Source: an uncultured Solirubrobacterales bacterium (GTDB taxonomy: Bacteria > Actinomycetota > Thermoleophilia > Solirubrobacterales > Solirubrobacteraceae). From it: a stretch of DNA of 64,000 bases. The DNA lies in NCBI GenBank assembly GCA_963756655.1, contig CAVWOQ010000038.1, positions 7,178-71,177 of the forward strand, in the 5' to 3' direction. The notes beneath the pieces are model-generated. The model did not search any database, was not told the origin of the DNA, and saw only the letters and a list, made by a program, of their open reading frames with translations. A program made the position numbers and the translations under genes. Of the stretch, positions 1 to 64,000 are shown in pieces; positions within the stretch are counted from its first letter, which is position 1; each line of letters opens with the position of its first letter.

Positions 1-747
1 GAAGACGACGTGCGCCGCTGGTGGGAGATCCTCGACGCGGAGGCCCACGAGTCGGCTGAGCCGCTCAACCCGCAGCTGCTGTTCCACGAGCTGAGCAAGC
101 GGCTGCCCGACCAGGCGATCCTGACCAGCGACTCGGGATCATCGACCGACTGGTGGGCGCGCCACATGCGGCTGCGGAGCGGGATGAAGACCGCGCTATC
201 GGGAACCCTGGCGACGATGTGCCCAGCCATTCCGTACGCGCTCGCGGCTAAGTTCGCGTATCCCGATCGTCCGGTGATCGCGGCGATCGGCGACGGCGCG
301 TTCCAGATGCTCGGCATCAACGCGATGATCGACATCGCGCGCTACCACGATCGTTGGGCAAACCAGCAGCTGGTCGTGCTCGTGCTCCACAACGACGATC
401 TCAACCAGGTGACCTGGGAGCAGCGGGTTATGTCCGGCGACCCGAAACTGGAGGTCTCACAGACGCTGCCAGACTTTCCCTATGCGCGCTACGCAGAGCT
501 GATCGGCCTCAAGGGGATCCGGGTCGACACGCCGGACGCGGTTGGGCCAGCGTGGGACGAAGCCCTGAGCGCCGGGCAACCGGTGCTGATCGAGGCGATC
601 ACCGATCCCGAGGTGCCGCCGCTGCCGCCGCACATCCGCTTCGAGCAGGCGAAGGAACTCGCTCATGCGCTGCCCGGCGACCCCGCCCGTGCCGGGATCG
701 TGAAGCAGTCACTGAAGGGCATCGTCGACGAGTTCGTGAACCGCTGA
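1..747 (+). CDS. Thiamine-pyrophosphate-requiring enzyme (pyruvate oxidase/acetolactate synthase family), 5'-truncated by the window edge
   Basis: TPP-binding motif GDGAFQM...LVLHN and SGTLATMCPAIPYA; the frame is open from the window start. Confidence 0.9.
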   Translation, partial: EDDVRRWWEILDAEAHESAEPLNPQLLFHELSKRLPDQAILTSDSGSSTDWWARHMRLRSGMKTALSGTLATMCPAIPYALAAKFAYPDRPVIAAIGDGAFQMLGINAMIDIARYHDRWANQQLVVLVLHNDDLNQVTWEQRVMSGDPKLEVSQTLPDFPYARYAELIGLKGIRVDTPDAVGPAWDEALSAGQPVLIEAITDPEVPPLPPHIRFEQAKELAHALPGDPARAGIVKQSLKGIVDEFVNR

Positions 748-749
748 TC

Positions 750-1214
750 GTGAAACGTCTTCGTCGCAAGCGCCCGTTGGCTCCCAGCGACGGCCCCGCC
801 CGGTGGCTGTGGAACCTCCGCGCCGGGCGGATCCAGAAGACGCTCGCCGTGACCGTCGCCGCGAGCGGCCTGCCGCTCGGGTTCGAGATGTACCTCGAGC
901 ATTACAAGGGGTCTTTCGGGGACATCTGGATGTGGAGCCCGATCGTCACCAGCCCGCTGGTCAGCGCCGCCGGTCTCGCCGGGGCGCGCTCCAGCACGGC
1001 GGCACGGACCGTTCTGCCGGCGGTCGGCGCCCTGTACGCGGCCAACGGCGTGATCGGCACGTACACGCATCTGCGCGGCGTCTACCGCAAACCCGGCGGG
1101 TTCTCGGAGCCCACCTACAACCTCGTCACGGGGCCGCCCCTGCTCGCGCCGGGCTCGCTGGTCCTGGTCGGCGCGATCGCGATGCTGGCCGCAGTTGTCG
1201 GGCGGGAGCGCTGA
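750..1214 (+). CDS. Hypothetical membrane protein of the TPP/GMC cluster
   Basis: GTG at 750 follows the upstream stop; hydrophobic segments; EMYLEHYKGSF...WMWSP; tightly packed in the operon. Confidence 0.7.
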   Translation: MKRLRRKRPLAPSDGPARWLWNLRAGRIQKTLAVTVAASGLPLGFEMYLEHYKGSFGDIWMWSPIVTSPLVSAAGLAGARSSTAARTVLPAVGALYAANGVIGTYTHLRGVYRKPGGFSEPTYNLVTGPPLLAPGSLVLVGAIAMLAAVVGRER

Positions 1215-1216
1215 GC

Positions 1217-1972
1217 GTGCCGCCGGACTTCAGCCGCGCCGACCACCTGCCAAAGCGCCGCGACGGAGGCGCGCTCACCGATCCATATCAGCTGCCGCGC
1301 CAGCGGCGCGGTCGCACGCCCCAGATGCACGGTCGGTACCCGGACTACGACGTGCTAGCGCAGGCCGATCACTGGGACGAGATCACCCGGAAGATGGTGC
1401 TCGGCCGGGTAGAGAACGTTCCTCCGTTGCGTTTCTTCACAGCTCGAGAAGTCGCCACCTTGAGCACGCTCTGCGATCTGCTGACCGCCCAGGACTCCGA
1501 GCCCCGGATCCCGGTGATCAACTTCGTCGACGAGAAGTACTACAACTCCGAGCTCGACGGCTACCAGTACGAGGACATGCCCGATGATCGCGATGTCTGG
1601 CGGCTGGTGGCCCAGGGTCTCGACGAGCAGGCTTCGACCCGGGCGGGCGCTGCCTCGTTCCCAGACGCCGACCACGACACGCAACTGGCGATCGTGGATG
1701 ACTTCGCGAACGGGCTGCTCGACGCGGGCGTATGGATGCAGCTGAACGTCAAGCGCGCCTTCAGCCTCGTCGTGCGCGTCGTGCTCGCGTGCTTCTACTC
1801 GCATCCCTGGGCGTGGAACGAGATCGGCTTCGGCGGCCCCGCGTATCCCCGCGGCTACAGCCGCTTCGGCAGCCCCCAGCTGCAGCATGCCGAGCGCGAG
1901 ACATGGGAGGGGAGAGAGGTCTTCGACCGCGACCCCGTGTCGGGTCAGACCGAGTCCCCGCCGAACAGATGA
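1217..1972 (+). CDS. Gluconate 2-dehydrogenase subunit 3 family protein
   Basis: GRYPDYDVL...HWD..TR, FYSHPWAWNEIGFGGPAYPRGY; directly upstream of a GMC oxidoreductase; start chosen at GTG 1217. Confidence 0.8.
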   Translation: MPPDFSRADHLPKRRDGGALTDPYQLPRQRRGRTPQMHGRYPDYDVLAQADHWDEITRKMVLGRVENVPPLRFFTAREVATLSTLCDLLTAQDSEPRIPVINFVDEKYYNSELDGYQYEDMPDDRDVWRLVAQGLDEQASTRAGAASFPDADHDTQLAIVDDFANGLLDAGVWMQLNVKRAFSLVVRVVLACFYSHPWAWNEIGFGGPAYPRGYSRFGSPQLQHAERETWEGREVFDRDPVSGQTESPPNR

Positions 1973-3627
1973 GACTCGCGGGGAGTCTCGTCAAGGGTGC
2001 CGTCAGGATGCCCAAGGACAACGACTCGGCGTGGCTGCTCGATCGGCACAAGCGCGGGCTGCAGAACCTCGATCGGATGCGTCGCTACGGGGCCAGCGAA
2101 CCCGTCGACATGGTCGTCGTCGGGGCGGGCGCGGGCGGGATCACGCTCGCGCAGCGACTGGCGCGGGCGGGCTGGCGGATCGTGATCTTGGAGAAGGGAC
2201 CGTTCTGGGATCCAGACCGGGACTGGGTGTCAGACGAGAAAGGCGCCGGCCCGATCTACTGGACCGACAAGCGGATCATCTCGGGCGACGACCCGGTCGA
2301 GATGGGCAAGAACAACTGTGGCGTCGGAGTGGGAGGGTCGATGACCCACTTCGCCGGCTACGTGCCGCGCTTTCACCCGTCTGATTTCGAGGTCCGGACG
2401 CGTGACGGTGTCGCGGTCGACTGGCCGATCTCGTACTGGGATCTGAAGCCCGCCTTCGAGCGCGTCGAGCGTGAGCTGCCGGTCGCCGGCCAAGACTGGC
2501 CGTGGGGGGACCCGCACACCTATCCCCACGCCCCGCACCCGATCTCGGGCGCTGCCGCCGTTGCGTGGCGCGGGGCGGAGGACCTCGGAATCGAGATGCG
2601 GGTCGGTCCGGTTTCGATCACCAACGGAGCGTTCGGTAACCGGCCGCACTGCATCTATCGCGGCTTCTGCCTGCAGGGCTGCAAGGTCAACGCGAAGGCA
2701 AGCCCGCTGATCACCCACCTGCCCGACGCGATCGAGCACGGAGTCGAGGTGCGTGCGAACGCGATGGCCGTTCGCGTCGAGATCGACGGGTCAAGTGGAC
2801 GTTGCACGGGCGTCACTTACGTCAAGGACGACAAGGAGTGCTTCGTTGCAGCCGATGCGGTGGCCGTCTGCGGCTACGCGATCGAGACGCCGAGGCTGCT
2901 GCTGCACTCGACCAGCGCCCGCCACCCCAACGGGATCGGCAACCAGTCAGATCAGCTCGGCCGCTACGTGATGGTGCAGGGCGCGACGCAGGTAGCGGGA
3001 CGTTTTCCGGACGATCTGCGGATGTACAAGGCGCCCCCGCCCGAGGTCTCGAGCGAGCAGTTCTACGAGACCGACCCGAGCCGTGATTTCGCCCGCGGTT
3101 TCTCGATCCAGACGGTCGCGCCGCTGCCGATCGGGTGGGCCGAACACGTGCACGGCGACGGCCATTGGGGCGCGGCGCTGCGCGAGTATATGCGCGACTA
3201 CAACCACTGGACGATTCTTGGGCTCTTGTGCGAGCTGCTGCCGCAGCCCGACAACCGTGTGACGCTCGCCGACGAGCGCGACCAGTATGGGATGCCGATC
3301 GCCAACTTCTCGCACTCGCTGTGCGAGAACGACAAGCGCAACATCGCTTTTGCGACCAAGACGATCGAGCAGATCTGGGAGCACGCCGGAGCCCAGGATC
3401 AACTCAAGATCGACCGCTTCGCGCACCTGGTCGGCGGCGCGCGGATGGGCTTTGACCCCGACGACAGCGTGGTCGACGCCAACCACCGTGTCTGGGAGGT
3501 GCCGAACCTGTTCATCGTTGACGGCAGCGTGTTCCCGACCCAGGGAGCCGCGAACCCCGCGCTGGTGATCATGGCGCTCGCAGATCGTTGCGCGCAGCTG
3601 CTAAAGCACAAGCGGGTCGTCGCGTGA
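1969..3627 (+). CDS. GMC family oxidoreductase
   Basis: FAD motif VVVGAGAGG, GVGVGGS, CIYRGFCLQGC, HLVGGARMG, NLFIVDGSVFPT; ATGA overlap with the previous stop. Confidence 0.92.
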   Translation: MRLAGSLVKGAVRMPKDNDSAWLLDRHKRGLQNLDRMRRYGASEPVDMVVVGAGAGGITLAQRLARAGWRIVILEKGPFWDPDRDWVSDEKGAGPIYWTDKRIISGDDPVEMGKNNCGVGVGGSMTHFAGYVPRFHPSDFEVRTRDGVAVDWPISYWDLKPAFERVERELPVAGQDWPWGDPHTYPHAPHPISGAAAVAWRGAEDLGIEMRVGPVSITNGAFGNRPHCIYRGFCLQGCKVNAKASPLITHLPDAIEHGVEVRANAMAVRVEIDGSSGRCTGVTYVKDDKECFVAADAVAVCGYAIETPRLLLHSTSARHPNGIGNQSDQLGRYVMVQGATQVAGRFPDDLRMYKAPPPEVSSEQFYETDPSRDFARGFSIQTVAPLPIGWAEHVHGDGHWGAALREYMRDYNHWTILGLLCELLPQPDNRVTLADERDQYGMPIANFSHSLCENDKRNIAFATKTIEQIWEHAGAQDQLKIDRFAHLVGGARMGFDPDDSVVDANHRVWEVPNLFIVDGSVFPTQGAANPALVIMALADRCAQLLKHKRVVA

Positions 3628-4718
3628 CGGAGCCCGCGCCGATCAGCGACGTAGAGGCCTCCGCGTACACGATCCCGACCGACGCCCCCGAGGCCGATGG
3701 GACGCTCGCCTGGGACTCGACCACGCTCGTGGTCGCCACGGCGCGAGCGGCCGGCACGACGGGCCTCGGCTGGACCTACGGTCACTCGGCGATCGCCCAG
3801 CTGATCGACACCGAGCTAGCGAAGGCCGTCCACGGCCGCGACGCGATCGACGTGCAGGCGTGCTGGGCCGCGATGGTGAGAGCGATCCGCAACGAGGGAC
3901 GCCCGGGGCTGAGCTCGATGGCGATCGCGGCGGTCGATGTTGCGCTCTGGGACCTGAAGGCGAAGCTGCTAGGTGTGCCGCTGAGCGTGCTGCTCGGCCG
4001 CCATCACCGGACAGTGCCGATCTACGGCAGCGGCGGCTTCATCTCCTACTCCGATGAACGGCTCGGCGAGCAGCTCCGGGGCTGGGCACAGGCAGGCATC
4101 CCGAGGGTGAAGATGAAGATCGGACCCAATCCGGAACGGGAGCGGGTCCGCGTCCGGGTCGCGCGGGAGGCGATCGGCAACGACGTGCAGCTGTTCGTGG
4201 ACGCCAACGGCGCGTACCGGCCAAAGGAGGCGATCGACCTCGCGCAGGAGTTAGCCGAACAACGGGTGAGCTGGTTCGAGGAGCCCGTTTCGTCGGATGA
4301 TCTGGCCGGTCTGCACCAGGTTCGTGAGCACGTCCCGGCGGGAATCGCGATCGCCGCCGGCGAGTACGGCTACGACCTGACCTATTTCGAGCGGATGCTC
4401 GCGGCTGACGCCGTCGACGTGTTGCAAGCCGACGTCACCCGATGCGGCGGGATAACTGAGCTGTTGCGGATCGACGGCCTGTGCCGCGCTCGCTCCCGGC
4501 CACTGTCGCTGCACTGCTCGCCGACGTTGCACGCAAATGCGGGCCCCGCCCTTGAGACCGTGGTGCACATGGAGTACTTCCATGACCACGTGCGGATCGA
4601 GGAGCTGCTGTTCGATGGCGTCCCGCGGCCGAGCGATGGCGTACTGGCGCCGAACGAGTCACGACCGGGTCTCGGCGTCGAGTTTCGCTGGTCGGACGCG
4701 CAGCGCTACGCCGCGTGA
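3624..4718 (+). CDS. Mandelate racemase/muconate lactonizing enzyme (enolase superfamily) protein
   Basis: [42 protein letters not shown]; GTGA overlap. Confidence 0.9.
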
Positions 4719-4888
4719 GCGGGCTCTGATTCCTCGGCGAGGTCCTTGCCGATAAACAGGAGCGCGCCGGAGATGACGCCCGTGTCGTAACCGAACAGAA
4801 AGCCGCCGAGCGCGGCGATGATCGCGAGGGGCACAACGAACCGTGACCGGCCGCTGAACACCTCGCGCCGGAACTCGATGGTTCGGCA
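4706..4888 (-). pseudogene. N-terminal remnant of a sugar-porter MFS transporter
   Basis: The minus frame reads [41 protein letters not shown], then runs into the enolase 3' end and stops at 4706. Confidence 0.8.
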
Positions 4889-4969
4889 CTACCCGGATTC
4901 GAGTCCGTTCTGCAGGGAAGTGTCCGCGCGGACACTTCCGTGGCGCGCGAGTCTGGGGTCTAGAGGTCG

Positions 4970-5128
4970 CTAAACGCTGGCGTGGAGCGCGAACACGCCG
5001 ACGAGGAAGACGAACAGCAGCAGATAGAGACCGTACTTGCCCCACGCCGGCCACTGGGCGTCGGGGTCACGCGACATCAAGTAGCGCTCTTCCTCTCGAA
5101 TTGTGTTGTTGCAGTGAGGACAGATCAT
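4970..5128 (-). CDS. Small (52 aa) protein with an N-terminal CPHC motif and a C-terminal transmembrane helix
   Basis: MICPHCNNTIREEERYLMSRDPDAQWPAWGKYGLYLLLFVFLVGVFALHASV; a stress-type promoter match lies upstream. Confidence 0.55.
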   Translation of the reverse strand: MICPHCNNTIREEERYLMSRDPDAQWPAWGKYGLYLLLFVFLVGVFALHASV

Positions 5129-5178
5129 TTCGTAGTCAACTCCGGTCCTGGACGGCGGCGGGCTTATTAGCTCATCGG

Positions 5179-5204
5179 CTACCCGGAGATGAAACGTGAG
5201 CAAC
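5179..5204 (-). promoter_or_regulatory. Putative SigB/SigF-type promoter GTTG-N16-GGGTAG
   Basis: Motif read on the minus strand, 50 nt upstream of ATG 5128. Confidence 0.45.
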
Positions 5205-5233
5205 ATGAAGGCTTTTAAAGAATCTGATCAGGC

Positions 5234-6125
5234 TTATGTTGGGGTGGCGCCGCCGGGCGGCTCGCGGTCGTCGTCGACTGACTCGATACCGGCCACGGTC
5301 GCGAGGCCGTTGGTTGCGTCGACGATCTCGTCCAGCTCGGACATCAGCGCCGCGCGCTGGTGGTCGTCGCTCGGCTTCTGCACGCGTTCGAAGCTCGTGT
5401 AGCTCGAGCGCAGATCAGGGACCGCGGTCGATTCGTCCGTGGCTGAATCGACAACCGCCGTGCCGACCAGCTCAAGCATCCGGGTGACGCCCCCGGCCAG
5501 CGGCGCAAGCGCCGGCAGCGGCGTCCGATCGCGGTCCTCCTGCGCCTCGAGCCGCAGGACCTGGACCGCCTGGACGAGCCGTCTGGTCGCGTCTAGCGCC
5601 GCCTGCGTGCGCCTTGGGTCGATCCTGTGAGCCGCGGGCTCTGCCAGCGATCGAGCGACCGTGGCCTCGGCGTTGGTGCGCGCCAGCCGCGCCTGTCGCG
5701 CCACGGGCCGGATCTCCTGCTCGCCGAGCCGGCGCCCATCGACCAATGCGTCGAGCACCGCGGCGGCGTAGGCGCGCAGCGCATCGAGCAGCTCTGCCAG
5801 CGCCTGGCGCGCGGGAATTCTCGACCAGGTCGGCCACAGCGCGTAGGCCAGCAGCCCGATCGAGGCCCCGACCAAGGTGTCGAGCAGCCGTGCGTACGCC
5901 CATCGTCACGCCCGCCACCGGCTGGCCGATCGCGAGTCCGCCACCTAGCACTGAGACCACCGGGATCGCCGCCAGCAGACCGCCCGAGACCGATACCAGC
6001 GAGCGATCGAAGTGGGCCGCGTCGCGGACGGCGACGGTCAGCGCCGCCGGTCGCGGGGAGTCTGGGCTCTGCTGCTCGTTGCTCCGCGACGACACGGGTG
6101 CGACAGTAGCCCGCCGAGCGTGCAT
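5234..6125 (-). pseudogene. FUSC-family membrane protein with a large internal deletion and frame change
   Basis: N-terminal part (DAAHFDRSLVSVSGGLLAAIPVV...VAGVTMG) joins in another frame to C-terminal ARLLDTLVGASIGLLAYALWPTW at about 5900; the start is uncertain. Confidence 0.7.
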
Positions 6126-6429
6126 GGGGGATCGCCCGGGTAAGGACGGTCTAGAGCCCGTCAGCCAGAGCAGGCGCGGATCGAGAACTTGAGCGCGACC
6201 TATCTGACGAGCGCGGCCTCCGCGGCGACGTAACGAGTCAGCATTCGGACAGGAGCCGGATTCCGCAACGTTTGTGTCCGACGGTACGGGTTGAACGCGG
6301 CCGCTCGCGGGCTAATAGTAAGAGTGACTTGCCCGCCGCGGGACGGGTGACGAATTGGTGTCGGGGTGTGTTGGCCGTCGCGGTAGGGCGCGGCGAACGA
6401 CTGCTCGGTGGTACTCGAAAGGACTGGTG

Positions 6430-7239
6430 ATGAATCCCGAACTTGCGGAGCGTGGGAGGGAACTCCACCACGGCGGCTCGCCGGGAACGGATTCGGCAGT
6501 GCTGCTCAGACGCTTGCGCGAGACCGGCGACCCGCGGGCGCGCGAGGAGCTCGTCGGGCGATTTCTGCCGCTGGCGCGCAAGCTGGCAGCTCGCTACATG
6601 AATCCGCTACGAACCGTTCGACGATCTGCTTCAGGTTGCAAGCATCGGGCTGCTCGGAGCGATTGACCGCTTTGATCCCGAGCGTGGCGTCGACTTCAAG
6701 TCGTTCGCGGTCCCGACAATCCTTGGCGAGCTGAAGCGGTACTTTCGGGGGACCGGCTGGTCGGCGCACGTGCCCAGACGAGCCCAGGAGCTCGCGCTGA
6801 AAGTCGACAAGGGAGTTCGCGAGATCTCGGCGACACTGGCGAGACGCCGAGTGTCGAGGAGCTCGCGTGTTATCTCGAGCTGACCACCGACGAGGTGCTG
6901 ACCGGCCTCGATGCCGGCCTCGCCCACTACTCGGTGTCGCTCGATGCGCCCGCGATTGGGTCGGCCGGCGACGCGGAACCCGAGCCGTTGGTCAATGGAC
7001 TCGGGCGCGAAGACGAGGGTTTCGGTCTGATGGAGAGCGCGGTCTCGCTCAACGCGGCGCTTGAGCAGCTCCCGCAGCTTGAGGCCGAAGCGCTCAACCT
7101 GAGGCTGAACCGCGATCTGAAGCAGACCGAGATCGCCGAGCTGCTGGGCTGCTCTCAGATGCAGGTCTCACGCCTGTTGCGGCGCGCTGCCGCGCGTGTC
7201 CGGGAGCTGATGGAAGGCAAACAGACATACGGGACGTAA
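6430..7239 (+). CDS. RNA polymerase sigma factor, SigB/SigF/SigG family (two apparent frameshifts, about 6607 and 6840)
   Basis: AREELVGRFLPLARKLA, EPFDDLLQVASIGLLGAIDRFDPERG, FAVPTILGELKRYFR, SLDAP, QTEIAELLGCSQMQVSRLL, spread over three frames. Confidence 0.85.
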
Positions 7240-7305
7240 GGCCGGTGCAGGCGGCGCGCAAAGCAAGCAGACGCTGAAGAACCTGCCCACGAGGGGCCAA
7301 AAGGG

Positions 7306-8277
7306 CTAGGTGACCCCCGCGCGAGTTTCAAAGCGCGGCAGGACGTGCTCTGCATACGCGGCGAAGAACGCGTCCTGCTCGGGTCCGATCTGATTGACGT
7401 AGAGCTCATCAAACCCGGCGTCTTCATACGCCTGGATCGCGCGCAGATGGCGGTCGACCGCGGGCCCGCAAGGCACATCGGCGGTGGCCTGATCGGTGCT
7501 CACGAGCTCAGAGGCCTGCTCGAAGTGCGCCGGGGTCGGCAGGATCTGCGCCAGTTCACCCGGGAGCCCCTCGTTGGCCCACAGTCGATGGACGAGCTCT
7601 CGGGCCTGATCCTCGTCTTTACCCCAGCACACCTTCAGGCCGCCCTGGATGAGCTTGCCGGCGCCACCGGCGGAGCGAAAGCGAGCAACCGACTCAGCGT
7701 CGGGCCCGACCGTGCAGTAGCCGTCGCCGACACGGGCCGCAAGATCGACCGCGCGCGGTCCGAAGCCGGAGACGATCACCTTCGGTGGCGCCTCGTGGAG
7801 GTCGTAGAGGCGGCAATGCTCGATCCGGTAGTGAGCGCCGCGATATTCCTGAACGCCTCCGCGCCATAGCCGGCGGATGAGTTCGATCGCTTCTTCAAGC
7901 ATCTCCAGGCGTTCGGCGGCACCCGGCCAACGGTCACCGAAGATGTGCTCGTTGAGCGCCTCGCCGCTGCCGACGCCGAGGTTGAAGCGACCATCGAGCA
8001 GAACGGCCGAGGTGGCCGCGGCCTGCGCGATGATCGCCGGGTGGATCCGCATCGTCGGGCAGGTGACGGCGGTTGTCACGGTCATTGCGTCGGTGGCCGA
8101 CGCGATCGCGCCGATCGTCGACCAGACGAATGGGCTGTGTCCCTGCGCGTCGTTCCAAGGATGAAAGTGGTCTGAGATCCAGAGGCGATCAAAGCCTGCC
8201 TGCTCAGCCTTGATCGCCTGCGCGACAAGGTCTTTGGGCCCCCACTCTTCGCTGGACAAGAAGTAGCCGAGTTTCAT
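7306..8277 (-). CDS. F420-dependent LLM-class oxidoreductase (G6PDH-like family)
   Basis: AGFDRLWISDHFHPW, HSPFVWSTIGAI, TAVTCPTMRIHPAIIAQAAAT, LGVGSGEALNEH. Confidence 0.9.
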   Translation of the reverse strand: MKLGYFLSSEEWGPKDLVAQAIKAEQAGFDRLWISDHFHPWNDAQGHSPFVWSTIGAIASATDAMTVTTAVTCPTMRIHPAIIAQAAATSAVLLDGRFNLGVGSGEALNEHIFGDRWPGAAERLEMLEEAIELIRRLWRGGVQEYRGAHYRIEHCRLYDLHEAPPKVIVSGFGPRAVDLAARVGDGYCTVGPDAESVARFRSAGGAGKLIQGGLKVCWGKDEDQARELVHRLWANEGLPGELAQILPTPAHFEQASELVSTDQATADVPCGPAVDRHLRAIQAYEDAGFDELYVNQIGPEQDAFFAAYAEHVLPRFETRAGVT

Positions 8278-8287
8278 GGTCACTGGA

Positions 8288-8313
8288 ATGCCCGCGCGGG
8301 GGCGCGCGCTAAC
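8288..8313 (-). promoter_or_regulatory. Putative SigB/SigF-type promoter GTTA-N16-GGGCAT
   Basis: 10 nt upstream of ATG 8277; no SD, so probably leaderless. Confidence 0.5.
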
Positions 8314-8376
8314 AGCGAGGCTCCGGATCTGCGGCGCAGGCTCCAGATCTGCGGCCGGATCTTCCGTGCCTTGCTG

Positions 8377-8442
8377 CGTCGGGTTGCCGCCGGCGGCCGG
8401 TGTCGTGGGTTGCCGTCGTCGGGTTGCCGCCGGCGGCCGGTG
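8377..8442. repeat. 26-bp direct repeat (CGTCGGGTTGCCGCCGGCGGCCGGTG) x2, 40-bp period
   Basis: Copies at 8377-8402 and 8417-8442, with a partial GGGTTGCCG between them. Confidence 0.85.
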
Positions 8443-8447
8443 GGTAG
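8423..8447 (+). promoter_or_regulatory. Putative SigB/SigF-type promoter GTTG-N15-GGGTAG
   Basis: 9 nt upstream of the DUF6328 start at 8457. Confidence 0.5.
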
Positions 8448-8456
8448 GTTCAGTTA

Positions 8457-8993
8457 GTGGCGTCTACGGTGAGCTCCACCAGAACCGATGACCGTGACGA
8501 GACGGCCGCCGAACGGCTCGATCGCAACACGATGGAGCTCCTCAACGAGCTGCGCGTCGCCGGAACCGGAATCCAGGTGATGTTCGCGTTCCTGTTGGTC
8601 GTACCGTTCAACACCGGGTGGCGGCACGTCTCGACGTTCGGACGCGCGATCTACTTCGCGTCGCTGCTGTGCGTGGCAGCCGCGGCGGTGCTGCTGATTG
8701 CGCCCTCGATCCAGCACCGGATCCTGTTCCGTCACAGGGAAAAGCGCTATCTGGTCGACACGGCGAACCGGATCGCGATCGTCGCGATGGTGTTCCTCGC
8801 CGCAGGCCTCACGGGGATCCTGATCCTGATCTCCGACGTCGTCGTCGGGGGGGCGGCTCCGTGGATCGTCGGCGCCTTGGCGGGGTTGGGGATCGCGGCG
8901 TTGTGGTTCGGCGTGCCAGTGAGCCGGATCGCGGAAGAACGACGCGTTGCCTCGCGCGACAGCGGCGTAGACTCGATCAGTGGAGGCCGGTAG
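8457..8993 (+). CDS. DUF6328-like membrane protein
   Basis: ETAAERLDRNTMELLNELRVAGTGIQVMFAFLLVVPFN followed by four hydrophobic helices. Confidence 0.8.
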   Translation: MASTVSSTRTDDRDETAAERLDRNTMELLNELRVAGTGIQVMFAFLLVVPFNTGWRHVSTFGRAIYFASLLCVAAAAVLLIAPSIQHRILFRHREKRYLVDTANRIAIVAMVFLAAGLTGILILISDVVVGGAAPWIVGALAGLGIAALWFGVPVSRIAEERRVASRDSGVDSISGGR

Positions 8994-9047
8994 CCAGACG
9001 GCGCCCGGGCAGTGGCCTCCAACGAAAGCGACCCTGGAGGTCATCTG

Positions 9048-10151
9048 ATGACGACTCCCCTGAAAGCCCTCGCCGAGCACGGTCAAAGCCCGTGGATCGA
9101 CTACCTGTCACGACCGTTCGTGCGCGACGGCGACCTCGCCGGACTGATCGACGACGGGATCGTCGGCGTGACCTCGAACCCGACGATCTTCCAGGGCGCG
9201 ATCGCCCAGGGGGACGCGTACGACGATCAGATGCGCGAGGTGCTCGCCGATCAGAGCGACCCCAAGGAGGTCTTCCTGGCGCTCGCACGCGACGACATCC
9301 GCGGCGCCTGCGACCTGCTGGCTCCGGTCTTCGATCGCGGTGACAAGACCCGCGACGGGTGGGTGTCGCTCGAGGTCGATCCAAATCTCGCCCATGATGC
9401 GCAGGGGACTGCCAAGGAGGCGCGCCGCCTGCACGAGATGGTCGACCGGCCCAACCTATTTGTGAAGATCCCCGGGACGCTCGAGGGGCTGGAGGCCATC
9501 GAGGAGACGATCGCGGCCGGGATCCCGGTCAACGTAACGCTGCTGTTCTCGCTCGATCGCCATCGCGCCGCCGCTGAGGCGTATCTGCGTGGGCTCCGGC
9601 GGCTCCGTGAGTCCGGCGGCGATCCGACGCGCGTCGCGTCGGTCGCGTCGTTCTTCGTCTCCCGGGTCGATACCGAGGCCGACAAGCGACTCGATCAGAT
9701 TGGCGGCCACGACGACCTCAAGGGCACGCTCGCGATCGCCAATGCAAAGCTCGCCTACCAGACCTATGAGCAGCTGTTCAGCGGCGACGACTGGGACGAG
9801 CTGAAGGCCGCCGGTGCCTCGCCGCAGCGGTGCCTGTGGGCGTCGACCTCGACCAAGAACCCCGCCTACCGCGACGTCCTGTACGTCGAGGAGCTGATCG
9901 GCCCGGCGACCGTCAACACAATGCCGCGCGAGACCGTCGAGGCGGTCCAGGACCACGGCCGGATCGAGCGGACGCTCGACCGCGACGTCGACGAGGCGCA
10001 CCGCACACTCGAGCGCTTCGCCGAAGCGGGTATCGATTACGACGACGTGGTCGCGGTGCTCGAGCGCGAGGGCGTCGAGAAGTTCGCCGCCTCGTTCAAA
10101 GAGCTGTTCGACGGCGTCGCGTCCAAGCGTGAGCAGCTGGTGGCCGCATAG
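9048..10151 (+). CDS. tal: Transaldolase (class with GQSPWID motif)
   Basis: GQSPWIDYLSR, GVTSNPTIF, VSLEVDP, NLFVKIP, VNVTLLFS, SVASFFVSRVD, LWASTSTKNP; GGAGG SD upstream. Confidence 0.95.
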   Translation: MTTPLKALAEHGQSPWIDYLSRPFVRDGDLAGLIDDGIVGVTSNPTIFQGAIAQGDAYDDQMREVLADQSDPKEVFLALARDDIRGACDLLAPVFDRGDKTRDGWVSLEVDPNLAHDAQGTAKEARRLHEMVDRPNLFVKIPGTLEGLEAIEETIAAGIPVNVTLLFSLDRHRAAAEAYLRGLRRLRESGGDPTRVASVASFFVSRVDTEADKRLDQIGGHDDLKGTLAIANAKLAYQTYEQLFSGDDWDELKAAGASPQRCLWASTSTKNPAYRDVLYVEELIGPATVNTMPRETVEAVQDHGRIERTLDRDVDEAHRTLERFAEAGIDYDDVVAVLEREGVEKFAASFKELFDGVASKREQLVAA

Positions 10152-10195
10152 CGCCTCGGTCCGCCCCTAGCTCCTAGGCGGCAACCACCACCCGG

Positions 10196-10219
10196 GTGAG
10201 AACACGGGTCTGCGGGTAG
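10196..10219 (+). promoter_or_regulatory. Possible SigB/SigF-type promoter GTGA-N14-GGGTAG
   Basis: Lies upstream of the SDR-GH15 operon. Confidence 0.35.
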
Positions 10220-10288
10220 CACACCCCTGTCCGCCGACCCGGTTAGCTCGTCGCGCGGTCAGAACGCAAACGAGACAAGGAGCGAACG

Positions 10289-11299
10289 GTGAGGGACGGC
10301 CAGCAGCCGGAGGTTGTGGTTGTGACGGGGGCTTCAGGTGGCGTCGGGCGCGCGATCGCGCACGCGTTCGCCAAGCGCGGTGCCCACATCGGGCTGGTGG
10401 CGCGCGGTGAGCAGGGCCTCGACGAAGCCCGCCGCGAGGTTGAGCAACTCGGCGGCCAGGCGCTCGTCGTGCCCACCGACGTGGCGCTCGCCGATCAGGT
10501 CGAGGCCGCCGCCGAGGCGGTCGAAGACCGCTTCGGGCCGCTGGACACATGGGTAAACGATGCGATGGCGACCGTGTTCGCGCGGGTCGTCGACATGAAC
10601 GCCGACGAGTTCAAACGCGCGACCGAGGTCACGTATCTGGGGACCGTGTACGGGACGATGGCGGCGCTGAAGCGGATGACCGCGCGCGACCGCGGAACGA
10701 TTGTCCAGGTCGGATCCGCCCTGTCTTACCGAGCGATCCCGCTACAGGCGGCCTACTGCGGTTCGAAGTTCGCGATCCGCGGCTTCACGGACTCGATCCG
10801 CTCCGAGCTGCTGCACGACAAGAGCAGCGTTCACATCACGATGGTGCAGCTCCCGGGCGTCAACACGACCCAGTTCAACTGGTGCCGTTCGAAGCTGCCG
10901 GATCATCCGCAGCCGGTGCCGCCGATCTACCAGCCAGAGATCCCGGCCGAAGCGGCCTACTGGGCCGCGCATCACCGCCGTCGCGAGCTGTGGGTCGGTT
11001 ACAGCGCGGTCGAGGCGATCGTCGGCAACAAGATCGCGCCCGGGTTCGCGGACCGCTATCTGGCACACAAAGCATTCTCGGGGCAGCAGGTGAAGAACAT
11101 GCCGGTGTCGCCAGACCGCCCGGACAACCTGTTCGAGCCCGTCCCGGAGCTCGCCGCGACGCACGGGATCTTCGACGACCGCGCCAAGCGCCGCAGCCCG
11201 CAGCTGTGGGCCAACACGCACCGTGCGCTGCTGGCCGGAGCGGCTGCCGTTGGCGCGGTCGCCGGCGCGGCCGGGTTCGCCGCTGCCCGCGCTCGATGA
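10289..11299 (+). CDS. SDR family oxidoreductase
   Basis: VVTGASGGVG, WVNDA, YCGSK (YxxxK), C-terminal membrane anchor. Confidence 0.92.
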   Translation: MRDGQQPEVVVVTGASGGVGRAIAHAFAKRGAHIGLVARGEQGLDEARREVEQLGGQALVVPTDVALADQVEAAAEAVEDRFGPLDTWVNDAMATVFARVVDMNADEFKRATEVTYLGTVYGTMAALKRMTARDRGTIVQVGSALSYRAIPLQAAYCGSKFAIRGFTDSIRSELLHDKSSVHITMVQLPGVNTTQFNWCRSKLPDHPQPVPPIYQPEIPAEAAYWAAHHRRRELWVGYSAVEAIVGNKIAPGFADRYLAHKAFSGQQVKNMPVSPDRPDNLFEPVPELAATHGIFDDRAKRRSPQLWANTHRALLAGAAAVGAVAGAAGFAAARAR

Positions 11300-13066
11300 A
11301 TACCGCCGGTCCGGCCGCGAACGTCAGCGTGCCGCACATCCTGCGCGAGTACGCGCTGATCGCAGACGGCGAGCGCGGGGCACTGGTTGGTCCGCGCGGC
11401 GACTACACCTGGATGTGCTTTCCGCGCTGGGACTCCGACGCGTGCTTCGCGACGCTGATCGGCGGCGCCGGGACATACGCGGTGACGCCCGACGCGCGCT
11501 TCGTCTGGGGCGGCTACTACGAGCACGGGCTGATCTGGTGCAGCAGGTGGGTGACAGACGGCGGGCTGATCGAGTGCCGCGAGGCGCTGGCGCTGCCCGG
11601 TCACCCGCAGCGGGCCGTGCTCCTGCGCCAGATCCGCGCCGTGACGGGGGCGGCACGCGTCAACGTCGTATTGGATCTGCGGACCGAGTTCGGTGCCAAG
11701 CGCGTCACACATCTGCGGCTCGACGACGGCGGGGTCTGGCACGGTCGGCTCGCCGGCGCGCAGGTCAGTTGGAGCGGGGGCGAGCGCGCAAAGCCGGTCG
11801 ACGAAAATGGCGGCCGCCCGTTGGCGATGACCGTCGCGCTCGAGCAGGGGGAGGTTCACGACCTGGTGCTGGTGCTCGATGCGGGCGCCGATCCCGAGCC
11901 GGTCCCCGAACGCCGCGCGCGCGTGGTCTGCGACCGAGGCGGCGTGGCGCGACTGCGTCCCCGAGCTCGAGTGCGCGGTCGGGCAGCGCGACGCGCGGCA
12001 CTCGTATGCGGTGCTGAAAGGGCTGACCAGCGCCGGCGGCGGGATGGTCGCGGCGGCCACGATGTCGCTGCCTGAGCGCGCGCGGGAGGGCCGCAACTAC
12101 GACTACCGCTACGTCTGGGTGCGCGACCAGTGTCTGACCGGGCAGGCGGTGGCGAAGGCCGGCCCGCATCCACTGCTGGACGACGCGGTCCGGTTCGTGT
12201 CCGAGCGGCTGCTCGACGACGGGCCAGACCTAGTCCCCGCCTACACGACCGACGGCGGCAGCGTCCCCAACCAGCGGAGCCTCGGCCTCCCCGGCTACCC
12301 CGGGGGCACCGACGTCGTCGGCAACTGGGTCAACCGCCAGTTCCAGCTCGACGCGTTCGGCGAGTCGTTGCTGCTGTTCGCGGCGGCCGCCGGCCACGAC
12401 CACCTCGACGCGGACGGGTGGCGCGCGGTCGAGGCGGCGGTCGCGGCAATCGAGCAGCGCTGGCGCGAGCCCGATGCGGGGATCTGGGAGATCGAGCCCG
12501 ACAACTGGACCCACAGCCGGCTGATCTGCGCCGCTGGGCTGCGAGCGATCGCTTCGCACCAGCCGTCTGAACGGGCGGCAGCGTGGTCGTCGCTGGCGGA
12601 CGTGATCGTCGCCGAGACCTCGGCGACCGCGATGCACCCGGAGGGCCGCTGGCAGCGCTCGCCGAGCGACGATCGAGTCGACGCGGCGCTGCTGCTGCCC
12701 GCGATCAACGGCGCGATCGCGTCCGACGATCCCCGTTCGCTGGCGACCTTGCACGCGGTCGAGCGAGAGCTCGCCGATGACGGTTACTGCTACCGGTTCC
12801 GCCCCGACGCCCGCCCGCTGGGCGAGGCGGAGGGCGCGTTCGTGCTGTGCGGCTTCCTGGTCGCGCTGGCCTGGGATCAGCAGGGCGACCAGGTTCGCGC
12901 TGGGCACTGGTTCGAGCGCAACCGTGCGGCATGCGGGCCGGCTGGCTTGATCTCGGAGGAGTTCGATGTCGCCCAACGCCAGCTCCGTGGCAACCTCCCG
13001 CAGGCGTTCGTGCACGCCGCGCTACTCCAATGCGCGATGACGCTGCACGGAGACGGCCGCTCATGA
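11296..13066 (+). CDS. Glycoside hydrolase family 15 (glucoamylase/trehalase-like), frameshift at about 11905
   Basis: YALIADGERGAL, WMCFPRWDS; then MVAAATMSLPE..RNYDYRYVWVRD, DAGIWE, SEEFD..LRGNLPQAFVH in the second frame. Confidence 0.88.
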
Positions 13067-13402
13067 ACGGCGCGCTTTTCGGGCTGCGCTGCATCTACGG
13101 CGCCATGCTGCTGCTCGCGCCCCGGCGGGCGCTGGCGGAGCTTGCCGGCGCGCCGGTCGACACGCCAGCCACGATCGTGGCCCGGGTGCTGGGCGCCCGT
13201 GAGTTGGCGCAGGCCGAGCTTGTCAGGCGGCATCCCGGCCGCGCGGCGCAGCTGACGAGCGCAGGCGTCGATGGAATCCACGCGGCGACGATGTTCGCGC
13301 TCGCGAGCGGCTGACCGTGGCCGGCGACGGCTCGCGCTGCACAACGGCGCGACCGCCACCGCGCTCGCGCTCGCATCGGTCTTGGCCGCACGCCGCGGCT
13401 AG
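13063..13402 (+). CDS. Small hypothetical membrane protein (apparent frameshift at about 13310)
   Basis: ARVLGARELAQA...VDGIHAATM; another frame continues DRGRRRLALHNGATATALALASV to TAG 13400-13402. Confidence 0.55.
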
Positions 13403-13426
13403 CGATGTCAGGCAACGGACCGGATC

Positions 13427-13451
13427 GTTAGTCGTCGATCGCAGCGGGTAA
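13427..13451 (+). promoter_or_regulatory. Putative SigB/SigF-type promoter GTTA-N15-GGGTAA
   Basis: 35 nt upstream of the oxidase/bc operon start. Confidence 0.5.
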
Positions 13452-13486
13452 CGGCGAAAAGCCCAGCCCATTCCGGCCCGTCGCGT

Positions 13487-14518
13487 GTGTCAATCCCTGT
13501 TCGTCAACGCCGCCACCGCAACCGGCGACTAGCCGTCGCAGGCGCGACGGCGGCCGCCGGCGCGCTGCTCGCCGGCTGCGGCAAGCAGTCGATCCTCTCG
13601 ACCCACAGCCCGCAGGCGCACAACATCATGCTGCTGTGGTGGTGGATGTTGGGAGCCGCGGTGATCGTGTTCACCGGGGCGGTGGTGATGCTGGTGATCG
13701 CGTACTTGCGCCGGGGAACGGCGGGACTGCCGATCTTCGGCCAGCGCGAGAGCGTCGCCGAAGGGATGGTGCTGGTGTTCGGTCTCGCGATCCCGGTGGT
13801 CGCACTGGTGGCGCTGTTCGGGGTCGCGAACGTGTACCTGATCCGCCAGACGTCGCCGCCAGCACCGGCGAGCACGGCGATGACGATCGACGTGATCGGC
13901 CATCAGTGGTGGTGGGAGGTCCGCTACCCGGGGACCGACGCCGTCACCGCGAATGAGATCCACATCCCGGTCGACACGCGTGTCAACGTCGTGGCGACGA
14001 CCGCCGACGTGATCCACAGCTTCTGGGTACCGGCGCTGAACCGCAAGATCGACATGATCCCCGGGCGCCGCAATCGGATTCTGCTATACGCCTCGAGCCC
14101 GGGCGTCTACCGCGGGCAGTGTTCGCAGTTCTGTGGTCTGCAGCACGCGCACATGGCACTGTACGTGTTCGCGCAGCGACCGCCGCGATATCGAGCGTGG
14201 CTGGCCAACATGGCGTCCGCGGCGAGGGTCCCGATGACTGCCGCGGCGCGGGCCGGCGAGCGGCTGTTCATGGGCAGCCAGTGCGCGAGTTGCCACCGGA
14301 TCGCGGGCACCCCGGCGCAGGGCGACGTCGGCCCCGACCTGACGCACGTCGCGACCCGCACGACCCTGGCCGCGCTGACGATCCCCAACACGCCGAATTG
14401 GCTGGCGGCGTGGATCCGCAACCCGCAGGCGATCAAACCCGGCGACCTGATGCCCGACCTGGGGCTGTCGGCGAGCCAGGTCTCATCGCTGGTCGCGTAC
14501 GTGGAGACCTTGAAGTAG
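13487..14518 (+). CDS. ctaC: Cytochrome c oxidase subunit II with fused C-terminal cytochrome c (caa3 type), lipoprotein
   Basis: Lipobox LLAGC; GHQWWWEVRY; DVIHSFWVP; CuA motif CSQFCGLQHAHM; heme c CASCH; MPDL. Confidence 0.93.
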   Translation: MSIPVRQRRHRNRRLAVAGATAAAGALLAGCGKQSILSTHSPQAHNIMLLWWWMLGAAVIVFTGAVVMLVIAYLRRGTAGLPIFGQRESVAEGMVLVFGLAIPVVALVALFGVANVYLIRQTSPPAPASTAMTIDVIGHQWWWEVRYPGTDAVTANEIHIPVDTRVNVVATTADVIHSFWVPALNRKIDMIPGRRNRILLYASSPGVYRGQCSQFCGLQHAHMALYVFAQRPPRYRAWLANMASAARVPMTAAARAGERLFMGSQCASCHRIAGTPAQGDVGPDLTHVATRTTLAALTIPNTPNWLAAWIRNPQAIKPGDLMPDLGLSASQVSSLVAYVETLK

Positions 14519-16420
14519 ATGGCGACGACCATCACCCCGGACGGGCAACGGCACATGGAGCGCCTGGACAGGATCTGGGCCGAGCGCAGGGGACTGGTCG
14601 GCTGGCTGACGACGACTGATCACAAGCGGATCGGGATCCTCTACTTCTTCACCGCGCTGGCGTTCTTCGGCGCCGGCGGCGTCGAGGCGCTGCTGATTCG
14701 CACCCAGCTGATCGGCCCGAACGGACACCTGCTGTCCCCCCAGGCCTACGACGAGGTGTTCACGATGCACGGGATCACGATGATCTTCCTGTTCGTGATC
14801 CCGATGACCACGGGCGCGTTCGGCAATTATCTGATTCCGCTGATGATCGGGGCGCGGGACATGGCCTTCCCGCGCATGAACGCGCTCTCCTACTGGATCT
14901 ATCTGGCCTCGGGGATCTTCATGTATGTCGCGCTCGCCCAGGGCCACGCGCCGAACGCGGGTTGGTTTGACTACGTGCCGCTCGCGTCCAAGCAGTTCGA
15001 TCCGGGCAACAACATCGACTTCTACGGCTGGGGGCTGATCTTCAACGGCATCGCGAGCACGGCGGCGGCGATCAACTTCATCGTCACGATCTTCAAGCTG
15101 CGGGCGCCGGGCATGTCCATCAACCGCATGCCGCTGTTCTGCTTCGCGTTCCTCGCCGTCGCGTTCGCGCTGTTGTTTGCGTTGCCTTCACTGAGCGTCG
15201 CGGCTCTTTTTCTCGAGCTCGACAGGCAGCTCGGTTTTCACTTCTACGACGTCTCGCACGGCGGCGATCCGCTGCTGTGGCAGAACCTGTTCTGGATCTT
15301 CGGACACCCCGAGGTCTACATCATCATCCTGCCGGCGTTCGGGATCGCTACCTCGATCATCCCGGCGTTCGTGCACCGTCGGATGGTGCTGTTCCCGCTG
15401 GTCGCACTGTCGGAGATCCTGGTCGCGTTCCTCGGCTTCGGCGTCTGGCTGCACCACATGTTCACGGTCGGGTTCTCGAGCCTGACGACCGTCTACTTCG
15501 CCGCCGCCAGCCTGATCATCGTGATCCCGTCGGCGATCCAGCTGTTCGCCTGGATCACGACGATCCTGACCGGCACGCCTGACTTTCAGACGCCGCTGCT
15601 GTTCATCGTCGGCTTCATTGTCTACTTCATCATCGGCGGCCTGTCGGGGATCACGCTGGCGGCGATCCCGTTCGACCAGCAGGTCCATGACAGCTACTAC
15701 GTCGTGGCCCACTTCCACTTCGTGATCTTCGGCGCCGCGGTGTTCCCGATCCTCGCCGGGATGTACTTCTGGTTCCCGAAGTTGACGGGACGCATGTATC
15801 ACGAGGGCGTCGGCAAAGTGAGCTTCTGGCTCACGTTCGTCGGTACGTTCGTGACCTTCTTTCCGATGCACATCGTCGGCATCCTCGGGATGCCGCGGCG
15901 CAACTACACCTATCCGCCCGGCCTGGGCTGGGCGCTGCTGAACTTCATCGAATCGATCGGCTCCTACCTCCTCGCCGCCGGGCTGGTGTTGATCGTCCTC
16001 AACCTGTTCGTCAGTCGGTTCCGCGGGCCGGCGGCCGGGAACGACCCGTTCGGCGGTGACACGCTCGAATGGTCGGTTAGCTCGCCGCCGCCGCCATACA
16101 ACTACGCGGTCATCCCGACGGTCACCAGCGCCTATCCGATGTGGGACGAGGAGGACCGCAAGGCCGACAGCCGCAGGCTGGATCGCGGCGAAGGGCTGCT
16201 GGAGCGAGGTCACGAAACGCCGGCGACGACGGTCCAGGACGCGCAACTCGACGAGATCCTCGAGATGCCGCCTTATTCGGCCTGGCCGCCTATGACGGCG
16301 CTGATGCTGTCAGGCATCTTCGCGATGCTGCTAATGCGCCACTACTGGATCGCCGTCGGCTTCGCGGTCGCCGGCGGGTTGGCGCTGCTGGGATGGCACC
16401 GCAAGGGGGTGGCAGTCTGA
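14519..16420 (+). CDS. ctaD: Cytochrome c oxidase subunit I (A family) with C-terminal extra helices
   Basis: TTDHKRIG, FTMHG, DMAFPRMN, FWIFGHPEVY, VWLHHMF, YVVAHFHFV, GMPRR. Confidence 0.96.
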   Translation: MATTITPDGQRHMERLDRIWAERRGLVGWLTTTDHKRIGILYFFTALAFFGAGGVEALLIRTQLIGPNGHLLSPQAYDEVFTMHGITMIFLFVIPMTTGAFGNYLIPLMIGARDMAFPRMNALSYWIYLASGIFMYVALAQGHAPNAGWFDYVPLASKQFDPGNNIDFYGWGLIFNGIASTAAAINFIVTIFKLRAPGMSINRMPLFCFAFLAVAFALLFALPSLSVAALFLELDRQLGFHFYDVSHGGDPLLWQNLFWIFGHPEVYIIILPAFGIATSIIPAFVHRRMVLFPLVALSEILVAFLGFGVWLHHMFTVGFSSLTTVYFAAASLIIVIPSAIQLFAWITTILTGTPDFQTPLLFIVGFIVYFIIGGLSGITLAAIPFDQQVHDSYYVVAHFHFVIFGAAVFPILAGMYFWFPKLTGRMYHEGVGKVSFWLTFVGTFVTFFPMHIVGILGMPRRNYTYPPGLGWALLNFIESIGSYLLAAGLVLIVLNLFVSRFRGPAAGNDPFGGDTLEWSVSSPPPPYNYAVIPTVTSAYPMWDEEDRKADSRRLDRGEGLLERGHETPATTVQDAQLDEILEMPPYSAWPPMTALMLSGIFAMLLMRHYWIAVGFAVAGGLALLGWHRKGVAV

Positions 16421-17043
16421 TGGAGGCCTCGCCGCGGAGCGCCGTCGCCCGCACCAGCCGCAGCGCGGCCGCGGTCGCGCGCGGGAGAGTCGCGCAGCCG
16501 AGCGGCTGGTGGGGAATGGCGCTGTTCCTGTGCGCCGAGGCGTCCCTGTTCGGGATCCTGATCGCGACCTACTTCTACCTCGACTTCGACGCGCGCTCGT
16601 GGCCGCCGGACGGGATCAAGCCGCCAAGCGTGGCACTGCCGCTGGTCGCGACCGCGGTCCTGATTTCGACCACGATCCCACTGCTGCTCGCGGTGCGGGC
16701 GTCCCGTGCCGACCGGCGCTGGCGGGTCGTGGTGCTGGTGATGGTCGCCGTCGTGGTGCAGTGCTGCTACCTGGCGGTCCAGATCCTTCTGTTTCGTCAC
16801 GACCTGCGCCAGTTCTCGCCCAAGGCGACCGCCTACGGGTCGATCTACTTCACGCTGCTGGCCGCCCACCACGCGCACGTCGCGCTCGGGATCCTGCTCG
16901 AACTGGCGGTGCTGTGGCAGGTCGTGCGCAAGGGGCTGACCAACTACTGGCTGACCGGGGTCCGGATCGTGGCTCTGTACTGGTACGTGGTCTGTGGGCT
17001 GGCCGTGTTCGTCGTCCTCACTCAACTGAGCCCGACGCTATGA
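16420..17043 (+). CDS. ctaE: Cytochrome c oxidase subunit III (short, 5-TM type)
   Basis: WGMALFLCAEASLFG, WPPDG, YGSIYFTLLAAHHAHV, LYWYVV. Confidence 0.88.
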   Translation: MEASPRSAVARTSRSAAAVARGRVAQPSGWWGMALFLCAEASLFGILIATYFYLDFDARSWPPDGIKPPSVALPLVATAVLISTTIPLLLAVRASRADRRWRVVVLVMVAVVVQCCYLAVQILLFRHDLRQFSPKATAYGSIYFTLLAAHHAHVALGILLELAVLWQVVRKGLTNYWLTGVRIVALYWYVVCGLAVFVVLTQLSPTL

Positions 17044-17447
17044 CCCATAAGCTGCTGCCCTCCAACACGCTGCTGTGGTTCGGGGTGCTCGGCGGCGCCG
17101 CCGCGTGGGCGACGCAGTTCCTGGCCAACCTGTTCTTCACCTTCGCCCAGTGCGACCAGCCGGTCCAGCGGTGGATGCTGCCGGTCCACAGCTGGGAGAT
17201 CGGCCTCTCCGTGCTCGCGCTCGCCGTCGGCCTGAGCGCGACCGCGGTCTCGCTGACGATCTTCGTCCGTACCGGCCGCGTCGACGATGTCTCGGCCAAG
17301 GAACGCGAGGGCAGGGGCACGCAGCCACCGCTAGGCCGGGTCCACTTCCTGGCGATGGTCGGCCTGCTGGTGAATTTCCTCGCGCTGGCGATCATCGCCA
17401 TGACCGGCGTCGGCGCGCCCCTGCTCCCGGTCTGCCAGCAGTCATGA
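17040..17447 (+). CDS. Hypothetical membrane protein within the oxidase operon
   Basis: LLWFGVLGGAAAW..QF; three hydrophobic segments; overlapping start/stop on both sides. Confidence 0.65.
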   Translation: MTHKLLPSNTLLWFGVLGGAAAWATQFLANLFFTFAQCDQPVQRWMLPVHSWEIGLSVLALAVGLSATAVSLTIFVRTGRVDDVSAKEREGRGTQPPLGRVHFLAMVGLLVNFLALAIIAMTGVGAPLLPVCQQS

Positions 17448-18237
17448 GCCGGGTGCGGGTCGCAGCGTTGACGGTCGCGGTGATGCTGCTCGGGTCGGTC
17501 CCGATCGCCGAAGCACAGCCACAATCCGGGATCGTCCGCCCGACGACGGAGCCGCCGACGCCGAGCGTCGCGCTCGGCGCCGAGCTGTTCGCCGGAAACT
17601 GCGCGAGCTGTCACGGGATCGCCGGCTCGGGCATCTCGACGCCGCGGCCGGGCGGCGGAAACATCGTCGGCGCCGGACCGTCGCTGCACGGCGTCGGCGC
17701 GCTGGCCGCGGACTTCTACCTGCGACGCGGCTACATGCCGCTGTCGAGCATCCACGATCAGCCGTGGGACGACGCCGTTCAGTTCTCCAACAAGGAGATC
17801 AGCTCACTGACCGAGTATGTCGCCTCGCTGGGGAAGGGCCCGGCGATCCCGCGACCCAGAATCCGGGCGCCGGCAAGATCTCCGACGGACAGCAGCTGTT
17901 CAGCATGCACTGCGCCGGCTGTCATCAGATCGATGCCCGTGGCGGCTTTGTCACCGGTGCGCGGGTTCCGCCGCTGCAGAGCGTGCCGGCAACGCAGATA
18001 GCCGAGGCGGTGCGGATCGGGCCGTATCTGATGCCGCGCTTCTCGACCACGCAGATCTCGAACTCGCAGTTGAACTCAATCGTCAAGTACGTGCTGAGCA
18101 CGAATCACGTCGACAACGCCGGCGGTTGGGGGATTGGAAACATCGGCCCGATTCCGGAGGGTCTGGTCGCGTGGTGGATCGCGGCGCCGCTGCTGATCTT
18201 GTCGTGTCGGATGGTGGGGCGGAGGAGGCATAGATGA
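17444..18237 (+). CDS. qcrC: Diheme cytochrome c subunit of the bc complex (frameshift at about 17868)
   Basis: CASCH, AADFYLRRGYMP, then CAGCH, EAVRIGPYLMPRF, GGWGIGNIGPIPEGLVAW. Confidence 0.85.
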
Positions 18238-19244
18238 AGGGCTGGCAATGGTTTGTGGCACTCCTGGCCGCCTGGTGGGAGCGGCTCCGGGGAAAGGATC
18301 CGGAGCTCGCCTCGACGGTTGACGGAGAGCAAGGCCAGCGGAGGATCGTTCCGGCCGGAACGCCGCAACGGGCGGCCGAGAACGTGGTTCTCGCACTGTT
18401 CGCGATCGCGGCCCTGCTCGCGCTCGGCTTCGTGGTCGTGTACGCCGAGTTCAGCGCCACCGCGGTGCCGAACGAGCTGCTGGGGCTGTGCCTCGGCCTA
18501 TCGCTCGTGTTCATCGGCGCGGCGCTGACGGTGGTCGCAAAGCGGCTCGTGGTGACCGAGGAGCTCGAGGATGACTATCCCGAGGAGCATCCGCAGCAGC
18601 AGCAGGAGATCGCCGAGATCGTGCACGAGAGCGGCAGCCGGATCACGCGCAAGCGGCTGCTGCTCGGAGCCGGCGCGGCGACCGGCGGCGCGCTCGGGCT
18701 GGCAGCGCTGACTCCTGTGCTGTCGCTGGGTCCTGTCTGGGACACGCGGCCGCTGGACGAAACTCCGTGGCGCCGAGGGGTCCGGGTCGTCGACGTCGAC
18801 GGCGTGCCGCTGAAGGCCGCCGAGATCGAGCAGCAGACCTTTTACACGGGCTTCCCGGAGGGAGCGAACTTCGAAGACATCGCTTCACCGCTGGTGATCA
18901 TCCGGCTCGACCCCAGCAAGCTCGAGCTGCCCGCCGGGCGTGCCGACTGGGCGCCAAACGGGATCCTCGCCTACTCGAAGATCTGCACACACGCCGGCTG
19001 CGCGATCGCGCTTTATCGCAAGCCGACGTTCCCGGTGCTCGAGCCCAACAACGCGCTCGTCTGCCCGTGCCATTACTCGACCTTCGATCCGTACACGGGC
19101 GGAACGGTTACCTACGGTCCGGCCGGTCGCCCGCTGCCGCAGCTGCCGCTGATGATCGATGCCGATGGCTACCTGCGGGCGGCGGGGAACTTCTCGGCCC
19201 GGGTGGGGCCGAGCTGGTGGGCCGTGAGAGAGCGACCGGAGTGA
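18234..19244 (+). CDS. qcrA: Rieske iron-sulfur subunit
   Basis: YSKICTHAGC, CPCHYSTFD, GPAGRPLPQLP; internal ITRKRLL segment. Confidence 0.93.
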   Translation: MKGWQWFVALLAAWWERLRGKDPELASTVDGEQGQRRIVPAGTPQRAAENVVLALFAIAALLALGFVVVYAEFSATAVPNELLGLCLGLSLVFIGAALTVVAKRLVVTEELEDDYPEEHPQQQQEIAEIVHESGSRITRKRLLLGAGAATGGALGLAALTPVLSLGPVWDTRPLDETPWRRGVRVVDVDGVPLKAAEIEQQTFYTGFPEGANFEDIASPLVIIRLDPSKLELPAGRADWAPNGILAYSKICTHAGCAIALYRKPTFPVLEPNNALVCPCHYSTFDPYTGGTVTYGPAGRPLPQLPLMIDADGYLRAAGNFSARVGPSWWAVRERPE

Positions 19245-20638
19245 GCAACGAGTCGGCAGACCGTGTGCTCGATCCGGTCCGGTTCATCGACGAGCGGACC
19301 GCCGCCGCGCCGCAGATGCGTAAGTTCATGCGCTACCTGTTCCCTGACCACTGGTCGTTCCTGCTCGGCGAGGTGGCGCTGTATGCGTTCCTGGTCCTGA
19401 TTGCGACCGGGATCTACTTGGCGCTGTTCTACGACCCGAGCACCGCACAGACCGTCTACCACGGCCCGTACGCGCCACTCGACGGACAGTCGATGAGCAT
19501 GGCGTACGAGTCCGTGCTGGATCTTTCGCTGGCGACCAAGGCCGGGCTTCTGATCCGGCAGACGCATCACTGGGCCGCCGACGTGTTCATGGTCGCGATC
19601 GTCTTGCACCTGATGCGCGTGTTCTTCACGGGCGCGTTTCGCAAGCCCCGTGAATTGACCTGGCTGGTCGGGCTGCTGCTGCTGTTCACCGCGCTGTTGG
19701 AGGGCTTTCTCGGCTATTCGCTGGTCGACGATCTGCTCTCTGGCATGGGGCTCGCGATCGGCTACGGCGTCGGTCTATCAATTCCGGTGATCGGTGGCCC
19801 GATGACGCTCGCGATCTTCGGGGCGCCGTTTCCGGGCAAGCCCGACTTCTTCTCGCGGATGTACATCGCACACGTGTTCCTGCTCCCGGCTCTGCTCGCG
19901 ACGTTGATCGGGATCCATCTGGCGCTGATCATGGCCCGCCACCACACGCAGTTTCGGGAGAGCAAGCGGACGACCGAGCGACGGATCGTCGGTGTGCCGT
20001 TGTTTCCAGGCCAGGCGCCACGCTCGCTGGCGCTGATGTTCTTCACCGCCGGCCTGTTGTTCCTGCTTGGTGGGCTGGTGCAGATCAACCCGATCTGGCA
20101 GTGGGGGCCGTTCCACACGTATCTAGGGACTAACGGGGCACAGCCCGACTGGTATCTGGGATGGCTGATCGGCGCGCTACGACTGATGCCGAGCTTCGAC
20201 GTCACGATCGGCCACTTCACGCTGGTGCCTAACCCGTTCTGGGGCGGCGCCCTATTCCCGCTGTTCGTGCTCGCCGTGCTGGCGAGTTTTCCGTGGGTCG
20301 AGCGCCGTCTGAGCGGCGACCGCGGGGTCCACAACATCGCCGATCGCCCGCGCGATGCGCCGCTCCGGACCGCGTTCGGGGTCGCGTTCCTGAGCTGGGT
20401 GTTTCTGGTGTTCGTGTTCGGCGCCGCAGATCGCATGTTCGTGCTGTTCGGGCTCAGCTACAACACGCAGTTGTACGTCTTCCGGATCGGCATCTGGGTC
20501 GTGCCGTTCGTCCTGTTCTTCCTCACCCGCCGGATCTGTCGTGAGCTGCTCGCGGCCGAAGCGGTCGACGCGGTCCGTCGACAGGCCGAGCTCGAAGGAG
20601 CGGCGCACGAGCGCTCGCTGGCGGCGCACGGCAGATGA
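19241..20638 (+). CDS. qcrB: Cytochrome b subunit of the bc complex
   Basis: FPDHWSFLLGEVALY, IRQTHHWAA..LHLMRVFFTGAFRKPRE, HVFLLP..IHL, QPDWY. Confidence 0.95.
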   Translation: MSNESADRVLDPVRFIDERTAAAPQMRKFMRYLFPDHWSFLLGEVALYAFLVLIATGIYLALFYDPSTAQTVYHGPYAPLDGQSMSMAYESVLDLSLATKAGLLIRQTHHWAADVFMVAIVLHLMRVFFTGAFRKPRELTWLVGLLLLFTALLEGFLGYSLVDDLLSGMGLAIGYGVGLSIPVIGGPMTLAIFGAPFPGKPDFFSRMYIAHVFLLPALLATLIGIHLALIMARHHTQFRESKRTTERRIVGVPLFPGQAPRSLALMFFTAGLLFLLGGLVQINPIWQWGPFHTYLGTNGAQPDWYLGWLIGALRLMPSFDVTIGHFTLVPNPFWGGALFPLFVLAVLASFPWVERRLSGDRGVHNIADRPRDAPLRTAFGVAFLSWVFLVFVFGAADRMFVLFGLSYNTQLYVFRIGIWVVPFVLFFLTRRICRELLAAEAVDAVRRQAELEGAAHERSLAAHGR

Positions 20639-21519
20639 CCCACCTGGCCGAGTTCATACCGCCGCTTGGCGCAACGTTCCTTTACCTGCTTCTGTACCGC
20701 CGGCGGATGGCGACGCTCGCCGCCGAAGGCCGACCGGTCGCGCCCTGGCGAGTGGCCTCGTTCGTATGTGGCGTCGTGATGGTCGCTGCGGTACAGGTGG
20801 GGCCGTTGGACGGGCTGGCCGACACGCTGCTCGTCGCCCACATGATCCAGCACATCGTGATCGGCGACCTGGCGTCGCTGCTGATCGTGCTGGGGCTGAC
20901 CGGTCCGGTGCTCGCGCCGCTCATGCACACGAAGGCTTCGCGAGCGATGCGACGTCTGTCGCACCCGCTGGTCGCACTCACGCTGTGGGCGATTGATCTA
21001 TATGCCTGGCATCTGCCGCTCTTCTACCAGCTGGCGATCGAGCACGACCTAGTGCACGCCCTTGAGCACGCGTGCCTGCTGTGGTTCGGCTGCCTGCTGT
21101 GGCTGGCGCTAGTCGGCCCCCTCCCGAAACCCAGCTGGTTTTTGGGCTGGTGGAGCCTGGGTTATGTGATCCTGGTCCGGTTCGTCGGCGCCGTGCTCGC
21201 GAACGCACTGATCTGGGCCCAGACCGTCTTCTATCCGGTCTACCGCGCGAGCGACGCCGCGCGGGGACTGAGTCCGCTGTCGGACCAGAATCTGGCCGGC
21301 GGGGTGATGATGGTCGAGCAGGTGCTGCTGACGACGGCGCTGCTGGTCTGGCTGCTGGCCCGTCTGCTGCGCCAGGACGAGGACCGCCAGGGGCTGCTGG
21401 ATCTCGCAGCGAGTCGTGGCTTGCAACTCGACGAGGAACGCGCCGCCCGAGCCGCGCGGGCCGGTGCGACGGCCCGGATGCGCGAGCGGCTGCAGAGCGG
21501 TCCGACCGGACGTCTGTGA
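20635..21519 (+). CDS. ctaG: Cytochrome c oxidase assembly protein CtaG (caa3 type)
   Basis: AHMIQH, YAWHLP, HALEH, DQNLAGGVM. Confidence 0.85.
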   Translation: MTHLAEFIPPLGATFLYLLLYRRRMATLAAEGRPVAPWRVASFVCGVVMVAAVQVGPLDGLADTLLVAHMIQHIVIGDLASLLIVLGLTGPVLAPLMHTKASRAMRRLSHPLVALTLWAIDLYAWHLPLFYQLAIEHDLVHALEHACLLWFGCLLWLALVGPLPKPSWFLGWWSLGYVILVRFVGAVLANALIWAQTVFYPVYRASDAARGLSPLSDQNLAGGVMMVEQVLLTTALLVWLLARLLRQDEDRQGLLDLAASRGLQLDEERAARAARAGATARMRERLQSGPTGRL

Positions 21520-21532
21520 CAGAGGTCACAGT

Positions 21533-21557
21533 GTGACGTTTAGCGCTGACCGGGTAC
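21533..21557 (+). promoter_or_regulatory. Putative SigB/SigF-type promoter GTGA-N15-GGGTAC
   Basis: 10 nt upstream of ATG 21568. Confidence 0.45.
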
Positions 21558-21567
21558 GCCGTAGTAC

Positions 21568-22062
21568 ATGAACTACAACGAACGAACTTCCGGCGGAGTC
21601 ATAGGGAAAGTCGTAGGGAAGGCCAAACGGGTGCTCGGGGTCGCAGCGGACCGCGACCGACTCGCCTGCGAGGGCAGGCTGCAGGAAGCGAAGTCCGAGG
21701 CTGAGCTCGGTGCCCGGCACAGCGCGGAGCGCGCCCGCGAGCGCGAGCGGCGGGCAGCGCTGGACGCGCGGGCGGTGCAGCGCGAAGCGGATCGCACGCG
21801 CCTCGAGAACCGGGTCCTCGCCGATCAACGCGCGGCGGACATCGAGGCGATGTGGCGCCAGGAGAACGCTGACGCAGCTTTGCAGGCAGACCGGCAGCGC
21901 GCCGCCGCCGAATCCGAAGAGCGCGATCAGCACGCGGGCGCCGAGCGGTCGGTCCAGGCGGCGGAGCGGGCGAACGTGGCAGCCGCCGAAGACGCCAACC
22001 AGCTCGAGCGTGAGGCGACCGCGGCCGAGGATCGAGCGCGACGACTCGAGGAGGGCCGATGA
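21568..22062 (+). CDS. CsbD-like N-terminus followed by an A/E/R-rich coiled coil
   Basis: GKVVGKAKRVLG..DRDRLACEGRLQ resembles the CsbD pattern. Confidence 0.65.
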   Translation: MNYNERTSGGVIGKVVGKAKRVLGVAADRDRLACEGRLQEAKSEAELGARHSAERARERERRAALDARAVQREADRTRLENRVLADQRAADIEAMWRQENADAALQADRQRAAAESEERDQHAGAERSVQAAERANVAAAEDANQLEREATAAEDRARRLEEGR

Positions 22063-22688
22063 GCTCACGGACACTCACCACTGCGATGGTTGACCGCTAC
22101 CTGAGGCTGGCCCGCTGGCCCGTCGATCTGGTGACCACGGTGCTTCCCGGCACGCGTACCGGGCCGGGGACGACCGCACGATTGGTCGTCGACCGCGTCG
22201 ACGCGAGCATCCGTGCGACGCTCGCGGCCGTGCTGGGCGACGACTCACTGCGGGCAGACGCGGCACGACGCGACGCGGCCGTAGAGGAGCGAGAGCGCGC
22301 GCTCGACCTGCGCCGTGAGGCCCGTCGCCGCGCCGAGCAGAGCGAGGCTGAGCTTCGCAAACGTCACCAAGAGGCCGGTCGCCGCCGCGAGCGCGCCACC
22401 GCGAAGGCGACGCAGCAGCGGCGAGCCGCGAGTACGAGCCAGGAGCGACGCAAGAGCAACGCATCTCAGGCAGCGCGGCAGCGCGCCAAGATCAGCCAGG
22501 CGCAGCGGACGGCCAACGAGCAGCGAACTCATGAGCAACAAGCGGCGGCGGAGCTGCCGGCCGTAAAGGAGCGGGGAACGGCAGTCCGCGATCGTGAGCT
22601 CGCGGTGCACAAGCGCGACGAGGCCCAGCGTCTGGGCGAGGCGGCCGCGCGTGTGAAGGAGCAGCGCAGGCACGACGACGCTCCCTAG
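22059..22688 (+). CDS. Hypothetical A/R/Q/E-rich coiled-coil protein
   Basis: YLRLARWP..VDRVDASIR..LGDDSLRADA, then a hydrophilic helical tail; ATGA coupling to the previous gene. Confidence 0.65.
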   Translation: MSSRTLTTAMVDRYLRLARWPVDLVTTVLPGTRTGPGTTARLVVDRVDASIRATLAAVLGDDSLRADAARRDAAVEERERALDLRREARRRAEQSEAELRKRHQEAGRRRERATAKATQQRRAASTSQERRKSNASQAARQRAKISQAQRTANEQRTHEQQAAAELPAVKERGTAVRDRELAVHKRDEAQRLGEAAARVKEQRRHDDAP

Positions 22689-22716
22689 GTCCGGCAGTGG
22701 CCTGCCGCCGGGCCAA

Positions 22717-23460
22717 GTGGCGGTATCTTTGGCGCTGATGATGTCCAGCGCTGACCGTCGGCCGGTGGTGTGGAGATGGTCCGGAGCAGCGCTGCTGCCG
22801 CCGGCGGCGTTCGCGGTCCACCAGCTGCGCTTCGTGCTCGCATTCGGCAGTGGCGCGAGCGCTGAGCTGCAGCGCACGGGTCACTCGTATCTGCACTCGG
22901 TGATCCCGTGGCTGGTCGTGCTCGTGGCGCTGGTCGTCGGCATCTTTCTGCTTGCGCTTGGGCGGGCGCTCGCGGGCCAGACTTCGGCCGCCAGGTTCAC
23001 GGTCTCGTTCGCCGGCCTTTGGCTTGCGTGCGCGGCAGCGCTGGTCCTGATCTATTGCGTGCAGGAGTTCCTCGAGGGAGTCTTGGTCGTCGGCCACCCG
23101 GCCGGCCTGGTGGGAATCTTCGGCTACGGAGGCTGGTGGGCGATCCCCGTCGCCGCCTGCATAGGCCTGGTGCTGGCGGCCGTCTTCCACGGCGCCCGCT
23201 GGTTGCTCGACGAGACCGCCGCGCGGCGCCGGGTCGTGGTCGTGCGGCGCACGCCGGTCGCGCAACCTTGCTGGGAAGGCTTCTTCGCACCCGTGCCGGC
23301 CCCGCTGGCGGGCGGCTGGTCGGGACGCGGACCTCCGTGTTCAGGGAGTGGCATCGGCCTGAGTCCCGCGCCGGGACGCGCCGCTGCCAGAACCGGCACA
23401 CCCAGGGCACACCAAGCCGCTATCGACGGCGTCCTGCCGCGTGTGCATCTCCCGCCGTGA
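22717..23460 (+). CDS. His-containing membrane protein with a late RGPP motif (possible arrest-peptide-type leader)
   Basis: AFAVHQLRF, GHSYLHS, GHPAG, VFHG; SGRGPP at 23326-23337; the start may be ATG 22738. Confidence 0.65.
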   Translation: MAVSLALMMSSADRRPVVWRWSGAALLPPAAFAVHQLRFVLAFGSGASAELQRTGHSYLHSVIPWLVVLVALVVGIFLLALGRALAGQTSAARFTVSFAGLWLACAAALVLIYCVQEFLEGVLVVGHPAGLVGIFGYGGWWAIPVAACIGLVLAAVFHGARWLLDETAARRRVVVVRRTPVAQPCWEGFFAPVPAPLAGGWSGRGPPCSGSGIGLSPAPGRAAARTGTPRAHQAAIDGVLPRVHLPP

Positions 23461-23479
23461 GTGAAGGAGTTCCATCCAG

Positions 23480-24463
23480 ATGACAACGAGTGCCGCCGAC
23501 CAACGCCGGCGCACGCTCGGGAGCCGTGCAGACGCCTCACTGATCCCGAGGGCGCGCACATACTTCGCATCCGACAGTCGCGGATCGTGCAAACGGTCCT
23601 GGGAGTGATCTGGCTGCTCGACGGTGCCCTGCAGTTTCAGTCGTTCATGTACGGCAAGGGCTTCATCCATGCTTCTGACGAGCCTGACTGCTGGTCAGCC
23701 CGGCTGGATATCGAGCAGCGTCCACTGGGGCGCCAGAGCCATGCAGAGCGACCAGTTGGTCTTCAACACGCTGGCCGGTTTGACCCAGATCGCGATCGGC
23801 ATCGGGTTCCTCTATCGCCCGACCGTGAAGGTGGCGCTCGCGGTCTCGTTCGCCTGGGCGCTCGTCGTCTGGTGGTTCGGGGAGGCGTTCGGGATGCTGT
23901 TCATGAACATGGCGCAGCCGCTCACAGGCGCACCGGGTGCGGTGCTCCTGTACGCGCTCGCCGGGCTGGTCGTGTGGCCGAACGGACGTCCGGGAGGTCT
24001 GCTGGGCGTCCGCGGCGCGCGCGCCATGTGGCTGGCGCTGTGGCTGGTGATGGCGTGGCTCTGGCTGCTGGCTCCGAGCAGCAGCGCGAACGCGACGTAC
24101 ACATCGATCTACGCCGCTCCATCGGGCATGAGCTGGCTGAGCACGTTGCAGGTCTGGGCCGCCGACGCGGCCAAGGGCAACGGACTGCTGATCGCGATCG
24201 TGCTGGCGTTCGCGTCGGCGGCGATCGGGATCGCGGTCTACCGCAACTGGCACCCGCGGCCGTTCCTGCTGCTCGCCGTCGTTCTGAGTCTCGCGTACTG
24301 GGTCCTCGGCCAGGGCTTCGGCGGCATCTTCATGGGCGGCGCGACGGATCCGAATGCCGGACCGCTGTTCGTCGTGCTCGCGTACGCGATGTACGCGTTG
24401 ATCCCATTCGATAGCCGGGCGGACTCGCCGGGCGTACTGACAGCGAGGTCACAAAGTGCTTGA
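23480..24463 (+). CDS. DoxD/DoxX-like multi-pass membrane protein with internal duplication (frameshifts at about 23582 and 23668)
   Basis: AAGGAG SD 23464-23469 before ATG 23480; LGVIWLLDGALQFQ; repeated WWFGEAFG..TGAPG / YWVLGQGFG..TDPNAGPL. Confidence 0.65.
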
Positions 24464-25082
24464 CAGAACTCAACTTCGCGCCGCGCTGCTGGCCGCGGCG
24501 ACGGTCATGTTGCTCGCGGGTTGCGCGAGTGCCAACAAGACCACTTCGAGCTCGTCGGCCGCCGCCGCGGCCGGATCCGGAAGCATGGCGGGCATGAGCA
24601 GCGGCTCGGGCGCGAGCTCGAACGCCGCGATGGAGGTCGACGGGATCAAACCGATCCCGATCCAGCCGCTCGCCGTCGCGAGCTGGCAGGGGATGAAGAT
24701 CGAGGCGCGGGCGATGACCGCCGTGCCGTTCGTGGTCTTCAACGGGACCAAGGAGCAGATGGTCAAGCCCGGCCCGAAGACGAGCTTTCACCTGATGGTG
24801 ATGCTCAACGACGCCCACACCGGGGTCGCGATCCCGTACGCGAGCGTCTGGGCGACGATCACCCGCGACGGCAAGGTCGTCTACGACGAGCGCCAGTGGC
24901 CGATGCTGTCCGAGTACATGGGCCCTCACTACGGCAACAACGTCGCGCTCCCGGGAGCAGGAACCTACAAGCTCAGCCTGCTGATCAGCCCTCCGGTGTC
25001 GGCCCGGCACCTCGAGTACCAGCACGTGTGGCTGACGCCGCATCGCGTCAGCTCGAGCTTCAACTGGAAGCCGGTCTCGTGA
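24456..25082 (+). CDS. P19/Tpd (FetP)-family metal-binding lipoprotein, Met-substituted variant
   Basis: Lipobox LLAGC; FHLMVM, WPMLSEYMGPHYGNNVALPGAGTYKL..ISPP..ARH. Confidence 0.8.
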   Translation: MLDRTQLRAALLAAATVMLLAGCASANKTTSSSSAAAAAGSGSMAGMSSGSGASSNAAMEVDGIKPIPIQPLAVASWQGMKIEARAMTAVPFVVFNGTKEQMVKPGPKTSFHLMVMLNDAHTGVAIPYASVWATITRDGKVVYDERQWPMLSEYMGPHYGNNVALPGAGTYKLSLLISPPVSARHLEYQHVWLTPHRVSSSFNWKPVS

Positions 25083-26344
25083 CGCCGGAGGGCCCACGGC
25101 GAGGGCTGACCCGCCGCAAGCTGCTGATTGGCGCCGCGTCGGTGGCGGCCGGCGGCGCGGCGGTCGGCGTCGGCCTCGAACAGGCGTCGGGCGGCGCGAG
25201 CGAGCCCGAGATCCCGCGCGTTGCGCTTGGGAGCCAGCCCGCCGGGCTGCCGGCGCGCCAGCACGCCTGGACTGCGACGCTGGCGGTCGACTCTGACGGC
25301 GACTCGATCCCGCCGCGCTTTGACCGGCTCCTGTTGTTCGATGTCAACGGAACACCCACGCCCGCGCACGCGAGGCTGTTGGAAGCGTCACTGAGAACGC
25401 TCGAGCGCCGGTACAAGTGGGGTCCGTCGGGCCTGTTGTTCACGGCCGGCTGGGGGCCGAGCTACTTCGAACGCTTGCTGCGCGTACGGTCCCCGATCCC
25501 GCAGGCCAAGGGCCTGTCGGACTTCGAACTGCCGTCGATCGACGACTACCACCTGTGCCTGCACTTCGCGTGCAACGACGAGCAGCGCCTCGCGGCGATC
25601 GAAGCCGCACTACTGCACGGCGAGCCGCTCCCGGGAGCCGACGGCCCGCTCTCGATCGCCAGCGCGCTGACGTGGCGCGAAACGCGGACCGGCTTCGTCG
25701 GCGTCGGCCTACCGGCCGCGCATCAGCACACCGGCGGGATCCCGGCCGGCGATCCCGTCGCCCCGAGCGCGCCGCTGTTCATGGGCTTCAAGTCGGGCCT
25801 GCGCAAGAACCAGGCGACCGAGGACTTCGTGACGATCCCGGACGGACCGTTCGCCGGCGGCACGACGATGCAGGTCAGCTACATGCGCCTGCGACTCGAC
25901 AGCTGGTACGACGGGCTGAGCTACCGCGAGCGAGTTGCGCGGATGTACGCGCCGCAGGTCACCCCTCAGCAGGTCAAGCACTTCAAGACCGACGCCGAGA
26001 GCGACCCCAAACTGCTCGGCCAGGCGATCAACCACTACGGCGTGATCGGCCACTCGCAGACGTCGGCCCGCGCACGCCGCCACGGCAAGCCGCTGATCAT
26101 CCGCCGCGACTTCAACACCGTCGACGGCGGCCAGGCGGGGCTGCACTTCGTCTCGGTCCAGCGCACGATCGAGGACTTCGTGACGAGCCGCAACGCGATG
26201 AACGCCTCGAACGCGCAGCTCCAGAACCCTGGGATCACCAACACCGTCAACAACGGGATCAACGAATTCATCTTCGTCCTCAAGCGCGCCAACTACATCC
26301 TGCCGCGGCGCGCCGACCGTTCGTTCCCGCTGCTGCGGGCGTGA
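25079..26344 (+). CDS. Tat-exported DyP-type peroxidase-like protein
   Basis: TRRKLL + hydrophobic signal; FMGFKSG, IGHSQ, IIRRDF, GLHFVSVQR, INEFI. Confidence 0.7.
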   Translation: MTPEGPRRGLTRRKLLIGAASVAAGGAAVGVGLEQASGGASEPEIPRVALGSQPAGLPARQHAWTATLAVDSDGDSIPPRFDRLLLFDVNGTPTPAHARLLEASLRTLERRYKWGPSGLLFTAGWGPSYFERLLRVRSPIPQAKGLSDFELPSIDDYHLCLHFACNDEQRLAAIEAALLHGEPLPGADGPLSIASALTWRETRTGFVGVGLPAAHQHTGGIPAGDPVAPSAPLFMGFKSGLRKNQATEDFVTIPDGPFAGGTTMQVSYMRLRLDSWYDGLSYRERVARMYAPQVTPQQVKHFKTDAESDPKLLGQAINHYGVIGHSQTSARARRHGKPLIIRRDFNTVDGGQAGLHFVSVQRTIEDFVTSRNAMNASNAQLQNPGITNTVNNGINEFIFVLKRANYILPRRADRSFPLLRA

Positions 26345-26410
26345 TCAGTTCCAGCTCCCGCGGCGGTCTATGGATATCGACTGCGCAACGCTGGTCCCGC
26401 TGTTGACCGA

Positions 26411-26860
26411 CTACTTCGCCTGGCTCGCGCAGCTCTCGCAGAGCCCGACGATCGCGAAATGCGTGAAGCGGGCCGTGTGGCCGAAGTTGTCCTTGATGTG
26501 TTCGCGGACCGGCGCCAGCTGATCGGGGTCGAGCACCGTGACCTTGCCGCAGCGTTCGCAATAGAGGTACTCGCCGTCGTCGCGTCCGACGAGCGCGTAC
26601 AGGCCCGGCCCGTGCCCGAGGTGGACGTGGCGGATCAGACCATGGCGTTCGAGCACCTCGAGGTTGCGGTAGACAGACGACTCGTCGAGCGTCAGCGTTC
26701 GCGCCAGGTCAGGGGCCGAGACCGGGCCGTCGGTCGCGAACAGCGCCTCGATCACCAGTCGGCGTGGGGTCGACAGGCGCAGCCCAGAGGTGCGCAGCGC
26801 GTCGATCGCCTGATCGGGACTCGAGACCGCCAGCCGCGGCACGTCGGGCGCGATCGTCAC
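26411..26860 (-). CDS. nur: Fur-family regulator, most like nickel-responsive Nur
   Basis: GLRLSTPRRLV, SSVYRNLEVL, HVHLGHG, CERC, THFAIVGLCESC; start overlaps the NiCoT stop. Confidence 0.8.
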   Translation of the reverse strand: MTIAPDVPRLAVSSPDQAIDALRTSGLRLSTPRRLVIEALFATDGPVSAPDLARTLTLDESSVYRNLEVLERHGLIRHVHLGHGPGLYALVGRDDGEYLYCERCGKVTVLDPDQLAPVREHIKDNFGHTARFTHFAIVGLCESCASQAK

Positions 26861-27978
26861 GGCCCGACGCCGGGCTGTTCGAGGTGTGCACTCCAGCGCT
26901 CCTCGATCCGGCCGAGCCTCCACACCGACAGCGCGATCGCCCACGTCGCGACGAACATCCCGACGATCACGAAGCCGAGGACGTTGATGTCGATGTTCTC
27001 GAACCAGTTCCAGAACGAGCCCGACAGGTTGAGCTCCGACGCGAACAGGCCCCCGACCTCGATCGTCCCGATCACGAGCGCGACGGCGACCGATAGGCCC
27101 GTGATCGTGATGTTGTAGAAGACCTTGCGGACCGGCTTCGAAAAGGCCCAGCCGTAGGCGAAGTTCATGAACGAGCCATCGATCGAGTCCATCAGCGACA
27201 TCCCGGCGGCGAACAGGACCGGCAGGCACAGAATCGCGTACCAGGGGAGCCCGGCAGCGCCGGCGCTCCCAGCGATCACGAGCAATGCGACCTCGGTCGC
27301 GGTGTCGAACCCGAGCCCGAATAGGACTCCGATCGGGTACATCTGCTGGGGCTTGGTCACGGTCTTGGTGAGCCGGCCGAAGAAGCGGTTCATCAGCCCG
27401 CGACTGTCGAGCTGGCGCTCGAGCGCCGCCTCGTCGTAGCGGCCGGTCTTCATCTCGCGAAAGACGCGGATGATCCCGAACAGGATCACGATGTTGAGCG
27501 CGGCGATCAGGTAGAGAAACCCGCCGGAGACGCCGGTGCCGATCGAGTTGGTCGTCTGGTGAAGCGTCGAGGTGTCGTTCTTGACCGGGCCGTCGAGCGC
27601 GCGCACGCCGAGCGAGATCAGCAGCGCGAGCGCGAACACGATCGTCGAGTGCCCGAGGGAAAACCAGAACCCGACGCTCATCGGTCGCTTCCCCTCGGCC
27701 ATCAGCTTGCGGGTGGTGTTGTCGATCGCCGAGATGTGGTCGGCGTCAAACGCGTGCCGCAAACCGAGCGTGTACGCCGTGACACCGATCCCGATCGTGA
27801 ACGCGCCGGTTCTGCCGAGGTGGTAGTGGCTCGGAGCGACGACCGCGACCAGAACTACGAAGCCCGCGACGTGCAAAGCGACGACGACGAACGCCATCAT
27901 CATCATGGTCCGGCGCTGGCCGGAGTCGAGCGATCCCCAGAAGGACCTGGTCCTGCTGGCCAGCGAAGCGACCGACAA
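26857..27978 (-). CDS. High-affinity nickel/cobalt permease (NiCoT; HoxN/HupN/NixA family)
   Basis: Signature LRHAFDADHISAID, FSLGHSTIV, LFGLGFDTATE, MDSIDG. Confidence 0.95.
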   Translation of the reverse strand: MSVASLASRTRSFWGSLDSGQRRTMMMMAFVVVALHVAGFVVLVAVVAPSHYHLGRTGAFTIGIGVTAYTLGLRHAFDADHISAIDNTTRKLMAEGKRPMSVGFWFSLGHSTIVFALALLISLGVRALDGPVKNDTSTLHQTTNSIGTGVSGGFLYLIAALNIVILFGIIRVFREMKTGRYDEAALERQLDSRGLMNRFFGRLTKTVTKPQQMYPIGVLFGLGFDTATEVALLVIAGSAGAAGLPWYAILCLPVLFAAGMSLMDSIDGSFMNFAYGWAFSKPVRKVFYNITITGLSVAVALVIGTIEVGGLFASELNLSGSFWNWFENIDINVLGFVIVGMFVATWAIALSVWRLGRIEERWSAHLEQPGVGP

Positions 27979-28033
27979 TCGATCTCCTTGACCCGAGCGA
28001 TGTCCCGGGTCGCGAAGCTAAACCGAGCGGGAC

Positions 28034-28058
28034 GTAATTGCAAGGTGCTCTGAATTAC
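28034..28058. promoter_or_regulatory. AT-rich inverted repeat GTAATT-N13-AATTAC, candidate metalloregulator operator
   Basis: Read directly; about 55 nt upstream of the NiCoT start, in a GC-rich background. Confidence 0.4.
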
Positions 28059-28109
28059 AAGTCGCTCGTTGCAGACGACGGGTGCTAGTGTGCGAGCCAG
28101 CTTGCGGTT

Positions 28110-28221
28110 GCGCCTAGGGTTCCGCCGGCGCCCACCCGAAAAAGGGCGTTCCGGGCCTGGACCGAGCGGCGCCAGCCGGTCTGTCGACCGGCCACACCTG
28201 ACGGGATAAAAGCCCCGAGGG
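28110..28221 (+). ncRNA. ykkC-motif riboswitch (subtype-2-like variant)
   Basis: GCGCC-TAGGGTTCCG...CTGGACCGAGC-GGCGC (P1)...CACACCTGACGGGATAAAAGCCC; directly 5' of a transporter gene. Confidence 0.88.
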
Positions 28222-28247
28222 CCTCCTCTCTCCCTACCCGGAGGTCC
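28219..28247 (+). promoter_or_regulatory. Anti-SD hairpin (expression platform): GGGCCTCC pairs with GGAGGTCC containing the SD
   Basis: 8-bp stem with one G-U; SD GGAGG at 28240-28244, TTG start at 28250. Confidence 0.7.
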
Positions 28248-28249
28248 GT

Positions 28250-29083
28250 TTGCCAATCGCACCCGTCGTTCTGTTTGCCGCCGCGCTCCACGCGACCTGG
28301 AACGCGGTCGTCAAGTCCGTGACCGACCGGCTCGCGCTGATGGCGGTCATGGGCCTGTCGACGGTCGCGATCTGTGTGCCGATGGCGCTGCTTGTCAAGG
28401 CCCCGAGCAGCGCGGCGTGGCCGGAGATCGCAGGCTCGGTGCTGCTGCATACGGTCTACAACCTGTTGCTGATCGAGACCTACCGCGACGGGGACTACAA
28501 CCAGGTCTACCCCGTCGCGCGCGGGATCGCACCGCCGACTGTCGCGATCGCGTCGGTGCTGATCGTCGGTGAGACGCTCAGCGCGGTGCAGGCCGCGGGG
28601 GTGTTGATCGTCAGCGGCGGGCTGATGGTGCTGGCCCACGGCAGCCGCCACGAGCCCAAGCGTGCGCTCGCGTTCGCCGCCCTGACGGGCCTGCTGATCG
28701 CCTCGTACACGGTCGTCGACGGCGTCGGCGTGCGCCGGTCTGACTCGGTGCTCGGCTACACGAGCTGGCTGTTCACCGCCGAAGGGTTGATGATGGTTGG
28801 CGCGCTGGTCGTCGGCACCAGGCTCAGCGCCCGGCGGCCGACGTTCGACCGCGAGCTCGTGCAGCGCGGTGCGGTCGCCGGGGTACTGTCGCTGATCGCC
28901 TACGGCCTCGTCCTCTGGGCGCAGACCCGCGGGGCGCTGGCGGTCGTCGCCGCGCTGCGTGAGACGAGCGTCGTGTTCGCCGCGATGATCGGCGCGGTCG
29001 TGTTCCACGAGCAAATGCCGAGCCGGCGGATCCTTGCCAGCGTCCTGATCGCGGCCGGCGCCGCCGCGCTGGCGCTGGGCTGA
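28250..29083 (+). CDS. EamA/DMT family transporter
   Basis: AAALHATWNAVVK, YNQVYPVARG, IASYTVVDG, VAALRETSVVFA; about 10 TM helices. Confidence 0.9.
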   Translation: MPIAPVVLFAAALHATWNAVVKSVTDRLALMAVMGLSTVAICVPMALLVKAPSSAAWPEIAGSVLLHTVYNLLLIETYRDGDYNQVYPVARGIAPPTVAIASVLIVGETLSAVQAAGVLIVSGGLMVLAHGSRHEPKRALAFAALTGLLIASYTVVDGVGVRRSDSVLGYTSWLFTAEGLMMVGALVVGTRLSARRPTFDRELVQRGAVAGVLSLIAYGLVLWAQTRGALAVVAALRETSVVFAAMIGAVVFHEQMPSRRILASVLIAAGAAALALG

Positions 29084-29091
29084 CGGCCGAC

Positions 29092-29117
29092 GTTACCGGG
29101 GGCGCGCAGTCGGGTAG
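29092..29117 (+). promoter_or_regulatory. Putative SigB/SigF-type promoter GTTA-N16-GGGTAG
   Basis: 9 nt upstream of the GTG start at 29127. Confidence 0.55.
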
Positions 29118-29126
29118 CTGCTGTTC

Positions 29127-29612
29127 GTGCTCCGGCGCGTGTTCGCGTTCTCTGTCTGCTGGCTGCTGGCGGCCGGGGTGTACCTGCTGCTGATCGACAT
29201 CACCGATCTGCCGGAGCTGATCGTCGGCGCCGGCGCGGCGCTGCTGGCCGCCGTTGGCTTCGAGTTGACGCGCGAGCGGGAGATCGCGGATCTGAGCACG
29301 AGGTGGCGCTGGCTGGGACGGCTCTACAGGCCGGTGCTCAAGGTTCCGTCCGATGTGCTTGCGGTGTCGCTCGTCGCCTTGCGCCAGCTCCGTCACGCGC
29401 GGGCGGTCAACGGCGAGTTTCGCGCAGTCCGCTTCCGCTGTGGCGAGGACGAGCGACTCGAGACCGGGAAGTGGGCGCTGGCGGAGTCGTTCGGGTCGTT
29501 CGCCCCGAACACGATCATCGTCGGAGTAGACCCCGAGCGCGAGCTGATCCTCGGCCATCAGCTTCGCCGCTCCGGTGCGGCTGATGCGATCGACGTGCTG
29601 GGGCTCGGATGA
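29127..29612 (+). CDS. mrpE: Mrp/Mnh antiporter subunit E-like
   Basis: N-terminal TM pair, ELIVG, SFAPNTIIVGVD..LILGH. Confidence 0.7.
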   Translation: MLRRVFAFSVCWLLAAGVYLLLIDITDLPELIVGAGAALLAAVGFELTREREIADLSTRWRWLGRLYRPVLKVPSDVLAVSLVALRQLRHARAVNGEFRAVRFRCGEDERLETGKWALAESFGSFAPNTIIVGVDPERELILGHQLRRSGAADAIDVLGLG

Positions 29613-29860
29613 ACGAGTGGCAGATCGCAGCGGCGGTGTTGGGCGCGGCATTCATCCCGTGCGTTGCAATCGCGCTGCTGGCGTCGCCGACGCATGGCCT
29701 CGCGGCCGCCGAGGTCGCCGCGGTGCTGTTGAGCACGATCCTGATGCTGCTGTCGGAGGGGTTTCACCGCCAGCCGTTCATCGATCTCGCTGTCGTGTTC
29801 GCCCCGATGTCGCTCGTCGGCTCACTGATGTTCGCGCGGCTGATGGAGCGCCACCTATGA
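29609..29860 (+). CDS. mrpF: Mrp/Mnh subunit F-like
   Basis: 83 aa, three TM helices, FIDLAVV..SLVGSLMFARLMER. Confidence 0.75.
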   Translation: MNEWQIAAAVLGAAFIPCVAIALLASPTHGLAAAEVAAVLLSTILMLLSEGFHRQPFIDLAVVFAPMSLVGSLMFARLMERHL

Positions 29861-30186
29861 GCTGGCGCGCGATCGTCGCGCTGCTCCTGCTGATCACCGG
29901 CGGCGCTCTGGAGCTGCTGGCGGTGATCGGCATGTGTGCGATGCGAGATGTCTACGACCGTCTGCACTACGTCGGGCTAGCCGGCTTCGGCGCCTTTCTG
30001 ATCTCGGCGGCGATCGTCTTTCGCGAGTCGTTTTCGCTGATCGGCGACAAGGCGCTGCTGGTGGGCGTGGTGCTGATCGTGACCGGTCCGATCCTCGTGC
30101 AGACGACGGTGCGTAGCTTCCTAATCCGCGAGCACGGCGACTGGAGGGCGAAGATCGCCGACGCCGAGCCGGAGGAGGGGCGGTGA
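29857..30186 (+). CDS. mrpG: Mrp/Mnh subunit G-like
   Basis: DVYDRLH motif, three TM helices. Confidence 0.8.
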   Translation: MSWRAIVALLLLITGGALELLAVIGMCAMRDVYDRLHYVGLAGFGAFLISAAIVFRESFSLIGDKALLVGVVLIVTGPILVQTTVRSFLIREHGDWRAKIADAEPEEGR

Positions 30187-30461
30187 CCGTGCTGCAGATC
30201 GCGGCGCTGGCGGCGGTGGCGGTCGGCGGCACCGCGGCGGTCGCGGCACGAGATCCACTGCGTCAGACGCTGGTGATCGCGATCTACGGGATGGCGCTGA
30301 CGATGCTGTTCTTCGTCTTCCAAGCGCCGGACGTAGCGCTGTCCGAGATCGTCGTGTCGAGCGTCGGTTTGCCTGTCATGGTCCTGCTCGCGCTGCGCAA
30401 GGTGCGTGAGCAGGAGCAGGAACAAGGGCGCCAGCCGCAGGACGAGCGCGAGCAAGAATGA
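30183..30461 (+). CDS. Standalone DUF4040 (MrpA C-terminal/MrpB N-terminal domain) protein
   Basis: FQAPDVALSEIVV. Confidence 0.8.
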   Translation: MTVLQIAALAAVAVGGTAAVAARDPLRQTLVIAIYGMALTMLFFVFQAPDVALSEIVVSSVGLPVMVLLALRKVREQEQEQGRQPQDEREQE

Positions 30462-31219
30462 GCCGGCGGGCCCGCCTGACGCTGTTCGCGGTCGCCGGCG
30501 CCGGATTCGGAGCGGTGCTCGTGATCGGCTTCGCGAAACTGCCGGCGTTCGGCCACTACCACGGCGTCTACGGACGGGTGCTCGATGGAGTCGGGGTCAG
30601 CCTGCGTCATGCCACTGACCTCGTGACCGGCCTCAACTTCGACTTTCGTGGCTTCGACACCCTGGGGGAGGAATTTATCCTGTTCGGATCTGTGCTTGGG
30701 GTGATCCTGATCCTGCGCGACATGCGCGAGGAGAGCGGCCCTCCCAACCGGCGCGAGGCGGACGAGCACGCTTTTGGAGGAGCGAGCGAGGCGCTGCGAG
30801 CGCTCTCGCTCGTGCTCGTCGCGGCGCTTATCGCGCTCGGGATATACATCGTCGTGCACGGGCAGCTGACGCCAGGTGGTGGCTTTCAGGGCGGGCTGAT
30901 CCTCGCCACGGCCCCGCTGGCGGTGTTCGTCGGCGGCCGCTACATCCGGATGAGGTTCGTCGCGCCGCACCTGCTGGTCGAGCTCGGCGACGCGATCGGC
31001 GCGGTCGGCTACGCGCTCGTCGGGCTCGCCGGGCTGGTGTTCGTCGGTGTGTTCTTCAAGAACTTCCTGCCGTTGGGAATACCAGGGCATCTGCTGTCGG
31101 CCGGGCAGATGGACATCGCCAGCACGGCGGTCGGGCTCGAGGTGAGCGGGGCTTTCCTGGTCGCCTGGAGCGAGTTTCTCGATCAGGCGATCCTCGTCGA
31201 GGAGGGAGAAGAGGCGTGA
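30458..31219 (+). CDS. mrpB: Mrp/Mnh subunit B
   Basis: DFRGFDTLGEEFIL, HGQLTPGGGFQGG, VGLEV. Confidence 0.88.
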   Translation: MSRRARLTLFAVAGAGFGAVLVIGFAKLPAFGHYHGVYGRVLDGVGVSLRHATDLVTGLNFDFRGFDTLGEEFILFGSVLGVILILRDMREESGPPNRREADEHAFGGASEALRALSLVLVAALIALGIYIVVHGQLTPGGGFQGGLILATAPLAVFVGGRYIRMRFVAPHLLVELGDAIGAVGYALVGLAGLVFVGVFFKNFLPLGIPGHLLSAGQMDIASTAVGLEVSGAFLVAWSEFLDQAILVEEGEEA

Positions 31220-31560
31220 GCTTCGCGCCGTTCGCGGTCGCCGCTTGGCTGTTCGTCGCCGGCCTGTACGGGGTCGTCTCGAGCCGCAACCTGATTCGGA
31301 CGATCCTGTCGCTGACGGTCGTCCAGTCGGCGACCTACCTGCTGCTGCTGGGCATCGGCTACCGCAACGGCGGGCAGGCGCCCATCTTCGCCGACATCCC
31401 GGCCGTCAGCAAAGCGGTCGATCCGGTGGTCCAGGTCCTGGTGCTGACTGACATCGTGATCGAGGCGACCGTCACGGGACTCCTGCTGGCCCTCGCGATC
31501 CAGGCGCACAAACGGTTCGGCAGCCTCGACCCGAACGACCTGCGCGCGCTGCGCGACTAG
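31216..31560 (+). CDS. mrpC: Mrp/Mnh subunit C
   Basis: SRNLIRTILSL, DPVVQVLVLTDIVI. Confidence 0.88.
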   Translation: MSFAPFAVAAWLFVAGLYGVVSSRNLIRTILSLTVVQSATYLLLLGIGYRNGGQAPIFADIPAVSKAVDPVVQVLVLTDIVIEATVTGLLLALAIQAHKRFGSLDPNDLRALRD

Positions 31561-31563
31561 CGC

Positions 31564-33387
31564 ATGCACATCACGGCGCTTCCTGTCTTGATTCCGATGA
31601 TCGGCGCTGCGATGCTGGTGGCGGTCAGACACTGGGCGCCGCGATGGTTCAACGACCTCGCCGCGACGGCGGTGGCGATGAGCGTCGTCGTGCTGTGCGC
31701 GATCCTGCTTGTCCACGCCGGGCATAACCCGTTCGCGTACTGGATGGGCGGCTGGCGGCCCAGCCACCAAGTGACGATCGGGATCTCTTTCAGTGTCGAC
31801 TCGGTCGGCGCCGGAATGGCGACCTTCTCGGCGCTGCTGGTGAGCGCGGCGTTGATCTACTCATGGCGCTACTTCGACTCCGCCGACGGGCTGTTCCACG
31901 CCCTGATGCTCGTGTTCCTGGCGGCGGTCGTTGGCTTCTCGCTGACCGGGGATCTGTTCAACCTGGTCGTTTTCTTTGAGCTGATGGGGGCGGTCGCCTA
32001 CGCTCTGACCGCTTACAAGATCGAGGAACGGGGCCCGATTCAGGGCGCGATCAACTTCGCGATCTCCAACAGCATCGGCGCGTACGCGATCTTCATCGGC
32101 GTCGGCCTCCTGTATGCCCGGACCGGGGCGCTCAACATGGCCCAGATCGGCAAGACGCTCGATGGCCACCCGGCCGACCCGCTGGTCGTGCTCGCGCTGA
32201 CGCTCCTGTTCGCGGGCTTTTTGACCAAAGCGGCTGTCGTCCCAATGCACTTCTGGCTCGCCGACGCGCACGCCGTCGCCCCAACGCCCGTCTGTGTCCT
32301 GTTCTCGGGAGTGATGGTCGAGCTCGGGATCTACGCGATCGCCCGCCTCTACTGGGCGATCTTCGCGGGCGCGATCGGCCCGCACGAGTTCCAGCTGCGC
32401 GCGATCCTGATCGCGTTCGGGACCGTCACTGCGCTCTGGGGGGCCGTGATGTGCTTTTCGCAACGCCACATCAAGAGGCTGCTGGCGTTCTCGACCATCA
32501 GCCACGTCGGAATGTTCGTCTGCGGGCTCGGGCTGCTGAGCGCTAAGGGGCTCGCGGGTGTCGCCACCTACGTGGTCGGGCATGGCTTGACCAAGGCCGC
32601 GCTGTTCATGCTCACAGGGGTCCTGCTGCACCGTTTCGGGACGGTCGACGAGTTCGACCTGCATGGCCGCGGCCGGGAGCTGCGCGTCGTCGGCGTGCTG
32701 TTCGCGCTCGGCGGACTGATGCTCGCGGCGCTGCCGGTGGTGACTGAGTTCTTCGGCAAGTCGCTGCTCGACGGCGCAGCTATTGACGCCAACTACGGGT
32801 GGCTGCTGGCCGTGTTCGTGATCGCGTCGATGCTCACCGGAGGGGCAGTGCTGCGCGTGGCCGGTCGCGTCTTCTGGGGCTGGGGTCCGGCTGTCGGCGG
32901 TGACGACGGACAGCAGGAGCGCGTCGCGAGGGTGCAGGACGAGGAGCGCGGCGCGGCTGGGTGGACACCGCCGTTGATGGTGATCGTGCCCGCGACGCTG
33001 CTATTGGCCGCGATCGTGGTCGGCCTGATTCCGGGCGCCGTGCCCGCGATCGAGCGCGCGGCTGACCAGTTCCACGATCATCGCGCCTACGTGGGTTGGG
33101 TGCTAACCGGGCGGCGGCCGCACTTCGGCAACGTCGCGACGAGCCACGTCGAGGCGTACGACTACCTCTACGCGGCCGGGGCGAGCCTCGGGGCGGTAGC
33201 GCTGGCAGCTCTGGGACTGTTCGGACGGCCGTTGCGCGATCGCCTGCCGGGCGTCCTCATCCGGCCGGTTGTCGCAAGCGTCGATCGGCTGCGGTCACTG
33301 CACAGCGGCCACATCGGCGACTACATCGCCTGGTGGACGACCGGTGCCGCGTTGCTCGGCGGCGCCTCGATGCTGCTGCTGACATGA
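31564..33387 (+). CDS. mrpD: Mrp/Mnh subunit D (complex I subunit 5 family)
   Basis: TGDLFNLVVFFELM, TKAAVVPMHFWLADAHAVAPTP, KRLLAFSTISHVG, HGLTKAALF. Confidence 0.88.
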   Translation: MHITALPVLIPMIGAAMLVAVRHWAPRWFNDLAATAVAMSVVVLCAILLVHAGHNPFAYWMGGWRPSHQVTIGISFSVDSVGAGMATFSALLVSAALIYSWRYFDSADGLFHALMLVFLAAVVGFSLTGDLFNLVVFFELMGAVAYALTAYKIEERGPIQGAINFAISNSIGAYAIFIGVGLLYARTGALNMAQIGKTLDGHPADPLVVLALTLLFAGFLTKAAVVPMHFWLADAHAVAPTPVCVLFSGVMVELGIYAIARLYWAIFAGAIGPHEFQLRAILIAFGTVTALWGAVMCFSQRHIKRLLAFSTISHVGMFVCGLGLLSAKGLAGVATYVVGHGLTKAALFMLTGVLLHRFGTVDEFDLHGRGRELRVVGVLFALGGLMLAALPVVTEFFGKSLLDGAAIDANYGWLLAVFVIASMLTGGAVLRVAGRVFWGWGPAVGGDDGQQERVARVQDEERGAAGWTPPLMVIVPATLLLAAIVVGLIPGAVPAIERAADQFHDHRAYVGWVLTGRRPHFGNVATSHVEAYDYLYAAGASLGAVALAALGLFGRPLRDRLPGVLIRPVVASVDRLRSLHSGHIGDYIAWWTTGAALLGGASMLLLT

Positions 33388-33773
33388 GGCGGTGCCCCTG
33401 GCTGGCGCTGTTCGCTGTCGGTCTCTGCGGCTGTGGTCCGCCGCCGCCGCAGGCGCCGCTGATCGACGCCAAGAAACTCGACGCCTCGACCGGCGCGATC
33501 TCGACCACCTGTGGGGAGAGCTACCAGCTACTGGCGTTCGCGGCTGGCGCTCGGCAGGACCTGCAGTCGCTCGAGGCAACCGCGACCGCCGCCGCGCGCA
33601 AGCTCGCGGCCGTCTACGCACGGAATCCGGCGTGGATCTACCAGGGCGAGACAGTCACCGAGATCGTGCACGACAGCGCCTCAATGTTGCGCTCCTGCCG
33701 ACTGGAGGCGGCGGCTGCTGCACTCGTCTCGGCCACGCGCCCGTTTAGCCGTTCACACAACGGGAAGCCATGA
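33384..33773 (+). CDS. Hypothetical lipoprotein
   Basis: Signal peptide ending GLCGC; ATGA overlap with mrpD. Confidence 0.55.
   Translation: MRRCPWLALFAVGLCGCGPPPPQAPLIDAKKLDASTGAISTTCGESYQLLAFAAGARQDLQSLEATATAAARKLAAVYARNPAWIYQGETVTEIVHDSASMLRSCRLEAAAAALVSATRPFSRSHNGKP
33743..33767 (+). promoter_or_regulatory. Putative SigB-type promoter GTTT-N15-GGGAAG
   Basis: 12 nt upstream of GTG 33780. Confidence 0.45.
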
Positions 33774-33779
33774 GGCAAG

Positions 33780-34205
33780 GTGGACGCAACCAAGCCTCAC
33801 GACTCGCAGGTCTCGCAAGCGTCGCTGCCTGAGCTCGTGCAGCAGCTGTCGGAGCAGACGAGTCGCCTCGCCCGCAAGGAGGTCGAGCTCGCAAAAGCGG
33901 AGCTGACCGCGAAGGGCAAGCGGGGCGGGATCGGCGCCGGCATGTTCGGCGGCGCCGGCGTGTTCGGCCTCTACGGCGTCGGGGCTCTGATTGCGTCGGC
34001 AATCCTCGCGCTTGCGACGGCCGTTGCGGCTTGGCTTGCGGCGTTGATTGTCGCTGTCGTGCTGGGTGCAATCGCCGGGGCGCTGGCGCTAGGGGGACGC
34101 AGGCGGGTCCGCGAGGCAACCCCGCCGGTGCCCGAGCAGGCGACCGAGAGCGTCAAGGAGGACGTCGAAGTCGTCAAGACGCGAGTCCAGGAGGCAAGAC
34201 AATGA
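33780..34205 (+). CDS. Phage-holin-like (YqjE/DUF1469 type) membrane protein
   Basis: SLPELVQQLSEQTSRLARKEVELAKAEL, PVPEQATESVKEDV. Confidence 0.85.
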   Translation: MDATKPHDSQVSQASLPELVQQLSEQTSRLARKEVELAKAELTAKGKRGGIGAGMFGGAGVFGLYGVGALIASAILALATAVAAWLAALIVAVVLGAIAGALALGGRRRVREATPPVPEQATESVKEDVEVVKTRVQEARQ

Positions 34206-34516
34206 GCGCCGCGAGCGATCCTAAGCAGATCCAGGAGGAGATCGACCGGACGCGAGCCGAGCTCGGCGACACGGTCGAAGCCTTGGCGCAGAAGGCTGAC
34301 GTCAAGCGTCAGGCCAAGCGCAAGATCCAGGAGACAAAGGCGTCAGTCGCCGACAAGCGGGACGACATCCTGAGCAAGGCCAAGGAGGTGTCGCCCGACG
34401 GCCCGGCATCAGCCGCCGCGCAGGTCTCGGAGAAGGCGCGCGCGAACCCGCTGCCGCTGGCGACCGTCGGTGCGTTCGCAGTCGGGTTTCTTATCGGCCG
34501 AGCGAGCGGGCGGTAG
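34202..34516 (+). CDS. DUF3618 domain protein
   Basis: IQEEIDRTRAELGDTVEALAQKADVK with a C-terminal anchor. Confidence 0.85.
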   Translation: MSAASDPKQIQEEIDRTRAELGDTVEALAQKADVKRQAKRKIQETKASVADKRDDILSKAKEVSPDGPASAAAQVSEKARANPLPLATVGAFAVGFLIGRASGR

Positions 34517-34524
34517 GCGAGTCG

Positions 34525-35139
34525 ATGAGCGGGGAGGTACTGAACACGCGGGACGCGAAGCTCGTCAAGTGGCTGCAGGAGGCGCACGCCAAGGAGGCGG
34601 AGCTGGAAGCGGACCTCACGGCTCATATCGCGCTGACTGAAAAGCAGTCCTACAAGAAGCGACTCCGCCGGCATCTGACGGAGACCCGTGATCACAAGAA
34701 GCGGGTCGCTCGGCGGATCAAGCAACTCGGCGGCTCGGCGGGCGGAGAGCCACCGCTGGGTGCGGTCGCTGAGTTGACCGGAAAGACCGTTGCAACGATC
34801 AAGGGACAGGCCGGGGTGATCCGCGCCGCGCTGACCGAGCAGGCTGAGACCCACCTGAGAAACGCGCACGAGGAGCTGCGTGAAGAGCACGTCGAGATCG
34901 CGCTCTATAGCCGGATCGAGACGTTTGCGAGCGAGGTCGGCGATCGCGAGACCGCAAAACTGGCGGCCGCGATTCGGCGCGACGAGGAACGGATGGCGAA
35001 GTACCTCTCGGCAGAGCTCGAGCGCCTCGTCAAGGCACTCGTGCGGGCGGAAATCCCGCGGGAGCAGCGGGCAGCGGGCCAACGCTCGACGCGGACACGC
35101 CGCGCGACCGCGCGCGCGGGTGCTGCAAGCCGGACCTAG
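34525..35139 (+). CDS. DUF892 (YciE/YciF) ferritin-like protein
   Basis: WLQEAHAKE, HLTETRDH, EHVEIALY, IRRDEERM. Confidence 0.8.
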   Translation: MSGEVLNTRDAKLVKWLQEAHAKEAELEADLTAHIALTEKQSYKKRLRRHLTETRDHKKRVARRIKQLGGSAGGEPPLGAVAELTGKTVATIKGQAGVIRAALTEQAETHLRNAHEELREEHVEIALYSRIETFASEVGDRETAKLAAAIRRDEERMAKYLSAELERLVKALVRAEIPREQRAAGQRSTRTRRATARAGAASRT

Positions 35140-35142
35140 CGG

Positions 35143-36138
35143 TCAGCGCATCCCGGCGCCGCGAGCGGCCGCGCTGGAACCGCCGCGCGCGGCCGCCTGC
35201 TGAAACCGTGTCGCGAGATCCTGGACGCGGGCGATCAGCTCTGGCGGTTCGACGACCTCGAACTCAACTCCGATGTTGGCGATGTAGATCGCCAGTCCGT
35301 CGAGCCAATCAGAGCCCGTGTGGAGCAGGCATCGGCGCTCGTCGATCGGCTCCAGCGTCCCGCTCGCGGGCGGCACCCGGGCCGCGACGGCATCGAGCGG
35401 GGCGTGCAGGATCACGCGCGCGTGGTAGCTGTCGCGCGCCGTCGACACCCCGCGCGCGACCCACGCGGCGAGGTCGTCGGCAGGGGGCTCGCGCGGCGCA
35501 AAGCGCCGGTCGGCGCGCGGCTTGGCTTCGATCCTGTCGACCCGGAACGTCCGCCAGTCGGCCCGGTCCGTGTCCCACGCGACGAGATACCAGCGTCGGC
35601 CGGTGTGGACGAGGCCCTGAGGCTCCACGACACGACTGCCGGCGTCGCCGTCGTGGGTGCGGTAGCGGAAGCGCAGCCGCTCGTGATCCCGGCAGGCGGT
35701 CGCGATCGCCAACAGCGTCTCGGGGTCGACGACCGGACCGCCGGCCGGGTACGGCACGGTCGCCACGCCGACCGCGTGGACGCGGCGACGTACATGCTCG
35801 GGCAGTAGCGCCTCGAGCTTCGACAGCGCTCTGACCGACGTCTCGCCAATCCCGGCGACGCCACCGCGGACCGCCGTCCGCAACCCGACGGCGATCGCGA
35901 CCGCCTCCTCGTCGTCGAGCAACAGCGGCGGCAGCGATGCCCCGGCGCGCAGCCGGTAGCCGCCCGCGACGCCCGGTCGCGCCTGCACCGGGTAACCGAG
36001 CCGTCGCAAACGCTCGACATCGCGCCTTACCGTTCGCGGCGTGATCTCGAGGCGCTCGGACAGCTCCGGACCGGACCAGTCGCGGCGCGACTGAAGTAGG
36101 CCGAGCAGTTTCAGGAGGCGGGTGGACGTCTCGAGCAC
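35143..36138 (-). CDS. HTH + WYL domain transcriptional regulator (YafY family)
   Basis: RLLKLLGLLQ..WSGPELSERLEITPRTVRRDVERLR, RWYLVAWD..DWRTFRVDRI; start chosen at GTG 36138. Confidence 0.93.
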   Translation of the reverse strand: MLETSTRLLKLLGLLQSRRDWSGPELSERLEITPRTVRRDVERLRRLGYPVQARPGVAGGYRLRAGASLPPLLLDDEEAVAIAVGLRTAVRGGVAGIGETSVRALSKLEALLPEHVRRRVHAVGVATVPYPAGGPVVDPETLLAIATACRDHERLRFRYRTHDGDAGSRVVEPQGLVHTGRRWYLVAWDTDRADWRTFRVDRIEAKPRADRRFAPREPPADDLAAWVARGVSTARDSYHARVILHAPLDAVAARVPPASGTLEPIDERRCLLHTGSDWLDGLAIYIANIGVEFEVVEPPELIARVQDLATRFQQAAARGGSSAAARGAGMR

Positions 36139-36161
36139 GAGCTCAAGTAATCGTAGATCGA

Positions 36162-36176
36162 GGACCGTAACGGTCC
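36162..36176. promoter_or_regulatory. Perfect inverted repeat GGACCGT-A-ACGGTCC between the divergent WYL and VOC genes
   Basis: 7-bp arms read directly. Confidence 0.6.
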
Positions 36177-36227
36177 GCAATTGACCGTACCTTCGAACGT
36201 ACGTCAAACGAGGAAAGGACAAGCACG

Positions 36228-36596
36228 ATGGATTACAAGCTCGAGCTGGTGGCGGTCCCGGTTTCGGACGTCGATCGCGCGAAGGCGTTCTACGAGCGGG
36301 CTGGCTTCAACGCCGACCACGACCATGCGGTCAGCGACGAGATCCGCTTCGTCCAGCTGACGCCGCCGGGATCGGCGTGCTCGATCGCGATCGGCAAGGG
36401 CCTCACGCAGGCTCAGCCCGGGTCGGTCGAGGGCATGCAGATGACGGTCGCGGATGCCGACGCGGCGCGCACCGAGCTGCAGCAACGGGGCGTCGAGGTA
36501 TCAGATATCGAGGAGTTCCCGTGGGGCCGGTTCGTGTTCTTCAGTGATCCCGACGGAAACAAGTGGGCGCTGCAGGAGCTGCCGACGCGAGGCTGA
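36228..36596 (+). CDS. VOC/glyoxalase family protein
   Basis: LELVAVPVSDVDRAKAFY, VQLTPPGS, FSDPDGNKWALQE; AGGAAAGGA SD. Confidence 0.92.
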   Translation: MDYKLELVAVPVSDVDRAKAFYERAGFNADHDHAVSDEIRFVQLTPPGSACSIAIGKGLTQAQPGSVEGMQMTVADADAARTELQQRGVEVSDIEEFPWGRFVFFSDPDGNKWALQELPTRG

Positions 36597-36642
36597 GCGC
36601 GTGTGCGCCGCGCCGCGCGGCGCCGCGGTCCGACAGTCGAGG

Positions 36643-36816
36643 TCAGACGCTCAAGCAGGCCCGGTCAAGTCCCGCCCGCTTGGCGTCGTAGAGCGCGCGG
36701 TCGGCGCGGGCGATGACCGAGTCCGATGACTCGTTCCGGACCCATGCCAGCAGGGCCACCGCCGCGAACGGCAGCAGGCCGGCCGTGATCCGTCGAATTG
36801 CGCGATCGACGCTCAT
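36643..36816 (-). pseudogene. Internally deleted diguanylate cyclase remnant
   Basis: Hydrophobic N-terminus (AGLLPFAAVALLAWV) fused directly to the GGDEF-domain tail ESSDSVIARADRALYDAKRAG. Confidence 0.6.
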
Positions 36817-36863
36817 GCCCGGGCCTATCGGCGCGCTGCGCTGGAAACCTGAGCTTTCAGCGC

Positions 36864-38258
36864 CTAGGTCGGCGCTGGCGTTGGCGCGTTGGCCCGGCGG
36901 CCGCCGAGGCCGAGCGGCACCAGCGCCAGCAGGCTCAGCAGCGCGCACAGCAGCAATGGCTCGCGGAAGCAGCGCGTGACGGCGCGGACAACGATCTCCT
37001 CGACCTGCGTCTCGAGCGCTGCCAGCGTCAGTCGGGTCGACGCGCTGGCTCCGGCGGCGGCGCGTGCGAACGGCGGTCCGAGGTCTGGCAGCTGGCTCTG
37101 GGGCGCCTTTGCGCTGGCGGACACGAGCCCGGCCCCGAGCTCGAACTTGGTCGCAAGCGAAACGGGCGCCTCGACCACCGCTTTGGTGATCGGCGGGGTC
37201 GCGCGCCCCTGAGCCCCGCCGAGCTGGTTGACGAAAATCGGCGTCAGCAAGACCAGCCCCAGCACCAGGCCGCCCTCGCGCGCAGCGACCGTCCGTGCGG
37301 CGCGCGCGACGAGCGGACCATGCGTCTCGAGCGCGGCCGTCGTCAGCGATGGGAACGCCAGCCCGAGCCCCGCGCCGCAGAGCCCGAGGGCGATCAGAGC
37401 CGGTACGAGCTCGCGGTGCGAGATCAGCGCCAACAGCGCGAGCCCGGCCGAGAGCACGATCGCACCCGCTGCCGCGGTCGCGCGTTCGGGGCGGGTCTCG
37501 GCAAGCTGCCCGGTCACGGCGGTCATGATCGGGATCGCGGCCAGTGCCGCAGCGGCGCCGAGCGGGCTCAGCTGCCAGACGTTGATCAGCAGCACGGTCG
37601 CGAGGAACAGCGCCCCGATCAGCGCCGCCGACAGAAGCGCCAACGACACGTTCGCGAGCACCGGGGAGAGCTCACGGCGCTCGCTCAGCGGTGGCTCGGG
37701 GTCGCTCGCCGCGTCTGGCTGCACGCCGGCGACGATCGCCATCACCGCCGCTACGGCGGCGACCGGCGCCTGGGCGAAGAAGATCGCGCGCCAGTCGAAC
37801 AACTGCGTCAGGATCCCGCCGGCTGCCGGACCGAGGGCGGCTCCGATCGCCGCAGTCGCCGCCCAGCGGTGCAACGAGTTGCCACTGCCGGTGAACAGCG
37901 GCAGCGAGGCACATACGAGCAGCGCCGCGCCGGCCCCCTGGACGCACCGGAACACGATCAACACCGTCAGGTCGCCGGCGGCGCCAGAGCCCAACGACGC
38001 TAGCCCGAAGATCGCCAGCCCGGTGACAAGGGCCGCACGGGATGCGAGCCGGGTGGCAAACGGAACGATCAGGAGCGTGCAGGCGATGAACGACAGGTTG
38101 TAGGCGGTGATCACCCACGTCACATGCGAGATCGAGGTGTGCAACCGGATCACTATCTGCGGCAGCGCCAGCACCACGACCGACGCGTCGGCAAACGCGA
38201 GCGCGATCGACAGGCTGATCGAGGCGCGCGCCCACCGCTGTGAGGGGCTGGCCGGCAT
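36864..38258 (-). CDS. MFS transporter
   Basis: ADASVVVLALP, SWVITAYNL-like segment, FRCVQGAGAA, LGPAAGGILTQLFDWRAIF. Confidence 0.88.
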   Translation of the reverse strand: MPASPSQRWARASISLSIALAFADASVVVLALPQIVIRLHTSISHVTWVITAYNLSFIACTLLIVPFATRLASRAALVTGLAIFGLASLGSGAAGDLTVLIVFRCVQGAGAALLVCASLPLFTGSGNSLHRWAATAAIGAALGPAAGGILTQLFDWRAIFFAQAPVAAVAAVMAIVAGVQPDAASDPEPPLSERRELSPVLANVSLALLSAALIGALFLATVLLINVWQLSPLGAAAALAAIPIMTAVTGQLAETRPERATAAAGAIVLSAGLALLALISHRELVPALIALGLCGAGLGLAFPSLTTAALETHGPLVARAARTVAAREGGLVLGLVLLTPIFVNQLGGAQGRATPPITKAVVEAPVSLATKFELGAGLVSASAKAPQSQLPDLGPPFARAAAGASASTRLTLAALETQVEEIVVRAVTRCFREPLLLCALLSLLALVPLGLGGRRANAPTPAPT

Positions 38259-38388
38259 CGGTTAGGGCGCAGCCTATGGAAAGGCGGCCGGGTCGGGTTA
38301 ACCCCACCGCGAAAGCCGGGGGCCAGCGCGAGTGCGAACTCCCGCGCGCTCCAGCGACGCGGAGCTTCGCGGGCGCGAGGCTGCGGTC

Positions 38389-40611
38389 ATGTCAATCAAA
38401 GCTCCACACACCCCACCGTCCGGCCGGCACGCCGACGCCGGACTGCTCGCGCGAGTCGTGCGAGTCGCGGCCAGCGCTTCGGCGCGCCGCCCGAAGACGA
38501 CGGTCGCATTCTGGTTCGCGCTGATCACGGCGTGCGTCGCGCTCGGCACCCTGAGCGGGATGCGCACGCTGAGCAACTCGGGCTCCGGGACGGGCGAGTC
38601 GGCCCGTGCCGACGCCAGGCTGGCGGCCTCGGGCCTCACGGGGCCGACGACCGAAGACGTGCTGGTCCGCTCGCCGAGCGCGGCGCGGACGGCGGCCGCC
38701 GTCGCGACCTTGGAGGCCGGAGCGCGGCGACTGCCCGACACGCTCAGGGTTCAGGGACCTCAGAGCTCGCCCGAGCTGTCACGCGACGGTGGCCGCACGG
38801 CGCTGGTGGTCGCCTCGTTGCGTGGCGACACCTCGCAATCGGACGCCGGCGCGGCACGGCTCGAGCGATTGGTTTCATCGCTGTCGAGCCGCGACCGCGG
38901 CGTCAGCATGGTCGAGGCGGGGGCCGGCTCGGGCGACAACGCGATCAACCAGCTGGTCTCGAGCAGCCTGCACCGCGCGGAGCTGATCTCGATCCCGATC
39001 ACGCTGCTGATCCTCGTGCTCGCGTTCGGTGCGTTGGTCGCCGCGTCGGTGCCGCTGCTGCTGGGCCTGACTTCGGTCGGTGCGGCGCTGGGCGCGCTCG
39101 GGCTGGTGTCCCAGATCGCACCCGACGGCTCCTCGACGGCGCCGGTCGTCGTCCTGATCGGCCTCGCGGTCGGGGTTGACTACTCGCTGTTCTACATCCG
39201 GCGTGAGCGCGCCGAGCGCCGCGCAGGCGCGAGCGTCGAGGCGGCGCTGGCGGCCACGTCGGCGACCGTCGGGCGCGCGATCCTGGTCGCCGGTGCGACC
39301 GTCGTGATCGGGCTCGCCGGGCTCCTGTTCACCGGCGTCGGCGTGTTCACGTCGATGGCGTTGGGGGCGATCCTGGTGGTCGCGATCGCGGTCGTAGGCT
39401 CGCTGACGGTGCTGCCGGCGATGCTGACGCTGCTGGGCGACCGGGTCGACCGAGGCCGGCTCTGGGCCCGCCGCCCGCGCCGCCGTCGCACGGTCTGGCA
39501 GCTCCTGGCGACGGCTGTGACCGGACGACCCCGGGTCGCGCTGGTCGGCTCGCTGCTGCTGCTCGCGGTGCTCGCCATCCCGGTGCTCTCGATCCAGACC
39601 GCCGAGCCGGGCGAGAACGACGTCCCGGCCAACACGCCGATCCGCGTCGCCGAGCGCGCGATCAATCACGCCTTCCCGGGCTCTGGGGACACAGCCGATC
39701 TGGTCGTCAGCGGCCGGCGGCTCGGACGGCCACGGGCGCTCGCGCAGTTGCGGGCGATCGGCGAGCGAGGGCTCGCGATCACCGGCGGCCGCGGGACCGT
39801 GGCGCTCGAGGTCTCACGCGACGGCGGGACCGCGCAGCTCCAGATCCCGATCCCCGACAGCAGCCTCAGCGTCGCCAACGATCGAGTGCTGGCGTTGCGC
39901 CGGCAGCTCGAGCCGGCCGTCGCGAGCGCGATCCCGGGGGCTCGGGCAGCGCTGACCGGTGACTACGCCGGCAACCTCGACTTCTCGAGCCGTCTGTCGA
40001 GCGTCACGCCGATCGTGATCGCGTTCGTCCTTGGCCTGGCGTTCATCCTGCTGGTGGCGACCTTCGGCTCGCCGCTGCTGGCGCTGTCGGTGATCGGCCT
40101 GAACCTGATGTCGGTCGGAGCCGCGTTCGGCGTGCTGGTCGCGGTCTTCCAATACGGCTGGGGCCAGTCGCTGCTCGGTTTCCAGTCAGACGGCGCGGTC
40201 GTCGAGTGGCTCCCACTGTTCGCGTTCGTCGTGCTGTTCGGCCTCTCGATGGACTACACGGTGCTGGTGCTGGAGCGGGCTCGCGAGGCGCGACGCGCGG
40301 GCGCCGGCGCCAGGCAGGCGGCGGCCGAGGCGCTGAGCTCGACGGGTGGCACGGTGACGAGCGCCGCGGTCGTGATGATCGCCGTGTTCTCCGTGTTCGC
40401 GACGCTACCGCTGCTCGAGTTCAAGCAGCTCGGCGTCGGTCTGGCCGCGGCGATCGCGCTTGACGCGACGCTCGTGCGGGGTGTCGCGCTGCCGGCCGTG
40501 GTCACGTTGCTCGGCGATCGCGGCCTGGCGCCGAGCCGGGCGCGCGGTGCGCGCGTGCCGGACTGGGATCATGGTGTCCATGTCGCAGCGCTCGGGTCGA
40601 GCCATGACTAA
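38389..40611 (+). CDS. MMPL/RND family transporter
   Basis: LAFGALVAA, AVGVDYSLFY, FGLSMDY, LDATLVRGVALPA. Confidence 0.92.
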   Translation: MSIKAPHTPPSGRHADAGLLARVVRVAASASARRPKTTVAFWFALITACVALGTLSGMRTLSNSGSGTGESARADARLAASGLTGPTTEDVLVRSPSAARTAAAVATLEAGARRLPDTLRVQGPQSSPELSRDGGRTALVVASLRGDTSQSDAGAARLERLVSSLSSRDRGVSMVEAGAGSGDNAINQLVSSSLHRAELISIPITLLILVLAFGALVAASVPLLLGLTSVGAALGALGLVSQIAPDGSSTAPVVVLIGLAVGVDYSLFYIRRERAERRAGASVEAALAATSATVGRAILVAGATVVIGLAGLLFTGVGVFTSMALGAILVVAIAVVGSLTVLPAMLTLLGDRVDRGRLWARRPRRRRTVWQLLATAVTGRPRVALVGSLLLLAVLAIPVLSIQTAEPGENDVPANTPIRVAERAINHAFPGSGDTADLVVSGRRLGRPRALAQLRAIGERGLAITGGRGTVALEVSRDGGTAQLQIPIPDSSLSVANDRVLALRRQLEPAVASAIPGARAALTGDYAGNLDFSSRLSSVTPIVIAFVLGLAFILLVATFGSPLLALSVIGLNLMSVGAAFGVLVAVFQYGWGQSLLGFQSDGAVVEWLPLFAFVVLFGLSMDYTVLVLERAREARRAGAGARQAAAEALSSTGGTVTSAAVVMIAVFSVFATLPLLEFKQLGVGLAAAIALDATLVRGVALPAVVTLLGDRGLAPSRARGARVPDWDHGVHVAALGSSHD

Positions 40612-41602
40612 CAGCTCCGAGCAGCGGTCGGCGCTGCAGCGGGCGGTGGTGACGCCGCCCGCTGTCCTGTGCGTGTCGCTCGTGATCATCTGGCTGTTCA
40701 CCGGCGCGGGTTACTTCTGGCCGATGTGGGCCGTGCTGGGGATCGCGATCCCGACCGGGCTGTGGGTGGCTTGGCGGTGGGCGAAGACGCAGCCGGGTGG
40801 CACGAGCCGCCGCTACGCGATCCACGCGGGCGTCTCCTGCGTCCTCGCCGCGACGGTGATCGCGGTCTGGGCGATGGCGGGTGCCGGCAACTTCTGGCCG
40901 ATCTACCCGCTCGTCGGGTTAGGCGCCCTGCTCGCGCTGCACCGCGCGTTCCTGGGTCCTGGCCAGCGCTCGCTGCAGATCCGGGTTGACGAACTGACCC
41001 GGACCCGCAGCGGGGCGCTCGACGTGCAGGCATCGGAGCTGCGGCGGATCGAGCGCGACCTGCACGACGGGGCGCAGGCACGGCTGGTGGCGCTCAGCAT
41101 GCAGCTCGGTCGCGCCGAAGAGCGGCTCGCCGACCACCCGGAGAGCGCCGCGCTGGTCCGCAGCGCTCGGGAGGAGGCGACTGCCGCGATCGCCGAACTG
41201 CGCGATCTGGCGCGCGGGATCGCCCCGCCGGTCCTGGCCGACCGCGGGCTCGTCGCCGCCGTGCAGTCGCTCGCCAACCGCTCGAGCGCGGTCGTCGAGG
41301 TCAAGGGCGAGCTCGCACGCCGGCCGCCGCCGGTGGTCGAGGCGGCCGCCTACTTCGTGGTCGCCGAGTCGCTCACCAACGTCGTCAAGCACGCCCCGGG
41401 AGCGGCCGCCCGGGTGACCGTCAGCCAGGACGGCGCGATGCTCGTCGTCGAGGTCGCCGACAACGGCCCCGGGGGCGCCGTTCCGTCCGGCGGCGGACTG
41501 ACCGGGCTGCGCCAGCGTGTCGAGGCGCTCGACGGCCGGCTCGACGTCCACAGCGTCAAGGGCGAAGGGACCGTCGTCTGGGCCGTGCTGCCGTGCGAGT
41601 AG
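40604..41602 (+). CDS. Sensor histidine kinase (HisKA_3 type)
   Basis: RIERDLHDGAQARL, ESLTNVVKHA, VADNGPGG, GLTGLRQRV. Confidence 0.93.
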   Translation: MTNSSEQRSALQRAVVTPPAVLCVSLVIIWLFTGAGYFWPMWAVLGIAIPTGLWVAWRWAKTQPGGTSRRYAIHAGVSCVLAATVIAVWAMAGAGNFWPIYPLVGLGALLALHRAFLGPGQRSLQIRVDELTRTRSGALDVQASELRRIERDLHDGAQARLVALSMQLGRAEERLADHPESAALVRSAREEATAAIAELRDLARGIAPPVLADRGLVAAVQSLANRSSAVVEVKGELARRPPPVVEAAAYFVVAESLTNVVKHAPGAAARVTVSQDGAMLVVEVADNGPGGAVPSGGGLTGLRQRVEALDGRLDVHSVKGEGTVVWAVLPCE

Positions 41603-42252
41603 TCATCGTCGAGGATCAGGCGCTGCTGCGTGAAGGGATCGTGGCGCTGCTCGCCGAGAACGGGATCGAGGTCGTCGCGCAGGCAGACGACGGCCCCGGA
41701 CTGCTGCGGATCGTCGACGGCCACAAGCCGGACCTGGCGATCTGCGACGTGCGGCTGCCGCCGACCTTCACCGACGAGGGGATCCGCGCGGCGCTCGAAG
41801 CCCGCCGGCGCCACCCAGAGCTCGCCGTGCTCGTGCTCTCGCAGTACGTCGAGCCGGTCTACACCGGCGAGCTGCTGGCGGCCGGCGAGAGCGGCGTCGG
41901 CTACCTGCTCAAGGAGCGGGTGGCCGAGGTGAGGACGTTCATCGAATCGGTCAAGCGGGTCGCGGCCGGCGGCACCGCGCTCGATCGCGAGGTCGTCAGC
42001 GCGCTGATCGCCGACCGCGACCGGTCCGGCGGCGGCGAGCTCGACGCGCTGACGCCGCGCGAGCGCGAGACGCTCGAGCTGATCGCCCAAGGGCGGACCA
42101 ACGCGGCGATCGCGCGCGAGATGGTGGTCACGCTCGGCGCGGTCGAAAAACACGTGTCAAACATCTTCGCCAAGCTCGACCTGCCGGCCGGCGACGATGA
42201 CCACCGGCGGGTGCTGGCGGTGCTCGCCTACCTGCGCGCGACCGGGGGCTGA
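41593..42252 (+). CDS. NarL/LuxR-family response regulator
   Basis: VIVED, CDVRLPP, GYLLKERV, LTPRERETLELIAQGRTN. Confidence 0.95.
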   Translation: MRVVIVEDQALLREGIVALLAENGIEVVAQADDGPGLLRIVDGHKPDLAICDVRLPPTFTDEGIRAALEARRRHPELAVLVLSQYVEPVYTGELLAAGESGVGYLLKERVAEVRTFIESVKRVAAGGTALDREVVSALIADRDRSGGGELDALTPRERETLELIAQGRTNAAIAREMVVTLGAVEKHVSNIFAKLDLPAGDDDHRRVLAVLAYLRATGG

Positions 42253-42397
42253 GCTTTGCCGCGCCGGGGTGGACTTGCCGTCAGATGCGCGGACTGAATT
42301 CGACCCGAGTTCGATCCCTCGCCATATACGTCAGAGATCGAACGCGGCTCATCCGGCGCCGGCGAGCTCGTGCGCCCGGGGGCCGTACCCGTGGCGC

Positions 42398-42421
42398 GTG
42401 AACCACCTCGCGAGCGGGTAG
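42398..42421 (+). promoter_or_regulatory. Putative SigB/SigF-type promoter GTGA-N14-GGGTAG
   Basis: 10 nt upstream of ATG 42432. Confidence 0.45.
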
Positions 42422-42431
42422 AGCGACACAT

Positions 42432-42659
42432 ATGACCGTAGTCGACCTGTTCACGCGGCTCGAAGTTCCGCAGCCGACCGAGCCACCGACGCCGGTGGTC
42501 CCCGACGCCCCGGTGACCCCGATCGATCCCGACCCTGGCACCCCGGCCGACCCCGCGGAGCCGCTGATCGTGCCGGTGCCGCAGGAGGAGCCGACGCCGG
42601 TCGATCCGGAGACGAACCCGCAGCCCGAGCCTGAACCCGAGCCGGACGCCGCAGCCTAG
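42432..42659 (+). CDS. Small Pro/Glu/Asp-rich, probably disordered protein
   Basis: MTVVDLFTRLEVPQPTEPPTPVVPDAP...PEPEPEPDAAA; promoter match upstream. Confidence 0.55.
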   Translation: MTVVDLFTRLEVPQPTEPPTPVVPDAPVTPIDPDPGTPADPAEPLIVPVPQEEPTPVDPETNPQPEPEPEPDAAA

Positions 42660-44299
42660 TAGCGCGTGAGCATCGAGCGTCCTCGGCCAAGGCGGAGCGA
42701 GGCGAGCGGAGGGCGCTCTGAAACCGGGATCGAGGCTATCGCGCCGTCCGCCCACGGCCGTCGATAGGTGCCGCCGATCACAGCGTGGTGGTCGCGTCGG
42801 CACTCGACGGCCGCCAGCACCGCGTAGGCCATCTCACCCAGCGCGCGCAGTGGCTGGTGGCGATTCTGGCGGCTGCCGAGGTCGCACTCCGCGAGCGCAT
42901 CGAGGCCGTCGCGACGCAGTGCGTCGATCAGGACCGCGATCTCGACCCCGTACCCGCTCGGGAACGGGATCGCCTCCAGCAGCGATCGGCGGGCGGACAG
43001 CTCGCCGGCCAGCGGCTGCGCAAACCCGGCCAGCCGCGGCTGATGCATGTTGAGCAGCGGGCGCGCCATCAGCTCGGTGACGCGGCCGCCCTCGTTGGGG
43101 AGGCTGGCGCCGCCTGCCTGCCGTGGCCGCTCAAACGCCCCCTTGACGAGTTGCACGCCGTCGTCGCTGAGGATTGGCCCGAGCAACCCCTGCAGGTGAA
43201 GCGGGTCCGGATCCTGCGTGTCGCCGTCGAGAAAGCAGACGACATCGCCAGCGGTGATGCTCAGCGCGCGCCACATAGCGTCGCCCTTGCCGAGTGCCGG
43301 ACCCCAATCGTCCATGATCTCGTCCTGATCAACCGTCGTCGCGCCCGCCGCGGCGGCGACGGCGGCGGTCCCATCGACCGAGCCGGCGTCGACGACGATC
43401 AGCTCGTCGACGAGCCCATGCTCCGACAGCGGGCCGACCGTATGGCGCAAGATCGCCTCGATCGTGTCGGCGCACTCCTTGGTCGGGATCACGACGCTGA
43501 CCGATGTCGCCCCCTTGTGGGCAGCGAGCGATGAGAGGCTGAACTCGGCGGCGCGATAACGCCGGTGCTCGGCCCATAGCGAGACCTCGAGATCGACGGA
43601 CAGGCCGTGGGCGACCCGGCCCTGCGACCGTGCCGAAGTACGGACCCTGACGTCGCGCACGCGCCGGATCCGCACCCGGTGCTCTCCGAGGCGCCTGGCG
43701 AATGCAGCGTCCTCGAGCGCCGCCAGCGGCTCGAGGCCGCCGACTGCACGGTAGGTGGCGGCGGTGACCGCGAGCGAGGCGCCGGCGAAATGGTGATGCT
43801 CGGCTGCTGGGTCCAGACGCCGCACGCGCGCGAGCCGCTGTGCGGCGTCGCGTTCGCGGCGGGCGAGGACCGCGGCCGGCAGGTCCGCTTGCTGCGCCGG
43901 TTCGAGCTCGATCAAGCCGGCGATCGCGGTCGCGCCATCGCGGGCGTGGGCCAGCTGGCGCTCGAGCCAGTCGGGCGCCGGCCGCGAGTCGGCGTCGGTG
44001 CAGGCGATCAGCCCGTCGTTCGCGCCGAGCGCGAGCAGGCGCGCTGCGGCGGCGTCCATTCCCAGGCGCCGCGCGGCGCCCGAGCCCCCGCCCGGGCCAT
44101 CGAGCATCGTGATCGGCAGCTCGTTGCGCGTCGCGAAGCCGGCGACGACCTCGCGGGTGGCGTCCCGGCAGGCATCGATCACGACGATTGTCTCAAAGCT
44201 CTGGCGGCCGATCGTCTGGGAGGCCAGTGCCTGCAAACAGCTCGCGATCGTGTGTTCCTCGTCGCGCGCCGGGATCACGACGATGCATTTCAGCTCCAT
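42656..44299 (-). CDS. gpgS: Fusion: N-terminal GT2 glycosyltransferase + glucosyl-3-phosphoglycerate synthase domain
   Basis: N: VIPARDEE, CTDADS, HHHFAGAS; C: GKGDAMW, FLDGD, GGRVTELMARP, QPLAGE, YGVEIAVLID. Confidence 0.85.
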   Translation of the reverse strand: MELKCIVVIPARDEEHTIASCLQALASQTIGRQSFETIVVIDACRDATREVVAGFATRNELPITMLDGPGGGSGAARRLGMDAAAARLLALGANDGLIACTDADSRPAPDWLERQLAHARDGATAIAGLIELEPAQQADLPAAVLARRERDAAQRLARVRRLDPAAEHHHFAGASLAVTAATYRAVGGLEPLAALEDAAFARRLGEHRVRIRRVRDVRVRTSARSQGRVAHGLSVDLEVSLWAEHRRYRAAEFSLSSLAAHKGATSVSVVIPTKECADTIEAILRHTVGPLSEHGLVDELIVVDAGSVDGTAAVAAAAGATTVDQDEIMDDWGPALGKGDAMWRALSITAGDVVCFLDGDTQDPDPLHLQGLLGPILSDDGVQLVKGAFERPRQAGGASLPNEGGRVTELMARPLLNMHQPRLAGFAQPLAGELSARRSLLEAIPFPSGYGVEIAVLIDALRRDGLDALAECDLGSRQNRHQPLRALGEMAYAVLAAVECRRDHHAVIGGTYRRPWADGAIASIPVSERPPLASLRLGRGRSMLTRY

Positions 44300-45459
44300 G
44301 ATGCCCCGCCTGCGATCAGCTTCTGGCCGCGCTCGTATGCGTCGTCGAGTTCGTGGCTGAGGACCCCGACGAGCCGGGATTCGCGTCCATACCAGGCGCT
44401 GAATGACCCGTCTGACCCGCGCTCGAACCGGACCTCGTCATAGCCGTCGCCCCACGCGGCGTACTTGAGCGTCCGGCGCCCGATCGTCGACCAGAAGCCG
44501 GGCACGTCGTCCCAGCTGGCGTCAACCCCGGCAGCCGTCCGCCCAGCCACGCGGCCCTGCCCCAGGGCGTCGCCCCAGTGCTCGACGCGAAGCCTCCTTC
44601 CGGCCGCGACGTTCTCCGCCAGCGCGACGTCGCCAGCCGCCAGCACCCCGGCGGCCGACGTGCGCATGCCGGCGTCAGTGGGCACGGCACCGTCTTCGAT
44701 GTCCAAGCCCGCCGCGATCGCGAGATCGGATCGAGGCGAGACACCGGTCGCCATCACGACCAGATCACCGCCCGCCTGGCCGTCGCCGGTGTAGACCTCG
44801 AGCCGGCCGCCGGCTTGGGCGATCTTCGTGACCTCGGCCCCGAGCGCGAGCTCGACACCCAGGTCGTCGAGCCAGCCGGTGATCTCCGCCGCAGCCTGCG
44901 CGCCGAGGCGGCGCTCGTTGGGCGCTGGTTCGTCGGATACGAGCACCACCGGGTGACCGAGCAGGCGCAGCGAGGCCGCGATCTCGCAGCCGATGAATCC
45001 AGAGCCGACGACCACGACCGCGAGCCCCTTCTCGAGCTCGCTTCGCAGGTCGCGCAGATCGTCGAGCGAGCGCAGCACGCGAACGCGCGGGTCGTCGTTG
45101 CCCGGCACCGGGAGTCGCTTCGGCTCGGCGCCCGGTGCGAGTAGGCAGCTGGTGTAGCTCAGCGGCCGGCCTCCGGACAGCGTGACTTCGCGCTTGGTCG
45201 GGTCAAGCGCCACCGCACGGGCGCCGACGAGCCCGATCCTCTGCTCTACGAACCACCGTTCCTCCTCGAGCGCGAGCTCGCTCTCGCTGATCTCACCGCG
45301 GAGCAGGTCCTTGCTCAGCGGCGGCCGGTTGTACGGGATCCGTCGCTCCTCGCTGACCAGGGCGACCGGCCCCTTCCCGCCCGCCTGGCGGTAGGCGCGC
45401 GCGGCCGCCAGCCCGGCCGGGCCGCCGCCGATGACCAGCAGCTCGTAGTCGCTGCTCAC
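44290..45459 (-). CDS. FAD/NAD(P)-dependent ferredoxin-reductase-type oxidoreductase
   Basis: IGGGPAG, YNRPPLSK, VVGSGFIGCEIAASL, VLAAGDVA, RVEHW. Confidence 0.9.
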   Translation of the reverse strand: MSSDYELLVIGGGPAGLAAARAYRQAGGKGPVALVSEERRIPYNRPPLSKDLLRGEISESELALEEERWFVEQRIGLVGARAVALDPTKREVTLSGGRPLSYTSCLLAPGAEPKRLPVPGNDDPRVRVLRSLDDLRDLRSELEKGLAVVVVGSGFIGCEIAASLRLLGHPVVLVSDEPAPNERRLGAQAAAEITGWLDDLGVELALGAEVTKIAQAGGRLEVYTGDGQAGGDLVVMATGVSPRSDLAIAAGLDIEDGAVPTDAGMRTSAAGVLAAGDVALAENVAAGRRLRVEHWGDALGQGRVAGRTAAGVDASWDDVPGFWSTIGRRTLKYAAWGDGYDEVRFERGSDGSFSAWYGRESRLVGVLSHELDDAYERGQKLIAGGASWS

Positions 45460-46025
45460 GTCCGCTCCAATGCGTCGAGCAGGTAGTCGTCGGTCGTCGT
45501 GGAGGCGCGCGGCGCGAGCCATGGCTGGGCTCTGAGCGCCGAGTGGACCTGCGCGGCGGTGAACGGACGGTCGCGACCCGCCGGGCGCCAGTGCACGGCG
45601 ACGAGCCGGCCGCCCGGCCCCAGCACCCGCGCCAGCAGCGCGAGCGTCGCTTCAAGACTCTCGGGGCCGAGGTAATAAAGGATCTCCGAGGCAACGACGA
45701 GGTCGTAGCGCCGGCGCGGAACATCGTCGGGGATCGTGCCCACGATCACGTTGACCAGATCGGAGCCGCCGAGCCGCGATCGTGCCGCCGCCACCGCCGT
45801 CGGAGCGCCGTCGATCGTCGTCAAGCGCCGGCAGCGCGGTGCGAGCTGCTGACTGAACACGCCAATCGAGCCGCCCAGCTCGAGCGCACTCGAAAACGGC
45901 CCCGGTCCGCACGCCGCGAGCGTCGCCGTGTATTTGTCGCGCTCGTACGAGGAGCTCTGATAGCCCCACGGATCGGGGTCGGCGCGGTAGCGCGCCTCGA
46001 ATTCTGCCGGCGTCATCGCAGTCAT
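45456..46025 (-). CDS. NodS-like SAM-dependent methyltransferase
   Basis: FEARYRADPDPW..SSYERDKY, ALELGGSIG, VASEILYY, LVAVHW. Confidence 0.88.
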   Translation of the reverse strand: MTAMTPAEFEARYRADPDPWGYQSSSYERDKYTATLAACGPGPFSSALELGGSIGVFSQQLAPRCRRLTTIDGAPTAVAAARSRLGGSDLVNVIVGTIPDDVPRRRYDLVVASEILYYLGPESLEATLALLARVLGPGGRLVAVHWRPAGRDRPFTAAQVHSALRAQPWLAPRASTTTDDYLLDALERT

Positions 46026-47143
46026 CGCGCCGGCGGCTCGGTTCGACCTGCTGCCTGCTCGAGGGCGGCGGCGCCGGCCTGGGCCAGCAGCGGATCGAGC
46101 CGGTGCTGGAGCAGGAAGACCTCGAGGTCGCGCCGCGCGCGGTCCAAGCTGCCGCCGCGCGCAAATGGCCGCGAGCCGCATGCGCGCGCGGCTTCGTCGA
46201 GCAGCGCCCGGCAGGCGTCCGAAATGCAAGCGCGTGCGTGCAGGGCGACCGCCGCGAGATCCGGGCCCGACTCGTCCATCTTCCGGGCGGCCACATCGAG
46301 CCACGCGGAGATCGTCTGCTGTGCGGTCAGCATCCGCCCGGCAGCCAGTTCTTCCAGCGCTCCGCGGCTCGGCCGCGCGGCGAGCTCGTCGATCGCCGCA
46401 CCGACGGCGGTATCCGCCATCCCGGCCCATGAGGCAGCCGTTCGCAGCGCGTCGCGGCCGAACCACGGTTGCGCTGAGATGCCGCCGGGTGGGCCGAGGC
46501 GGGCGAGCACCGGCGCGTCCTCGAACACGACCCGGTGCGAGACTGACGCCCGCAAGCCATGGGACTGATACCAGCTCGGGTCGATCCCGACCCGGCGCGA
46601 GTCGCTGACGTCGACCCAGGCCGAGACCGGCGGGCCGCCGTCCTCGGGTCGCCCGAGAACCAGCGCGCGGTGAATGCCGCCGGCGCCCGAGCAGAAGGTC
46701 TTGACGCCCCGCAGGAACTGCTTGCCGCCACGTGCGATGACGGTTGCCGGCGGACCCTCGCCCGCGACCGGGTCACCGCCCCAGACGCCGGCGCGCAACT
46801 CGCAGCGACTGATCGCTGCGAGCTCACGCTCGGCGAGCTCCGGCGGGCCCTGGACGATCAGTCGTTCGATCGCGTTAAGGTGGCCGTCGAAGATCCTGCC
46901 GACCGCCCCATCGGCACGAGCGACCTCGCGGACCAGGCGCAGTTCGTCGGCGGCGGGCGGGCGTCCCCGCCCGGGTACGGCGTTGAAGGTGGTCGCCCCG
47001 GCGCGCTCGAGCTCGATGAAAGCGGCCTCGGGAAACGCCGGGCTGGGCTCGGCGTCACGCTCATGCGCTGTCTTGCGGATCCGGTGCAGCGCCGCCTCCA
47101 GGGTCATCTCCGAAGGCGCTTTGGCATGCGCGAGCCGGGTCAC
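46022..47143 (-). CDS. Acyl-CoA dehydrogenase-like protein
   Basis: GRIFDGHLNA, GVKTFCSGAG, GLRASVS, ACGSR, RDLEVFLLQ. Confidence 0.82.
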   Translation of the reverse strand: MTRLAHAKAPSEMTLEAALHRIRKTAHERDAEPSPAFPEAAFIELERAGATTFNAVPGRGRPPAADELRLVREVARADGAVGRIFDGHLNAIERLIVQGPPELAERELAAISRCELRAGVWGGDPVAGEGPPATVIARGGKQFLRGVKTFCSGAGGIHRALVLGRPEDGGPPVSAWVDVSDSRRVGIDPSWYQSHGLRASVSHRVVFEDAPVLARLGPPGGISAQPWFGRDALRTAASWAGMADTAVGAAIDELAARPSRGALEELAAGRMLTAQQTISAWLDVAARKMDESGPDLAAVALHARACISDACRALLDEAARACGSRPFARGGSLDRARRDLEVFLLQHRLDPLLAQAGAAALEQAAGRTEPPAR

Positions 47144-47712
47144 GCCAATGCCTTCAGCGAGATCCCCGACCGCTGCGCGTGGTCGATGACCAGCTTCGCG
47201 TACGCGACCGTCTCCTCGGCGCCCCTGCGGAGCGCGCCCGGACCGATGCCGTCGTGCGCGAGCACGACCGCGCCGGGCTCGAGCGACTGCCGTGTCGAGG
47301 CGAACATGTCGTCGGCGCGATCGCCGCGCCAATCGTTGGTGTCGACACTCCAGCCGACCAGCCGGAGCCTGCGCTCGTGCGCGATCTGGCACGTCCATGG
47401 AGCTATGTCGCCCCAGGGCGTTCGCCACAGAACCGGGTCGACGCCGAGGTCCGCGAGACGCTGCAAGGCTCGATCAGCGTCGCGTGCGCACCACGCCTTG
47501 TCGCGGCTGCTGTGTCGCACATGCTGGTCGCAATGCAAGCCGACGGCGTGCCCTTCGCGAACCATCCGCTCGATCAGTGCCGGGTGCGCTGGGGCGCGCG
47601 GAGCGATCACGAAGAACGTCGCCGTGGCCGCGGCCTCACCCAGGAGGTCGAGCAGCATCGGCGTATAGCGGCAATCGGGGCCGTCGTCGAAGGTCAGCGC
47701 AAGCGCCCGCAC
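47140..47712 (-). CDS. Polysaccharide deacetylase (NodB/CE4 family)
   Basis: LTFDDGP, ATFFV, LHCDQH, WRTPWG, WSVDTNDW, VLAHD; start at GTG 47712 (TTG 47721 is an alternative). Confidence 0.88.
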   Translation of the reverse strand: MRALALTFDDGPDCRYTPMLLDLLGEAAATATFFVIAPRAPAHPALIERMVREGHAVGLHCDQHVRHSSRDKAWCARDADRALQRLADLGVDPVLWRTPWGDIAPWTCQIAHERRLRLVGWSVDTNDWRGDRADDMFASTRQSLEPGAVVLAHDGIGPGALRRGAEETVAYAKLVIDHAQRSGISLKALA

Positions 47713-47721
47713 CCGGAACAA

Positions 47722-47747
47722 ATACCCGCTCGACGCCGCTTCATCAC
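47722..47747 (-). promoter_or_regulatory. Putative SigB/SigF-type promoter GTGA-N16-GGGTAT
   Basis: 9 nt upstream of GTG 47712. Confidence 0.5.
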
Positions 47748-47772
47748 GCGCGCAGCTCTAGGATCGTGATGG

Positions 47773-48426
47773 ATGCCGACCGCCGTCCTCGACATCGACG
47801 GGACGCTCGTCGACACCAACTACCACCATGCGCTGGCCTGGTTCAGGGCCCTTTGCGAGTTCGAGCTCGTGCTCCCGATCTGGCGCATCCACCGCCATCT
47901 CGGGATGGGCGGCGACCAGATGGTCGTCGCCCTGTGCGGCGATCGGGTCGAACGTGACAACGGGGATGCGATCCGCGAGGCCGAGGGAAGCCGCTACGGG
48001 GAGCTGATCGGAGAGGTGCGGACGATGGTTGGGTCGCGAGAGCTGATCCTTGCGCTCAAGGAGCGTGGACACACGGTCGTGCTCGCCAGCTCGGCCAAGG
48101 CCGACGAGGTTGAGCACTACGTCGAGCTGCTCGACGCCCGCGATCTGGTCGATGGGTGGACCACGTCGGCCGACGTCGAGTCGACCAAGCCCGCGCCTGA
48201 TCTCGTCCACGCCGCGCTCGAGCGAGTAGGCGGCGGCGCCGATCAAGCGGTGATGGTCGGCGACACCCCGTGGGATGTGAAAGCCGCCGCCGCGGCGGGG
48301 GTGCAGACGCTCACGGTGGTGACCGGTGGCTTCAGCGAGCAGGAGCTGCGCGATGCGGGCGCGGCGGCGGTGTTCGAGTCGGTCGCCGAACTCTGCGACC
48401 GACTCGACGAGACGCCGTTGCACTGA
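47773..48426 (+). CDS. HAD family hydrolase
   Basis: LDIDGTLVD, KPAPD, VGDTPWD. Confidence 0.92.
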   Translation: MPTAVLDIDGTLVDTNYHHALAWFRALCEFELVLPIWRIHRHLGMGGDQMVVALCGDRVERDNGDAIREAEGSRYGELIGEVRTMVGSRELILALKERGHTVVLASSAKADEVEHYVELLDARDLVDGWTTSADVESTKPAPDLVHAALERVGGGADQAVMVGDTPWDVKAAAAAGVQTLTVVTGGFSEQELRDAGAAAVFESVAELCDRLDETPLH

Positions 48427-48434
48427 GTGTTCTG

Positions 48435-49967
48435 CTAGGCGGGCCTTGGGCTCCGTTTGGTGGTCACCGTCGCTGCGTGCTGCACGCCGCTGCGCGCCGC
48501 GCTCGTTACTGCGGTGAGCGGTGCGGCGATGCTCTCGAGCCCTCGGCGCTCTGCCTTGACCCCGTAGACGATCTCGACCAGGCCGCCGACGATCATCAGG
48601 ATCGCACCGATGGAGAGGGCAAAGAACACGTCAGAGGTGTTGCCCGTCGGCACCAGCCGACCGAACAGCTGCGGCCCGATGATGCCGCCGATCCCCGTGC
48701 CGACCGCGTAGAACAGGGCGATCGCCAACGCGCGGGTCTCCAGCGGGAAGATCTCACTGACGGTCAGGTACGCGGCGCTCACACCTGCGGAGGCGAAGAA
48801 GAACACCACGCTCCAAGCGATCGTGAGCGTCGTCGCGTTCAGCTGATGCTGATCGAACATGTAGCCGGTGATCAGCAACAGCACGCCCGAGAGAATGTAG
48901 GTTCCCGCGATCATCGGCTTGCGGCCGACACTGTCGAACAGGGGACCGAGGATGATCGGCCCGAGCAGGTTGCCGACCGCGAACGCGACCAGGTAGTACG
49001 GCGCATCGGCGGTGGCGACGCCGAAGAAAGTGCTGAGCAGGGTCGCGTAGCCGAACAGAATCGCGTTGTAGAGGAACGCCTGGCCGATGAACAGGGCAAG
49101 GCCAAGCACGGTCCGCTTCGGGTAGGTCTTCACGATCGCGCGCGAGATCTCCCACAGGCCGATCGACTTTCGCTGCTTGATGGTGATCGTCTCGTCGGGG
49201 TCGTCGAGCTGCGCGCCGGTGCTCTCCGCCACCTGGTGTTCGATGTCCTGCGTCACCTCCTCAGCCTCGTCTTCGCGGCCGTGGATGAACAGCCAGCGAG
49301 GGCTCTCAGGGACGCTCCGGCGGACGATCAGGATCGCGGTTCCGAGGATCGCGCCGAGCCCGAAGCAGACCCTCCAGCTGAGCAACGGAGAGAAGATGTG
49401 CAGCGCCGCCACCGACAGCAGCGCGCCCGCTGCCGCCCCGAGCCAATAGGTCCCGTTGATCAGAATGTCGATCCGGCCGCGGTGTTGGGCCGGGATCAGC
49501 TCGTCGATCGCGGAGTTGATCGCCGAGTACTCGCCGCCGATACCCATTCCGGTCACGAACCGGCAGGCAAAGAAGAACAGCGGCGTCCATGCGAAGGCGG
49601 TCGCGATGGTCGCTGCCAGATAGACGCCGAGCGTGACCATGAACAGGCGCTTTCGTCCGAACATGTCGGTCAGGCGGCCGAATAACAGCGCTCCCACGCA
49701 CGCGCCCGCCACGTACATCGATGCCGCCCAGCCAGCGATGTCGGCGGCAGAGATGTTGATGCCACTGCCCTTGGCGGAGATTGCCCCCGCGATCGAGCCG
49801 ACGACCGTCACCTCAAGACCATCGAGAATCCAGACCGTTCCCAGCCCGATGAGGATCTTCCAATGCCAGCTCGACCACGGCAACCTGTCCAGCCGTGCCG
49901 GGATATTGGTCTCAATGGTCCCTAGTTCGTGGCCCGTGCCCGTGCGTGTGGCTGTAGCTGTCGCCAT
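48435..49967 (-). CDS. MFS transporter (sugar/organic-ion type)
   Basis: ARLDRLPWS, DMFGRKRLF, GIGGEYSAINSAIDE, VPESPRWL, SEIFPLETRA. Confidence 0.92.
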   Translation of the reverse strand: MATATATRTGTGHELGTIETNIPARLDRLPWSSWHWKILIGLGTVWILDGLEVTVVGSIAGAISAKGSGINISAADIAGWAASMYVAGACVGALLFGRLTDMFGRKRLFMVTLGVYLAATIATAFAWTPLFFFACRFVTGMGIGGEYSAINSAIDELIPAQHRGRIDILINGTYWLGAAAGALLSVAALHIFSPLLSWRVCFGLGAILGTAILIVRRSVPESPRWLFIHGREDEAEEVTQDIEHQVAESTGAQLDDPDETITIKQRKSIGLWEISRAIVKTYPKRTVLGLALFIGQAFLYNAILFGYATLLSTFFGVATADAPYYLVAFAVGNLLGPIILGPLFDSVGRKPMIAGTYILSGVLLLITGYMFDQHQLNATTLTIAWSVVFFFASAGVSAAYLTVSEIFPLETRALAIALFYAVGTGIGGIIGPQLFGRLVPTGNTSDVFFALSIGAILMIVGGLVEIVYGVKAERRGLESIAAPLTAVTSAARSGVQHAATVTTKRSPRPA

Positions 49968-50097
49968 TGTCGACCTCCTTGGTGTTGCCCCGACAACGGG
50001 GTGCTACCCGAGTCCCGCGGCAGACATGCGGCGGCGCTGTGTCACAGATCGGACCGATTGACAGCGCTCCGACTAAGGGTCACTTGAGGGCGCGGGC

Positions 50098-50122
50098 GTG
50101 TACGGGCGGCCAGTACGGGTAG
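50098..50122 (+). promoter_or_regulatory. Putative SigB/SigF-type promoter GTGT-N15-GGGTAG
   Basis: 60 nt upstream of the PfpI-family gene. Confidence 0.45.
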
Positions 50123-50182
50123 TGCCAGGGCGTAGCGATCACCGCGCAGCACAGCGAGCCGCACGAACACGATTGGAGCCCA

Positions 50183-50768
50183 ATGGCCGACTCACTGACG
50201 GACAAGAAGATCGCGATCATCGCGACCGACGGCGTCGAGCAGGTCGATCTCGTCAAGCCGCGCGAGGCGGTCGAGCAGGCCGGGGCCGACACCGAGCTGC
50301 TGTCGCTCAACAAGGGCGAGATCCAGGCGATGAACCACGACCTCGAGCCGGCCGACAAGCTTCCCGTCGACAAGCGGGTCGCCGATGCCTCGGCGGCCGA
50401 CTACGACGGCCTGATCCTCCCGGGCGGCAGCCGTCAACGCCGACAAGCTGCGGCTCGACGGCGACGTGATCTCGTTCGTGACCGACTACTTCAAGTCCGG
50501 CAAGCCCGTCGGGGTGATCTGTCACGGACCGTGGACGCTCGTCGAGGCCGACCTCATACGCGGACGGATGCTGACCTCGTATGCGAGCCTTCGCACCGAC
50601 ATCCGCAACGCCGGTGGCGAGCCGGTCGACGAGGAGGTCGTCGTCGATCAGGGACTCGTGTCATCGCGCGACCCGGAGGACCTGCCGGCGTTCTGCGCGA
50701 GGATCGTCGACGAGTTCGCCGCGGGCACGCACGACGTCGCGAGCGCCGGGGCGACGGCCAGCTCGTGA
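50183..50768 (+). CDS. PfpI/DJ-1 family protein (type 1 glutamine amidotransferase domain), frameshift at about 50430
   Basis: IATDGVEQV, YDGLILPGG, then NADKLR, GVICHGPW, SSRDPEDLPAF. Confidence 0.88.
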
Positions 50769-50769
50769 C

Positions 50770-51270
50770 TCAACCGCGCTCGCGGAGGCGCCGCTGTGAC
50801 GCGTCGATCTCCGCCAGCGCCTCCTCCCGCGAGTGCCAGCCGCCGACCTCGACGAACTTGCGCGGCTCGAGCTCCTTGTAGATCGAGAAGAACTGCTCGA
50901 TCTCGGCGCGCAGCAGAGCGGGCAGGTCCTCGATGCGGTCGTAGCCGTTCCAGTACGGGTCGTGGTACGGCACGCACAGGATCTTGTCGTCGGGGCCCTT
51001 CTCGTCGGCCATCGCGAACATGCCGATCGCCTTGACCGGGATCAGGCAGCCCGGAAAAGTCGGCTCGGTCAGGCACACGAGGGCGTCGAGCGGATCGCCG
51101 TCCTCGGCGAGCGTGCCGCGCAGGTAGCCGTAGTCGGTCGGATAGGTGGCGGCGCTCATCAGGAGGCGATCGAACTTGATCCCACCGAGCTCAGGGTCGA
51201 ACTCGTACTTGTTGCGGCTCCCCTTCGGGATCTCGACGACACACACGAGCTGGGAATGAGCGGCGTCCAC
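50770..51270 (-). CDS. ppa: Inorganic pyrophosphatase (family I)
   Basis: EIPKGSRNKYE, YPTDYG, DGDPLD, DEKGPDDK, IEQFFSIYKELE. Confidence 0.95.
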   Translation of the reverse strand: MDAAHSQLVCVVEIPKGSRNKYEFDPELGGIKFDRLLMSAATYPTDYGYLRGTLAEDGDPLDALVCLTEPTFPGCLIPVKAIGMFAMADEKGPDDKILCVPYHDPYWNGYDRIEDLPALLRAEIEQFFSIYKELEPRKFVEVGGWHSREEALAEIDASQRRLRERG

Positions 51271-51366
51271 CGGCTCGTGATCCTACGGCTTAGCTGCGCG
51301 CGGAGCGGGTAGAGCTGATCGCCTGGGCCGAACGGGAGTTGCTGCCCGCGCTCCGCTCGCTCTGAT

Positions 51367-51790
51367 TCAAGCGGGGACGCCCTCGTCGTAGCGAGGCACC
51401 CCGTCGTCGGGGAGCGTGTCCCACGGCGGCATCGAACTGACCCAGATGTGCCAGCGCGGCTCGATCTGAGGCATCGGGTCGAGCGTCCCGGGACGGATGC
51501 CGATCGGGCCGTCGCCGTCGAGCTCGCCCGCGAACAAATGCGTCCCACACAGGCCGCAGAACCACTTCGGGTTGCCGGTCTCAGGGCGCCACACCCGCAG
51601 TTCGTCGGCGCCGCCGGAGATCGTCACCGCCGCGCGCGGCACGCGACCCAGAAGGCTCGACGTCTGGCCGGTTCTGGTCTGACAGCGCTCTGCAGTGGCA
51701 GCGGCCGGCGTCCATGAACGGGGGCTGGACCGTGAATTGGATCGCGCCGCAGAGGCAGCGCCCGCTGTACGCATCTTGCGACGCGGCCAT
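51367..51790 (-). CDS. GFA (glutathione-dependent formaldehyde-activating/CENP-V) family protein, frameshift at about 51690
   Basis: GRCLCGAIQF, CHC..CQ, FCGLCGT, WHIWVSS. Confidence 0.85.
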
Positions 51791-52827
51791 CATCCCAGCG
51801 GCTTCTCGGCGTGTCCGCCGAAGCCCTTGCGCATCGCCGACAGCAGCTTGTCGGCGAACTCCTCGAGCCCGCGCGACGCAAAGCGCGAATAGAGCGCGGT
51901 CGTCAGCACCGGGGCGGGCACGCCGACATCGATCGCCGCGATCGACGTCCAGCGGCCCTCGCCGGAGTCCGACACGCGGCCCGTGAACTCATCGAGCGTC
52001 GGCGACGCGTACAGCGCCTCGGCGGTCAGATCCAAAAGCCACGACGAGATGACGCTGCCGCGACGCCAGAGCTCGGCGACCTCGGTCGTATCGATCGTGT
52101 ACTGGTAGTACTCGGGCGACTCCATCGGCGTGGTCTCGGCGTCCATCTCCTGCTGGCGCTTGCCGGCGTCGGCGTTCTTGATGATGTTCATGCCTTCGGC
52201 GTAGGCGGCCATCAGGCCGTACTCGATGCCGTTGTGGACCATCTTCACGAAGTGGCCCGCGCCGTTAGGCCCGCAGTGGTAGTACCCGTGCTCGGCGGGC
52301 GTCGGATCTCCCTCGCGGCCGGGCGTCCGGGGAGCAGCGTCGACGCCGGGAGCGATCGACGCGAAGATCGGGTCGAGGCGCTCGACCGGCTCGTCCTCGC
52401 CACCGATCATCAGGCAGAAGCCGCGCTCGAAGCCCCAGATGCCGCCGCTCGTGCCGACGTCGATGTGATGGATGCCCTTCTCCCTCAACGCCGCCGCGTG
52501 ACGCATGTCGTCGTGGTAGTAGGTGTTGCCGCCGTCGATGATCGTGTCGCCCGGCTCGAGCACTTCGGCCAGCTCGGCGATCGTCTCGTCGGTGATCTCG
52601 CCTGCGGGGACCATCACCCACGCCGCGCGCGGCTTCTCGAGCTTGGCGGCGAAGTCCTTCAGCGACCCGGCGCCGACGGCGCCGTTTGCCTCGACCGCCT
52701 TGACGGCGTCGGGAGAGACGTCGTAGGCGACACAGCGGTGTCCATCGGCCATCAGGCGCCGGACGAGGCCGGCTCCCATCCGGCCGAGGCCCACCATTCC
52801 GAGTTGCATCGGTGTCTCCGTGGCCAC
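51790..52827 (-). CDS. gnd: 6-phosphogluconate dehydrogenase (decarboxylating, short NAD-type)
   Basis: GLGRMG, DGGN, GTSGGIWG, GHFVKMVHNGIEY, DSGEGRW, GFGGH. Confidence 0.95.
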   Translation of the reverse strand: MATETPMQLGMVGLGRMGAGLVRRLMADGHRCVAYDVSPDAVKAVEANGAVGAGSLKDFAAKLEKPRAAWVMVPAGEITDETIAELAEVLEPGDTIIDGGNTYYHDDMRHAAALREKGIHHIDVGTSGGIWGFERGFCLMIGGEDEPVERLDPIFASIAPGVDAAPRTPGREGDPTPAEHGYYHCGPNGAGHFVKMVHNGIEYGLMAAYAEGMNIIKNADAGKRQQEMDAETTPMESPEYYQYTIDTTEVAELWRRGSVISSWLLDLTAEALYASPTLDEFTGRVSDSGEGRWTSIAAIDVGVPAPVLTTALYSRFASRGLEEFADKLLSAMRKGFGGHAEKPLG

Positions 52828-52852
52828 TGTCAGCTCCTTTGAGCGCGCTTTG

Positions 52853-54499
52853 TCATTGAGTTCGCAGCTTGCGGTAGCGCCGAATCAGCGCGTTAGTCGA
52901 ACTGTCGTGCTGCAGGTCCGGATCGTCGACGGATTCGAGCTCCGGGATGATCCGCTTCGCCAGCACCTTGCCCAGCTCGACGCCCCACTGGTCAAACGAG
53001 TTGATGTTCCAGATCGTGCCCTGGGTGAAGACGCTGTGCTCGTAGAGCGCCACCAGCGCCCCGAGCGTGCGCGGCGTCAACCGCTCGGCAAGGATCACGT
53101 TCGTCGGCCGGTTGCCCTCGAACACCCGGTGCGGAACGACCGCCTCGGGCGTGCCCTCCGCGCGGACCTCCTGGGCTGTCTTGCCGAACGCGAGCGCCTC
53201 GGCCTGCGCGAACACGTTTGACATCAGCAGGTCCTGATGGTCGCGGATCGGGTTGAGGTTCTTGCCGAACCCGATCAGGTCGACCGGGATCAGCTTCGTG
53301 CCCTGGTGGATCAGCTGGTAGAAGCTGTGCTGGCCGTTGGTGCCCGGCTCGCCCCAGTAGACGGCCCCGGTCTGGTAGTTGACCTCGGTCCCGTCGAGCC
53401 TCACGTACTTGCCGTTGGACTCCATCGTCAGCTGCTGCAGGTATGCGGGAAACCTCTTCAGATACTGGCTGTAGGGCATCACGCCGACCGTCTGGGCGAG
53501 GAAGAAGTCGCCGTACCAGACCGCCAGCAACCCCATCAGGACCGGGAGGTTGCGCTCGAACGGCGTCGTCCGGAAGTGGACGTCGATCTCGTGGAAGCCG
53601 GCCAGCAGCTCGCGGAAGCCGTCGGGCCCGACCGCCAGCATCGTCGACAGGCCGATCGCCGAGTCCATCGAGTAGCGGCCCCCGACCCAGTCCCAGAAAC
53701 CGAACATGTTCTGGGTATCGATCCCGAAGCTCGCCACCTCGCGCTCGTTGGTCGAGACCGCGACGAAGTGCCTGGCGACCGCCGACTCGTCGCCCAGCGC
53801 CGCCAGCGCCCAGTCGCGGGCCGTGTGCGCGTTGGTCATCGTCTCGAGCGTCGTGAACGTCTTCGAGGAGACGATGAACAGCGTCTCCTCGGCGTCGAGG
53901 TCGCGGGTCGCCTCGGCGAAGTCGGTCGAGTCGACGTTCGAGACGAAGCGGAAGGTCAGGTCGCGCCGCGTGTAGTGGCGCAGCGCCTCATAGGCCATCA
54001 CCGGTCCGAGGTCGGAGCCACCGATACCGATGTTGACGACGTTGCGGATCGGCTTGCCGGTGTGGCCCTTCCAGTCGCCCGACCGGACGCGGTCGGCGAA
54101 CGCGGACATCCGATCCAGAACCTCGTGCACCTCGGCGACCACGTCGACGCCGTCGACCACCAGCGACTCGCCCTTCGGCATCCGCAGCGCGACGTGCAGG
54201 ACGGAGCGGTTCTCGGTCGTGTTGATCCTGTCGCCGCGGAACATCGCGTCGATCCGCTCGCGCAGCGCCGACTCCTCGGCCAGCTTGAGCAGCAGCGCGA
54301 CCGTCTCGTCGGTGATCCGGTTCTTCGAATAATCGAGGTACAGCCCGGCCGCCTCCGCCGTCAGACGCTTGCCCCTGGCCGGGTCGTCGGCGAACAGTTC
54401 GCGCAGGTGAACGGGCTCGAGTTCGGCGTGGTGCTTCTTCAGCGCCTGCCAGGCCGCCCGATCGCGGAGGGGGGTCATGGTCGTTTCGCTCGTGCTCAT
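52853..54499 (-). CDS. pgi: Glucose-6-phosphate isomerase
   Basis: [55 protein letters not shown]. Confidence 0.97.
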
Positions 54500-55407
54500 C
54501 GAGACACCTCCGGTCGACTGGTCAGTGCGGGCGCCGCGACGATCTCGGTTGCGACCGCTCGAGCGCCGTGACGACCAAACGCGATCGTATAGTGGTTGCA
54601 GTCCGGGACCTGGCTCGCGCGGCGCCGGTCGGGATCCGCCGCCGCCCACTCCTCGACGAGCGCCAAAGGCTGCATCGGGTGGGGGTCATCGACCATCCCG
54701 CGCGGAGCGCACAGCAGCATCGCGGGGAGCGCGAGGGAGTGCGCGTCGTCGACCGCGAACAGATCGATTCCATCGACGCGGACCGATTCCGGATTGACCG
54801 ACGAATGAAGCTCGGGCGGCTCGCCCTCGAGATCGTGGTCGGCGTATTCGGCGAGCTCGTCGGGATCGACGTCGGAGTGGGCGAACGCCGGGTGCTGAGC
54901 CCACCACGCCCGGTAGTCCTCCCAGTCTGGGAACGTCATCTGCAGGCGCGCGAGCGCCGGTCCCAGAAACGCCTCGAGGAACCGCTCAGGGTCGGCACCG
55001 TCGCTCGCGGGGATCGTCAGCCCGCCGTCGACCAGGACCAGGCTGGCGACGCGATCCGGTTGCGCGGTGGCGAGCGCGGCCGCGATGTAGGCCCCGAGTG
55101 AGTGGCCGACGACCACGGCGCTTCGAAGGCCGAAGTGATCGAGCACGGCGGCCATGTCGCGCACGTGCGCGGGGATTCCGAACGGCCCGGGGAGCCGGCT
55201 GCTGCGCCCGCGCCCGCGCAGATCGACCGCGATCAGCGCCGCCGAGTCGCCCAGCGCCTTGCCGATCGCGAGCCACGAGCGACTGCTCGAGGTGATGCCG
55301 TGGATCGCGAGCGCGACAGGCGCCTCGGGACGCAGACTGCCGAGCCTGAAGGTCGCGAGCGTCCCGCCCTCGACCGGCACATCGACCCGCGCGGCGAGGT
55401 CAGTCAC
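54496..55407 (-). CDS. Alpha/beta hydrolase
   Basis: IHGITSS, DLRGRG, GHSLG, NHYTI. Confidence 0.88.
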
Positions 55408-56335
55408 GGGCGAGCGCTTCATCGGGCGCGGGCTCGGCGAGCTCCTCGGGTTCGACGTGCTCGGCGGTCGCCGCGAACGGACGCGCGTACACCAGCCAAG
55501 CGACCGCGCCCGCGAGCAGCATTGCGCACAGGATCCAGCCGAGCGCCGTGGTCCCGACGCCGACGTACTTGAGGCCCGAGGCGAAGATCACGAACGCGAT
55601 CCCCGGGCGGATGTAGCGGTCTGGGACGGTCGAAGACAGCAGCGACCCGACAAGCACCCCGGGCACACTGCCGAGGATCAGCGAGCCGGTCACCGACAAC
55701 TCGACGTGGCCGAACGCCAGCGCGCCGAGCGCCGCGGCGAGCGTCAGCGGAACGGCCTGCGTGAGGTCGGTTCCGACGAGCTGGTTGGCGCCGAGCATCG
55801 GGTAGACGAACAGCAGTCCGACGATCATCAGCGAGCCTGATCCGACCGAGGTCATGCCGACGATCAGCCCGCCGATGATCCCGATCGCGAGCGTCGGCAG
55901 CGGACGGGTGTGGACATCGGCGACGAATGCCGTCCGGGCGTGGCCACGGTGGCGGTCGAGCGCGAATCGCAGCGCCATCGCCCCGGCGCCGATCAGCAAT
56001 GCGGCTCCGAGGAACACCTCGATCGTGCTCTCGGCCGACTTGGCGTCGCCCATCAGATGGAGCAGGTATGCGCCGAGGAACGCGGCCGGCACAGAGCCGA
56101 GCACCATCCACCGCACGAGCTTGAGGTTGACCGTCCCAGCCCGCATGTGCACGGCGGCTCCGATCGGCCGCATCACGACCGCGGCGACGAGGTCGCTCGA
56201 GATCGCCGTCGACGGCGTGATCCCGAACAGCAGGATCAGCATCGGCGTCATCAGCGCGCCCCCACCGGCGCCGGTCATGCCAACGAGCAGGCCGACGACC
56301 GCGCTGCCGAGGACGATGTAGGGGTCAATGTGCAT
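55400..56335 (-). CDS. Sulfite exporter TauE/SafE family (TSUP)
   Basis: GMTGAGGGALMTP, GMTSVGSGSL, LVGTDL. Confidence 0.92.
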   Translation of the reverse strand: MHIDPYIVLGSAVVGLLVGMTGAGGGALMTPMLILLFGITPSTAISSDLVAAVVMRPIGAAVHMRAGTVNLKLVRWMVLGSVPAAFLGAYLLHLMGDAKSAESTIEVFLGAALLIGAGAMALRFALDRHRGHARTAFVADVHTRPLPTLAIGIIGGLIVGMTSVGSGSLMIVGLLFVYPMLGANQLVGTDLTQAVPLTLAAALGALAFGHVELSVTGSLILGSVPGVLVGSLLSSTVPDRYIRPGIAFVIFASGLKYVGVGTTALGWILCAMLLAGAVAWLVYARPFAATAEHVEPEELAEPAPDEALARD

Positions 56336-56339
56336 GTCG

Positions 56340-57392
56340 TCAGCGGGCGGCGGCCGTCCCGACCACGGGCGCGGCTTCGACGGCCAGCTTGTGGAGCGCG
56401 TCGGCGACCTCGGCCGGGCGCTCGATCGGCGACATGTGGCCGGTCCGTTCGAGCTCGATCAGCCCCGCCGGACGGGGCAGCGTGTCGGCGATCCGCCTCG
56501 CGTGCGCCGGCGGCGTCAGGCGATCGTCGCTGCCGGCGATCACGAGCGTCGGCACCGTGATCCGCGCCACCGCCCGCCACAGATCCATGTGCGAGATCGC
56601 GATCCCGGTCGCGGCCCGCACCTTGGGCGGGCACTCGATCAGCATCCGCTCGTAGAACGCCACCTGACCGGCGGTGGCATCCGGTCCGAACGCGATGTGA
56701 CGGATCAGCGTGTGCGCGAGCGGGGACGAGAACGAGGGCAGAGGAGCGCGCGACCCCATCATCAGGCGACCGACGAACGGGCTGCTGAAGCGTGCCGTGA
56801 GGCCACCGAGCAGCAGCTGGCCGCTGACGAGGTCGCCGAGGCCTGTGTTGAGCATCGCGGCGGCCCGCGCGCGGCGCTCGACCTCGTGGCGCTCCGCCCA
56901 GGCGGCGATCGACATCGCGCCGAGCGAATGGCCGGCGATCACCGCGCGCTGTCCGTCGCCGACGACGGCGGCCAGCACCGCTTCGAGGTCATCGCCGTAG
57001 CGAGCGAGCGAATAGTCGCCGCCGGCGGCGGGCCCGCTGCGGCCGTGACCGCGCAGGTCGTAGGCCACAAGACGGCATCCCCGCCCGCGCAGGAGCCTGA
57101 TCACCGGCCGCCAGAACGACAGCTGCTCAGTCCAGCCGTGGACGAGAAGCACTACGGCCTGGTCGTCGGCGCCGAACGACTCAACGTGCAGATCGGTGCC
57201 GTCGCTTGACCGGACCGGCAGCACGTCGCCGTCGAGCGGGGCGGTCAGACGCACGTACTCGGGATCGCGCGCGATCGAATGCGCGTGCCGGCGCTGGAGC
57301 GCGATTCCGGCGCCCGCCCCGACGGCGGCCGCCGAGAGCGTCAGCGCGCGTCCGGTCAGCCTGCGCCTGCGCTCAGGGGTCTCGGAAGCCAT
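56340..57392 (-). CDS. Alpha/beta hydrolase with N-terminal anchor
   Basis: VHGWTE, YDLRGHGRS, GHSLG, GSDDRLTP, GHMSPIE. Confidence 0.88.
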   Translation of the reverse strand: MASETPERRRRLTGRALTLSAAAVGAGAGIALQRRHAHSIARDPEYVRLTAPLDGDVLPVRSSDGTDLHVESFGADDQAVVLLVHGWTEQLSFWRPVIRLLRGRGCRLVAYDLRGHGRSGPAAGGDYSLARYGDDLEAVLAAVVGDGQRAVIAGHSLGAMSIAAWAERHEVERRARAAAMLNTGLGDLVSGQLLLGGLTARFSSPFVGRLMMGSRAPLPSFSSPLAHTLIRHIAFGPDATAGQVAFYERMLIECPPKVRAATGIAISHMDLWRAVARITVPTLVIAGSDDRLTPPAHARRIADTLPRPAGLIELERTGHMSPIERPAEVADALHKLAVEAAPVVGTAAAR

Positions 57393-57471
57393 CGCGCAAG
57401 AACCGTACATGCCCCCCGGGTGGGGGTGATCCCGGGGCCGCGTCGATCGGGGGCTACGCTGCCACGTAGGA

Positions 57472-58509
57472 TTGCCGCCAGTGCGGCTCGGATTGCTTAC
57501 CGGAGGCGGCGATTGCCCTGGACTGAACGCGGTCATCCGGGCGGTCGTACGCAAGGGAATCGACGTCCACGGCGACGAGTTCGTCGGCTTTCGCGACGGC
57601 TGGCGCGGGGTGCTCGACGACGTCTGGGATGAGCTGACGATCGAGTCGACGCGCGGGATCCTCCCTCGCGGCGGGACGATCCTCGGCAGCTCGAGAACCA
57701 ATCCGGACAAGCGCGAGGGCGGCACTGAGCTGGTCCGGCAGACGCTCGAGCGCCACGGCCTCGACGGCATGATCGCGATCGGCGGCGAGGACACACTCGG
57801 CGCCGCGAACCGGCTCGGTCAGGCGGGGATCAAGGTGATCGGGGTCCCGAAGACGATCGACAACGACCTCGGCGCGACCGACGTGACGTTCGGGTTCGAC
57901 ACGGCGCTGCACGTCGCGAGCGAAGCGATCGACCGGCTCCACACGACCGCCGAGAGCCACCATCGCAACCTGGTGGTCGAGGTGATGGGGCGCAACGCGG
58001 GCTGGATCGCGCTGCATTCCGGGATCGCCGGCGGCGCCGACGTGATCCTGATTCCGGAGATCCCGTTCGACATCAGCGAGGTCTGCCGGCTGATCGAGCG
58101 CCGGCACGCGCGCGGGCGGTATTTCGCGATCGTCGTCGTCGCCGAGGGTGCGCAGCCGATCGAGGGGACGATGAGCGTAACTACCGGCGAACTGGATGAG
58201 TTCGGTCACCCGCGGCTGGGCGGCATCGGCCAGCGGCTCGAGAAGGAGATCGAACGGCGGACCGGGTTCGAGACGCGCGCCACGGTGCTCGGTCACGTCC
58301 AGCGCGGCGGCACCCCGACGGCCTTTGATCGAGTGCTCGCGACCCGCCTCGGGCTGGCCGCGATCGACGCCGCCCACGAGGGCCGCTGGGGATCGATGAC
58401 CGCCCTGCGTTCGACCCAGATCGAGCTCGTCGCGCTCGCCGACGCGGTCGCCGAGGTTCGCCGGGTGCCGGTCGAGGAGTACGAGCGCTATGGGGTGTTG
58501 TTCGGTTGA
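57472..58509 (+). CDS. pfkA: 6-phosphofructokinase, group III; PPi-type signature residues
   Basis: TGGGDCPGLNA, IGGEDT, PKTIDND, VEVMGR, GHVQRGG. Confidence 0.93.
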   Translation: MPPVRLGLLTGGGDCPGLNAVIRAVVRKGIDVHGDEFVGFRDGWRGVLDDVWDELTIESTRGILPRGGTILGSSRTNPDKREGGTELVRQTLERHGLDGMIAIGGEDTLGAANRLGQAGIKVIGVPKTIDNDLGATDVTFGFDTALHVASEAIDRLHTTAESHHRNLVVEVMGRNAGWIALHSGIAGGADVILIPEIPFDISEVCRLIERRHARGRYFAIVVVAEGAQPIEGTMSVTTGELDEFGHPRLGGIGQRLEKEIERRTGFETRATVLGHVQRGGTPTAFDRVLATRLGLAAIDAAHEGRWGSMTALRSTQIELVALADAVAEVRRVPVEEYERYGVLFG

Positions 58510-58602
58510 GGCCGGTAGGTTCACGGCAACGACTGTTTTGAAACGAGCCGTTATGACTATGCTGCTTTTCGTTGCAGTGCCAACCACCACAGCTCTCACG
58601 CC

Positions 58603-60630
58603 GTGACAGCGATTTCTGAGACCACTGATCTCGACCAGCTGTGCGTGGACACGATCCGCACGCTGTCGATGGACGCCGTCCAGAAGGCGAACTCGGGCCA
58701 CCCGGGAGCGCCGATGGGGCTGGCGCCGCTCGCCTATGTCCTCTACACGCGGGTGATGCGTCACAACCCGTCCGACCCTGACTGGCTGGACCGCGACCGC
58801 TTCATCCTGTCGGCCGGGCACGCCTCGATGCTGCTGTATTCGATGCTGTACCTGACGGGTTATCCGATGACGCTCGAGGACATCAAGCACTTCCGTCAGG
58901 TCGGCTGGCCGACGGCCGGGCATCCCGAACGCAAGTACAGCCCCGGCATCGAGGCGACCACCGGACCGCTGGGCCAGGGGATCTCGATGTCGGTCGGGAT
59001 CGCGCTCGCCGAACACATGCTCGCGGCCCGCTTCAACCGCGACGGGCACGACATCATGGACCACTACACGTTCGTGATCGCATCCGACGGCGACATGCAG
59101 GAGGGCGTCGCCTCCGAGGCGTCGTCGCTGGCCGGGCACCTCGGCCTCGGCCGCCTGATCGTCTTCTACGACGACAACAAGGTGCAGCTCGCGGGTCCGA
59201 CGTCGCAGTCATTCTCCGAAGACGTCGCCGAGCGCTATGACGCCTACCACTGGCACGTCGAGAACGTCGGCGACGACATGTCGCTCGACCGGCTCGAGCA
59301 GGCAGCGCGGACGGCGATGGAGATCGAGGATCGGCCGTCGCTGATCCTTGTGCGCTCGCACATCGGCTACGGGAGCCCGCACAAGCAGGACACATCGGCC
59401 GCGCACGGCTCGCCGCTGGGCGAGGAGGAGGTGCGCCTCACCAAAGAGGCCTACGGCTGGGACCCCGACAAGCACTTTTACGTGCCCGACGAAGCGCTCG
59501 CCCACTTCCGGCGCTGCTGCGAGCGTGGGCGCGAGCTCGAATCCGAGTGGGACGCACGCTTCGATGCCTATCGCGAGGAGTTCCCCGAGGAGGCCGCGAA
59601 GCTCGAGTTGATCGACGCCGGCGAGCTGCCCGCCGGCTGGGATGCGGGCCTGCCGCGCTTCTCGCCCGACGACGACCCAGTCGCGACCCGCAAGGCGTCG
59701 GGCGAGGTGATCCAGTGGGCCGCCAGGGCGATCCCGTACCTGATCGGCGGCTCCGCCGACCTCGCCACCTCGACCAACACCGACATCGAGGGCGGCGGCG
59801 ACGTCGAGAAGGGCCAGTACGCGGGTCGCAATCTTCGCTTCGGCGTGCGCGAACACGCGATGGGCGCGATCGTCAACGGCCTCGGGCTGCACGGCTTCCG
59901 GGCCTTCGGCGCGACCTTCCTGACCTTCTCTGACTACATGCGCGGAGCAATCCGTCTGTCAGCGCTGCAGAAGCTGCCGTCGATCTGGATCTACACGCAC
60001 GACTCGATCGGGCTGGGCGAGGATGGGCCGACCCATCAGCCGATCGAGCAGCTCGCAGGGCTGCGCGCGATCCCGCGGCTGAACGTGGTCCGTCCCGCCG
60101 ACGCAAACGAGACGGCGCTCGGCTGGCGCTTTGCGCTGCGCAGCAGCGAGGCCCCGACTGCGTTCGCGCTGTCGCGCCAGAATCTCCCGATCCTCGACCC
60201 CGACGCGGTGCCCGACGACGCGATCGAGCGCGGCGCGTACGTCCTGCGCGATGCGGAGGGGGGCGATCCGGAGCTGATCCTGATCGGCACCGGGTCCGAG
60301 GTGTCGCTCTGCGTGCAGGCGGCCGACTTGCTTGACGGGATCCGCGTGCGGGTCGTCAGCATGCCGTGCATGGACACCTTCACGGTCGCCGACGAGGCCT
60401 ACCGGGAGCAGGTGCTTCCGTCTTCGTGCGCCGCGAGGGTCGCGGTCGAGGCCGCCAGCCCGTTCGGCTGGGACAAGTGGATCGGGCCTGGGGGAGCCTT
60501 CCTGGGGATGACGACGTTCGGCGAATCGGGCCCGGCCAAGGATGTCTATGAGCACTTCGGCATCACCGCCGAGCACGCCGCGGAGCTGGGGCGCGAGGCC
60601 GTGGAGCGAGCGCGGCGAGCCGGCCCGTGA
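58603..60630 (+). CDS. tkt: Transketolase
   Basis: SGHPG, RDRFILSAGH, TGPLGQG, GDMQEG, FGVREHAM, THDSIGLGEDGPTHQPIEQ. Confidence 0.97.
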   Translation: MTAISETTDLDQLCVDTIRTLSMDAVQKANSGHPGAPMGLAPLAYVLYTRVMRHNPSDPDWLDRDRFILSAGHASMLLYSMLYLTGYPMTLEDIKHFRQVGWPTAGHPERKYSPGIEATTGPLGQGISMSVGIALAEHMLAARFNRDGHDIMDHYTFVIASDGDMQEGVASEASSLAGHLGLGRLIVFYDDNKVQLAGPTSQSFSEDVAERYDAYHWHVENVGDDMSLDRLEQAARTAMEIEDRPSLILVRSHIGYGSPHKQDTSAAHGSPLGEEEVRLTKEAYGWDPDKHFYVPDEALAHFRRCCERGRELESEWDARFDAYREEFPEEAAKLELIDAGELPAGWDAGLPRFSPDDDPVATRKASGEVIQWAARAIPYLIGGSADLATSTNTDIEGGGDVEKGQYAGRNLRFGVREHAMGAIVNGLGLHGFRAFGATFLTFSDYMRGAIRLSALQKLPSIWIYTHDSIGLGEDGPTHQPIEQLAGLRAIPRLNVVRPADANETALGWRFALRSSEAPTAFALSRQNLPILDPDAVPDDAIERGAYVLRDAEGGDPELILIGTGSEVSLCVQAADLLDGIRVRVVSMPCMDTFTVADEAYREQVLPSSCAARVAVEAASPFGWDKWIGPGGAFLGMTTFGESGPAKDVYEHFGITAEHAAELGREAVERARRAGP

Positions 60631-62174
60631 GTACCGCCCAGGACCTGGGAACGCTTTCTGACGAGAATCCGCTCGTCGCGGGACTGGAGCGCCAACCGGT
60701 CCGCCCGACGTCACTGGTGATCTTCGGCGCGACCGGCGACCTCGCGCATCGCAAACTGCTGCCGGCGCTCTACAACCTCGCGCACGAGGGACAGCTGCCC
60801 GAGCGTTTCGAGATGATCGGGGTCGGGCGGCGCGATCAGGAGCACGACGACTTCCGGCATGCCGTGACCGACTCGATCGAGCGCTACTCGCGTCGCGAGC
60901 CAGATCGCAACGTGCTCGAGGGCCTACTCGACGATATGCGCTACGTGCAGGGGCAGTTCGACGACGACGCGGCCTACGCGGAGCTGGAGCGGACGCTGAC
61001 CGAGTTCGACGAGCAGGCCGGCGGCACGCTCGATCGCATCTTCTACCTGTCGACGGCGCCGGAGTTCTTTCCGCTGATCGCCGGCAAGCTCGGCGCCGCC
61101 GGGCTCGAAAAGGCCGCCGGCGCGAACGTCCGGATCGTGATCGAGAAGCCGTTCGGCTACGACCTCGCCTCCGCCCGCAAGCTCAACGCGGAGCTGCTCG
61201 AGGTGTTCGAGGAGGCGCAGATCTTCAGGATCGACCACTACCTGGGCAAGGAGACGGTCCAGAACCTGATGGCGCTGCGGTTCGCCAACTCGCTGTTCGA
61301 GCCGGTCTGGAACCGCAACTACATAGACCACGTTCAGATCACTGCCGCCGAGGACATCGGGATCGAGGGGCGTGCCGGCTACTACGAGCGCGCCGGCGCG
61401 CTCCGCGATCTCGTCCAGAACCACATGATGCAACTGCTGGCGCTGCTGGCGATGGAGCCGCCGACCGCGTTCGACGCCGACCGCGTGCGCGACGAGAAGC
61501 TGAAGGTGCTCGAGGCGATCGTGCCGCCCGAAGTCGATCAGGTCGCCTCGATGGCGGTCCGCGCGCAGTACGGACCAGGCGTCGTCGGCGGCGTGCACGT
61601 GCCCGGCTATCGCGAGGAGAAAGGCGTCGCGCCCGACTCGCGGACGCCGACCTACGCCGCGCTGAGGCTGCACGTCTCCAACTGGCGCTGGGCCGGGGTC
61701 CCGTTCTACCTGCGGACCGGCAAGCGTCTGGCGCGCAAGCTGACCGAGATCGCCGTGATCCTCAAGCCGGTCCCGCACATCGCATTTCAGAGCTCGGGCT
61801 CGGTCGGGATCCAGGCCAACCAGATCGTGTTCACGCTCCAGCCCGATGAGGGCGTGTCGGTCTCGATCGGCGCCAAGATCCCTGGCCCGCGGATGCGGAT
61901 CCGCCCGGTCAACATGGAGTTCCGCTACGGAACCTCGTTCCTGTCGCAGTCGCCCGAGGCCTATGAGCGGCTGATCCTCGACGCGATGCGCGGCGACGCG
62001 ACGCTGTTCACGCGCAACGACGAGATCGAGGCGCTGTGGGGCGTGATCGACCCGATCCTGGTCGCCTGGGAAGAGGACCAGACATCGCCGATCCCACAGT
62101 ACGAGTCCGGCTCATCAGGCCCCGAAGAGGCCGACCGGCTGACCGAGGACGGGCGGGTCTGGCGGCGGCTGTGA
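60627..62174 (+). CDS. zwf: Glucose-6-phosphate 1-dehydrogenase
   Basis: FGATGDL, IEKPFG, RIDHYLGKE, RDLVQNH, GVPFYLRTGK. Confidence 0.97.
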   Translation: MSTAQDLGTLSDENPLVAGLERQPVRPTSLVIFGATGDLAHRKLLPALYNLAHEGQLPERFEMIGVGRRDQEHDDFRHAVTDSIERYSRREPDRNVLEGLLDDMRYVQGQFDDDAAYAELERTLTEFDEQAGGTLDRIFYLSTAPEFFPLIAGKLGAAGLEKAAGANVRIVIEKPFGYDLASARKLNAELLEVFEEAQIFRIDHYLGKETVQNLMALRFANSLFEPVWNRNYIDHVQITAAEDIGIEGRAGYYERAGALRDLVQNHMMQLLALLAMEPPTAFDADRVRDEKLKVLEAIVPPEVDQVASMAVRAQYGPGVVGGVHVPGYREEKGVAPDSRTPTYAALRLHVSNWRWAGVPFYLRTGKRLARKLTEIAVILKPVPHIAFQSSGSVGIQANQIVFTLQPDEGVSVSIGAKIPGPRMRIRPVNMEFRYGTSFLSQSPEAYERLILDAMRGDATLFTRNDEIEALWGVIDPILVAWEEDQTSPIPQYESGSSGPEEADRLTEDGRVWRRL

Positions 62175-63226
62175 CCGAGGATGTCTGGTTCGAGCAGGAC
62201 ACCAACCCGGACGCGATCGAGGCGGCGCTGCGGCGGTTGCTGTTCCGCCGCCACGCCGAGAACGAGGCGCTCGTCCCCGCCCGGGTCCTGAACCTGGTGG
62301 TGATCGTCGACCGCGACTGGAAGGGGGAGATCACCAACCGGCTCGAGCGCGTCGGCCGCTACCAGGCGTCGAGGACCGTGCTGTGCGCCGTCGAGGAGGG
62401 CCGCACGCAACTCGATGCGGTCGCGACCGTGAGCTACGAGGAGCCGGGTGCCGGCACCATCGGGGTTGTCCGCGAGCACGTCGAGATCGACCTCGGTCCC
62501 GAGCACCTCGCAGCGCTCGAGACGGTCATCGACCCGGTGCTCGCAGCGGGCATGCCCACGATCGCGTGGTCGCCGCACGGCCACGACGACGCGATCCGCC
62601 GGATCCTGCCGCTGATCGACGTGATCCTGCTCGACTCCGACGATCTGCCGAACCCGGGCGATGCGTTTGCGCGCGCCGGCGACCTCTCTGGACACGCCTA
62701 CATCGTCGATCTCGCGTGGCTGCGCACGACGCCGTGGCGCGAACGGCTGGCGGCGGGCTTTGACCTACCGGTCCGCAAGCCCTCCCTGCGCCGCGTCGGG
62801 GCGGTCGACATCTGCTACCGGGAGCACTCGACGGCCAGCGGGCTGCTGTTGACGGGATGGTTGGCGTCGCGTCTTGGCTGGGATGGCTCGCCACTCGCGG
62901 ACGAGGGCGGCGGGCGGCTGCACGGGTCGCTGCGTCGTGAGGGCGGCGAGGTGGCGGTCTCGATGCGAACGCTCGAGCAGGCGGCGCCGGGACTCGGCGG
63001 CGTCACCGTTGGCTCGGACCGCGGTGCGTCGCTGTCGCTGCAGCGCGGCGAGGGCGGACTCAACGCGACCGAGCGGCTGATCGACGGCACGACCCGGGAG
63101 TGGAAGATCCTGGGCGCGTCGCGGGGCGAAGGCGGGATCCTCGGCGAGGGCGTCCGGCAGGCGCTGCTGCGCGACCCGACCTACCGGCCGGCGCTCGATG
63201 CCGCGCGGGAGCTGTGCCCGGCGTGA
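62171..63226 (+). CDS. opcA: G6PDH assembly protein OpcA
   Basis: Lies between zwf and pgl; VLNLVV, DLAWLRTTPWR, LTGWLASRLGW. Confidence 0.85.
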   Translation: MTEDVWFEQDTNPDAIEAALRRLLFRRHAENEALVPARVLNLVVIVDRDWKGEITNRLERVGRYQASRTVLCAVEEGRTQLDAVATVSYEEPGAGTIGVVREHVEIDLGPEHLAALETVIDPVLAAGMPTIAWSPHGHDDAIRRILPLIDVILLDSDDLPNPGDAFARAGDLSGHAYIVDLAWLRTTPWRERLAAGFDLPVRKPSLRRVGAVDICYREHSTASGLLLTGWLASRLGWDGSPLADEGGGRLHGSLRREGGEVAVSMRTLEQAAPGLGGVTVGSDRGASLSLQRGEGGLNATERLIDGTTREWKILGASRGEGGILGEGVRQALLRDPTYRPALDAARELCPA

Positions 63227-63942
63227 CGCTGTCGCTGGAGGTCGTCGAGGACCCGGCGCGCGCGGCCGCAGCGATGATGATCAGCGCGGCGCTCGGCGGC
63301 GGGCAGATCGTGCTGGCCGGCGGCACGACGCCGCGGGCGGCCAACGAACAGTTCGTCGACGCGGTGCGCGCGGTCGGCCTCGACGTGTCTTCGACCACGT
63401 TCTGGATCGGCGATGAGCGGTGCGTCGGTCCCGACGACGAGCTCGCCAACTTCAAGATGATCAGCGAGTCGCTGATCGAGCCGCTGGCTGGATTGGCAGC
63501 GCTCGACGTGCGCCGGATCAAGGGCGAGCTCGGGCCCGAGGCCGCCGCCGACGACTACGAGCAGCAGCTGCACGCCGCCGGGGCGCCCGAGTTCGATCTG
63601 GTGATGCTGGGTCTAGGGGCCGACGGGCATACGGCGTCGCTGTTCCCGGACCAGCCCTCGCTCGCCGAGCGCGAGCGGCTGGTGGTCGGCGTGCCCGAGG
63701 CGGGGCTGCAGCCGTTCGTACCGCGCGTGACGCTGACGATTCCGGCGCTGACCGCCTGCAAGCAGATCGTTTTTCTCGCCGAGGGCGACTCGAAGGCCGA
63801 TGCGATCGCGGCGGCGTTCGGGCCCGACGCGAAGCCCAACCCGCACGTGCCAGCGTCGCTGCTCGTCCCCGATGCCGAGGAGCTGATCGTGCTGATGGAC
63901 CGCGCCGCCGCCGCCAAGGTGACGCCGGGGGACGGGTCGTGA
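63223..63942 (+). CDS. pgl: 6-phosphogluconolactonase
   Basis: LAGGTTP, GDERCV, LGLGADGHTASLFP, RVTLT. Confidence 0.93.
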   Translation: MTLSLEVVEDPARAAAAMMISAALGGGQIVLAGGTTPRAANEQFVDAVRAVGLDVSSTTFWIGDERCVGPDDELANFKMISESLIEPLAGLAALDVRRIKGELGPEAAADDYEQQLHAAGAPEFDLVMLGLGADGHTASLFPDQPSLAERERLVVGVPEAGLQPFVPRVTLTIPALTACKQIVFLAEGDSKADAIAAAFGPDAKPNPHVPASLLVPDAEELIVLMDRAAAAKVTPGDGS

Positions 63943-64000
63943 CCGAGGTAATCGGCGTCGACCTGGGTGGCACCAAGGTCGCGTTGGCCCGCCTGCGTGA
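63939..64000 (+). CDS. ROK family sugar kinase (glucokinase-like), 3'-truncated by the window edge
   Basis: VTEVIGVDLGGTKVA. Confidence 0.75.
   Translation, partial: MTEVIGVDLGGTKVALARLR

Follow-up and report, generated by a model that had tools for sequence, protein, structure and literature searches.

P19 and FetP are textbook components of copper-dependent iron uptake, and the FTR1 permease is the obligatory partner of the canonical P19 protein. In P19, the copper ligand H132 is supplied by the partner subunit of a homodimer. The Mn/Fe site, formed by E3, E44, D46 and D92, lies ~7 Å from the copper (PMC9174327), and the copper site of P19/FetP is needed for iron transport (Chan et al. 2020, as cited in PMC10783030). 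PCuAC/ECuC and CtaK are extracytoplasmic chaperones for Cu(I) that act with Sco to assemble CuA, and their genes lie next to sco (PMC9145763; PMC4736821). In Streptomyces lividans, the operon sco-ecuc-SLI_4212-dtpA combines such a chaperone with a putative copper transporter (SLI_4212) and a Tat-exported DyP, DtpA, for which oxidation of the Cu(I) on Sco has been proposed (PMC4736821).

The window (the whole stretch of 64,000 nucleotides of DNA analysed here, from a soil actinobacterium) contains a four-gene cluster. At its centre lies a gene (24456–25082, + strand) for a lipoprotein of 208 amino acids, which begins with a GTG codon preceded by a GAGG ribosome-binding site 7 nt on its 5′ side, and whose GC3 value of 0.91 matches the expectation for a genuine gene in a window of 69% GC. 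Consistent with the preliminary description, which had assigned the product to the P19 family of lipoproteins, it matches PF10634 (P19/FetP, Iron_transport; 37.8 bits, cut-off 21, E=2.7e-9) as well as PF24041 (DUF7350; 34.9 bits, cut-off 27), the latter label being common to nearly all of its homologues. Results of a search of the PDB with the DUF7350 family profile show relationships with FtrA (8vv5, E=5.6e-10) and FetP (3nrp, E=2.6e-7), and profile–profile alignment by hhalign with seven canonical P19 proteins gives a probability of 97.1% (E=5e-11). The AlphaFold (AF2) model has a core with pLDDT >90, and its best 27 Foldseek matches in the PDB are FetP, FtrA-P19, Tp34 and HftA (target-normalised TM 0.58–0.74). 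The lipoprotein thus shares the fold of P19/FetP/FtrA (PF10634; 3lzl, 3nrp, 8vv5, 7r4v), with target-normalised TM values of 0.62–0.74 and E values of ~1e-8 to 1e-7 for FetP/FtrA, together with four copper-ligand positions, the GPHYG core and an extracytoplasmic location.

The lipoprotein differs from these proteins in possessing a lipid anchor and a long Met-bearing tether. The N terminus of the model consists of a signal helix (residues 4–20) that leads into the lipobox LLAGC (residues 19–23; L-A-G-C, residues 20–23, at 24513–24524, + strand), which fits the pattern [LVI][ASTVI][GAS]C; G22 and C23 are invariant among 114 homologues, and Cys23 is the predicted lipidated N-terminus. Residues 22–60 (pLDDT <50) form a disordered Ser/Ala/Gly tether carrying the motif GSMAGMSS (residues 41–48; 24576–24599, + strand; family consensus SMAGMNMG), in which M44 and M47, joined by M49 in most homologues, are at least 90% conserved. 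Homologues of the lipoprotein number more than 1800 sequence clusters, and at least 167 species-level genomes, all from a single order of soil Thermoleophilia, keep the gene with a stable chromosomal position and stable partners. Genes of the DUF7350 family currently carry the automatic labels ‘iron transporter / Fe2+ transport protein'. A literature search on DUF7350, DUF7405 and PF10634, or on P19 combined with methionine or copper, returned nothing on the DUF7350 and DUF7405 families.

Residue equivalences at the metal site were taken from the hhalign profile–profile alignment, in which P19 numbering runs two below that of FetP except at the histidine of the RH motif. Along the FHLMVM strand (residues 111–116; 24786–24803, + strand), H112 occupies the position of the copper ligand FetP H44 (P19 H42), whereas M114 and M116 replace the acidic Fe/Mn residues FetP E46 and D48 (P19 E44 and D46), in agreement with the HMM alignments. 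The WPMLSEYMGPHYG loop (residues 148–160; 24897–24935, + strand) provides two further copper-ligand positions, M150 (FetP M90, P19 M88) and H158 (FetP H97, P19 H95), and places M155 at the acidic Fe/Mn position FetP D94 (P19 D92). The same loop has W148 in place of the Met of the canonical F-M-P-M and contains a one-residue insertion before GPHYG. In the ARHLE motif (residues 183–187; 25002–25016, + strand), R184-H185 corresponds to FetP R126-H127, with H185 matching P19 H132, and R184-H185-x-E187 aligns with the canonical R-H-x-D. This register, obtained once seven canonical sequences had been aligned, replaced a first HMMER pairing of ARH with the ‘NQHAH' of FtrA.

The HMM, profile–profile and fold comparisons reproduce the alignment proposed earlier from the letters of the DNA, and the four motifs quoted there are all present. 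By these alignments the four copper-ligand positions of P19/FetP are retained (H112, M150, H158 and H185), as had been claimed. The accompanying claim that both acidic positions have become Met is right as to the substitution and wrong as to the count, the three alignable acidic positions of the Fe/Mn site (P19 E44, D46 and D92) all being Met in the window protein (M114, M116 and M155). The fourth, P19 Glu3, falls outside the aligned region, which begins at residue 78; the candidate at position 60 is Glu in the window protein and is not conserved among homologues. A pairing of EVDGIKP with EVPIGDP to place Glu3 was a resemblance by eye and has been dropped as evidence.

Conservation of these residues extends far beyond the locus. 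H112, M114, M150, M155 and H158 are present in all 120 core homologues and H185 in 119 of them, and the conservation of H185 is consistent with a homodimer whose copper ligand comes from the partner subunit. Among 145 relatives of less than 45% identity, 95–97% keep H112 (141), M114 (138), M150 (140) and H158 (141), indicating that the trait marks an uncharacterised family rather than a local oddity. In the same relatives, position 155 is never acidic: 103 have Met there and 33 have Val. The derived DUF7350 signature, H-x-M ... [WY]-P-M-x-[SG]-x-x-[MV]-G-x-H, is carried by the window protein. The preliminary description had also considered that the neighbouring acidic residues of SEY and LND might rebuild an iron site. 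E153 of SEY sits within the one-residue insertion and varies between E, A and R among homologues, whereas D119 of LND, which never varies in the core clade and is almost universal among distant relatives, remains a candidate ligand. Together with the highly conserved E187, it indicates that at least one carboxylate may still reach the site. E187 is inherited rather than compensatory, because it is equivalent to the Asp of the canonical RH-x-D; D119, being invariant, may contribute to a mixed Met/His/carboxylate site.

The lipoprotein gene is embedded between partners that are themselves conserved. Directly downstream, a DUF7405 gene (25079–26344, + strand; PF24152, E=9e-98) encodes a Tat-signal partner resembling DyP peroxidases, and its GTG start overlaps the stop codon of the lipoprotein gene (GTGA). 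A DUF7405 gene is the direct downstream neighbour in 74 of 80 species-level loci, the set from which the per-locus neighbour counts were made, and the DUF7350–DUF7405 pair also occurs in Patulibacter defluvii, a further MAG and an archaeon of the genus Haloterrigena. DUF7405 displays an invariant RR motif and, in place of the GXXDG motif of DyPs, the sequence GFKSG, with Ser where DyPs have the distal Asp. Its kinship with DyPs is weakly suggested by low-scoring Pfam matches to Dyp_perox_C in 23 of 28 members and by a Foldseek search with a poor model (pLDDT 55), of which the best 50 matches are all DyPs and include the DtpA structure (SCO3963, 4gt2). Searches of the PDB with DUF7405 by phmmer and with its family profile gave nothing meaningful.

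Two genes for conserved membrane proteins precede the lipoprotein gene, both delineated by tblastn with orthologues. The nearer one (23480–24463, + strand; ~336 amino acids), checked by translation, overlaps the lipoprotein start by 8 nt at its stop codon and is present in 66 of 80 loci; searches for its family in Pfam at E up to 1 and of the PDB with its profile returned noise, with a faint DoxX_3 signal in 3 of 33 members. Its frame is broken by two single-base indels, one near 23580 and one near 23670, that compensate each other. A genuine frameshift or pseudogene is disfavoured as the likeliest reading by a sister assembly (L005, 98.8% identical), in which the frame is intact at both sites and different indels occur elsewhere. 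The more distant gene (22816–23460, + strand; ~203 amino acids), for which alignment was used in addition, encodes a His-rich protein with the motifs HQLRY, GHSYLHS, QEFLEG, GHP, GGWW and GWSGRGPP, and is found in 53 of 80 loci; it has no significant Pfam match, and its NCBIfam match is at chance level only.

The recurrent genes of the wider neighbourhood are those for copper handling. A single strand of the window carries COX2, COX1, COX3, cytochrome c, Rieske, cytochrome b, CtaG, two small genes and the four-gene cluster, and from CtaG to the end of the cluster the genes overlap or are separated by gaps of ~50 nt or less. COX2, with a CuA motif and a cytochrome c domain, and COX1 (13487–16420, + strand; Pfam) belong to a caa3-type oxidase; COX2 carries the full CuA ligand pattern VIHSF...CSQFCGLQHAHM, and this oxidase is the likely copper client in this genome. 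The CtaG gene, upstream of the lipoprotein gene, encodes a Caa3_CtaG cytochrome-oxidase assembly factor (20635–21519, + strand; PF09678, E=1.4e-43). A scan for promoters and terminators between 13000 and 27000 gave no signal above shuffled expectation, so that operon boundaries are drawn from gene spacing alone. In 56 of the 80 orthologous loci, a Sco gene lies within 10 kb of the lipoprotein gene (within 5 kb in 48, on the same strand in 36 of those), and 55 of these 56 Sco proteins possess a CxxxC motif; the other 24 loci have no Sco within 10 kb. The window likewise gave no tblastn match to an orthologous Sco in its 64 kb, and the COX/bc/CtaG operon lies directly upstream instead. A thioredoxin-like gene is present in 30 of 80 loci and CtaG in 14. 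An unbiased Pfam survey of the flanks (two sets, 264 open reading frames in all) returned SCO1-SenC as the commonest family (23 open reading frames), followed among other repeated families by Caa3_CtaG (7), DUF1775/YcnI (3) and CopC (2). Thioredoxin-like neighbours on their own are not copper-specific, since canonical FetMP clusters bear such genes too (PMC10783030).

The same surveys bear on the reading that the cluster is an iron or manganese uptake component of P19/EfeO type, in which the DyP-like partner would take the part of EfeB in EfeUOB, with the two membrane proteins standing in for the FTR1 permease. Membership of PF10634, the retained copper site and the conserved carboxylates D119 and E187 are compatible with this reading, as are Fur-family regulators near some loci (26411–27229 in the window, and locus L004) and a layout of lipoprotein, Tat-exported DyP and membrane protein like that of EfeUOB (PMC4736821). 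However, the canonical P19 genes retrieved for contrast adjoin FTR1 permeases, whereas FTR1 is absent from the Pfam annotations of eleven neighbourhoods and is not among the 25 commonest families listed for either set of flanking open reading frames (264 in all); a search of 88 loci and the window for open reading frames with a double REXXE motif found none except a transaldolase. No siderophore or other iron-uptake family repeats in the flanks either, where copper-assembly genes do, and the Fur-like gene of the window lies on the other strand, where it forms a pair with a NicO Ni/Co transporter gene and not with the cluster. Methionine, moreover, coordinates Fe(II), Fe(III) and Mn(II) poorly, and all three alignable acidic positions are occupied by thioether or aliphatic residues family-wide. 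An iron or manganese function thus appears improbable. More generally, P19/FetP/FtrA genes adjoin FTR1, cupredoxin or polyferredoxin genes, whereas DUF7350 genes adjoin DUF7405, Sco and CtaG. The module resembles EfeUOB/FepABC in its logic of a metal-binding lipoprotein, a Tat-exported DyP peroxidase and one or more membrane components, but differs in its soft ligands and copper neighbourhood and in having neither EfeU/FTR1 nor the M75 or cupredoxin domain of EfeO.

If the metal is copper, its handling might serve detoxification instead of delivery: the lipoprotein would act as a periplasmic-type sponge or buffer for Cu(I) or silver in the manner of CusF, PcoC/CopC or PcoE, with the DyP-like partner in the role of a multicopper oxidase that converts Cu(I) into Cu(II), the less toxic form. 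CusF and CopC are Cu(I) resistance proteins with comparable Met/His/Trp features, and the Met/His/Trp-rich site and the MxxMxM tether of the lipoprotein resemble such proteins; with CusF, CopC/PcoC and CrdA it has in common thioether and His ligands with an adjacent Trp on a small β protein. There is also a weak fold match to the copper-resistance protein CrdA of H. pylori (E=1.6e-3), CopC and YcnI lie near a few loci, and a P-type ATPase with an ArsR-type regulator lies near one distant member. The lipoprotein nevertheless shares no sequence homology with the CusF, CopC/PcoC and CrdA proteins, is not linked to efflux and keeps a second site, the His3Met site of P19 type. The repeated neighbours are those of cofactor assembly (Sco, thioredoxin-like, CtaG and the COX operon), while CopA, CsoR, multicopper-oxidase and RND efflux sets are not among the most frequent flanking families listed; and retention in at least 167 species-level genomes with the same position and partners fits a housekeeping function more than accessory resistance. 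Detoxification is accordingly an unlikely role.

The proximity of cytochrome and oxidase genes, the conserved His and Met pairs, which could be axial ligands, and the placement of the partner in the DyP/EfeB superfamily would also accommodate a haem- or tetrapyrrole-binding lipoprotein that exchanges its ligand with the DyP-like protein; the two would then form a haem-handling module or a deferrochelatase in the style of EfeB. Such a function is very doubtful: the PDB matches of P19 fold are all Cu, Fe or Ni complexes and include no haem protein, the conserved residues coincide with the known copper site and form no new pocket, and the Sco, YcnI and CopC neighbours indicate copper, with no family of cytochrome c maturation or haem uptake repeating among them.

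The DUF7405 partner, the oxidase copper-assembly genes that usually lie nearby and the replacement of the iron ligands by Met indicate that the metal handled is most likely copper, not iron. This predicted specificity is supported by the family-wide conservation of the Met residues, the absence of FTR1 from the neighbourhoods examined and the copper-handling neighbours, and of the two roles put forward in the preliminary description, ‘chaperone' appears better supported than ‘scavenger'. We consider it fairly probable that the lipoprotein is an extracytoplasmic Cu(I)-handling protein feeding cuproenzyme assembly, by analogy with PCuAC/ECuC. Like PCuAC/ECuC (PF04314) and B. subtilis CtaK, it would be a small β-sandwich at the outer side of the membrane with His/Met ligands, which in those proteins are often accompanied by an unstructured Met/His-rich extension. 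The likeness to PCuAC/ECuC seems to be one of position and chemistry only, as the lipoprotein has no PF04314 match (E up to 0.1), has no H(M)X10MX21HXM motif and belongs to another fold family.

The copper-delivery reading suggests a lipid-anchored copper handler on the P19/FetP fold in which the His3Met copper site is kept (H112, M150, H158 and H185, the last probably donated across the dimer) and the Fe/Mn carboxylate pocket of P19 would have been relined with the thioethers of M114, M116 and M155 and with W148. The relined pocket would constitute a soft-metal, Cu(I)-type site beside the retained copper centre, with the conserved MxxMxM motif held on a flexible tether. The lipoprotein would form an obligate pair with DUF7405, a DyP-like haem protein that is exported by Tat and whose translation is coupled to that of the lipoprotein, redox coupling being achieved through a change in the oxidation state of the bound metal, as suggested by analogy with EfeB and DtpA. 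The two conserved membrane proteins may serve as an anchor for the complex or as a route for copper through the membrane. Copper would pass from the module to Sco and to CuA and CuB of cytochrome oxidase, a delivery role that PCuAC/ECuC or CtaK has in other bacteria. The S. lividans sco operon has matching parts throughout, with a lipoprotein that binds copper, a membrane protein that is a putative copper transporter, a DyP-type protein exported by Tat, and Sco, but every part except Sco comes from another family: PCuAC as against the P19 fold, the CopCD-like SLI_4212 as against two membrane proteins, and a class-A DyP as against the divergent DUF7405. Mutants in sco and ecuc are rescued when copper is added.

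In its full extent, the proposal is that DUF7350 and DUF7405, accompanied in Thermoleophilia by the two membrane proteins, make up a previously unrecognised copper-trafficking module common to bacteria and archaea, ‘EfeUOB/FetMP retooled for copper', in which a DyP-like haem protein redox-cycles copper bound to a carrier of P19 fold, where the retained His3Met site adjoins a new Met3/Trp site, and the copper passes to Sco and CuA/CuB, replacing PCuAC. We put this forward tentatively, as a possibility that falls short of being probable. If correct, one scaffold would have been re-specified from iron to copper in a large sister family spanning soil Thermoleophilia and haloarchaea, and the missing ‘small copper-binding protein' for CuA assembly would be supplied in an abundant and poorly studied soil lineage. 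It would also provide first functional hypotheses for DUF7350, DUF7405 and two membrane-protein families outside Pfam, and correct the iron-transport labels that DUF7350 genes now bear. The module would further allow a natural test of the proposal, made for DtpA of Streptomyces, that DyP-type proteins act on chaperone-bound copper.

The P19-like open reading frame (24456–25082, + strand) comprises 208 codons from a GTG start, with a GAGG Shine–Dalgarno sequence 7 nt upstream, and its third-position GC of 0.91, against a window GC of 69%, is typical of real genes in the window. The product begins with a signal peptide ending in a lipobox, LLAGC, whose G22 and C23 are invariant (114 homologues). 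A Ser/Ala/Gly-rich tether bearing GSMAGMSS follows, and the remainder forms a β-rich domain. The tether is predicted by the model to be disordered (residues 22–60, pLDDT below 50), and M44, M47 and M49 of the family's tether motif, M-A-G-M-N-M, are each at least 90% conserved. All motifs quoted in the preliminary description are found where it placed them.

Its assignment to P19-family lipoproteins is likewise borne out, by the lipobox and by three comparisons. The protein matches PF10634 (Iron_transport, the P19/FetP family; 37.8 bits, cut-off 21) as well as PF24041 (DUF7350; 34.9 bits, cut-off 27) in Pfam. A profile of 27 homologues retrieves Brucella FtrA (8vv5, E=5.6e-10), E. coli FetP (3nrp, 2.6e-7), Campylobacter jejuni P19 (3lzl) and Tp34 from the PDB sequence set. 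The AlphaFold2 model (114 homologues; mean pLDDT 76.5, folded core mostly above 90) has FetP, FtrA-P19, Tp34 or HftA as its best 27 Foldseek PDB matches (E from 3.6e-9, target-normalised TM at most 0.74); later matches are unrelated or very weak (CrdA, E=1.6e-3). Both by structure and by descent, the protein belongs to the P19 superfamily.

Residues of the metal site were equated by hhalign with those encoded by seven canonical genes of the P19 type, taken from plasmid records, namely E. coli FetP, Brucella FtrA and five homologues from Azospirillum, Pasteurella, Sinorhizobium, Vibrio and Fusobacterium; the two profiles align with a probability of 97.1% (E=5e-11, 122 columns). In FetP numbering (P19 numbering, two lower, in brackets), H112 corresponds to H44 (H42), M114 to E46 (E44), M116 to D48 (D46), M150 to M90 (M88), M155 to D94 (D92) and H158 to H97 (H95), while R184-H185 corresponds to R126-H127 (H132 in P19) and E187 to D129. 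The Mn/Fe site of P19, about 7 Å from the copper, consists of Glu3, Glu44, Asp46 and Asp92 (PMC9174327). It follows that this lipoprotein of P19 fold keeps all four copper-ligand positions, as had been proposed, and that all three acidic ligands that can be aligned are Met, one more than the preliminary description had counted. Glu3 has no alignable equivalent in the hhalign comparison with the canonical set. The former Fe/Mn pocket, as read from the alignment, is lined by thioethers.

It had been considered that neighbouring carboxylates, in the SEY and LND motifs, might rebuild the iron site. E153 of SEY does not, because it sits in a one-residue insertion and varies between E, A and R among homologues; nor is E187 a new compensating residue, since it aligns with the Asp of canonical RH-x-D. 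D119 of LND, which ends the ligand strand, is present without exception throughout the core clade and in nearly every distant relative, and may reach the metal and contribute a carboxylate. A residual iron or manganese role is distinctly improbable.

The family is large: a word-indexed search gives over 1800 clusters at the 90% identity level, and 300 of the 50%-identity representatives match at E≤0.001 when searched exhaustively. With one genome scanned for each species, the gene is found in 167 genomes, nearly all soil MAGs of Solirubrobacterales or Conexibacteraceae. H112, M114, M150, S152, M155 and H158 are invariant in 120 close homologues, 110 of which have M116. The 145 relatives below 45% identity, among which are Patulibacter proteins and haloarchaeal ones with two domains and a Tat signal, retain H112 (141), M114 (138), W/Y148 (140), M150 (140) and H158 (141); position 116 is variable among them, and position 155, never acidic, is occupied by Met in 103 and by Val in 33. 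Because the substitutions are conserved in both sets, the signature H-x-M ... [WY]-P-M-x-[SG]-x-x-[MV]-G-x-H, which coincides with Pfam DUF7350, represents a remodelled P19 site that defines the clade. Neither DUF7350 nor DUF7405 is the subject of any paper found by a search of open-access text. Some relatives (P0010, P0121 and P0122 among them) are made of two tandem domains, the first retaining the H-x-M / WPM / MGPHYG signature and the second having lost ligands. In P0010 and P0122, for example, the second contains FYLMVML and EPTISAFDGPYYG, where Tyr stands in for His and Thr for the ligand Met; it looks like a degenerate duplicate.

In the window, the genes from the COX genes to the DUF7405 gene are all read from the + strand and either overlap or are separated by short gaps: COX2, whose CuA ligand pattern is complete and which is fused to a cytochrome c domain; COX1, COX3 and a cytochrome c; a Rieske protein and cytochrome b (18234–20638); Caa3_CtaG; two membrane proteins, the first His-rich and about 203 aa long, the second about 336 aa (23480–24463); the P19-like gene; and the DUF7405 gene (25079–26344), which encodes a Tat signal. 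The P19-like start overlaps the stop of the 336-aa gene by 8 nt, and its stop shares GTGA with the GTG start of the DUF7405 gene; these two overlaps suggest translational coupling with both neighbours. No Sco was found in the 64-kb window by tblastn with orthologous Sco. Between CtaG and the cluster (21568–22688) lie two small, highly charged Ala/Arg/Glu-rich proteins of 164 aa (weak CsbD-like match) and 209 aa; in L006, the closest related species locus, CtaG is only about 1.6 kb 5′ of the P19-like gene. Two genes converge on the cluster end from the − strand (26411–27978). One encodes a Fur-family regulator, inside ORF 26411–27229, for which the sister assembly L005 has a gene call of 148 aa; the other encodes a NicO-type Ni/Co transporter (26857–27978). 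They probably form an unrelated unit for nickel or cobalt uptake. An operon for a multisubunit cation/proton antiporter of Mrp/Mnh type (29127–33387; MrpF, MnhG, MbhD, MnhB, Oxidored_q2 and Proton_antipo_M by sister-contig annotation) lies 3′ of the cluster.

The 336-aa gene is broken in the window by a base missing near 23580 and one extra near 23670, between which the other frame gives the conserved reading IVQTVLGVIWLLDGALQFQSFMYGKGFI. L005 (98.8% identical) is intact at both sites and has its own indel at 24187. With 17 indels in 11.9 kb between the two assemblies, the evidence points to long-read assembly errors, not biology. The C terminus of the 203-aa gene is likewise affected, with further sites at 23344, 23420–23424 and 23470. 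The Rieske (18234–19244) and cytochrome b (18767–20638) ORFs overlap in different frames, and an extra C in L005 at window position 19167 joins them as one QcrA-QcrB fusion gene of 801 aa; a fused Rieske–cytochrome b protein is probably what the genome encodes, split in the window by an indel.

Across 80 species-level loci, the P19-like gene is obligately linked to the gene for the DyP-like Tat protein DUF7405, directly 3′ in 74, and usually to the two membrane proteins (336 aa, 66/80; 203 aa, 53/80). The DUF7350–DUF7405 pair recurs in Patulibacter defluvii, another MAG and the archaeon Haloterrigena; two haloarchaeal loci (L088, L097) have, in place of DUF7405, a membrane protein of the DUF2243 family encoded on the other strand, and in L097 the DUF7350 gene is apparently split into two calls, a PF10634 and a PF24041 part. 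DUF7405 has an invariant Tat RR motif and weak Dyp_perox_C matches in 23 of 28 members (best E=1.4e-4), and the top 50 Foldseek matches of its model, a poor one (pLDDT 55), are all DyP-type peroxidases, including S. coelicolor SCO3963 (DtpA type), EfeB and DtpAa. The GXXDG motif of DyPs presumably corresponds to its invariant G-F-K-S-G, with the distal Asp replaced by Ser, and we take the invariant H324 and R341/R342 (RR(D)F) as candidate proximal His and distal Arg. Judged from these residues, catalysis, if any, may differ from that of classical DyPs. Haem handling as the role of the P19-like protein is most improbable.

The P19-like gene also shows a strong association with genes for Sco, CtaG and oxidases. 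Sco lies within 10 kb in 56 of the 80 loci (24 have no nearby Sco) and within 5 kb in 48, 36 of them on the same strand; 55 of the 56 Sco matches contain CxxxC. Thioredoxin-like domain neighbours occur in 30 loci and CtaG in 14. In a Pfam survey made without bias over 264 ORFs in the flanks of 44 loci, the family met most often is SCO1-SenC (23 ORFs), followed by thioredoxin-fold families, which Sco itself also matches, and at lower counts by ECF sigma factors (9), Caa3_CtaG (7), DUF1775/YcnI (3) and CopC (2). Copper detoxification is an unlikely function. The ECF genes (Sigma70_r2 / r4_2), near the cluster in 9 of the 44 loci (L042–L066 and L006–L025 flanks), are possible regulators of the module.

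Iron-uptake families are absent from the 25 most frequent flanking families of each of the two sets surveyed (264 ORFs in all), FTR1, the partner of canonical P19, was not found in any annotated neighbourhood of the family, and a scan for double-REXXE ORFs in 88 loci and the window returned none but a transaldolase, whereas FTR1 adjoins canonical P19 control genes. P19/FetP have two functional hallmarks, an acidic iron site and linkage to FTR1; since the P19-like protein and its gene show neither, it should not go under its current automatic name, 'iron transporter'.

We favour, with moderate confidence, a copper-handling protein in cofactor supply, its metal specificity being predicted. The Met/Trp-lined pocket and Met-rich tether would hold Cu(I), and the two membrane proteins would transport copper or tether the complex. 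By analogy, DUF7405, as a DyP-like haem protein, would alter the redox state of carrier-bound copper; such a change has been proposed for DtpA acting on Sco-bound Cu(I) and shown for EfeB with Fe(II) (PMC4736821). The S. lividans sco-ecuc-SLI_4212-dtpA operon and EfeUOB offer system-level parallels to the module, and PCuAC/ECuC, though not homologous to the P19-like protein, would be closest in its proposed working. The module would deliver copper to Sco and to the CuA and CuB centres, a supply provided elsewhere by PCuAC/ECuC or CtaK (PMC9145763).

Follow-up and report, generated by a model that had tools for sequence, protein, structure and literature searches.

The ykkC family, in which several ligand specificities have evolved from a single RNA fold, is a textbook example, and the locus studied here raises the question of where in that family the RNA ahead of an EamA exporter gene belongs. 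The locus lies in a 64,000-nt stretch of DNA (the window) from an uncultured Solirubrobacterales bacterium (GCA_963756655.1, contig CAVWOQ010000038.1, positions 7,178-71,177, forward strand). The RNA is a genuine riboswitch of the guanidine-I (ykkC) fold that lacks the guanidine-binding bases and stands 5′ of an EamA exporter gene. We consider it probable that, as a whole, 28099-28249(+) is the leader of an mRNA for an EamA (phn_DUF6-like) exporter and a ykkC-fold switch of the orphan subtype 2d class, working by the mechanism proposed below.

The Rfam model RF00442 (Guanidine-I) aligned end to end (model positions 1-107) to 28103-28222(+) with 50.6 bits, giving an E-value of 3.2e-8 when only the local stretch is searched and of 4.6e-6 when both strands of the 64-kb window are. 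This match is beyond chance and was the sole Rfam match within the window at E <= 0.1. A preliminary description of the DNA had proposed such a covariance search as a check; the match was full-length and significant, but its score is below the Rfam gathering threshold of 63 bits, so default Rfam annotation reports nothing for this RNA. Relatives of the RNA (see below) scored 41.8-59.5 bits against the same model. The ykkC architecture is complete, with P1-P1a-P1b, P2 and P3 and the conserved UAGGGUUCCG, GGNCCGAG, ACAC and GGGAYAAAAGCCC. Moreover, the motifs, P1 strands, junctions and tail listed in the preliminary description all occur where it had placed them: TAGGGTTCCG at 28115-28124, GGACCGAGCGG at 28159-28169, ACACC at 28194-28198, GGGATAAAAGCCC at 28203-28215 and the tail CCCCGAGGG at 28213-28221. 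The features of the locus are as follows.

28086-28091 (+), putative -10 hexamer TAGTGT, preceded by TGC, proposed from TANNNT conservation
28099-28221 (+), whole aptamer of ykkC fold, subtype-2d-like class, from RF00442 and class model R1
28099-28109 (+), 5′ tail AGCUUGCGGUU (consensus AGCAYGYGGUU, then the first P1 base G), conserved in alignment A1
28110-28114 (+), P1 5′ strand GCGCC, pairing with 28168-28172, with compensatory changes in three of five pairs
28115-28163 (+), P1a/P1b arm, from the MFE fold and both-sided changes in all five proximal P1b pairs
28167 (+), discriminator C in GAG-C-G, equivalent to guanidine-I A46 (Reiss numbering) or A38 (Battaglia numbering)
28168-28172 (+), P1 3′ strand GGCGC, from covariation
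28175-28192 (+), P2 hairpin GCCGGUC-UGUC-GACCGGC, from folding of class representatives
28194-28202 (+), junction and lower P3 5′ strand ACACCUGAC, from N:N′ covariation
28203-28215 (+), P3 GGG-AUAAAAG-CCC with its A-rich loop, invariant in A1 and a ykkC hallmark in the Rfam alignment
28216-28221 (+), 3′ tail CGAGGG, with G28217 and A28218 invariant
28219-28226 (+), anti-SD arm GGGCCUCC of an 8-bp hairpin
28240-28247 (+), SD arm GGAGGUCC of the same hairpin, with SD GGAGG at 28240-28244
28250-29083 (+), EamA/DMT transporter gene, 277 aa, TTG start, from Pfam EamA

The gene downstream is the EamA/DMT transporter that had been proposed: its product matches Pfam EamA (PF00892) with two domains at 59.2 bits against a cut-off of 28.2, and its N-terminus aligns with orthologues starting at GTG or TTG. 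The only NCBIfam match was TIGR03340 phn_DUF6, at 140.7 bits and short of the equivalog cut-off of 288; the protein is a relative and not an equivalog. No phn genes were found near 28250-29083. EamA proteins of the window's cluster also gave weak matches to the SMR family.

Pattern scans returned more than 100 relatives of the RNA in soil metagenomes and in genomes of Actinomycetota and Deinococcota, cultured carriers being Kribbella catacumbae DSM 19601, Actinopolymorpha pittospori DSM 45354 and strains of Asanoa and Actinoplanes. The downstream gene could be read at 111 metagenome loci, and at 107 of these it encodes a transporter (EamA or MFS), comprising 96 EamA genes of the window's cluster, 6 of a second EamA family and 5 MFS genes. 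In some orthologue loci the aptamer has been lost (L001, L005). A close second gene on the same strand was seen in only 22 loci and is heterogeneous (DUF427, MFS_3, FUSC_2, CN_hydrolase, methyltransferase, Mrp subunits), so a conserved operon partner was rejected as a clue to the ligand. The class model R1 scored the window RNA at 111 bits (E 7e-29) over 28099-28226 and sets 12 genome members, each with 75 bits or more, apart from the PRPP-like, ppGpp-like and proteobacterial RNAs, none of which exceeds 71 bits. The genes 3′ of these 12 members all encode transporters (7 EamA, 3 TauE and 2 MFS), and with scores of 86-95 bits the TauE-associated RNAs L022, L033 and L092 are members of the window's class.

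The fold is retained across these relatives by compensatory change. Of the cells, 97.3% were paired, compared to 87.8% in shuffles, with compensatory changes in 9 pairs; those in P1 were CG/UA 44/11, GC/AU 52/3 and CG/UG/UA 43/7/5. The P1a/P1b arm opens with UAGGGUUCCG at 28115-28124 and ends with GGACC at 28159-28163, both of them invariant. Between them P1b is formed by 28125-28128 with 28151-28154 and a distal stem by 28129-28133 with 28144-28148, the distal part being shorter in the window's subgroup (Solirubrobacterales-like) than in most class members. P2 was judged by folding each sequence, because register shifts between sequences in the MAFFT alignment make its covariation uncountable; a single hairpin results for 56 of the 57 class representatives, with a median z of -3.0 relative to shuffles. 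Whilst the scaffold of P1, P1a/b, P2 and P3 with its AUAAAAG loop is kept, lower P3 is remodelled in this class to ACA-N-CUGAC...Y-GA-GG-N′, and 28197-28199 (CCU) form a closing helix, P3a, with 28219-28221. Lower P3 could adopt either of two pairing registers, one with tandem G·A and one in which a flipped G28217 pairs with C28195. The CU/GG pairs of P3a were fixed by the search pattern and only N:N′ (28197:28221; ACA-N-CU with GAGG-N′) is therefore informative on this helix. It was CG in 90, UA in 7, AU in 7 and GC in 3 of 109 distinct sequences, with 2 mismatches, and CG 44, UA 6, AU 3 and GC 1 in alignment A1.

The two purines that define guanidine-I are both pyrimidines here (C28167 and C28198), which makes the RNA a ykkC subtype 2 by the published criterion. 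Subtype 2 carries pyrimidines at the A38 and G67 positions (PMC5340920) and is defined by a pyrimidine at the A46 position (PMC6031431). C28198 is the counterpart of G67, the floor of the guanidine pocket, and the tail reads CGAGGG in place of GGGAG (the G84/G85 S-turn). The search pattern did not constrain the base equivalent to C28167, yet 119 of 121 metagenome matches have C there, and conservation of the variant bases extends over more than 100 relatives; the claim that this is a variant and not guanidine-I is thus borne out. Moreover, the signatures that the preliminary description had given for subtype 2, GACCGAGCG and ACACC, are consistent both with the PRPP alignment in supplementary file 2 of PMC5912903 and with the pyrimidines at A38/G67 (PMC5340920).

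At the 5′ end, 64 of the 92 distinct upstream regions in the class carry TANNNT, ending 18-19 nt before the P1 block and 6-7 nt before the conserved AGC. A28099 is the probable transcription start, 11 nt before P1. A scan for consensus sigma-70 promoters found nothing, and a terminator scan found no terminator-like site. The 5′ tail shows no complementarity to the 3′ tail and its conserved AGC does not covary with it; with no 3′ partner for the 5′ tail, there is no P0 helix in the window's class. Two other partners for the tail were considered and rejected. A long-range helix of 7-8 bp in the MFE structure, between UGCGGUUG (28103-28110) and CAAUCGCA (28254-28261, codons 2-4), has duplex energies equal to those of permutation and shuffle controls, and the 5′ tail can pair with the early coding region over 7 bp or more hardly more often in true windows (51%) than in control windows (43%), a background level. 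Pairing of GGUUG in the tail with a conserved P1b motif, ACAACCA, was dismissed, since changes in the tail leave the motif unaltered and the window does not have it. The sequencing runs covered were soil-metagenome DNA and two metatranscriptomes of relatives (4-7% of words), with no leader transcripts among them.

These data bear on whether the RNA could belong to one of the ykkC classes with a known ligand. A divergent but ordinary guanidine-I riboswitch, inducing a guanidine exporter of the DMT superfamily, would agree with the only Rfam family matched and with the fold that DMT/EamA and SMR guanidine exporters share (PMC9574504), and the weak SMR-family matches can be counted on its side. 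We nevertheless regard it as highly improbable: the score falls short of the gathering cut-off, the A38/A46 and G67 equivalents are both C, and A28218 takes the place of G85 when the RNA is read in the guanidine-I register. In guanidine-I, binding of guanidine is lost or much reduced with G67A and likewise with G85A (PMC5340920). Sorting ykkC RNAs on the A46 position separates guanidine gene contexts almost completely (PMC6031431), and according to the literature the subtype 2 RNAs tested so far do not bind guanidine. There is just as little chance that this is a ppGpp, PRPP or nucleoside-diphosphate riboswitch (2a, 2b or 2c) with a transporter as its incidental target. CCGAGCG, ACACC and the YGA-GG tail are indeed common to this RNA and the PRPP alignment (PMC5912903), and some ppGpp switches control ABC transporters (literature). 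However, those aptamers need a P0 helix to extend the pocket, and here the predicted transcript begins just 11 nt 5′ of P1 and its 5′ tail, which reads GYGGUUG and not GAAAGUG, has no partner in the 3′ tail. Moreover, the class model separates the window RNA from those RNAs, and the genes of the class (EamA, TauE, MFS) are never the BCAA, glutamate synthase, natA, purine, NUDIX or HAD genes associated with 2a, 2b or 2c.

The orphan subtype 2d is defined by an EamA (phn_DUF6) or TauE gene downstream (PMC7266159, PMC5912903), and an EamA/phn_DUF6 gene stands directly behind the window RNA. The preliminary description had offered a 2d-like RNA or a new subtype as its reading; the first part is supported, and the second is less likely because the EamA/TauE association has already been published for 2d. 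We therefore place the RNA in this described subtype on the basis of its gene association, its subtype 2 bases and a signature common to EamA- and TauE-associated RNAs, an assignment made by the published description of 2d. An undescribed ykkC variant distinct from 2d (P0-less, ACA-N-CUGAC...YGAGG-N′, common in soil Actinomycetota), whose EamA association is merely shared with a proteobacterial 2d, is unlikely in our judgement. Its appeal comes from proteobacterial EamA-associated RNAs that have P0 (UCGAC/GUCGA), GCACCC at the junction and CAGRGGAGGAGAYGUCGAG as their tail, score 40-55 bits with the class model, compared to 75-115 for the window's class, and may be what was published as 2d. 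The RefSeq releases used in 2017-2019 were, in addition, dominated by Proteobacteria. On the other side, extra conservation at the 5′ and 3′ ends was described for 2a, 2b and 2c but not for 2d, which was the most similar to guanidine-I (PMC5912903), and this fits the P0-less class better than the proteobacterial RNAs. Furthermore, 2d comprises EamA and TauE associations, and the TauE RNAs L022, L033 and L092 belong to the window's class; the cultured Kribbella and Actinopolymorpha strains that carry the class may also have been in the RefSeq release then searched. Beyond the 2d assignment we would offer, as a rather unlikely conjecture, that EamA-associated ykkC subtype 2 comprises two separate orphan classes, one P0-less and abundant in soil and one P0-bearing and proteobacterial, of which at least one senses a small exported compound new as a riboswitch ligand.

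The aptamer runs directly into a candidate expression platform. As had been claimed, an 8-bp hairpin overlaps the 3′ tail and covers the SD: GGGCCUCC pairs with GGAGGUCC at -14.4 kcal/mol, taking in GGAGG, 5 nt upstream of the TTG codon at 28250 with which the gene starts. Taken alone this hairpin is unexceptional against shuffles (z -1.4). In 87 of 108 relatives the tail forms an equivalent helix with the SD, 5 bp or longer and SD-like in its 3′ arm, with the SD 3-10 nt before the start codon, and the arms of this helix covary (GGGCUCC/GGAGCCC, GGAACCU/AGGUUCC, GGCCUUCC/GGAAGGC). G28219-G28221 are common to P3a and the hairpin; the MFE of the free state includes the hairpin, and forcing P3a costs 7 kcal/mol. 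This arrangement points to a translational ON switch acting through SD sequestration. With no ligand bound, G28219-G28221 and the next five bases would form the GGGCCUCC/GGAGGUCC hairpin, occluding the SD and keeping translation off. Ligand binding would stabilise the closing helix 28197-28199/28219-28221 and remove 3 of the 8 hairpin pairs; P3a would thereby weaken the hairpin from -13.0 to -5.7 kcal/mol and ribosomes could load. A 5-bp CCUCC/GGAGG helix could persist after P3a has formed, so that the ligand may reduce occlusion without relieving it completely. We infer the ON direction, in keeping with all characterised ykkC-family switches being ON switches (PMC6031431). A real aptamer that acts as an OFF switch, or on transcription or RNA stability in place of translation initiation, is a poor prospect by comparison. 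Such an aptamer would be compatible with the competition for only 3 of 8 pairs, and high-GC actinobacterial terminators may lack U tracts and escape a scan. Against this, in those 87 relatives it is the SD itself that supplies the 3′ arm of the helix, no terminator-like site was found, and induction by an unwanted compound is logical for its exporter.

Lastly, the preliminary description had suggested that the ligand may be the substrate of the transporter. It is most likely a small and probably toxic compound expelled by the EamA, TauE or MFS exporters under the control of the class. The literature covered up to 2026 reports no ligand for subtype 2d, the last unsolved branch of the ykkC family. 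The window's class is common in soil Actinomycetota yet invisible to default annotation, almost always controls a single exporter gene, and has a simple translational platform with a covarying pair that can be tested. The cultured Kribbella, Actinopolymorpha, Asanoa and Actinoplanes strains are practical starting points for ligand screens.

Compared with known systems, the RNA shares its CCGAGCG and ACACC junctions with the PRPP and ppGpp riboswitches (2b and 2a), and its N-G-A-R-G-G tail permits the C(ACA-C):G register of the PRPP structure. It differs from them in having neither P0 nor the conserved GAAAGUG tail, in an apparently translational and not terminator-based platform, in controlling a transporter and not purine or BCAA genes, and in being hosted, as a class, by Actinomycetota and Deinococcota and not Firmicutes. 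The proteobacterial EamA RNAs (Paracoccus denitrificans L010, Cereibacter L045, Brenneria L047) precede homologous EamA genes (~30% identity, same TIGR03340-like match) and likewise appear to be controlled at translation, their tail competing with a segment that pairs with the SD, but are set apart by their P0, GCACCC junction and longer tail. With guanidine-I (RF00442) the RNA has in common the scaffold, the tertiary-contact nucleotides UAGGGUUCCG, GGNCCGAG, ACAC and GGGAYAAAAGCCC and, presumably, the role of an ON switch controlling an exporter. Unlike guanidine-I, it has C28167 for A38/A46, C28198 for G67, YGAGG for the S-turn GGGAG, two extra bases in the lower P3 5′ strand and a score below the gathering threshold, and no Gdx/SugE, carboxylase or related genes accompany it. 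The closest likeness is to the 2d orphan candidate (Nelson et al. 2017; Sherlock et al. 2018, 2019; PMC7266159), from which no difference was found in a comparison with its published description. Both have the ykkC fold with a pyrimidine at the A46 position and altered pocket bases, neither has conserved P0-type extensions, and both lie directly 5′ of EamA (phn_DUF6) genes, with TauE in relatives of the class and MFS as an additional association in the window's class.

All of the motifs quoted in the preliminary description were found at their coordinates in the window. They are listed here with the other features discussed below.

26411-27978, reverse strand: NicO nickel/cobalt transporter gene and Fur/ArsR-type regulator gene, divergent, 120 nt upstream of the riboswitch
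28110-28114 with 28168-28172, forward strand: P1, GCGCC with GGCGC
28115-28124, forward strand: ykkC motif TAGGGTTCCG
28159-28169, forward strand: junction motif GGACCGAGCGG
28194-28198, forward strand: junction ACACC
28197-28199 with 28219-28221, forward strand: closing helix of lower P3 (RNAalifold)
28203-28215, forward strand: P3 motif GGGATAAAAGCCC
28213-28221, forward strand: 3′ tail CCCCGAGGG
28219-28226 with 28240-28247, forward strand: hairpin, GGGCCUCC with GGAGGUCC
29127-33387, forward strand: Mrp/Mnh-type multisubunit cation/proton antiporter operon, beginning 43 nt past the EamA stop codon

At gathering thresholds, Rfam 15 reported no family in the whole window. Under E-value thresholds only one family was matched, RF00442 (Guanidine-I), which aligns end to end (28103-28222, forward strand) with E = 3.2e-8 when the local stretch alone is searched and 4.6e-6 over all of the window. 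The score of 50.6 bits lies under the curated cut-off of 63 bits. The Rfam comparison proposed in the preliminary description thus gave a full-length match but a sub-cut-off score. Nevertheless, because the match is full length at that window-wide E-value, the ykkC motif is real and far beyond chance.

A single position decides between guanidine-I (subtype 1) and subtype 2: A46 in the numbering of Reiss, or A38 in that of Battaglia, is a pyrimidine in subtype 2, as is the equivalent of G67 of guanidine-I (PMC6031431; PMC5340920). The window carries C28167 and C28198, respectively, at these positions. Subtype 2 has been split by gene association into 2a (ppGpp), 2b (PRPP), 2c ((d)ADP/(d)CDP) and the transporter-associated 2d, whose consensus is the most guanidine-I-like among the subtypes (PMC5912903). 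In the literature of 2020-2021, 2d is an orphan without a structure, and no ligand is reported for it in the literature searched up to 2026. One RNA from a Mycobacteriales MAG (L098, 870-964), 5′ of an arginase-family gene, has a guanidine-I-like tail, CCCGGGAG, yet a C at the A46 discriminator, a possible departure from sorting by this one position. Two class members (L128 and L219) have A at the discriminator and CCGAGAGGACAG in place of the P1 3′ strand; these may be degenerate or rearranged copies.

The downstream ORF (28250-29083, TTG start, 277 aa) encodes a two-domain EamA/DMT transporter, whose single NCBIfam match is TIGR03340 phn_DUF6 at 140.7 bits, under the equivalog cut-off of 288. 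This gene had been thought to fit no subtype; however, 2d is defined by a downstream EamA (phn_DUF6) or TauE gene (PMC7266159; PMC5912903) and EamA is therefore its hallmark. The window's close protein relatives carry Solirubrobacteraceae annotation and its DNA occurs in soil metagenome runs. An EamA orthologue of 54% identity (L003) has a near-identical aptamer. In L001 (71% identity) the NicO/Fur arrangement is kept and the aptamer is deleted: its leader (2940-3000; also in L002) holds only the 5′ remnant gcggttgcgcctagggttc and then the SD, and looks like a natural riboswitch deletion. The aptamer is also lost from the leader of L005 (2935-3000; 56% identity), and neither L003 nor L005 keeps the NicO/Fur arrangement. 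The antiporter operon (MnhE, MnhG, MbhD, MnhB, NuoK-like and NuoL/M-like subunits) is shared by L072, not by more distant relatives.

A generic subtype-2 pattern gave at least 120 matches in 185,579 species genomes; those listed comprise many kinds of subtype-2 RNA, sorted by downstream gene. The metagenome pattern CCGAGNG...CANCTRANGGGANAAAAGCCNNGAGG gave at least 121 matches. The discriminator, left free by this pattern, is C in 119 of the 121 listed. A downstream ORF could be read at 111 of their loci: it encodes an EamA of the window's cluster at 96, a member of a second EamA family at 6 and an MFS transporter at 5. R1, a covariance model built from 55 non-redundant class sequences, scores the window RNA at 111 bits and found no second copy in the 64-kb window. 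Among the genome matches listed, 12 members score 75-115 bits and all other subtype-2 RNAs at most 71 bits. These 12 come from Solirubrobacterales MAGs, a Trueperaceae MAG, Kribbella, Asanoa, Actinopolymorpha, Actinoplanes and a Geodermatophilaceae MAG, and all lie 5′ of an EamA, TauE or MFS gene. At L217 the aptamer 3′ half (CCGAGCG...GAGGGCUCC) occurs twice in tandem on the same strand, 5′ of the EamA gene, as a partial duplication or tandem arrangement.

Standard pairs account for 97.3% of the cells of the named structure in the 55-sequence alignment; the figure is 87.8% for shuffles and no more than 54% with slid partners. Nine pairs changed on both sides, covariation is strong in P1 and P1b, and per-sequence folding gives P2 as one hairpin in 56/57 representatives. 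RNAalifold adds a helix closing lower P3, ACA-[N-C-U] with tail G-G-[N′]. Its outer pair takes four Watson-Crick types (CG 44, UA 6, AU 3, GC 1 in the alignment; CG 90, UA 7, AU 7, GC 3 and 2 mismatches in 109 distinct sequences); the two inner pairs are set by the search pattern and thus uninformative. Flanked by this helix and the GGG/CCC stem, GAC (28200-28202) faces CGA (28216-28218). One possibility here is tandem sheared G·A pairs; another is that G28217 swings out and pairs with C28195, an arrangement seen in the PRPP structure. P0 is absent, and the conserved 5′ tail AGCAYGYGGUUG has no pairing partner. A TANNNT hexamer (TAGTGT, 28086-28091) at a fixed distance from the conserved AGC suggests that transcription starts there, at about 28099.

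The hairpin GGGCCUCC/GGAGGUCC begins with the three tail bases that close the aptamer, which supply its first three pairs; its 3′ arm is the SD, ending 5 nt before the TTG start. The overlap of the tail with an 8-bp SD-sequestering hairpin, noted previously, is borne out: an equivalent helix, joining the tail to an SD-like segment 3-10 nt upstream of the start codon, is present in 87 of 108 relatives, and its arms covary (GGGCUCC/GGAGCCC, GGAACCU/AGGUUCC, GGCCUUCC/GGAAGGC). The unconstrained MFE structure of the leader combines the aptamer helices with the hairpin (-73.0 kcal/mol); when the closing helix is imposed, the fold is 7 kcal/mol less stable and the hairpin becomes shorter (-13.0 to -5.7 kcal/mol). 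A terminator scan found no terminator-like element. Ligand would stabilise the closed aptamer, which would weaken SD occlusion and would induce the exporter. A translational ON switch is the best-supported reading, with a direction that we infer.

The genes under control of this class are lone exporter genes from three unrelated families, with no conserved operon partner among the relatives' loci, a pattern typical of small-compound detoxification. With P0 missing, a small ligand is favoured. [quoted passage not shown] Candidates are a guanidine-like cation or a small anion, without preference. Related RNAs also control a methyltransferase gene: a SAM-dependent one lies directly 3′ at L095 and L115 (Nocardioides; Actinomycetota MAG), and another is next after EamA at L013, a weak hint of a methylation-based route of detoxification.

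Other subtype-2 RNAs were also met. A second EamA subfamily (316-344 aa, TIGR00950-like; L032, L034, L048, L079, L084, L104, L106, L113, L116) is preceded by variants with their own P0-like tails, for example GCCAAUC...GGUUGGC in Anaerolineae/Promineifilaceae. RNAs with the tail CAGGGAGGGACCGGU 5′ of guaA (GMP synthase) at L039, L051, L111 and L121 (Nakamurella; Actinomycetota MAG) look like an actinobacterial PRPP-like group. Proteobacterial EamA (phn_DUF6-like) genes carry a different form scoring 40-55 bits with R1 (L008, L010, L014, L024, L027, L041, L045, L047, L057-L060, L063, L071, L081-L083, L088, L096, L100, L110, L118, L124), with P0 UCGAC/GUCGA, a GCACCC junction, the tail CAGRGGAGGAGAYGUCGAG and the anti-SD GAGAUC/GGUCUC.

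By all testable criteria, compared with 2d through its published descriptions, the window RNA works like this orphan subtype and probably belongs to it. Of the earlier alternatives, "orphan (2d-like) or new subtype", the former is upheld by the EamA context and the subtype-2 bases, and a new subtype is less likely. Were the P0-bearing RNA of proteobacterial EamA genes the published 2d, the window's class would be undescribed; we consider this improbable, because 2d as published is described without extra conserved tails and as covering TauE-associated RNAs, and those group with the window's class. The proteobacterial EamA-associated RNAs are built differently, with a P0 that the window's class lacks. 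The window RNA is thus probably a further member of a known orphan class.

Follow-up and report, generated by a model that had tools for sequence, protein, structure and literature searches.

[quoted passage not shown] The question is raised by the window analysed here, a 64,000-nucleotide stretch of DNA from an uncultured Solirubrobacterales bacterium. In the sequence-only reading of this window, the operon was related to a cassette of GT2, acyl-CoA dehydrogenase (ACAD)-like, PIG-L deacetylase, and NodS-like methyltransferase genes, which was described as widespread and as having no known product. Such a cassette does exist: we found it in Paracoccus (pPAN2), Streptomyces rimosus (pSRIMHP), Bradyrhizobium, and Deinococcus plasmids, and a literature search found no paper on it or on its product. 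The window belongs with this cassette by composition, with homologous GT2 (31–33% identity), ACAD-like (26–32%), and NodS-like genes in one operon, together with a sugar deacetylase of the CE4, not the PIG-L, type. The fusion to GpgS would be the first chemical anchor for this widespread orphan cassette. Our answer, to which we give an even chance of being right, is that the operon encodes a stress-induced, cytoplasmic, five-enzyme pathway to a decorated glycosyl-glycerate, in other words, a glucosyl- or mannosyl-glycerate carrying a modified amino sugar.

The operon occupies 47721..42656 on the minus strand, in the order deacetylase, ACAD-fold flavoprotein, methyltransferase, reductase, and fusion. 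The features are as follows (window positions):

47722..47747, minus strand: SigB/SigF-type promoter, conserved GGGTA at a fixed position
47140..47721, minus strand: NodB-type (CE4) deacetylase, 193 aa, cytoplasmic; PF01522
46022..47143, minus strand: ACAD-fold flavoprotein, 373 aa; borderline Pfam match
45456..46025, minus strand: NodS-like SAM methyltransferase, 189 aa; PF05401
44290..45459, minus strand: ferredoxin/rubredoxin-reductase-type FAD/NAD(P)H flavoprotein, 389 aa; PF07992 (Pyr_redox_2)
42656..44299, minus strand: GT2::GpgS fusion, 547 aa
43625..44299, minus strand: N-terminal GT2 (inverting GT-A) domain, fusion residues 1–225; PF00535, PF13641
42656..43585, minus strand: C-terminal GT81 GpgS/MpgS domain, fusion residues 239–547; NF010496
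47773..48426, plus strand: divergent HAD-IA hydrolase, 217 aa; PF13419, PF00702

The five genes lie where the sequence-only reading had placed them, and they do overlap, at four of four junctions (GTGA, ATGA, GTGA, and 10 nt); GC3 is 0.84–0.88 in each of the five reading frames. A -10 element, GGGTAT, lies at 47727..47722 and a -35-like GTGATG at about 47747..47742 (minus strand). Of 73 related loci, 46 have GGGTA between -12 and +3 relative to the NodB start (chance expectation, 0.42), with a G-T-(T/G)-(T/A) element 14–15 nt upstream, which gives the motif GT(T/G)(T/A)-N14-GGGTA. By the published consensus sequences, we take this motif to be of the SigB/SigF class. The stress-type promoter that had been proposed stands as regards the position-fixed motif, whereas a search for a sigma-70 promoter gave no match. 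Because the start codon is only 0–9 nt downstream of the -10 element, the operon mRNA would be leaderless or nearly so; GTG at 47712 is a likelier start for the deacetylase than 47721. The link to stress rests on the conserved GGGTA promoter, on the DJ-1/PfpI gene that adjoins the operon in 30 of 80 related loci, and on a Usp::GpgS fusion found elsewhere. Taken together, the five genes make up a single unit, conserved and coupled in translation, that follows a SigB/SigF-type promoter.

The fusion itself had to be weighed against an assembly artefact or a one-off, and it is neither. It occurs in at least 579 GTDB species genomes; among the best 80 loci, which we compared, 76 have an uninterrupted fused reading frame and 67 keep the complete five-gene order. 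Soil metagenome contigs (runs X1, X2, and X5, from two studies) span the fusion junction without indels, which disposes of the artefact. Operons of identical composition are found in Rubrobacter aplysinae, Baekduia, and Patulibacter, and the fusion is retained in two classes, at identities as low as 39%. Throughout an abundant actinobacterial order of soils, the operon is conserved. In an Acidimicrobiales MAG, one protein (P0247) is a NodS::GT2::GpgS triple fusion adjoining PIG-L and ACAD-like genes, which points to a functional linkage of the methyltransferase, the GT2, and GpgS. There, the PIG-L form of the cassette also carries GpgS. The earlier proposal that the fusion ties the orphan cassette to glucosylglycerate chemistry is supported by these recurrences of the link to GpgS.

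Which chemistry the two halves of the fusion perform can be read in part from their residues. The C-terminal half scores 354.7 bits with NF010496, the NCBIfam GpgS equivalog (cut-off, 262 bits), over fusion residues 239–535 and model positions 5–305 of 307. In GpgS, the DXD motif, an Asp134-Lys114-Glu232 network, Val186/Thr187 (in contact with the 3-phosphoglycerate carboxylate), and a sugar pocket with Tyr229/Met269 have been described (PMC2581804). K338, D358/D360, and E453 of the fusion align with K114, D134/D136, and E232 of the M. tuberculosis enzyme, and G405-R-V-T408, Y450, and M490 with G184-T187, Y229, and M269; all these catalytic and 3-phosphoglycerate-binding residues are invariant in 16 aligned fusions (alignment A1). 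His258 of the mycobacterial enzyme, a metal-site residue in the β8-α9 loop, aligns with N479, and a His follows two residues on (RQNRHQ), as in PDB 3f1y. By alignment, then, the GT81 half keeps an apparently intact GpgS/MpgS active site. The closest solved relative is 3f1y itself (E 2e-71, against about 1e-60 for mycobacterial GpgS), deposited as the mannosyl-3-phosphoglycerate synthase (MpgS) of Rubrobacter (R. xylanophilus), an enzyme known to be dual-specific. In view of this relative, the domain may be specific for mannose and not for glucose, so that the GpgS assignment made earlier holds for the family and the catalytic residues, with the sugar qualified.

The N-terminal half is matched by PF00535 (residues 5–225, 107 bits) and also by PF13641, and has a DAD motif, an ED motif, and an invariant HHHFAGAS (alignment A1). 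It is 49% identical to a stand-alone Rubrobacter GT-A protein. Its AF2 model (pLDDT 83) has a generic soluble GT-A fold with generic GT-A enzymes as structural neighbours, and neither donor nor acceptor is readable from sequence.

As the sequence-only reading had noted, a NodB-type enzyme takes the place of PIG-L. It belongs to the CE4 family at large (PF01522, 78 bits; cut-off, 23) with TFDDG, HxxxH, RxPW, DxxDW, and LxH motifs read from the sequence. In NCBIfam, rhizobial NodB (TIGR04243) matches it best, over the full length, but with 122 bits against a cut-off of 240 it is not a NodB chitooligosaccharide deacetylase proper. PIG-L and NodB/CE4 are unrelated deacetylase families filling one slot in the cassette variants, which points to the removal of a sugar N-acetyl group as their common function. 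The methyltransferase likewise matches NodS (PF05401, 62 bits, cut-off 24; PDB 3ofj, E 2e-18), and its best NCBIfam match is NodS NF041650, where 86.8 bits against a cut-off of 300 set it apart from NodS proper; it could alternatively be an O-methyltransferase.

The flavoprotein has an ACAD fold, but its Pfam C-terminal-domain match is borderline (23.5 vs 22.4), and its best solved-sequence profile match is DszC (E 5e-8). In Foldseek comparisons, its AF2 model (pLDDT 90) gives TM scores of 0.77–0.81 to DszC, TdsC, KijD3, and DnmZ and of 0.72–0.75 to true ACADs. On this scale, the resemblance to the oxygenases is only marginally above that to true ACADs. A K-x-F-C-S-G-A motif is common to the protein and DszC (Ser163). 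When the register of the 5lnx alignment is extended manually, the position of the MCAD catalytic Glu376 falls on H335, a residue that is variable within the cassette family; only Q334 is invariant there. With the catalytic Glu not conserved and the domain match borderline, the protein is, judging from sequence and model, probably an oxygenase and not a true acyl-CoA dehydrogenase. The adjacent reductase (PF07992, 194 bits) is closest to rubredoxin reductase (PDB 3fg2, E 5e-52), then to BphA4, TodA, and PdR, whose Pyr_redox_2 plus Reductase_C architecture it shares; its sequence has no CxxxxC motif. The description of this gene as an insertion is correct in that it is an added gene relative to the orphan cassette; in 6 of the 80 loci the operon lacks it. 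No ferredoxin gene lies near the operon, no ferredoxin or rubredoxin gene recurs in the 80 loci, and in two-component oxygenases the flavin reductase is not usually of the ferredoxin-reductase type. These points count against the pathway that we propose below.

The divergent HAD gene had been suggested as the phosphatase. The gene is present, but no more than 12 of the 80 loci have it nearby at 50% identity or more, variously placed in four arrangements, and it falls outside both known GpgP families, fitting neither HAD-IIB MpgP/GpgP nor the His_Phos_1 family of Rv2419c. It is a class IA HAD whose best models are pyrophosphatase, phosphonatase-like, and PGP, with no GpgP/MpgP model among its best 25 matches, and it is 43% identical to a HAD that lies downstream of the cassette version in Rubrobacter indicoceani, three genes on. 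A His_Phos_1 gene adjoins the operon only in Baekduia. The HAD-IA hydrolase is a candidate phosphatase, loosely associated with the operon.

From these parts, we infer the following order of events. The GT81 domain would join NDP-glucose (or NDP-mannose) to 3-phosphoglycerate, and the fused inverting GT2 would add a β-linked N-acetylhexosamine (HexNAc) to the resulting glycosyl-3-phosphoglycerate. The NodB-type enzyme would then strip the acetyl group from the added HexNAc and the NodS-like enzyme methylate the freed amine, an order suggested by the best NCBIfam matches of the two proteins, since in Nod-factor synthesis NodS N-methylates only once NodB has deacetylated (PMC5080398). The ACAD-fold flavoprotein, reduced by NAD(P)H via its ferredoxin-reductase-like partner, may oxygenate or oxidise the amino sugar, and the phosphate would finally be removed by the HAD neighbour where present, or by a phosphatase whose gene lies elsewhere. 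What results would be a small glycoside, charged or zwitterionic, that acts either as a stress solute or as a primer for a larger glycoconjugate. All this would take place in the cytoplasm, because no transmembrane segments (or signal peptides) were found by sequence prediction in any of the five proteins. A second glycosyltransferase acting on glucosyl-3-phosphoglycerate (GPG) has precedents in MggA, which takes only GPG as acceptor before MggB dephosphorylates (PMC3736172), and in GpgS::GT4 fusions, which also exist.

The likeliest rival to this view is that the fusion may only secure joint expression under stress, with the GT81 half supplying ordinary glucosyl- or mannosylglycerate while the remaining enzymes make an unrelated product. 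A close gpgS gene that stands alone, with 63% identity to the C-domain of the fusion, does occur without the cassette and with the same DJ-1/PfpI neighbour, and in Proteobacteria, Streptomyces, Deinococcus, and the Rubrobacter indicoceani plasmid the cassette does without GpgS. However, fusions kept over such phylogenetic and sequence distances, and one that also takes in the methyltransferase, typify consecutive steps, and the GpgS-GT4 fusions and MggA point to the extension of GPG; we consider co-expression alone unlikely. The plasmid of R. indicoceani, whose lack of GpgS counts against our view, also inspires another reading, because there an unfused GT-A gene is followed by that of a polytopic membrane protein of 546 aa whose N-terminal loop has a GT-C-like motif, and NCBIfam shows weak similarities to both ArnC and PpgS. 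By analogy with ArnC/ArnD/ArnT, the GT2 would load HexNAc on a lipid or polymer carrier and the CE4 enzyme de-acylate it as ArnD does, a proposal we regard as quite unlikely; its continuation, in which the modified amino sugar passes to an envelope polymer that glycosyl-phosphoglycerate primes or anchors, is equally so. The five window proteins have no transmembrane segments or signal peptides and GpgS chemistry is that of cytoplasmic small molecules, the 80 loci show no recurrent GT-C or flippase, and the promoter and neighbours are of the general-stress type.

It is also conceivable that glucosylglycerate is extended into an O-methylated or acylated oligosaccharide resembling mycobacterial methylglucose lipopolysaccharides (MGLP), with the ACAD-like protein acting on an acyl substituent. 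GpgS starts MGLP synthesis, and the pathway includes methyl and acyl decorations (PMC3240985, PMC4555173). But there is a single extra glycosyltransferase here, the operon and its surroundings contain no GT4 α-1,4-glucosyltransferase, GH57 enzyme, or acyltransferase, the ACAD-like protein has no catalytic Glu, and the deacetylase would be left unexplained, all of which make this version very improbable. A glycosyltransferase with a PIG-L deacetylase is also the hallmark of MshA/MshB and BshA/BshB, and the PIG-L protein of locus L086 best matches BshB1, at 46 bits, far under the cut-off. A mycothiol- or bacillithiol-type thiol or redox cofactor built on a GlcN-acid scaffold, with the Pyr_redox_2 protein as disulfide reductase, would nevertheless require more than is found: there is no cysteine ligase, and the reductase groups with the ferredoxin/rubredoxin reductases and lacks the CxxxxC redox disulfide. 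We give it hardly any credence.

The decorated glycosyl-glycerate that we favour draws on several known systems without coinciding with any. Like the orphan cassette of Paracoccus pantotrophus pPAN2 and pSRIMHP, the window has homologous GT2, ACAD-like, and NodS-like genes in a tightly packed operon, but with NodB/CE4 for PIG-L, an extra reductase, and the GT2 fused to GpgS. The ACAD-like protein resembles the ACAD-fold monooxygenases, DszC/TdsC and the amino-sugar N-oxygenases KijD3, DnmZ, and ORF36, in its K-x-F-C-S-G-A motif and its missing ACAD catalytic Glu, although identity is only 20–22% and the His92 and Tyr96 positions of DszC are unmatched. Such group D two-component flavin monooxygenases require an NAD(P)H-dependent reductase as a second protein; the reductase encoded next to the flavoprotein here is of an atypical, ferredoxin-reductase type and not a small flavin reductase. 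With Nod-factor tailoring (NodC, NodB, and NodS), the operon shares the combination of a GT2, a cytoplasmic CE4 deacetylase, and a NodS-family methyltransferase, but its GT2 is small, soluble, and non-processive, unlike NodC, no NodA acyltransferase is present, an ACAD-fold flavoprotein is, and its scores fall far short of the cut-offs for NodB and NodS. The GT81 domain has the DXD motif, Asp-Lys-Glu network, GGRVTEL acceptor loop, and sugar-pocket Tyr/Met of M. tuberculosis Rv1208 GpgS and Rubrobacter MpgS; its mobile loop RQNRHQ is that of the latter, whereas the former has RAHRNR, and it differs from known GpgS in sitting behind a GT2 and at the nucleotide-ribose Glu54 position. Mannosylglucosylglycerate is a stress solute whose genes are sometimes consecutive (PMC3736172). 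Unlike that MggA pathway, the window uses an inverting GT2 fused to GpgS instead of a separate GT4, adds a deacetylase, a methyltransferase, and a flavoprotein with its reductase, and has no fixed phosphatase; the proposed logic is nonetheless that of GpgS, MggA, and MggB in Petrotoga mobilis and Rhodopirellula baltica, namely GPG, then a second glycosyltransferase, and the phosphatase last.

The nearest relatives of the window, which has a G+C content of 72%, are Solirubrobacterales/Solirubrobacteraceae genomes. Five minus-strand genes extend from 47721 to 42656. Codon-position G+C marks all of them as coding (GC3 of 0.84–0.88), and their products are assigned by Pfam/NCBIfam matches as follows:

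47721..47140, minus strand: CE4/NodB-type deacetylase
47143..46022, minus strand: ACAD-like protein
46025..45456, minus strand: NodS-like methyltransferase
45459..44290, minus strand: Pyr_redox_2 flavoprotein (reductase)
44299..42656, minus strand: GT2::GpgS fusion of 547 aa, with GT2 at residues 5–225 and NF010496 at residues 239–535 (354.7 bits against a cut-off of 262)

All four gene junctions overlap (GTGA, ATGA, GTGA, and 10 nt), and no membrane-spanning stretch was found in any of the five proteins. The operon is conserved as a unit: the full order (NodB, ACAD-like, NodS-like, reductase, GT2::GpgS) is kept in 67 of the best 80 loci from at least 579 species genomes, and Rubrobacter aplysinae has the identical five genes in the identical order. 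Among the best 80, five loci are interrupted by contig ends, and six have no reductase in the operon, one of them with a reductase nearby on the opposite strand. Locus L046 is a rearranged variant: its ACAD-like gene (5601-6704) is encoded on the other strand, with no homologue of NodB or NodS seen upstream of reductase-GT2::GpgS. The sequencing runs matching the operon are all soil DNA metagenomes, with no RNA run among them.

The sequence-only reading had allowed that the fusion might be an assembly artefact or a one-off. The first is ruled out by soil metagenome contigs from two different studies, which span the junction (43515-43700) without insertions or deletions, together with the uninterrupted GT2-to-GpgS reading frame in 76 of the best 80 loci; the second is ruled out by recurrence. 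A scan with one genome per GTDB species gave at least 599 pattern matches, of which at least 579 were confirmed by tblastn, and in the best 80 of these species genomes the two domains are fused without exception. The full-length fused proteins form more than 120 clusters at 90% identity, and about 20 clusters remain fused when the clustering is at 50%, with identities as low as 39%. Among the named carriers are Baekduia sp. Peel2402, Patulibacter minatonensis, a Conexibacter sp., and a Miltoncostaeaceae MAG; R. aplysinae is a carrier from outside the class. In other words, the fusion is real and recurrent.

The C-terminal GT81 (GpgS/MpgS) domain has an active site that is intact as judged by alignment. 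The residues Lys114, Asp134/Asp136, Gly184-Thr187, Tyr229, Glu232, and Met269 of Mycobacterium tuberculosis GpgS are all kept in the window domain, and the catalytic/binding positions are invariant in all 16 aligned fusions. Its best solved match is the mannosyl-3-phosphoglycerate synthase (MpgS) of Rubrobacter xylanophilus (E 2e-71; about 1e-60 for the mycobacterial GpgS), and its mobile loop, RQNRHQ, is that of the R. xylanophilus chain deposited under this name. The R. xylanophilus enzyme has dual specificity. The window domain looks catalytically competent, and its donor sugar may be glucose or mannose. In M. tuberculosis GpgS, Val186 and Thr187 bind the carboxylate of 3-phosphoglycerate (PMC2581804).

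A stand-alone gpgS (L090-L092), 63% identical to the window C-domain, forms a monocistronic unit, with a DJ-1/PfpI gene converging on it. Ten loci also have a DJ-1/PfpI gene directly 3' of the fusion, and 30 of the 80 have one anywhere in the neighbourhood. This common neighbour points to attachment of the cassette to a gpgS that was already resident. The window carries a DJ-1/PfpI-family gene at 50183-50768 (plus strand) with a frameshift at 50433, most likely an assembly error, because one base at this site is absent from the contigs of three short-read soil runs. It should be mentioned that GpgS-type domains are elsewhere fused to GT4 domains, a universal stress protein domain, and a pre-ATP-grasp domain (proteins P0315, P0348, P0351, P0368, P0353, and P0384).

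The sequence-only reading had referred to a widespread cassette of GT2, ACAD-like protein, PIG-L deacetylase, and NodS-like methyltransferase without a known product, and this proves correct. A tblastn search of plasmids with the window ACAD-like protein gave 67 records. The four genes stand together on pPAN2 of Paracoccus pantotrophus, and Streptomyces rimosus and Bradyrhizobium japonicum have the same set in a different order; in the Deinococcus cassette, the ACAD-like protein is longer. A Rosetta-stone fusion of GT2 and ACAD was considered for this 787-aa protein and rejected, as its N-terminal 400 residues are not GT2. The cassette GT2s and the window N-terminal domain show 31-33% identity over the full domain length, and the ACAD-like proteins of cassette and window have a set of invariant residues in common. 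Compared with this cassette, the window operon has a CE4 enzyme in place of PIG-L, an extra reductase gene, and a GT2 fused to GpgS, which are the three variant features that had been claimed for it. No paper was found on the orphan cassette, on a GT2::GpgS fusion, or on a link of NodB/NodS to glucosylglycerate.

The proposed survey of the cassette for fusion or adjacency to GpgS returned, besides the species genomes described here and R. aplysinae, an Acidimicrobiales MAG (L086, DASTHS010000037.1). In this locus, an ACAD-like gene (product 32% identical to that of the window) and a PIG-L deacetylase gene precede the following gene:

L086 9001-11265: NodS::GT2::GpgS triple fusion, 754 aa

Here the cassette has its canonical PIG-L form and is independently linked to GpgS, with the methyltransferase within the same polypeptide; the triple fusion is a single record, and a frame-fusion error is conceivable in principle. 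DJ-1/PfpI is a neighbour of this gene as well. With the GpgS domain as the query, tblastn against plasmids found ordinary actinomycete gpgS genes only, none adjoining the cassette.

All five CE4 motifs can be read in the deacetylase sequence, and rhizobial NodB is the top NCBIfam match, over the full length and below the cut-off. The NodS-like enzyme matches NodS best in each of Pfam, NCBIfam, and PDB (3ofj); among solved chains, an uncharacterised 164-residue ‘Methyltransferase’ (PDB 4isc, E 1e-19) ranks slightly above NodS and may come from such a cassette in another organism. In Nod-factor synthesis, NodS N-methylates only once NodB has freed the amine (PMC5080398). Because CE4 and PIG-L are unrelated families occupying the same slot of the cassette, their presence is best explained by a common job, presumably the de-N-acetylation of a sugar. 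The Foldseek neighbours of the GT2 domain are generic GT-A enzymes only (WrtF, AvpGT, TarS, and K4CP), so that its donor and acceptor cannot be inferred from them.

The ACAD-like protein has the ACAD fold (AF2 model, pLDDT 90), and DszC is its best sequence-profile match. The highest TM-scores, 0.77-0.81, are with DszC, TdsC, MsuC, and the amino-sugar N-oxygenases KijD3, DnmZ, and ORF36, whereas true ACADs score 0.72-0.75. The window protein shares with DszC the K-x-F-C-S-G-A motif around Ser163, and there is no conservation at the site that corresponds to the catalytic glutamate of MCAD. The reductase belongs to the rubredoxin/ferredoxin reductase class (3fg2, BphA4, TodA, and PdR); it has no redox disulfide, and no ferredoxin gene was found near the operon. 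An NAD(P)H-driven electron supply fits an oxygenase better than a dehydrogenase, although a reductase of this type would be unusual in that role.

The promoter is conserved. When loci are aligned on the NodB start, GGGTA occurs within -12..+3 in 46 of 73 (0.42 expected from background frequency), with a G-T-(T/G)-(T/A) element 14-15 nt 5' of it and the start codon about 9 nt 3'. In the window, these elements are GGGTAT (47727..47722) and GTGATG (about 47747..47742), and GTG 47712 is likely a leaderless start. The arrangement GTTT-N(12-17)-GGGTA(T/C) is characteristic of general-stress sigma factors of the SigB/SigF type in Gram-positive bacteria. This footprint and consensus together support the ‘stress-type promoter’ claimed from the window alone, and we infer a sigma factor of the SigB/SigF type. 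A scan of 42300..48600 for sigma-70 promoters and intrinsic terminators gave no matches.

Mrp-type cation/proton antiporter genes, a further salt- or alkali-stress function, lie about 8 kb from the operon (31564-35139, plus strand) and directly downstream of the fusion gene in eight loci (L006, L007, L020, L039, L043, L050, L051, and L056, at about 9700-12100). A 75-aa Pro/Glu-rich ORF (42432-42659, plus strand) ends 1 nt past the fusion stop codon on the opposite strand; the closest relatives (L001-L003, L024, and L048) keep it beside the operon. A convergent sensor histidine kinase and LuxR-type response regulator (40460-42252, plus strand) are conserved only in the nearest relatives, L001 and L003. 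A gene cluster just past the MFS gene (50770-54499, minus strand) encodes glucose-6-phosphate isomerase, inorganic pyrophosphatase, and a 6-phosphogluconate-dehydrogenase-like protein.

A HAD-IA hydrolase gene (47773..48426, plus strand), followed by that MFS transporter gene, diverges from the operon at a distance of 51 nt and had been proposed as the phosphatase. A HAD of this kind is present in 12 of the best 80 loci in four arrangements (divergent, upstream in the same direction, immediately downstream, or further downstream, as in L037 and L054 at 2-3 kb past the fusion), and also near the Rubrobacter indicoceani version of the operon. The association is weak, yet not random. The enzyme, of class IA, is in neither of the two known GpgP families. 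In Baekduia sp. Peel2402, the fusion gene overlaps at its 3' end with a gene (L087 11593-12168) for a phosphatase of the His_Phos_1 family, to which mycobacterial GpgP belongs; this clue was set aside, as it appears in no other locus. Mn-catalase, a ferritin-like protein, and Nramp are encoded in the surroundings.

The analysis shows that the operon is kept as a unit, that the fusion exists, that the GT81 active site is intact, and that the promoter is conserved; in the simplest model that combines these findings, each chemical step beyond the first is inferred. The GT81 domain would make glycosyl-3-phosphoglycerate, to which the GT2 domain would add a HexNAc; the CE4 enzyme would deacetylate this residue, the NodS-like enzyme would N-methylate it, the flavoprotein pair (ACAD-like protein and reductase) would oxidise it, and a phosphatase would finish the product. 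We give the six-step scheme as a whole about an even chance, and its specific amino-sugar chemistry is appreciably more doubtful. Tentatively, the product might be a new class of nitrogen-containing hexosaminyl-glucosyl/mannosyl-glycerate, probably zwitterionic and N-methylated, possibly N-oxygenated, serving as a stress solute of Solirubrobacterales and Rubrobacter; by an equally tentative extension, the cassette might be a portable amino-sugar capping/tailoring module for different acceptors across phyla.

There are rival explanations, all less probable. The operon may make two separate products that are merely co-regulated, and here the R. indicoceani plasmid NZ_CP031116 (L081) is instructive: it has NodB, ACAD-like, NodS-like, and reductase genes with an unfused GT-A (49% identical to the window domain) and no GpgS, so the five-gene variant can function without GpgS. 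Against separate products stand the fusion itself and its recurrence. The same plasmid bears on an envelope glycoconjugate route, as, at 10788-13266, the unfused GT-A is followed by a 546-aa polytopic membrane protein with no Pfam match and a GT-C-like N-terminal sequence, ‘EDSFISFRYARNL’. This may indicate that the pathway also has a membrane-linked version. Three genes beyond the membrane protein lies a HAD with 43% identity to that of the window. The proteins of the window operon itself all lack membrane-spanning stretches. A third rival is an oligosaccharide like the mycobacterial methylglucose lipopolysaccharide, whose synthesis begins with GpgS. A thiol cofactor was also considered and discarded, since a cysteine ligase and a redox disulfide are both lacking.

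Few soil actinobacteria are as abundant, or as little studied, as the Solirubrobacterales, and hundreds of their species have this operon, currently annotated only as ‘glucosyl-3-phosphoglycerate synthase’ and hypothetical proteins. The fusion is the first chemical handle on the orphan four-gene cassette of Proteobacteria, Deinococcus, and Streptomyces: one substrate pair (3-phosphoglycerate and NDP-hexose) can now be guessed, so that the pathway can be rebuilt stepwise in vitro, and the metabolite can be sought in cultured carriers (Baekduia sp. Peel2402, P. minatonensis, and R. aplysinae). If the proposed pathway is true, a new glycosylglycerate derivative would enlarge the small set of compatible solutes, and might reveal the use of ACAD-fold oxygenases on amino sugars beyond antibiotic pathways.

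As far as sequence can test it, the overall interpretation, in which the fusion links the cassette to glucosylglycerate chemistry, holds. A close parallel is the mannosylglucosylglycerate pathway, in which MggA extends the phosphorylated intermediate only and MggB then removes the phosphate (PMC3736172). The proposed GT2 step would likewise act on a phosphorylated intermediate. The operon is a variant of the glycosylglycerate-type pathways with an uncharacterised tailoring module.
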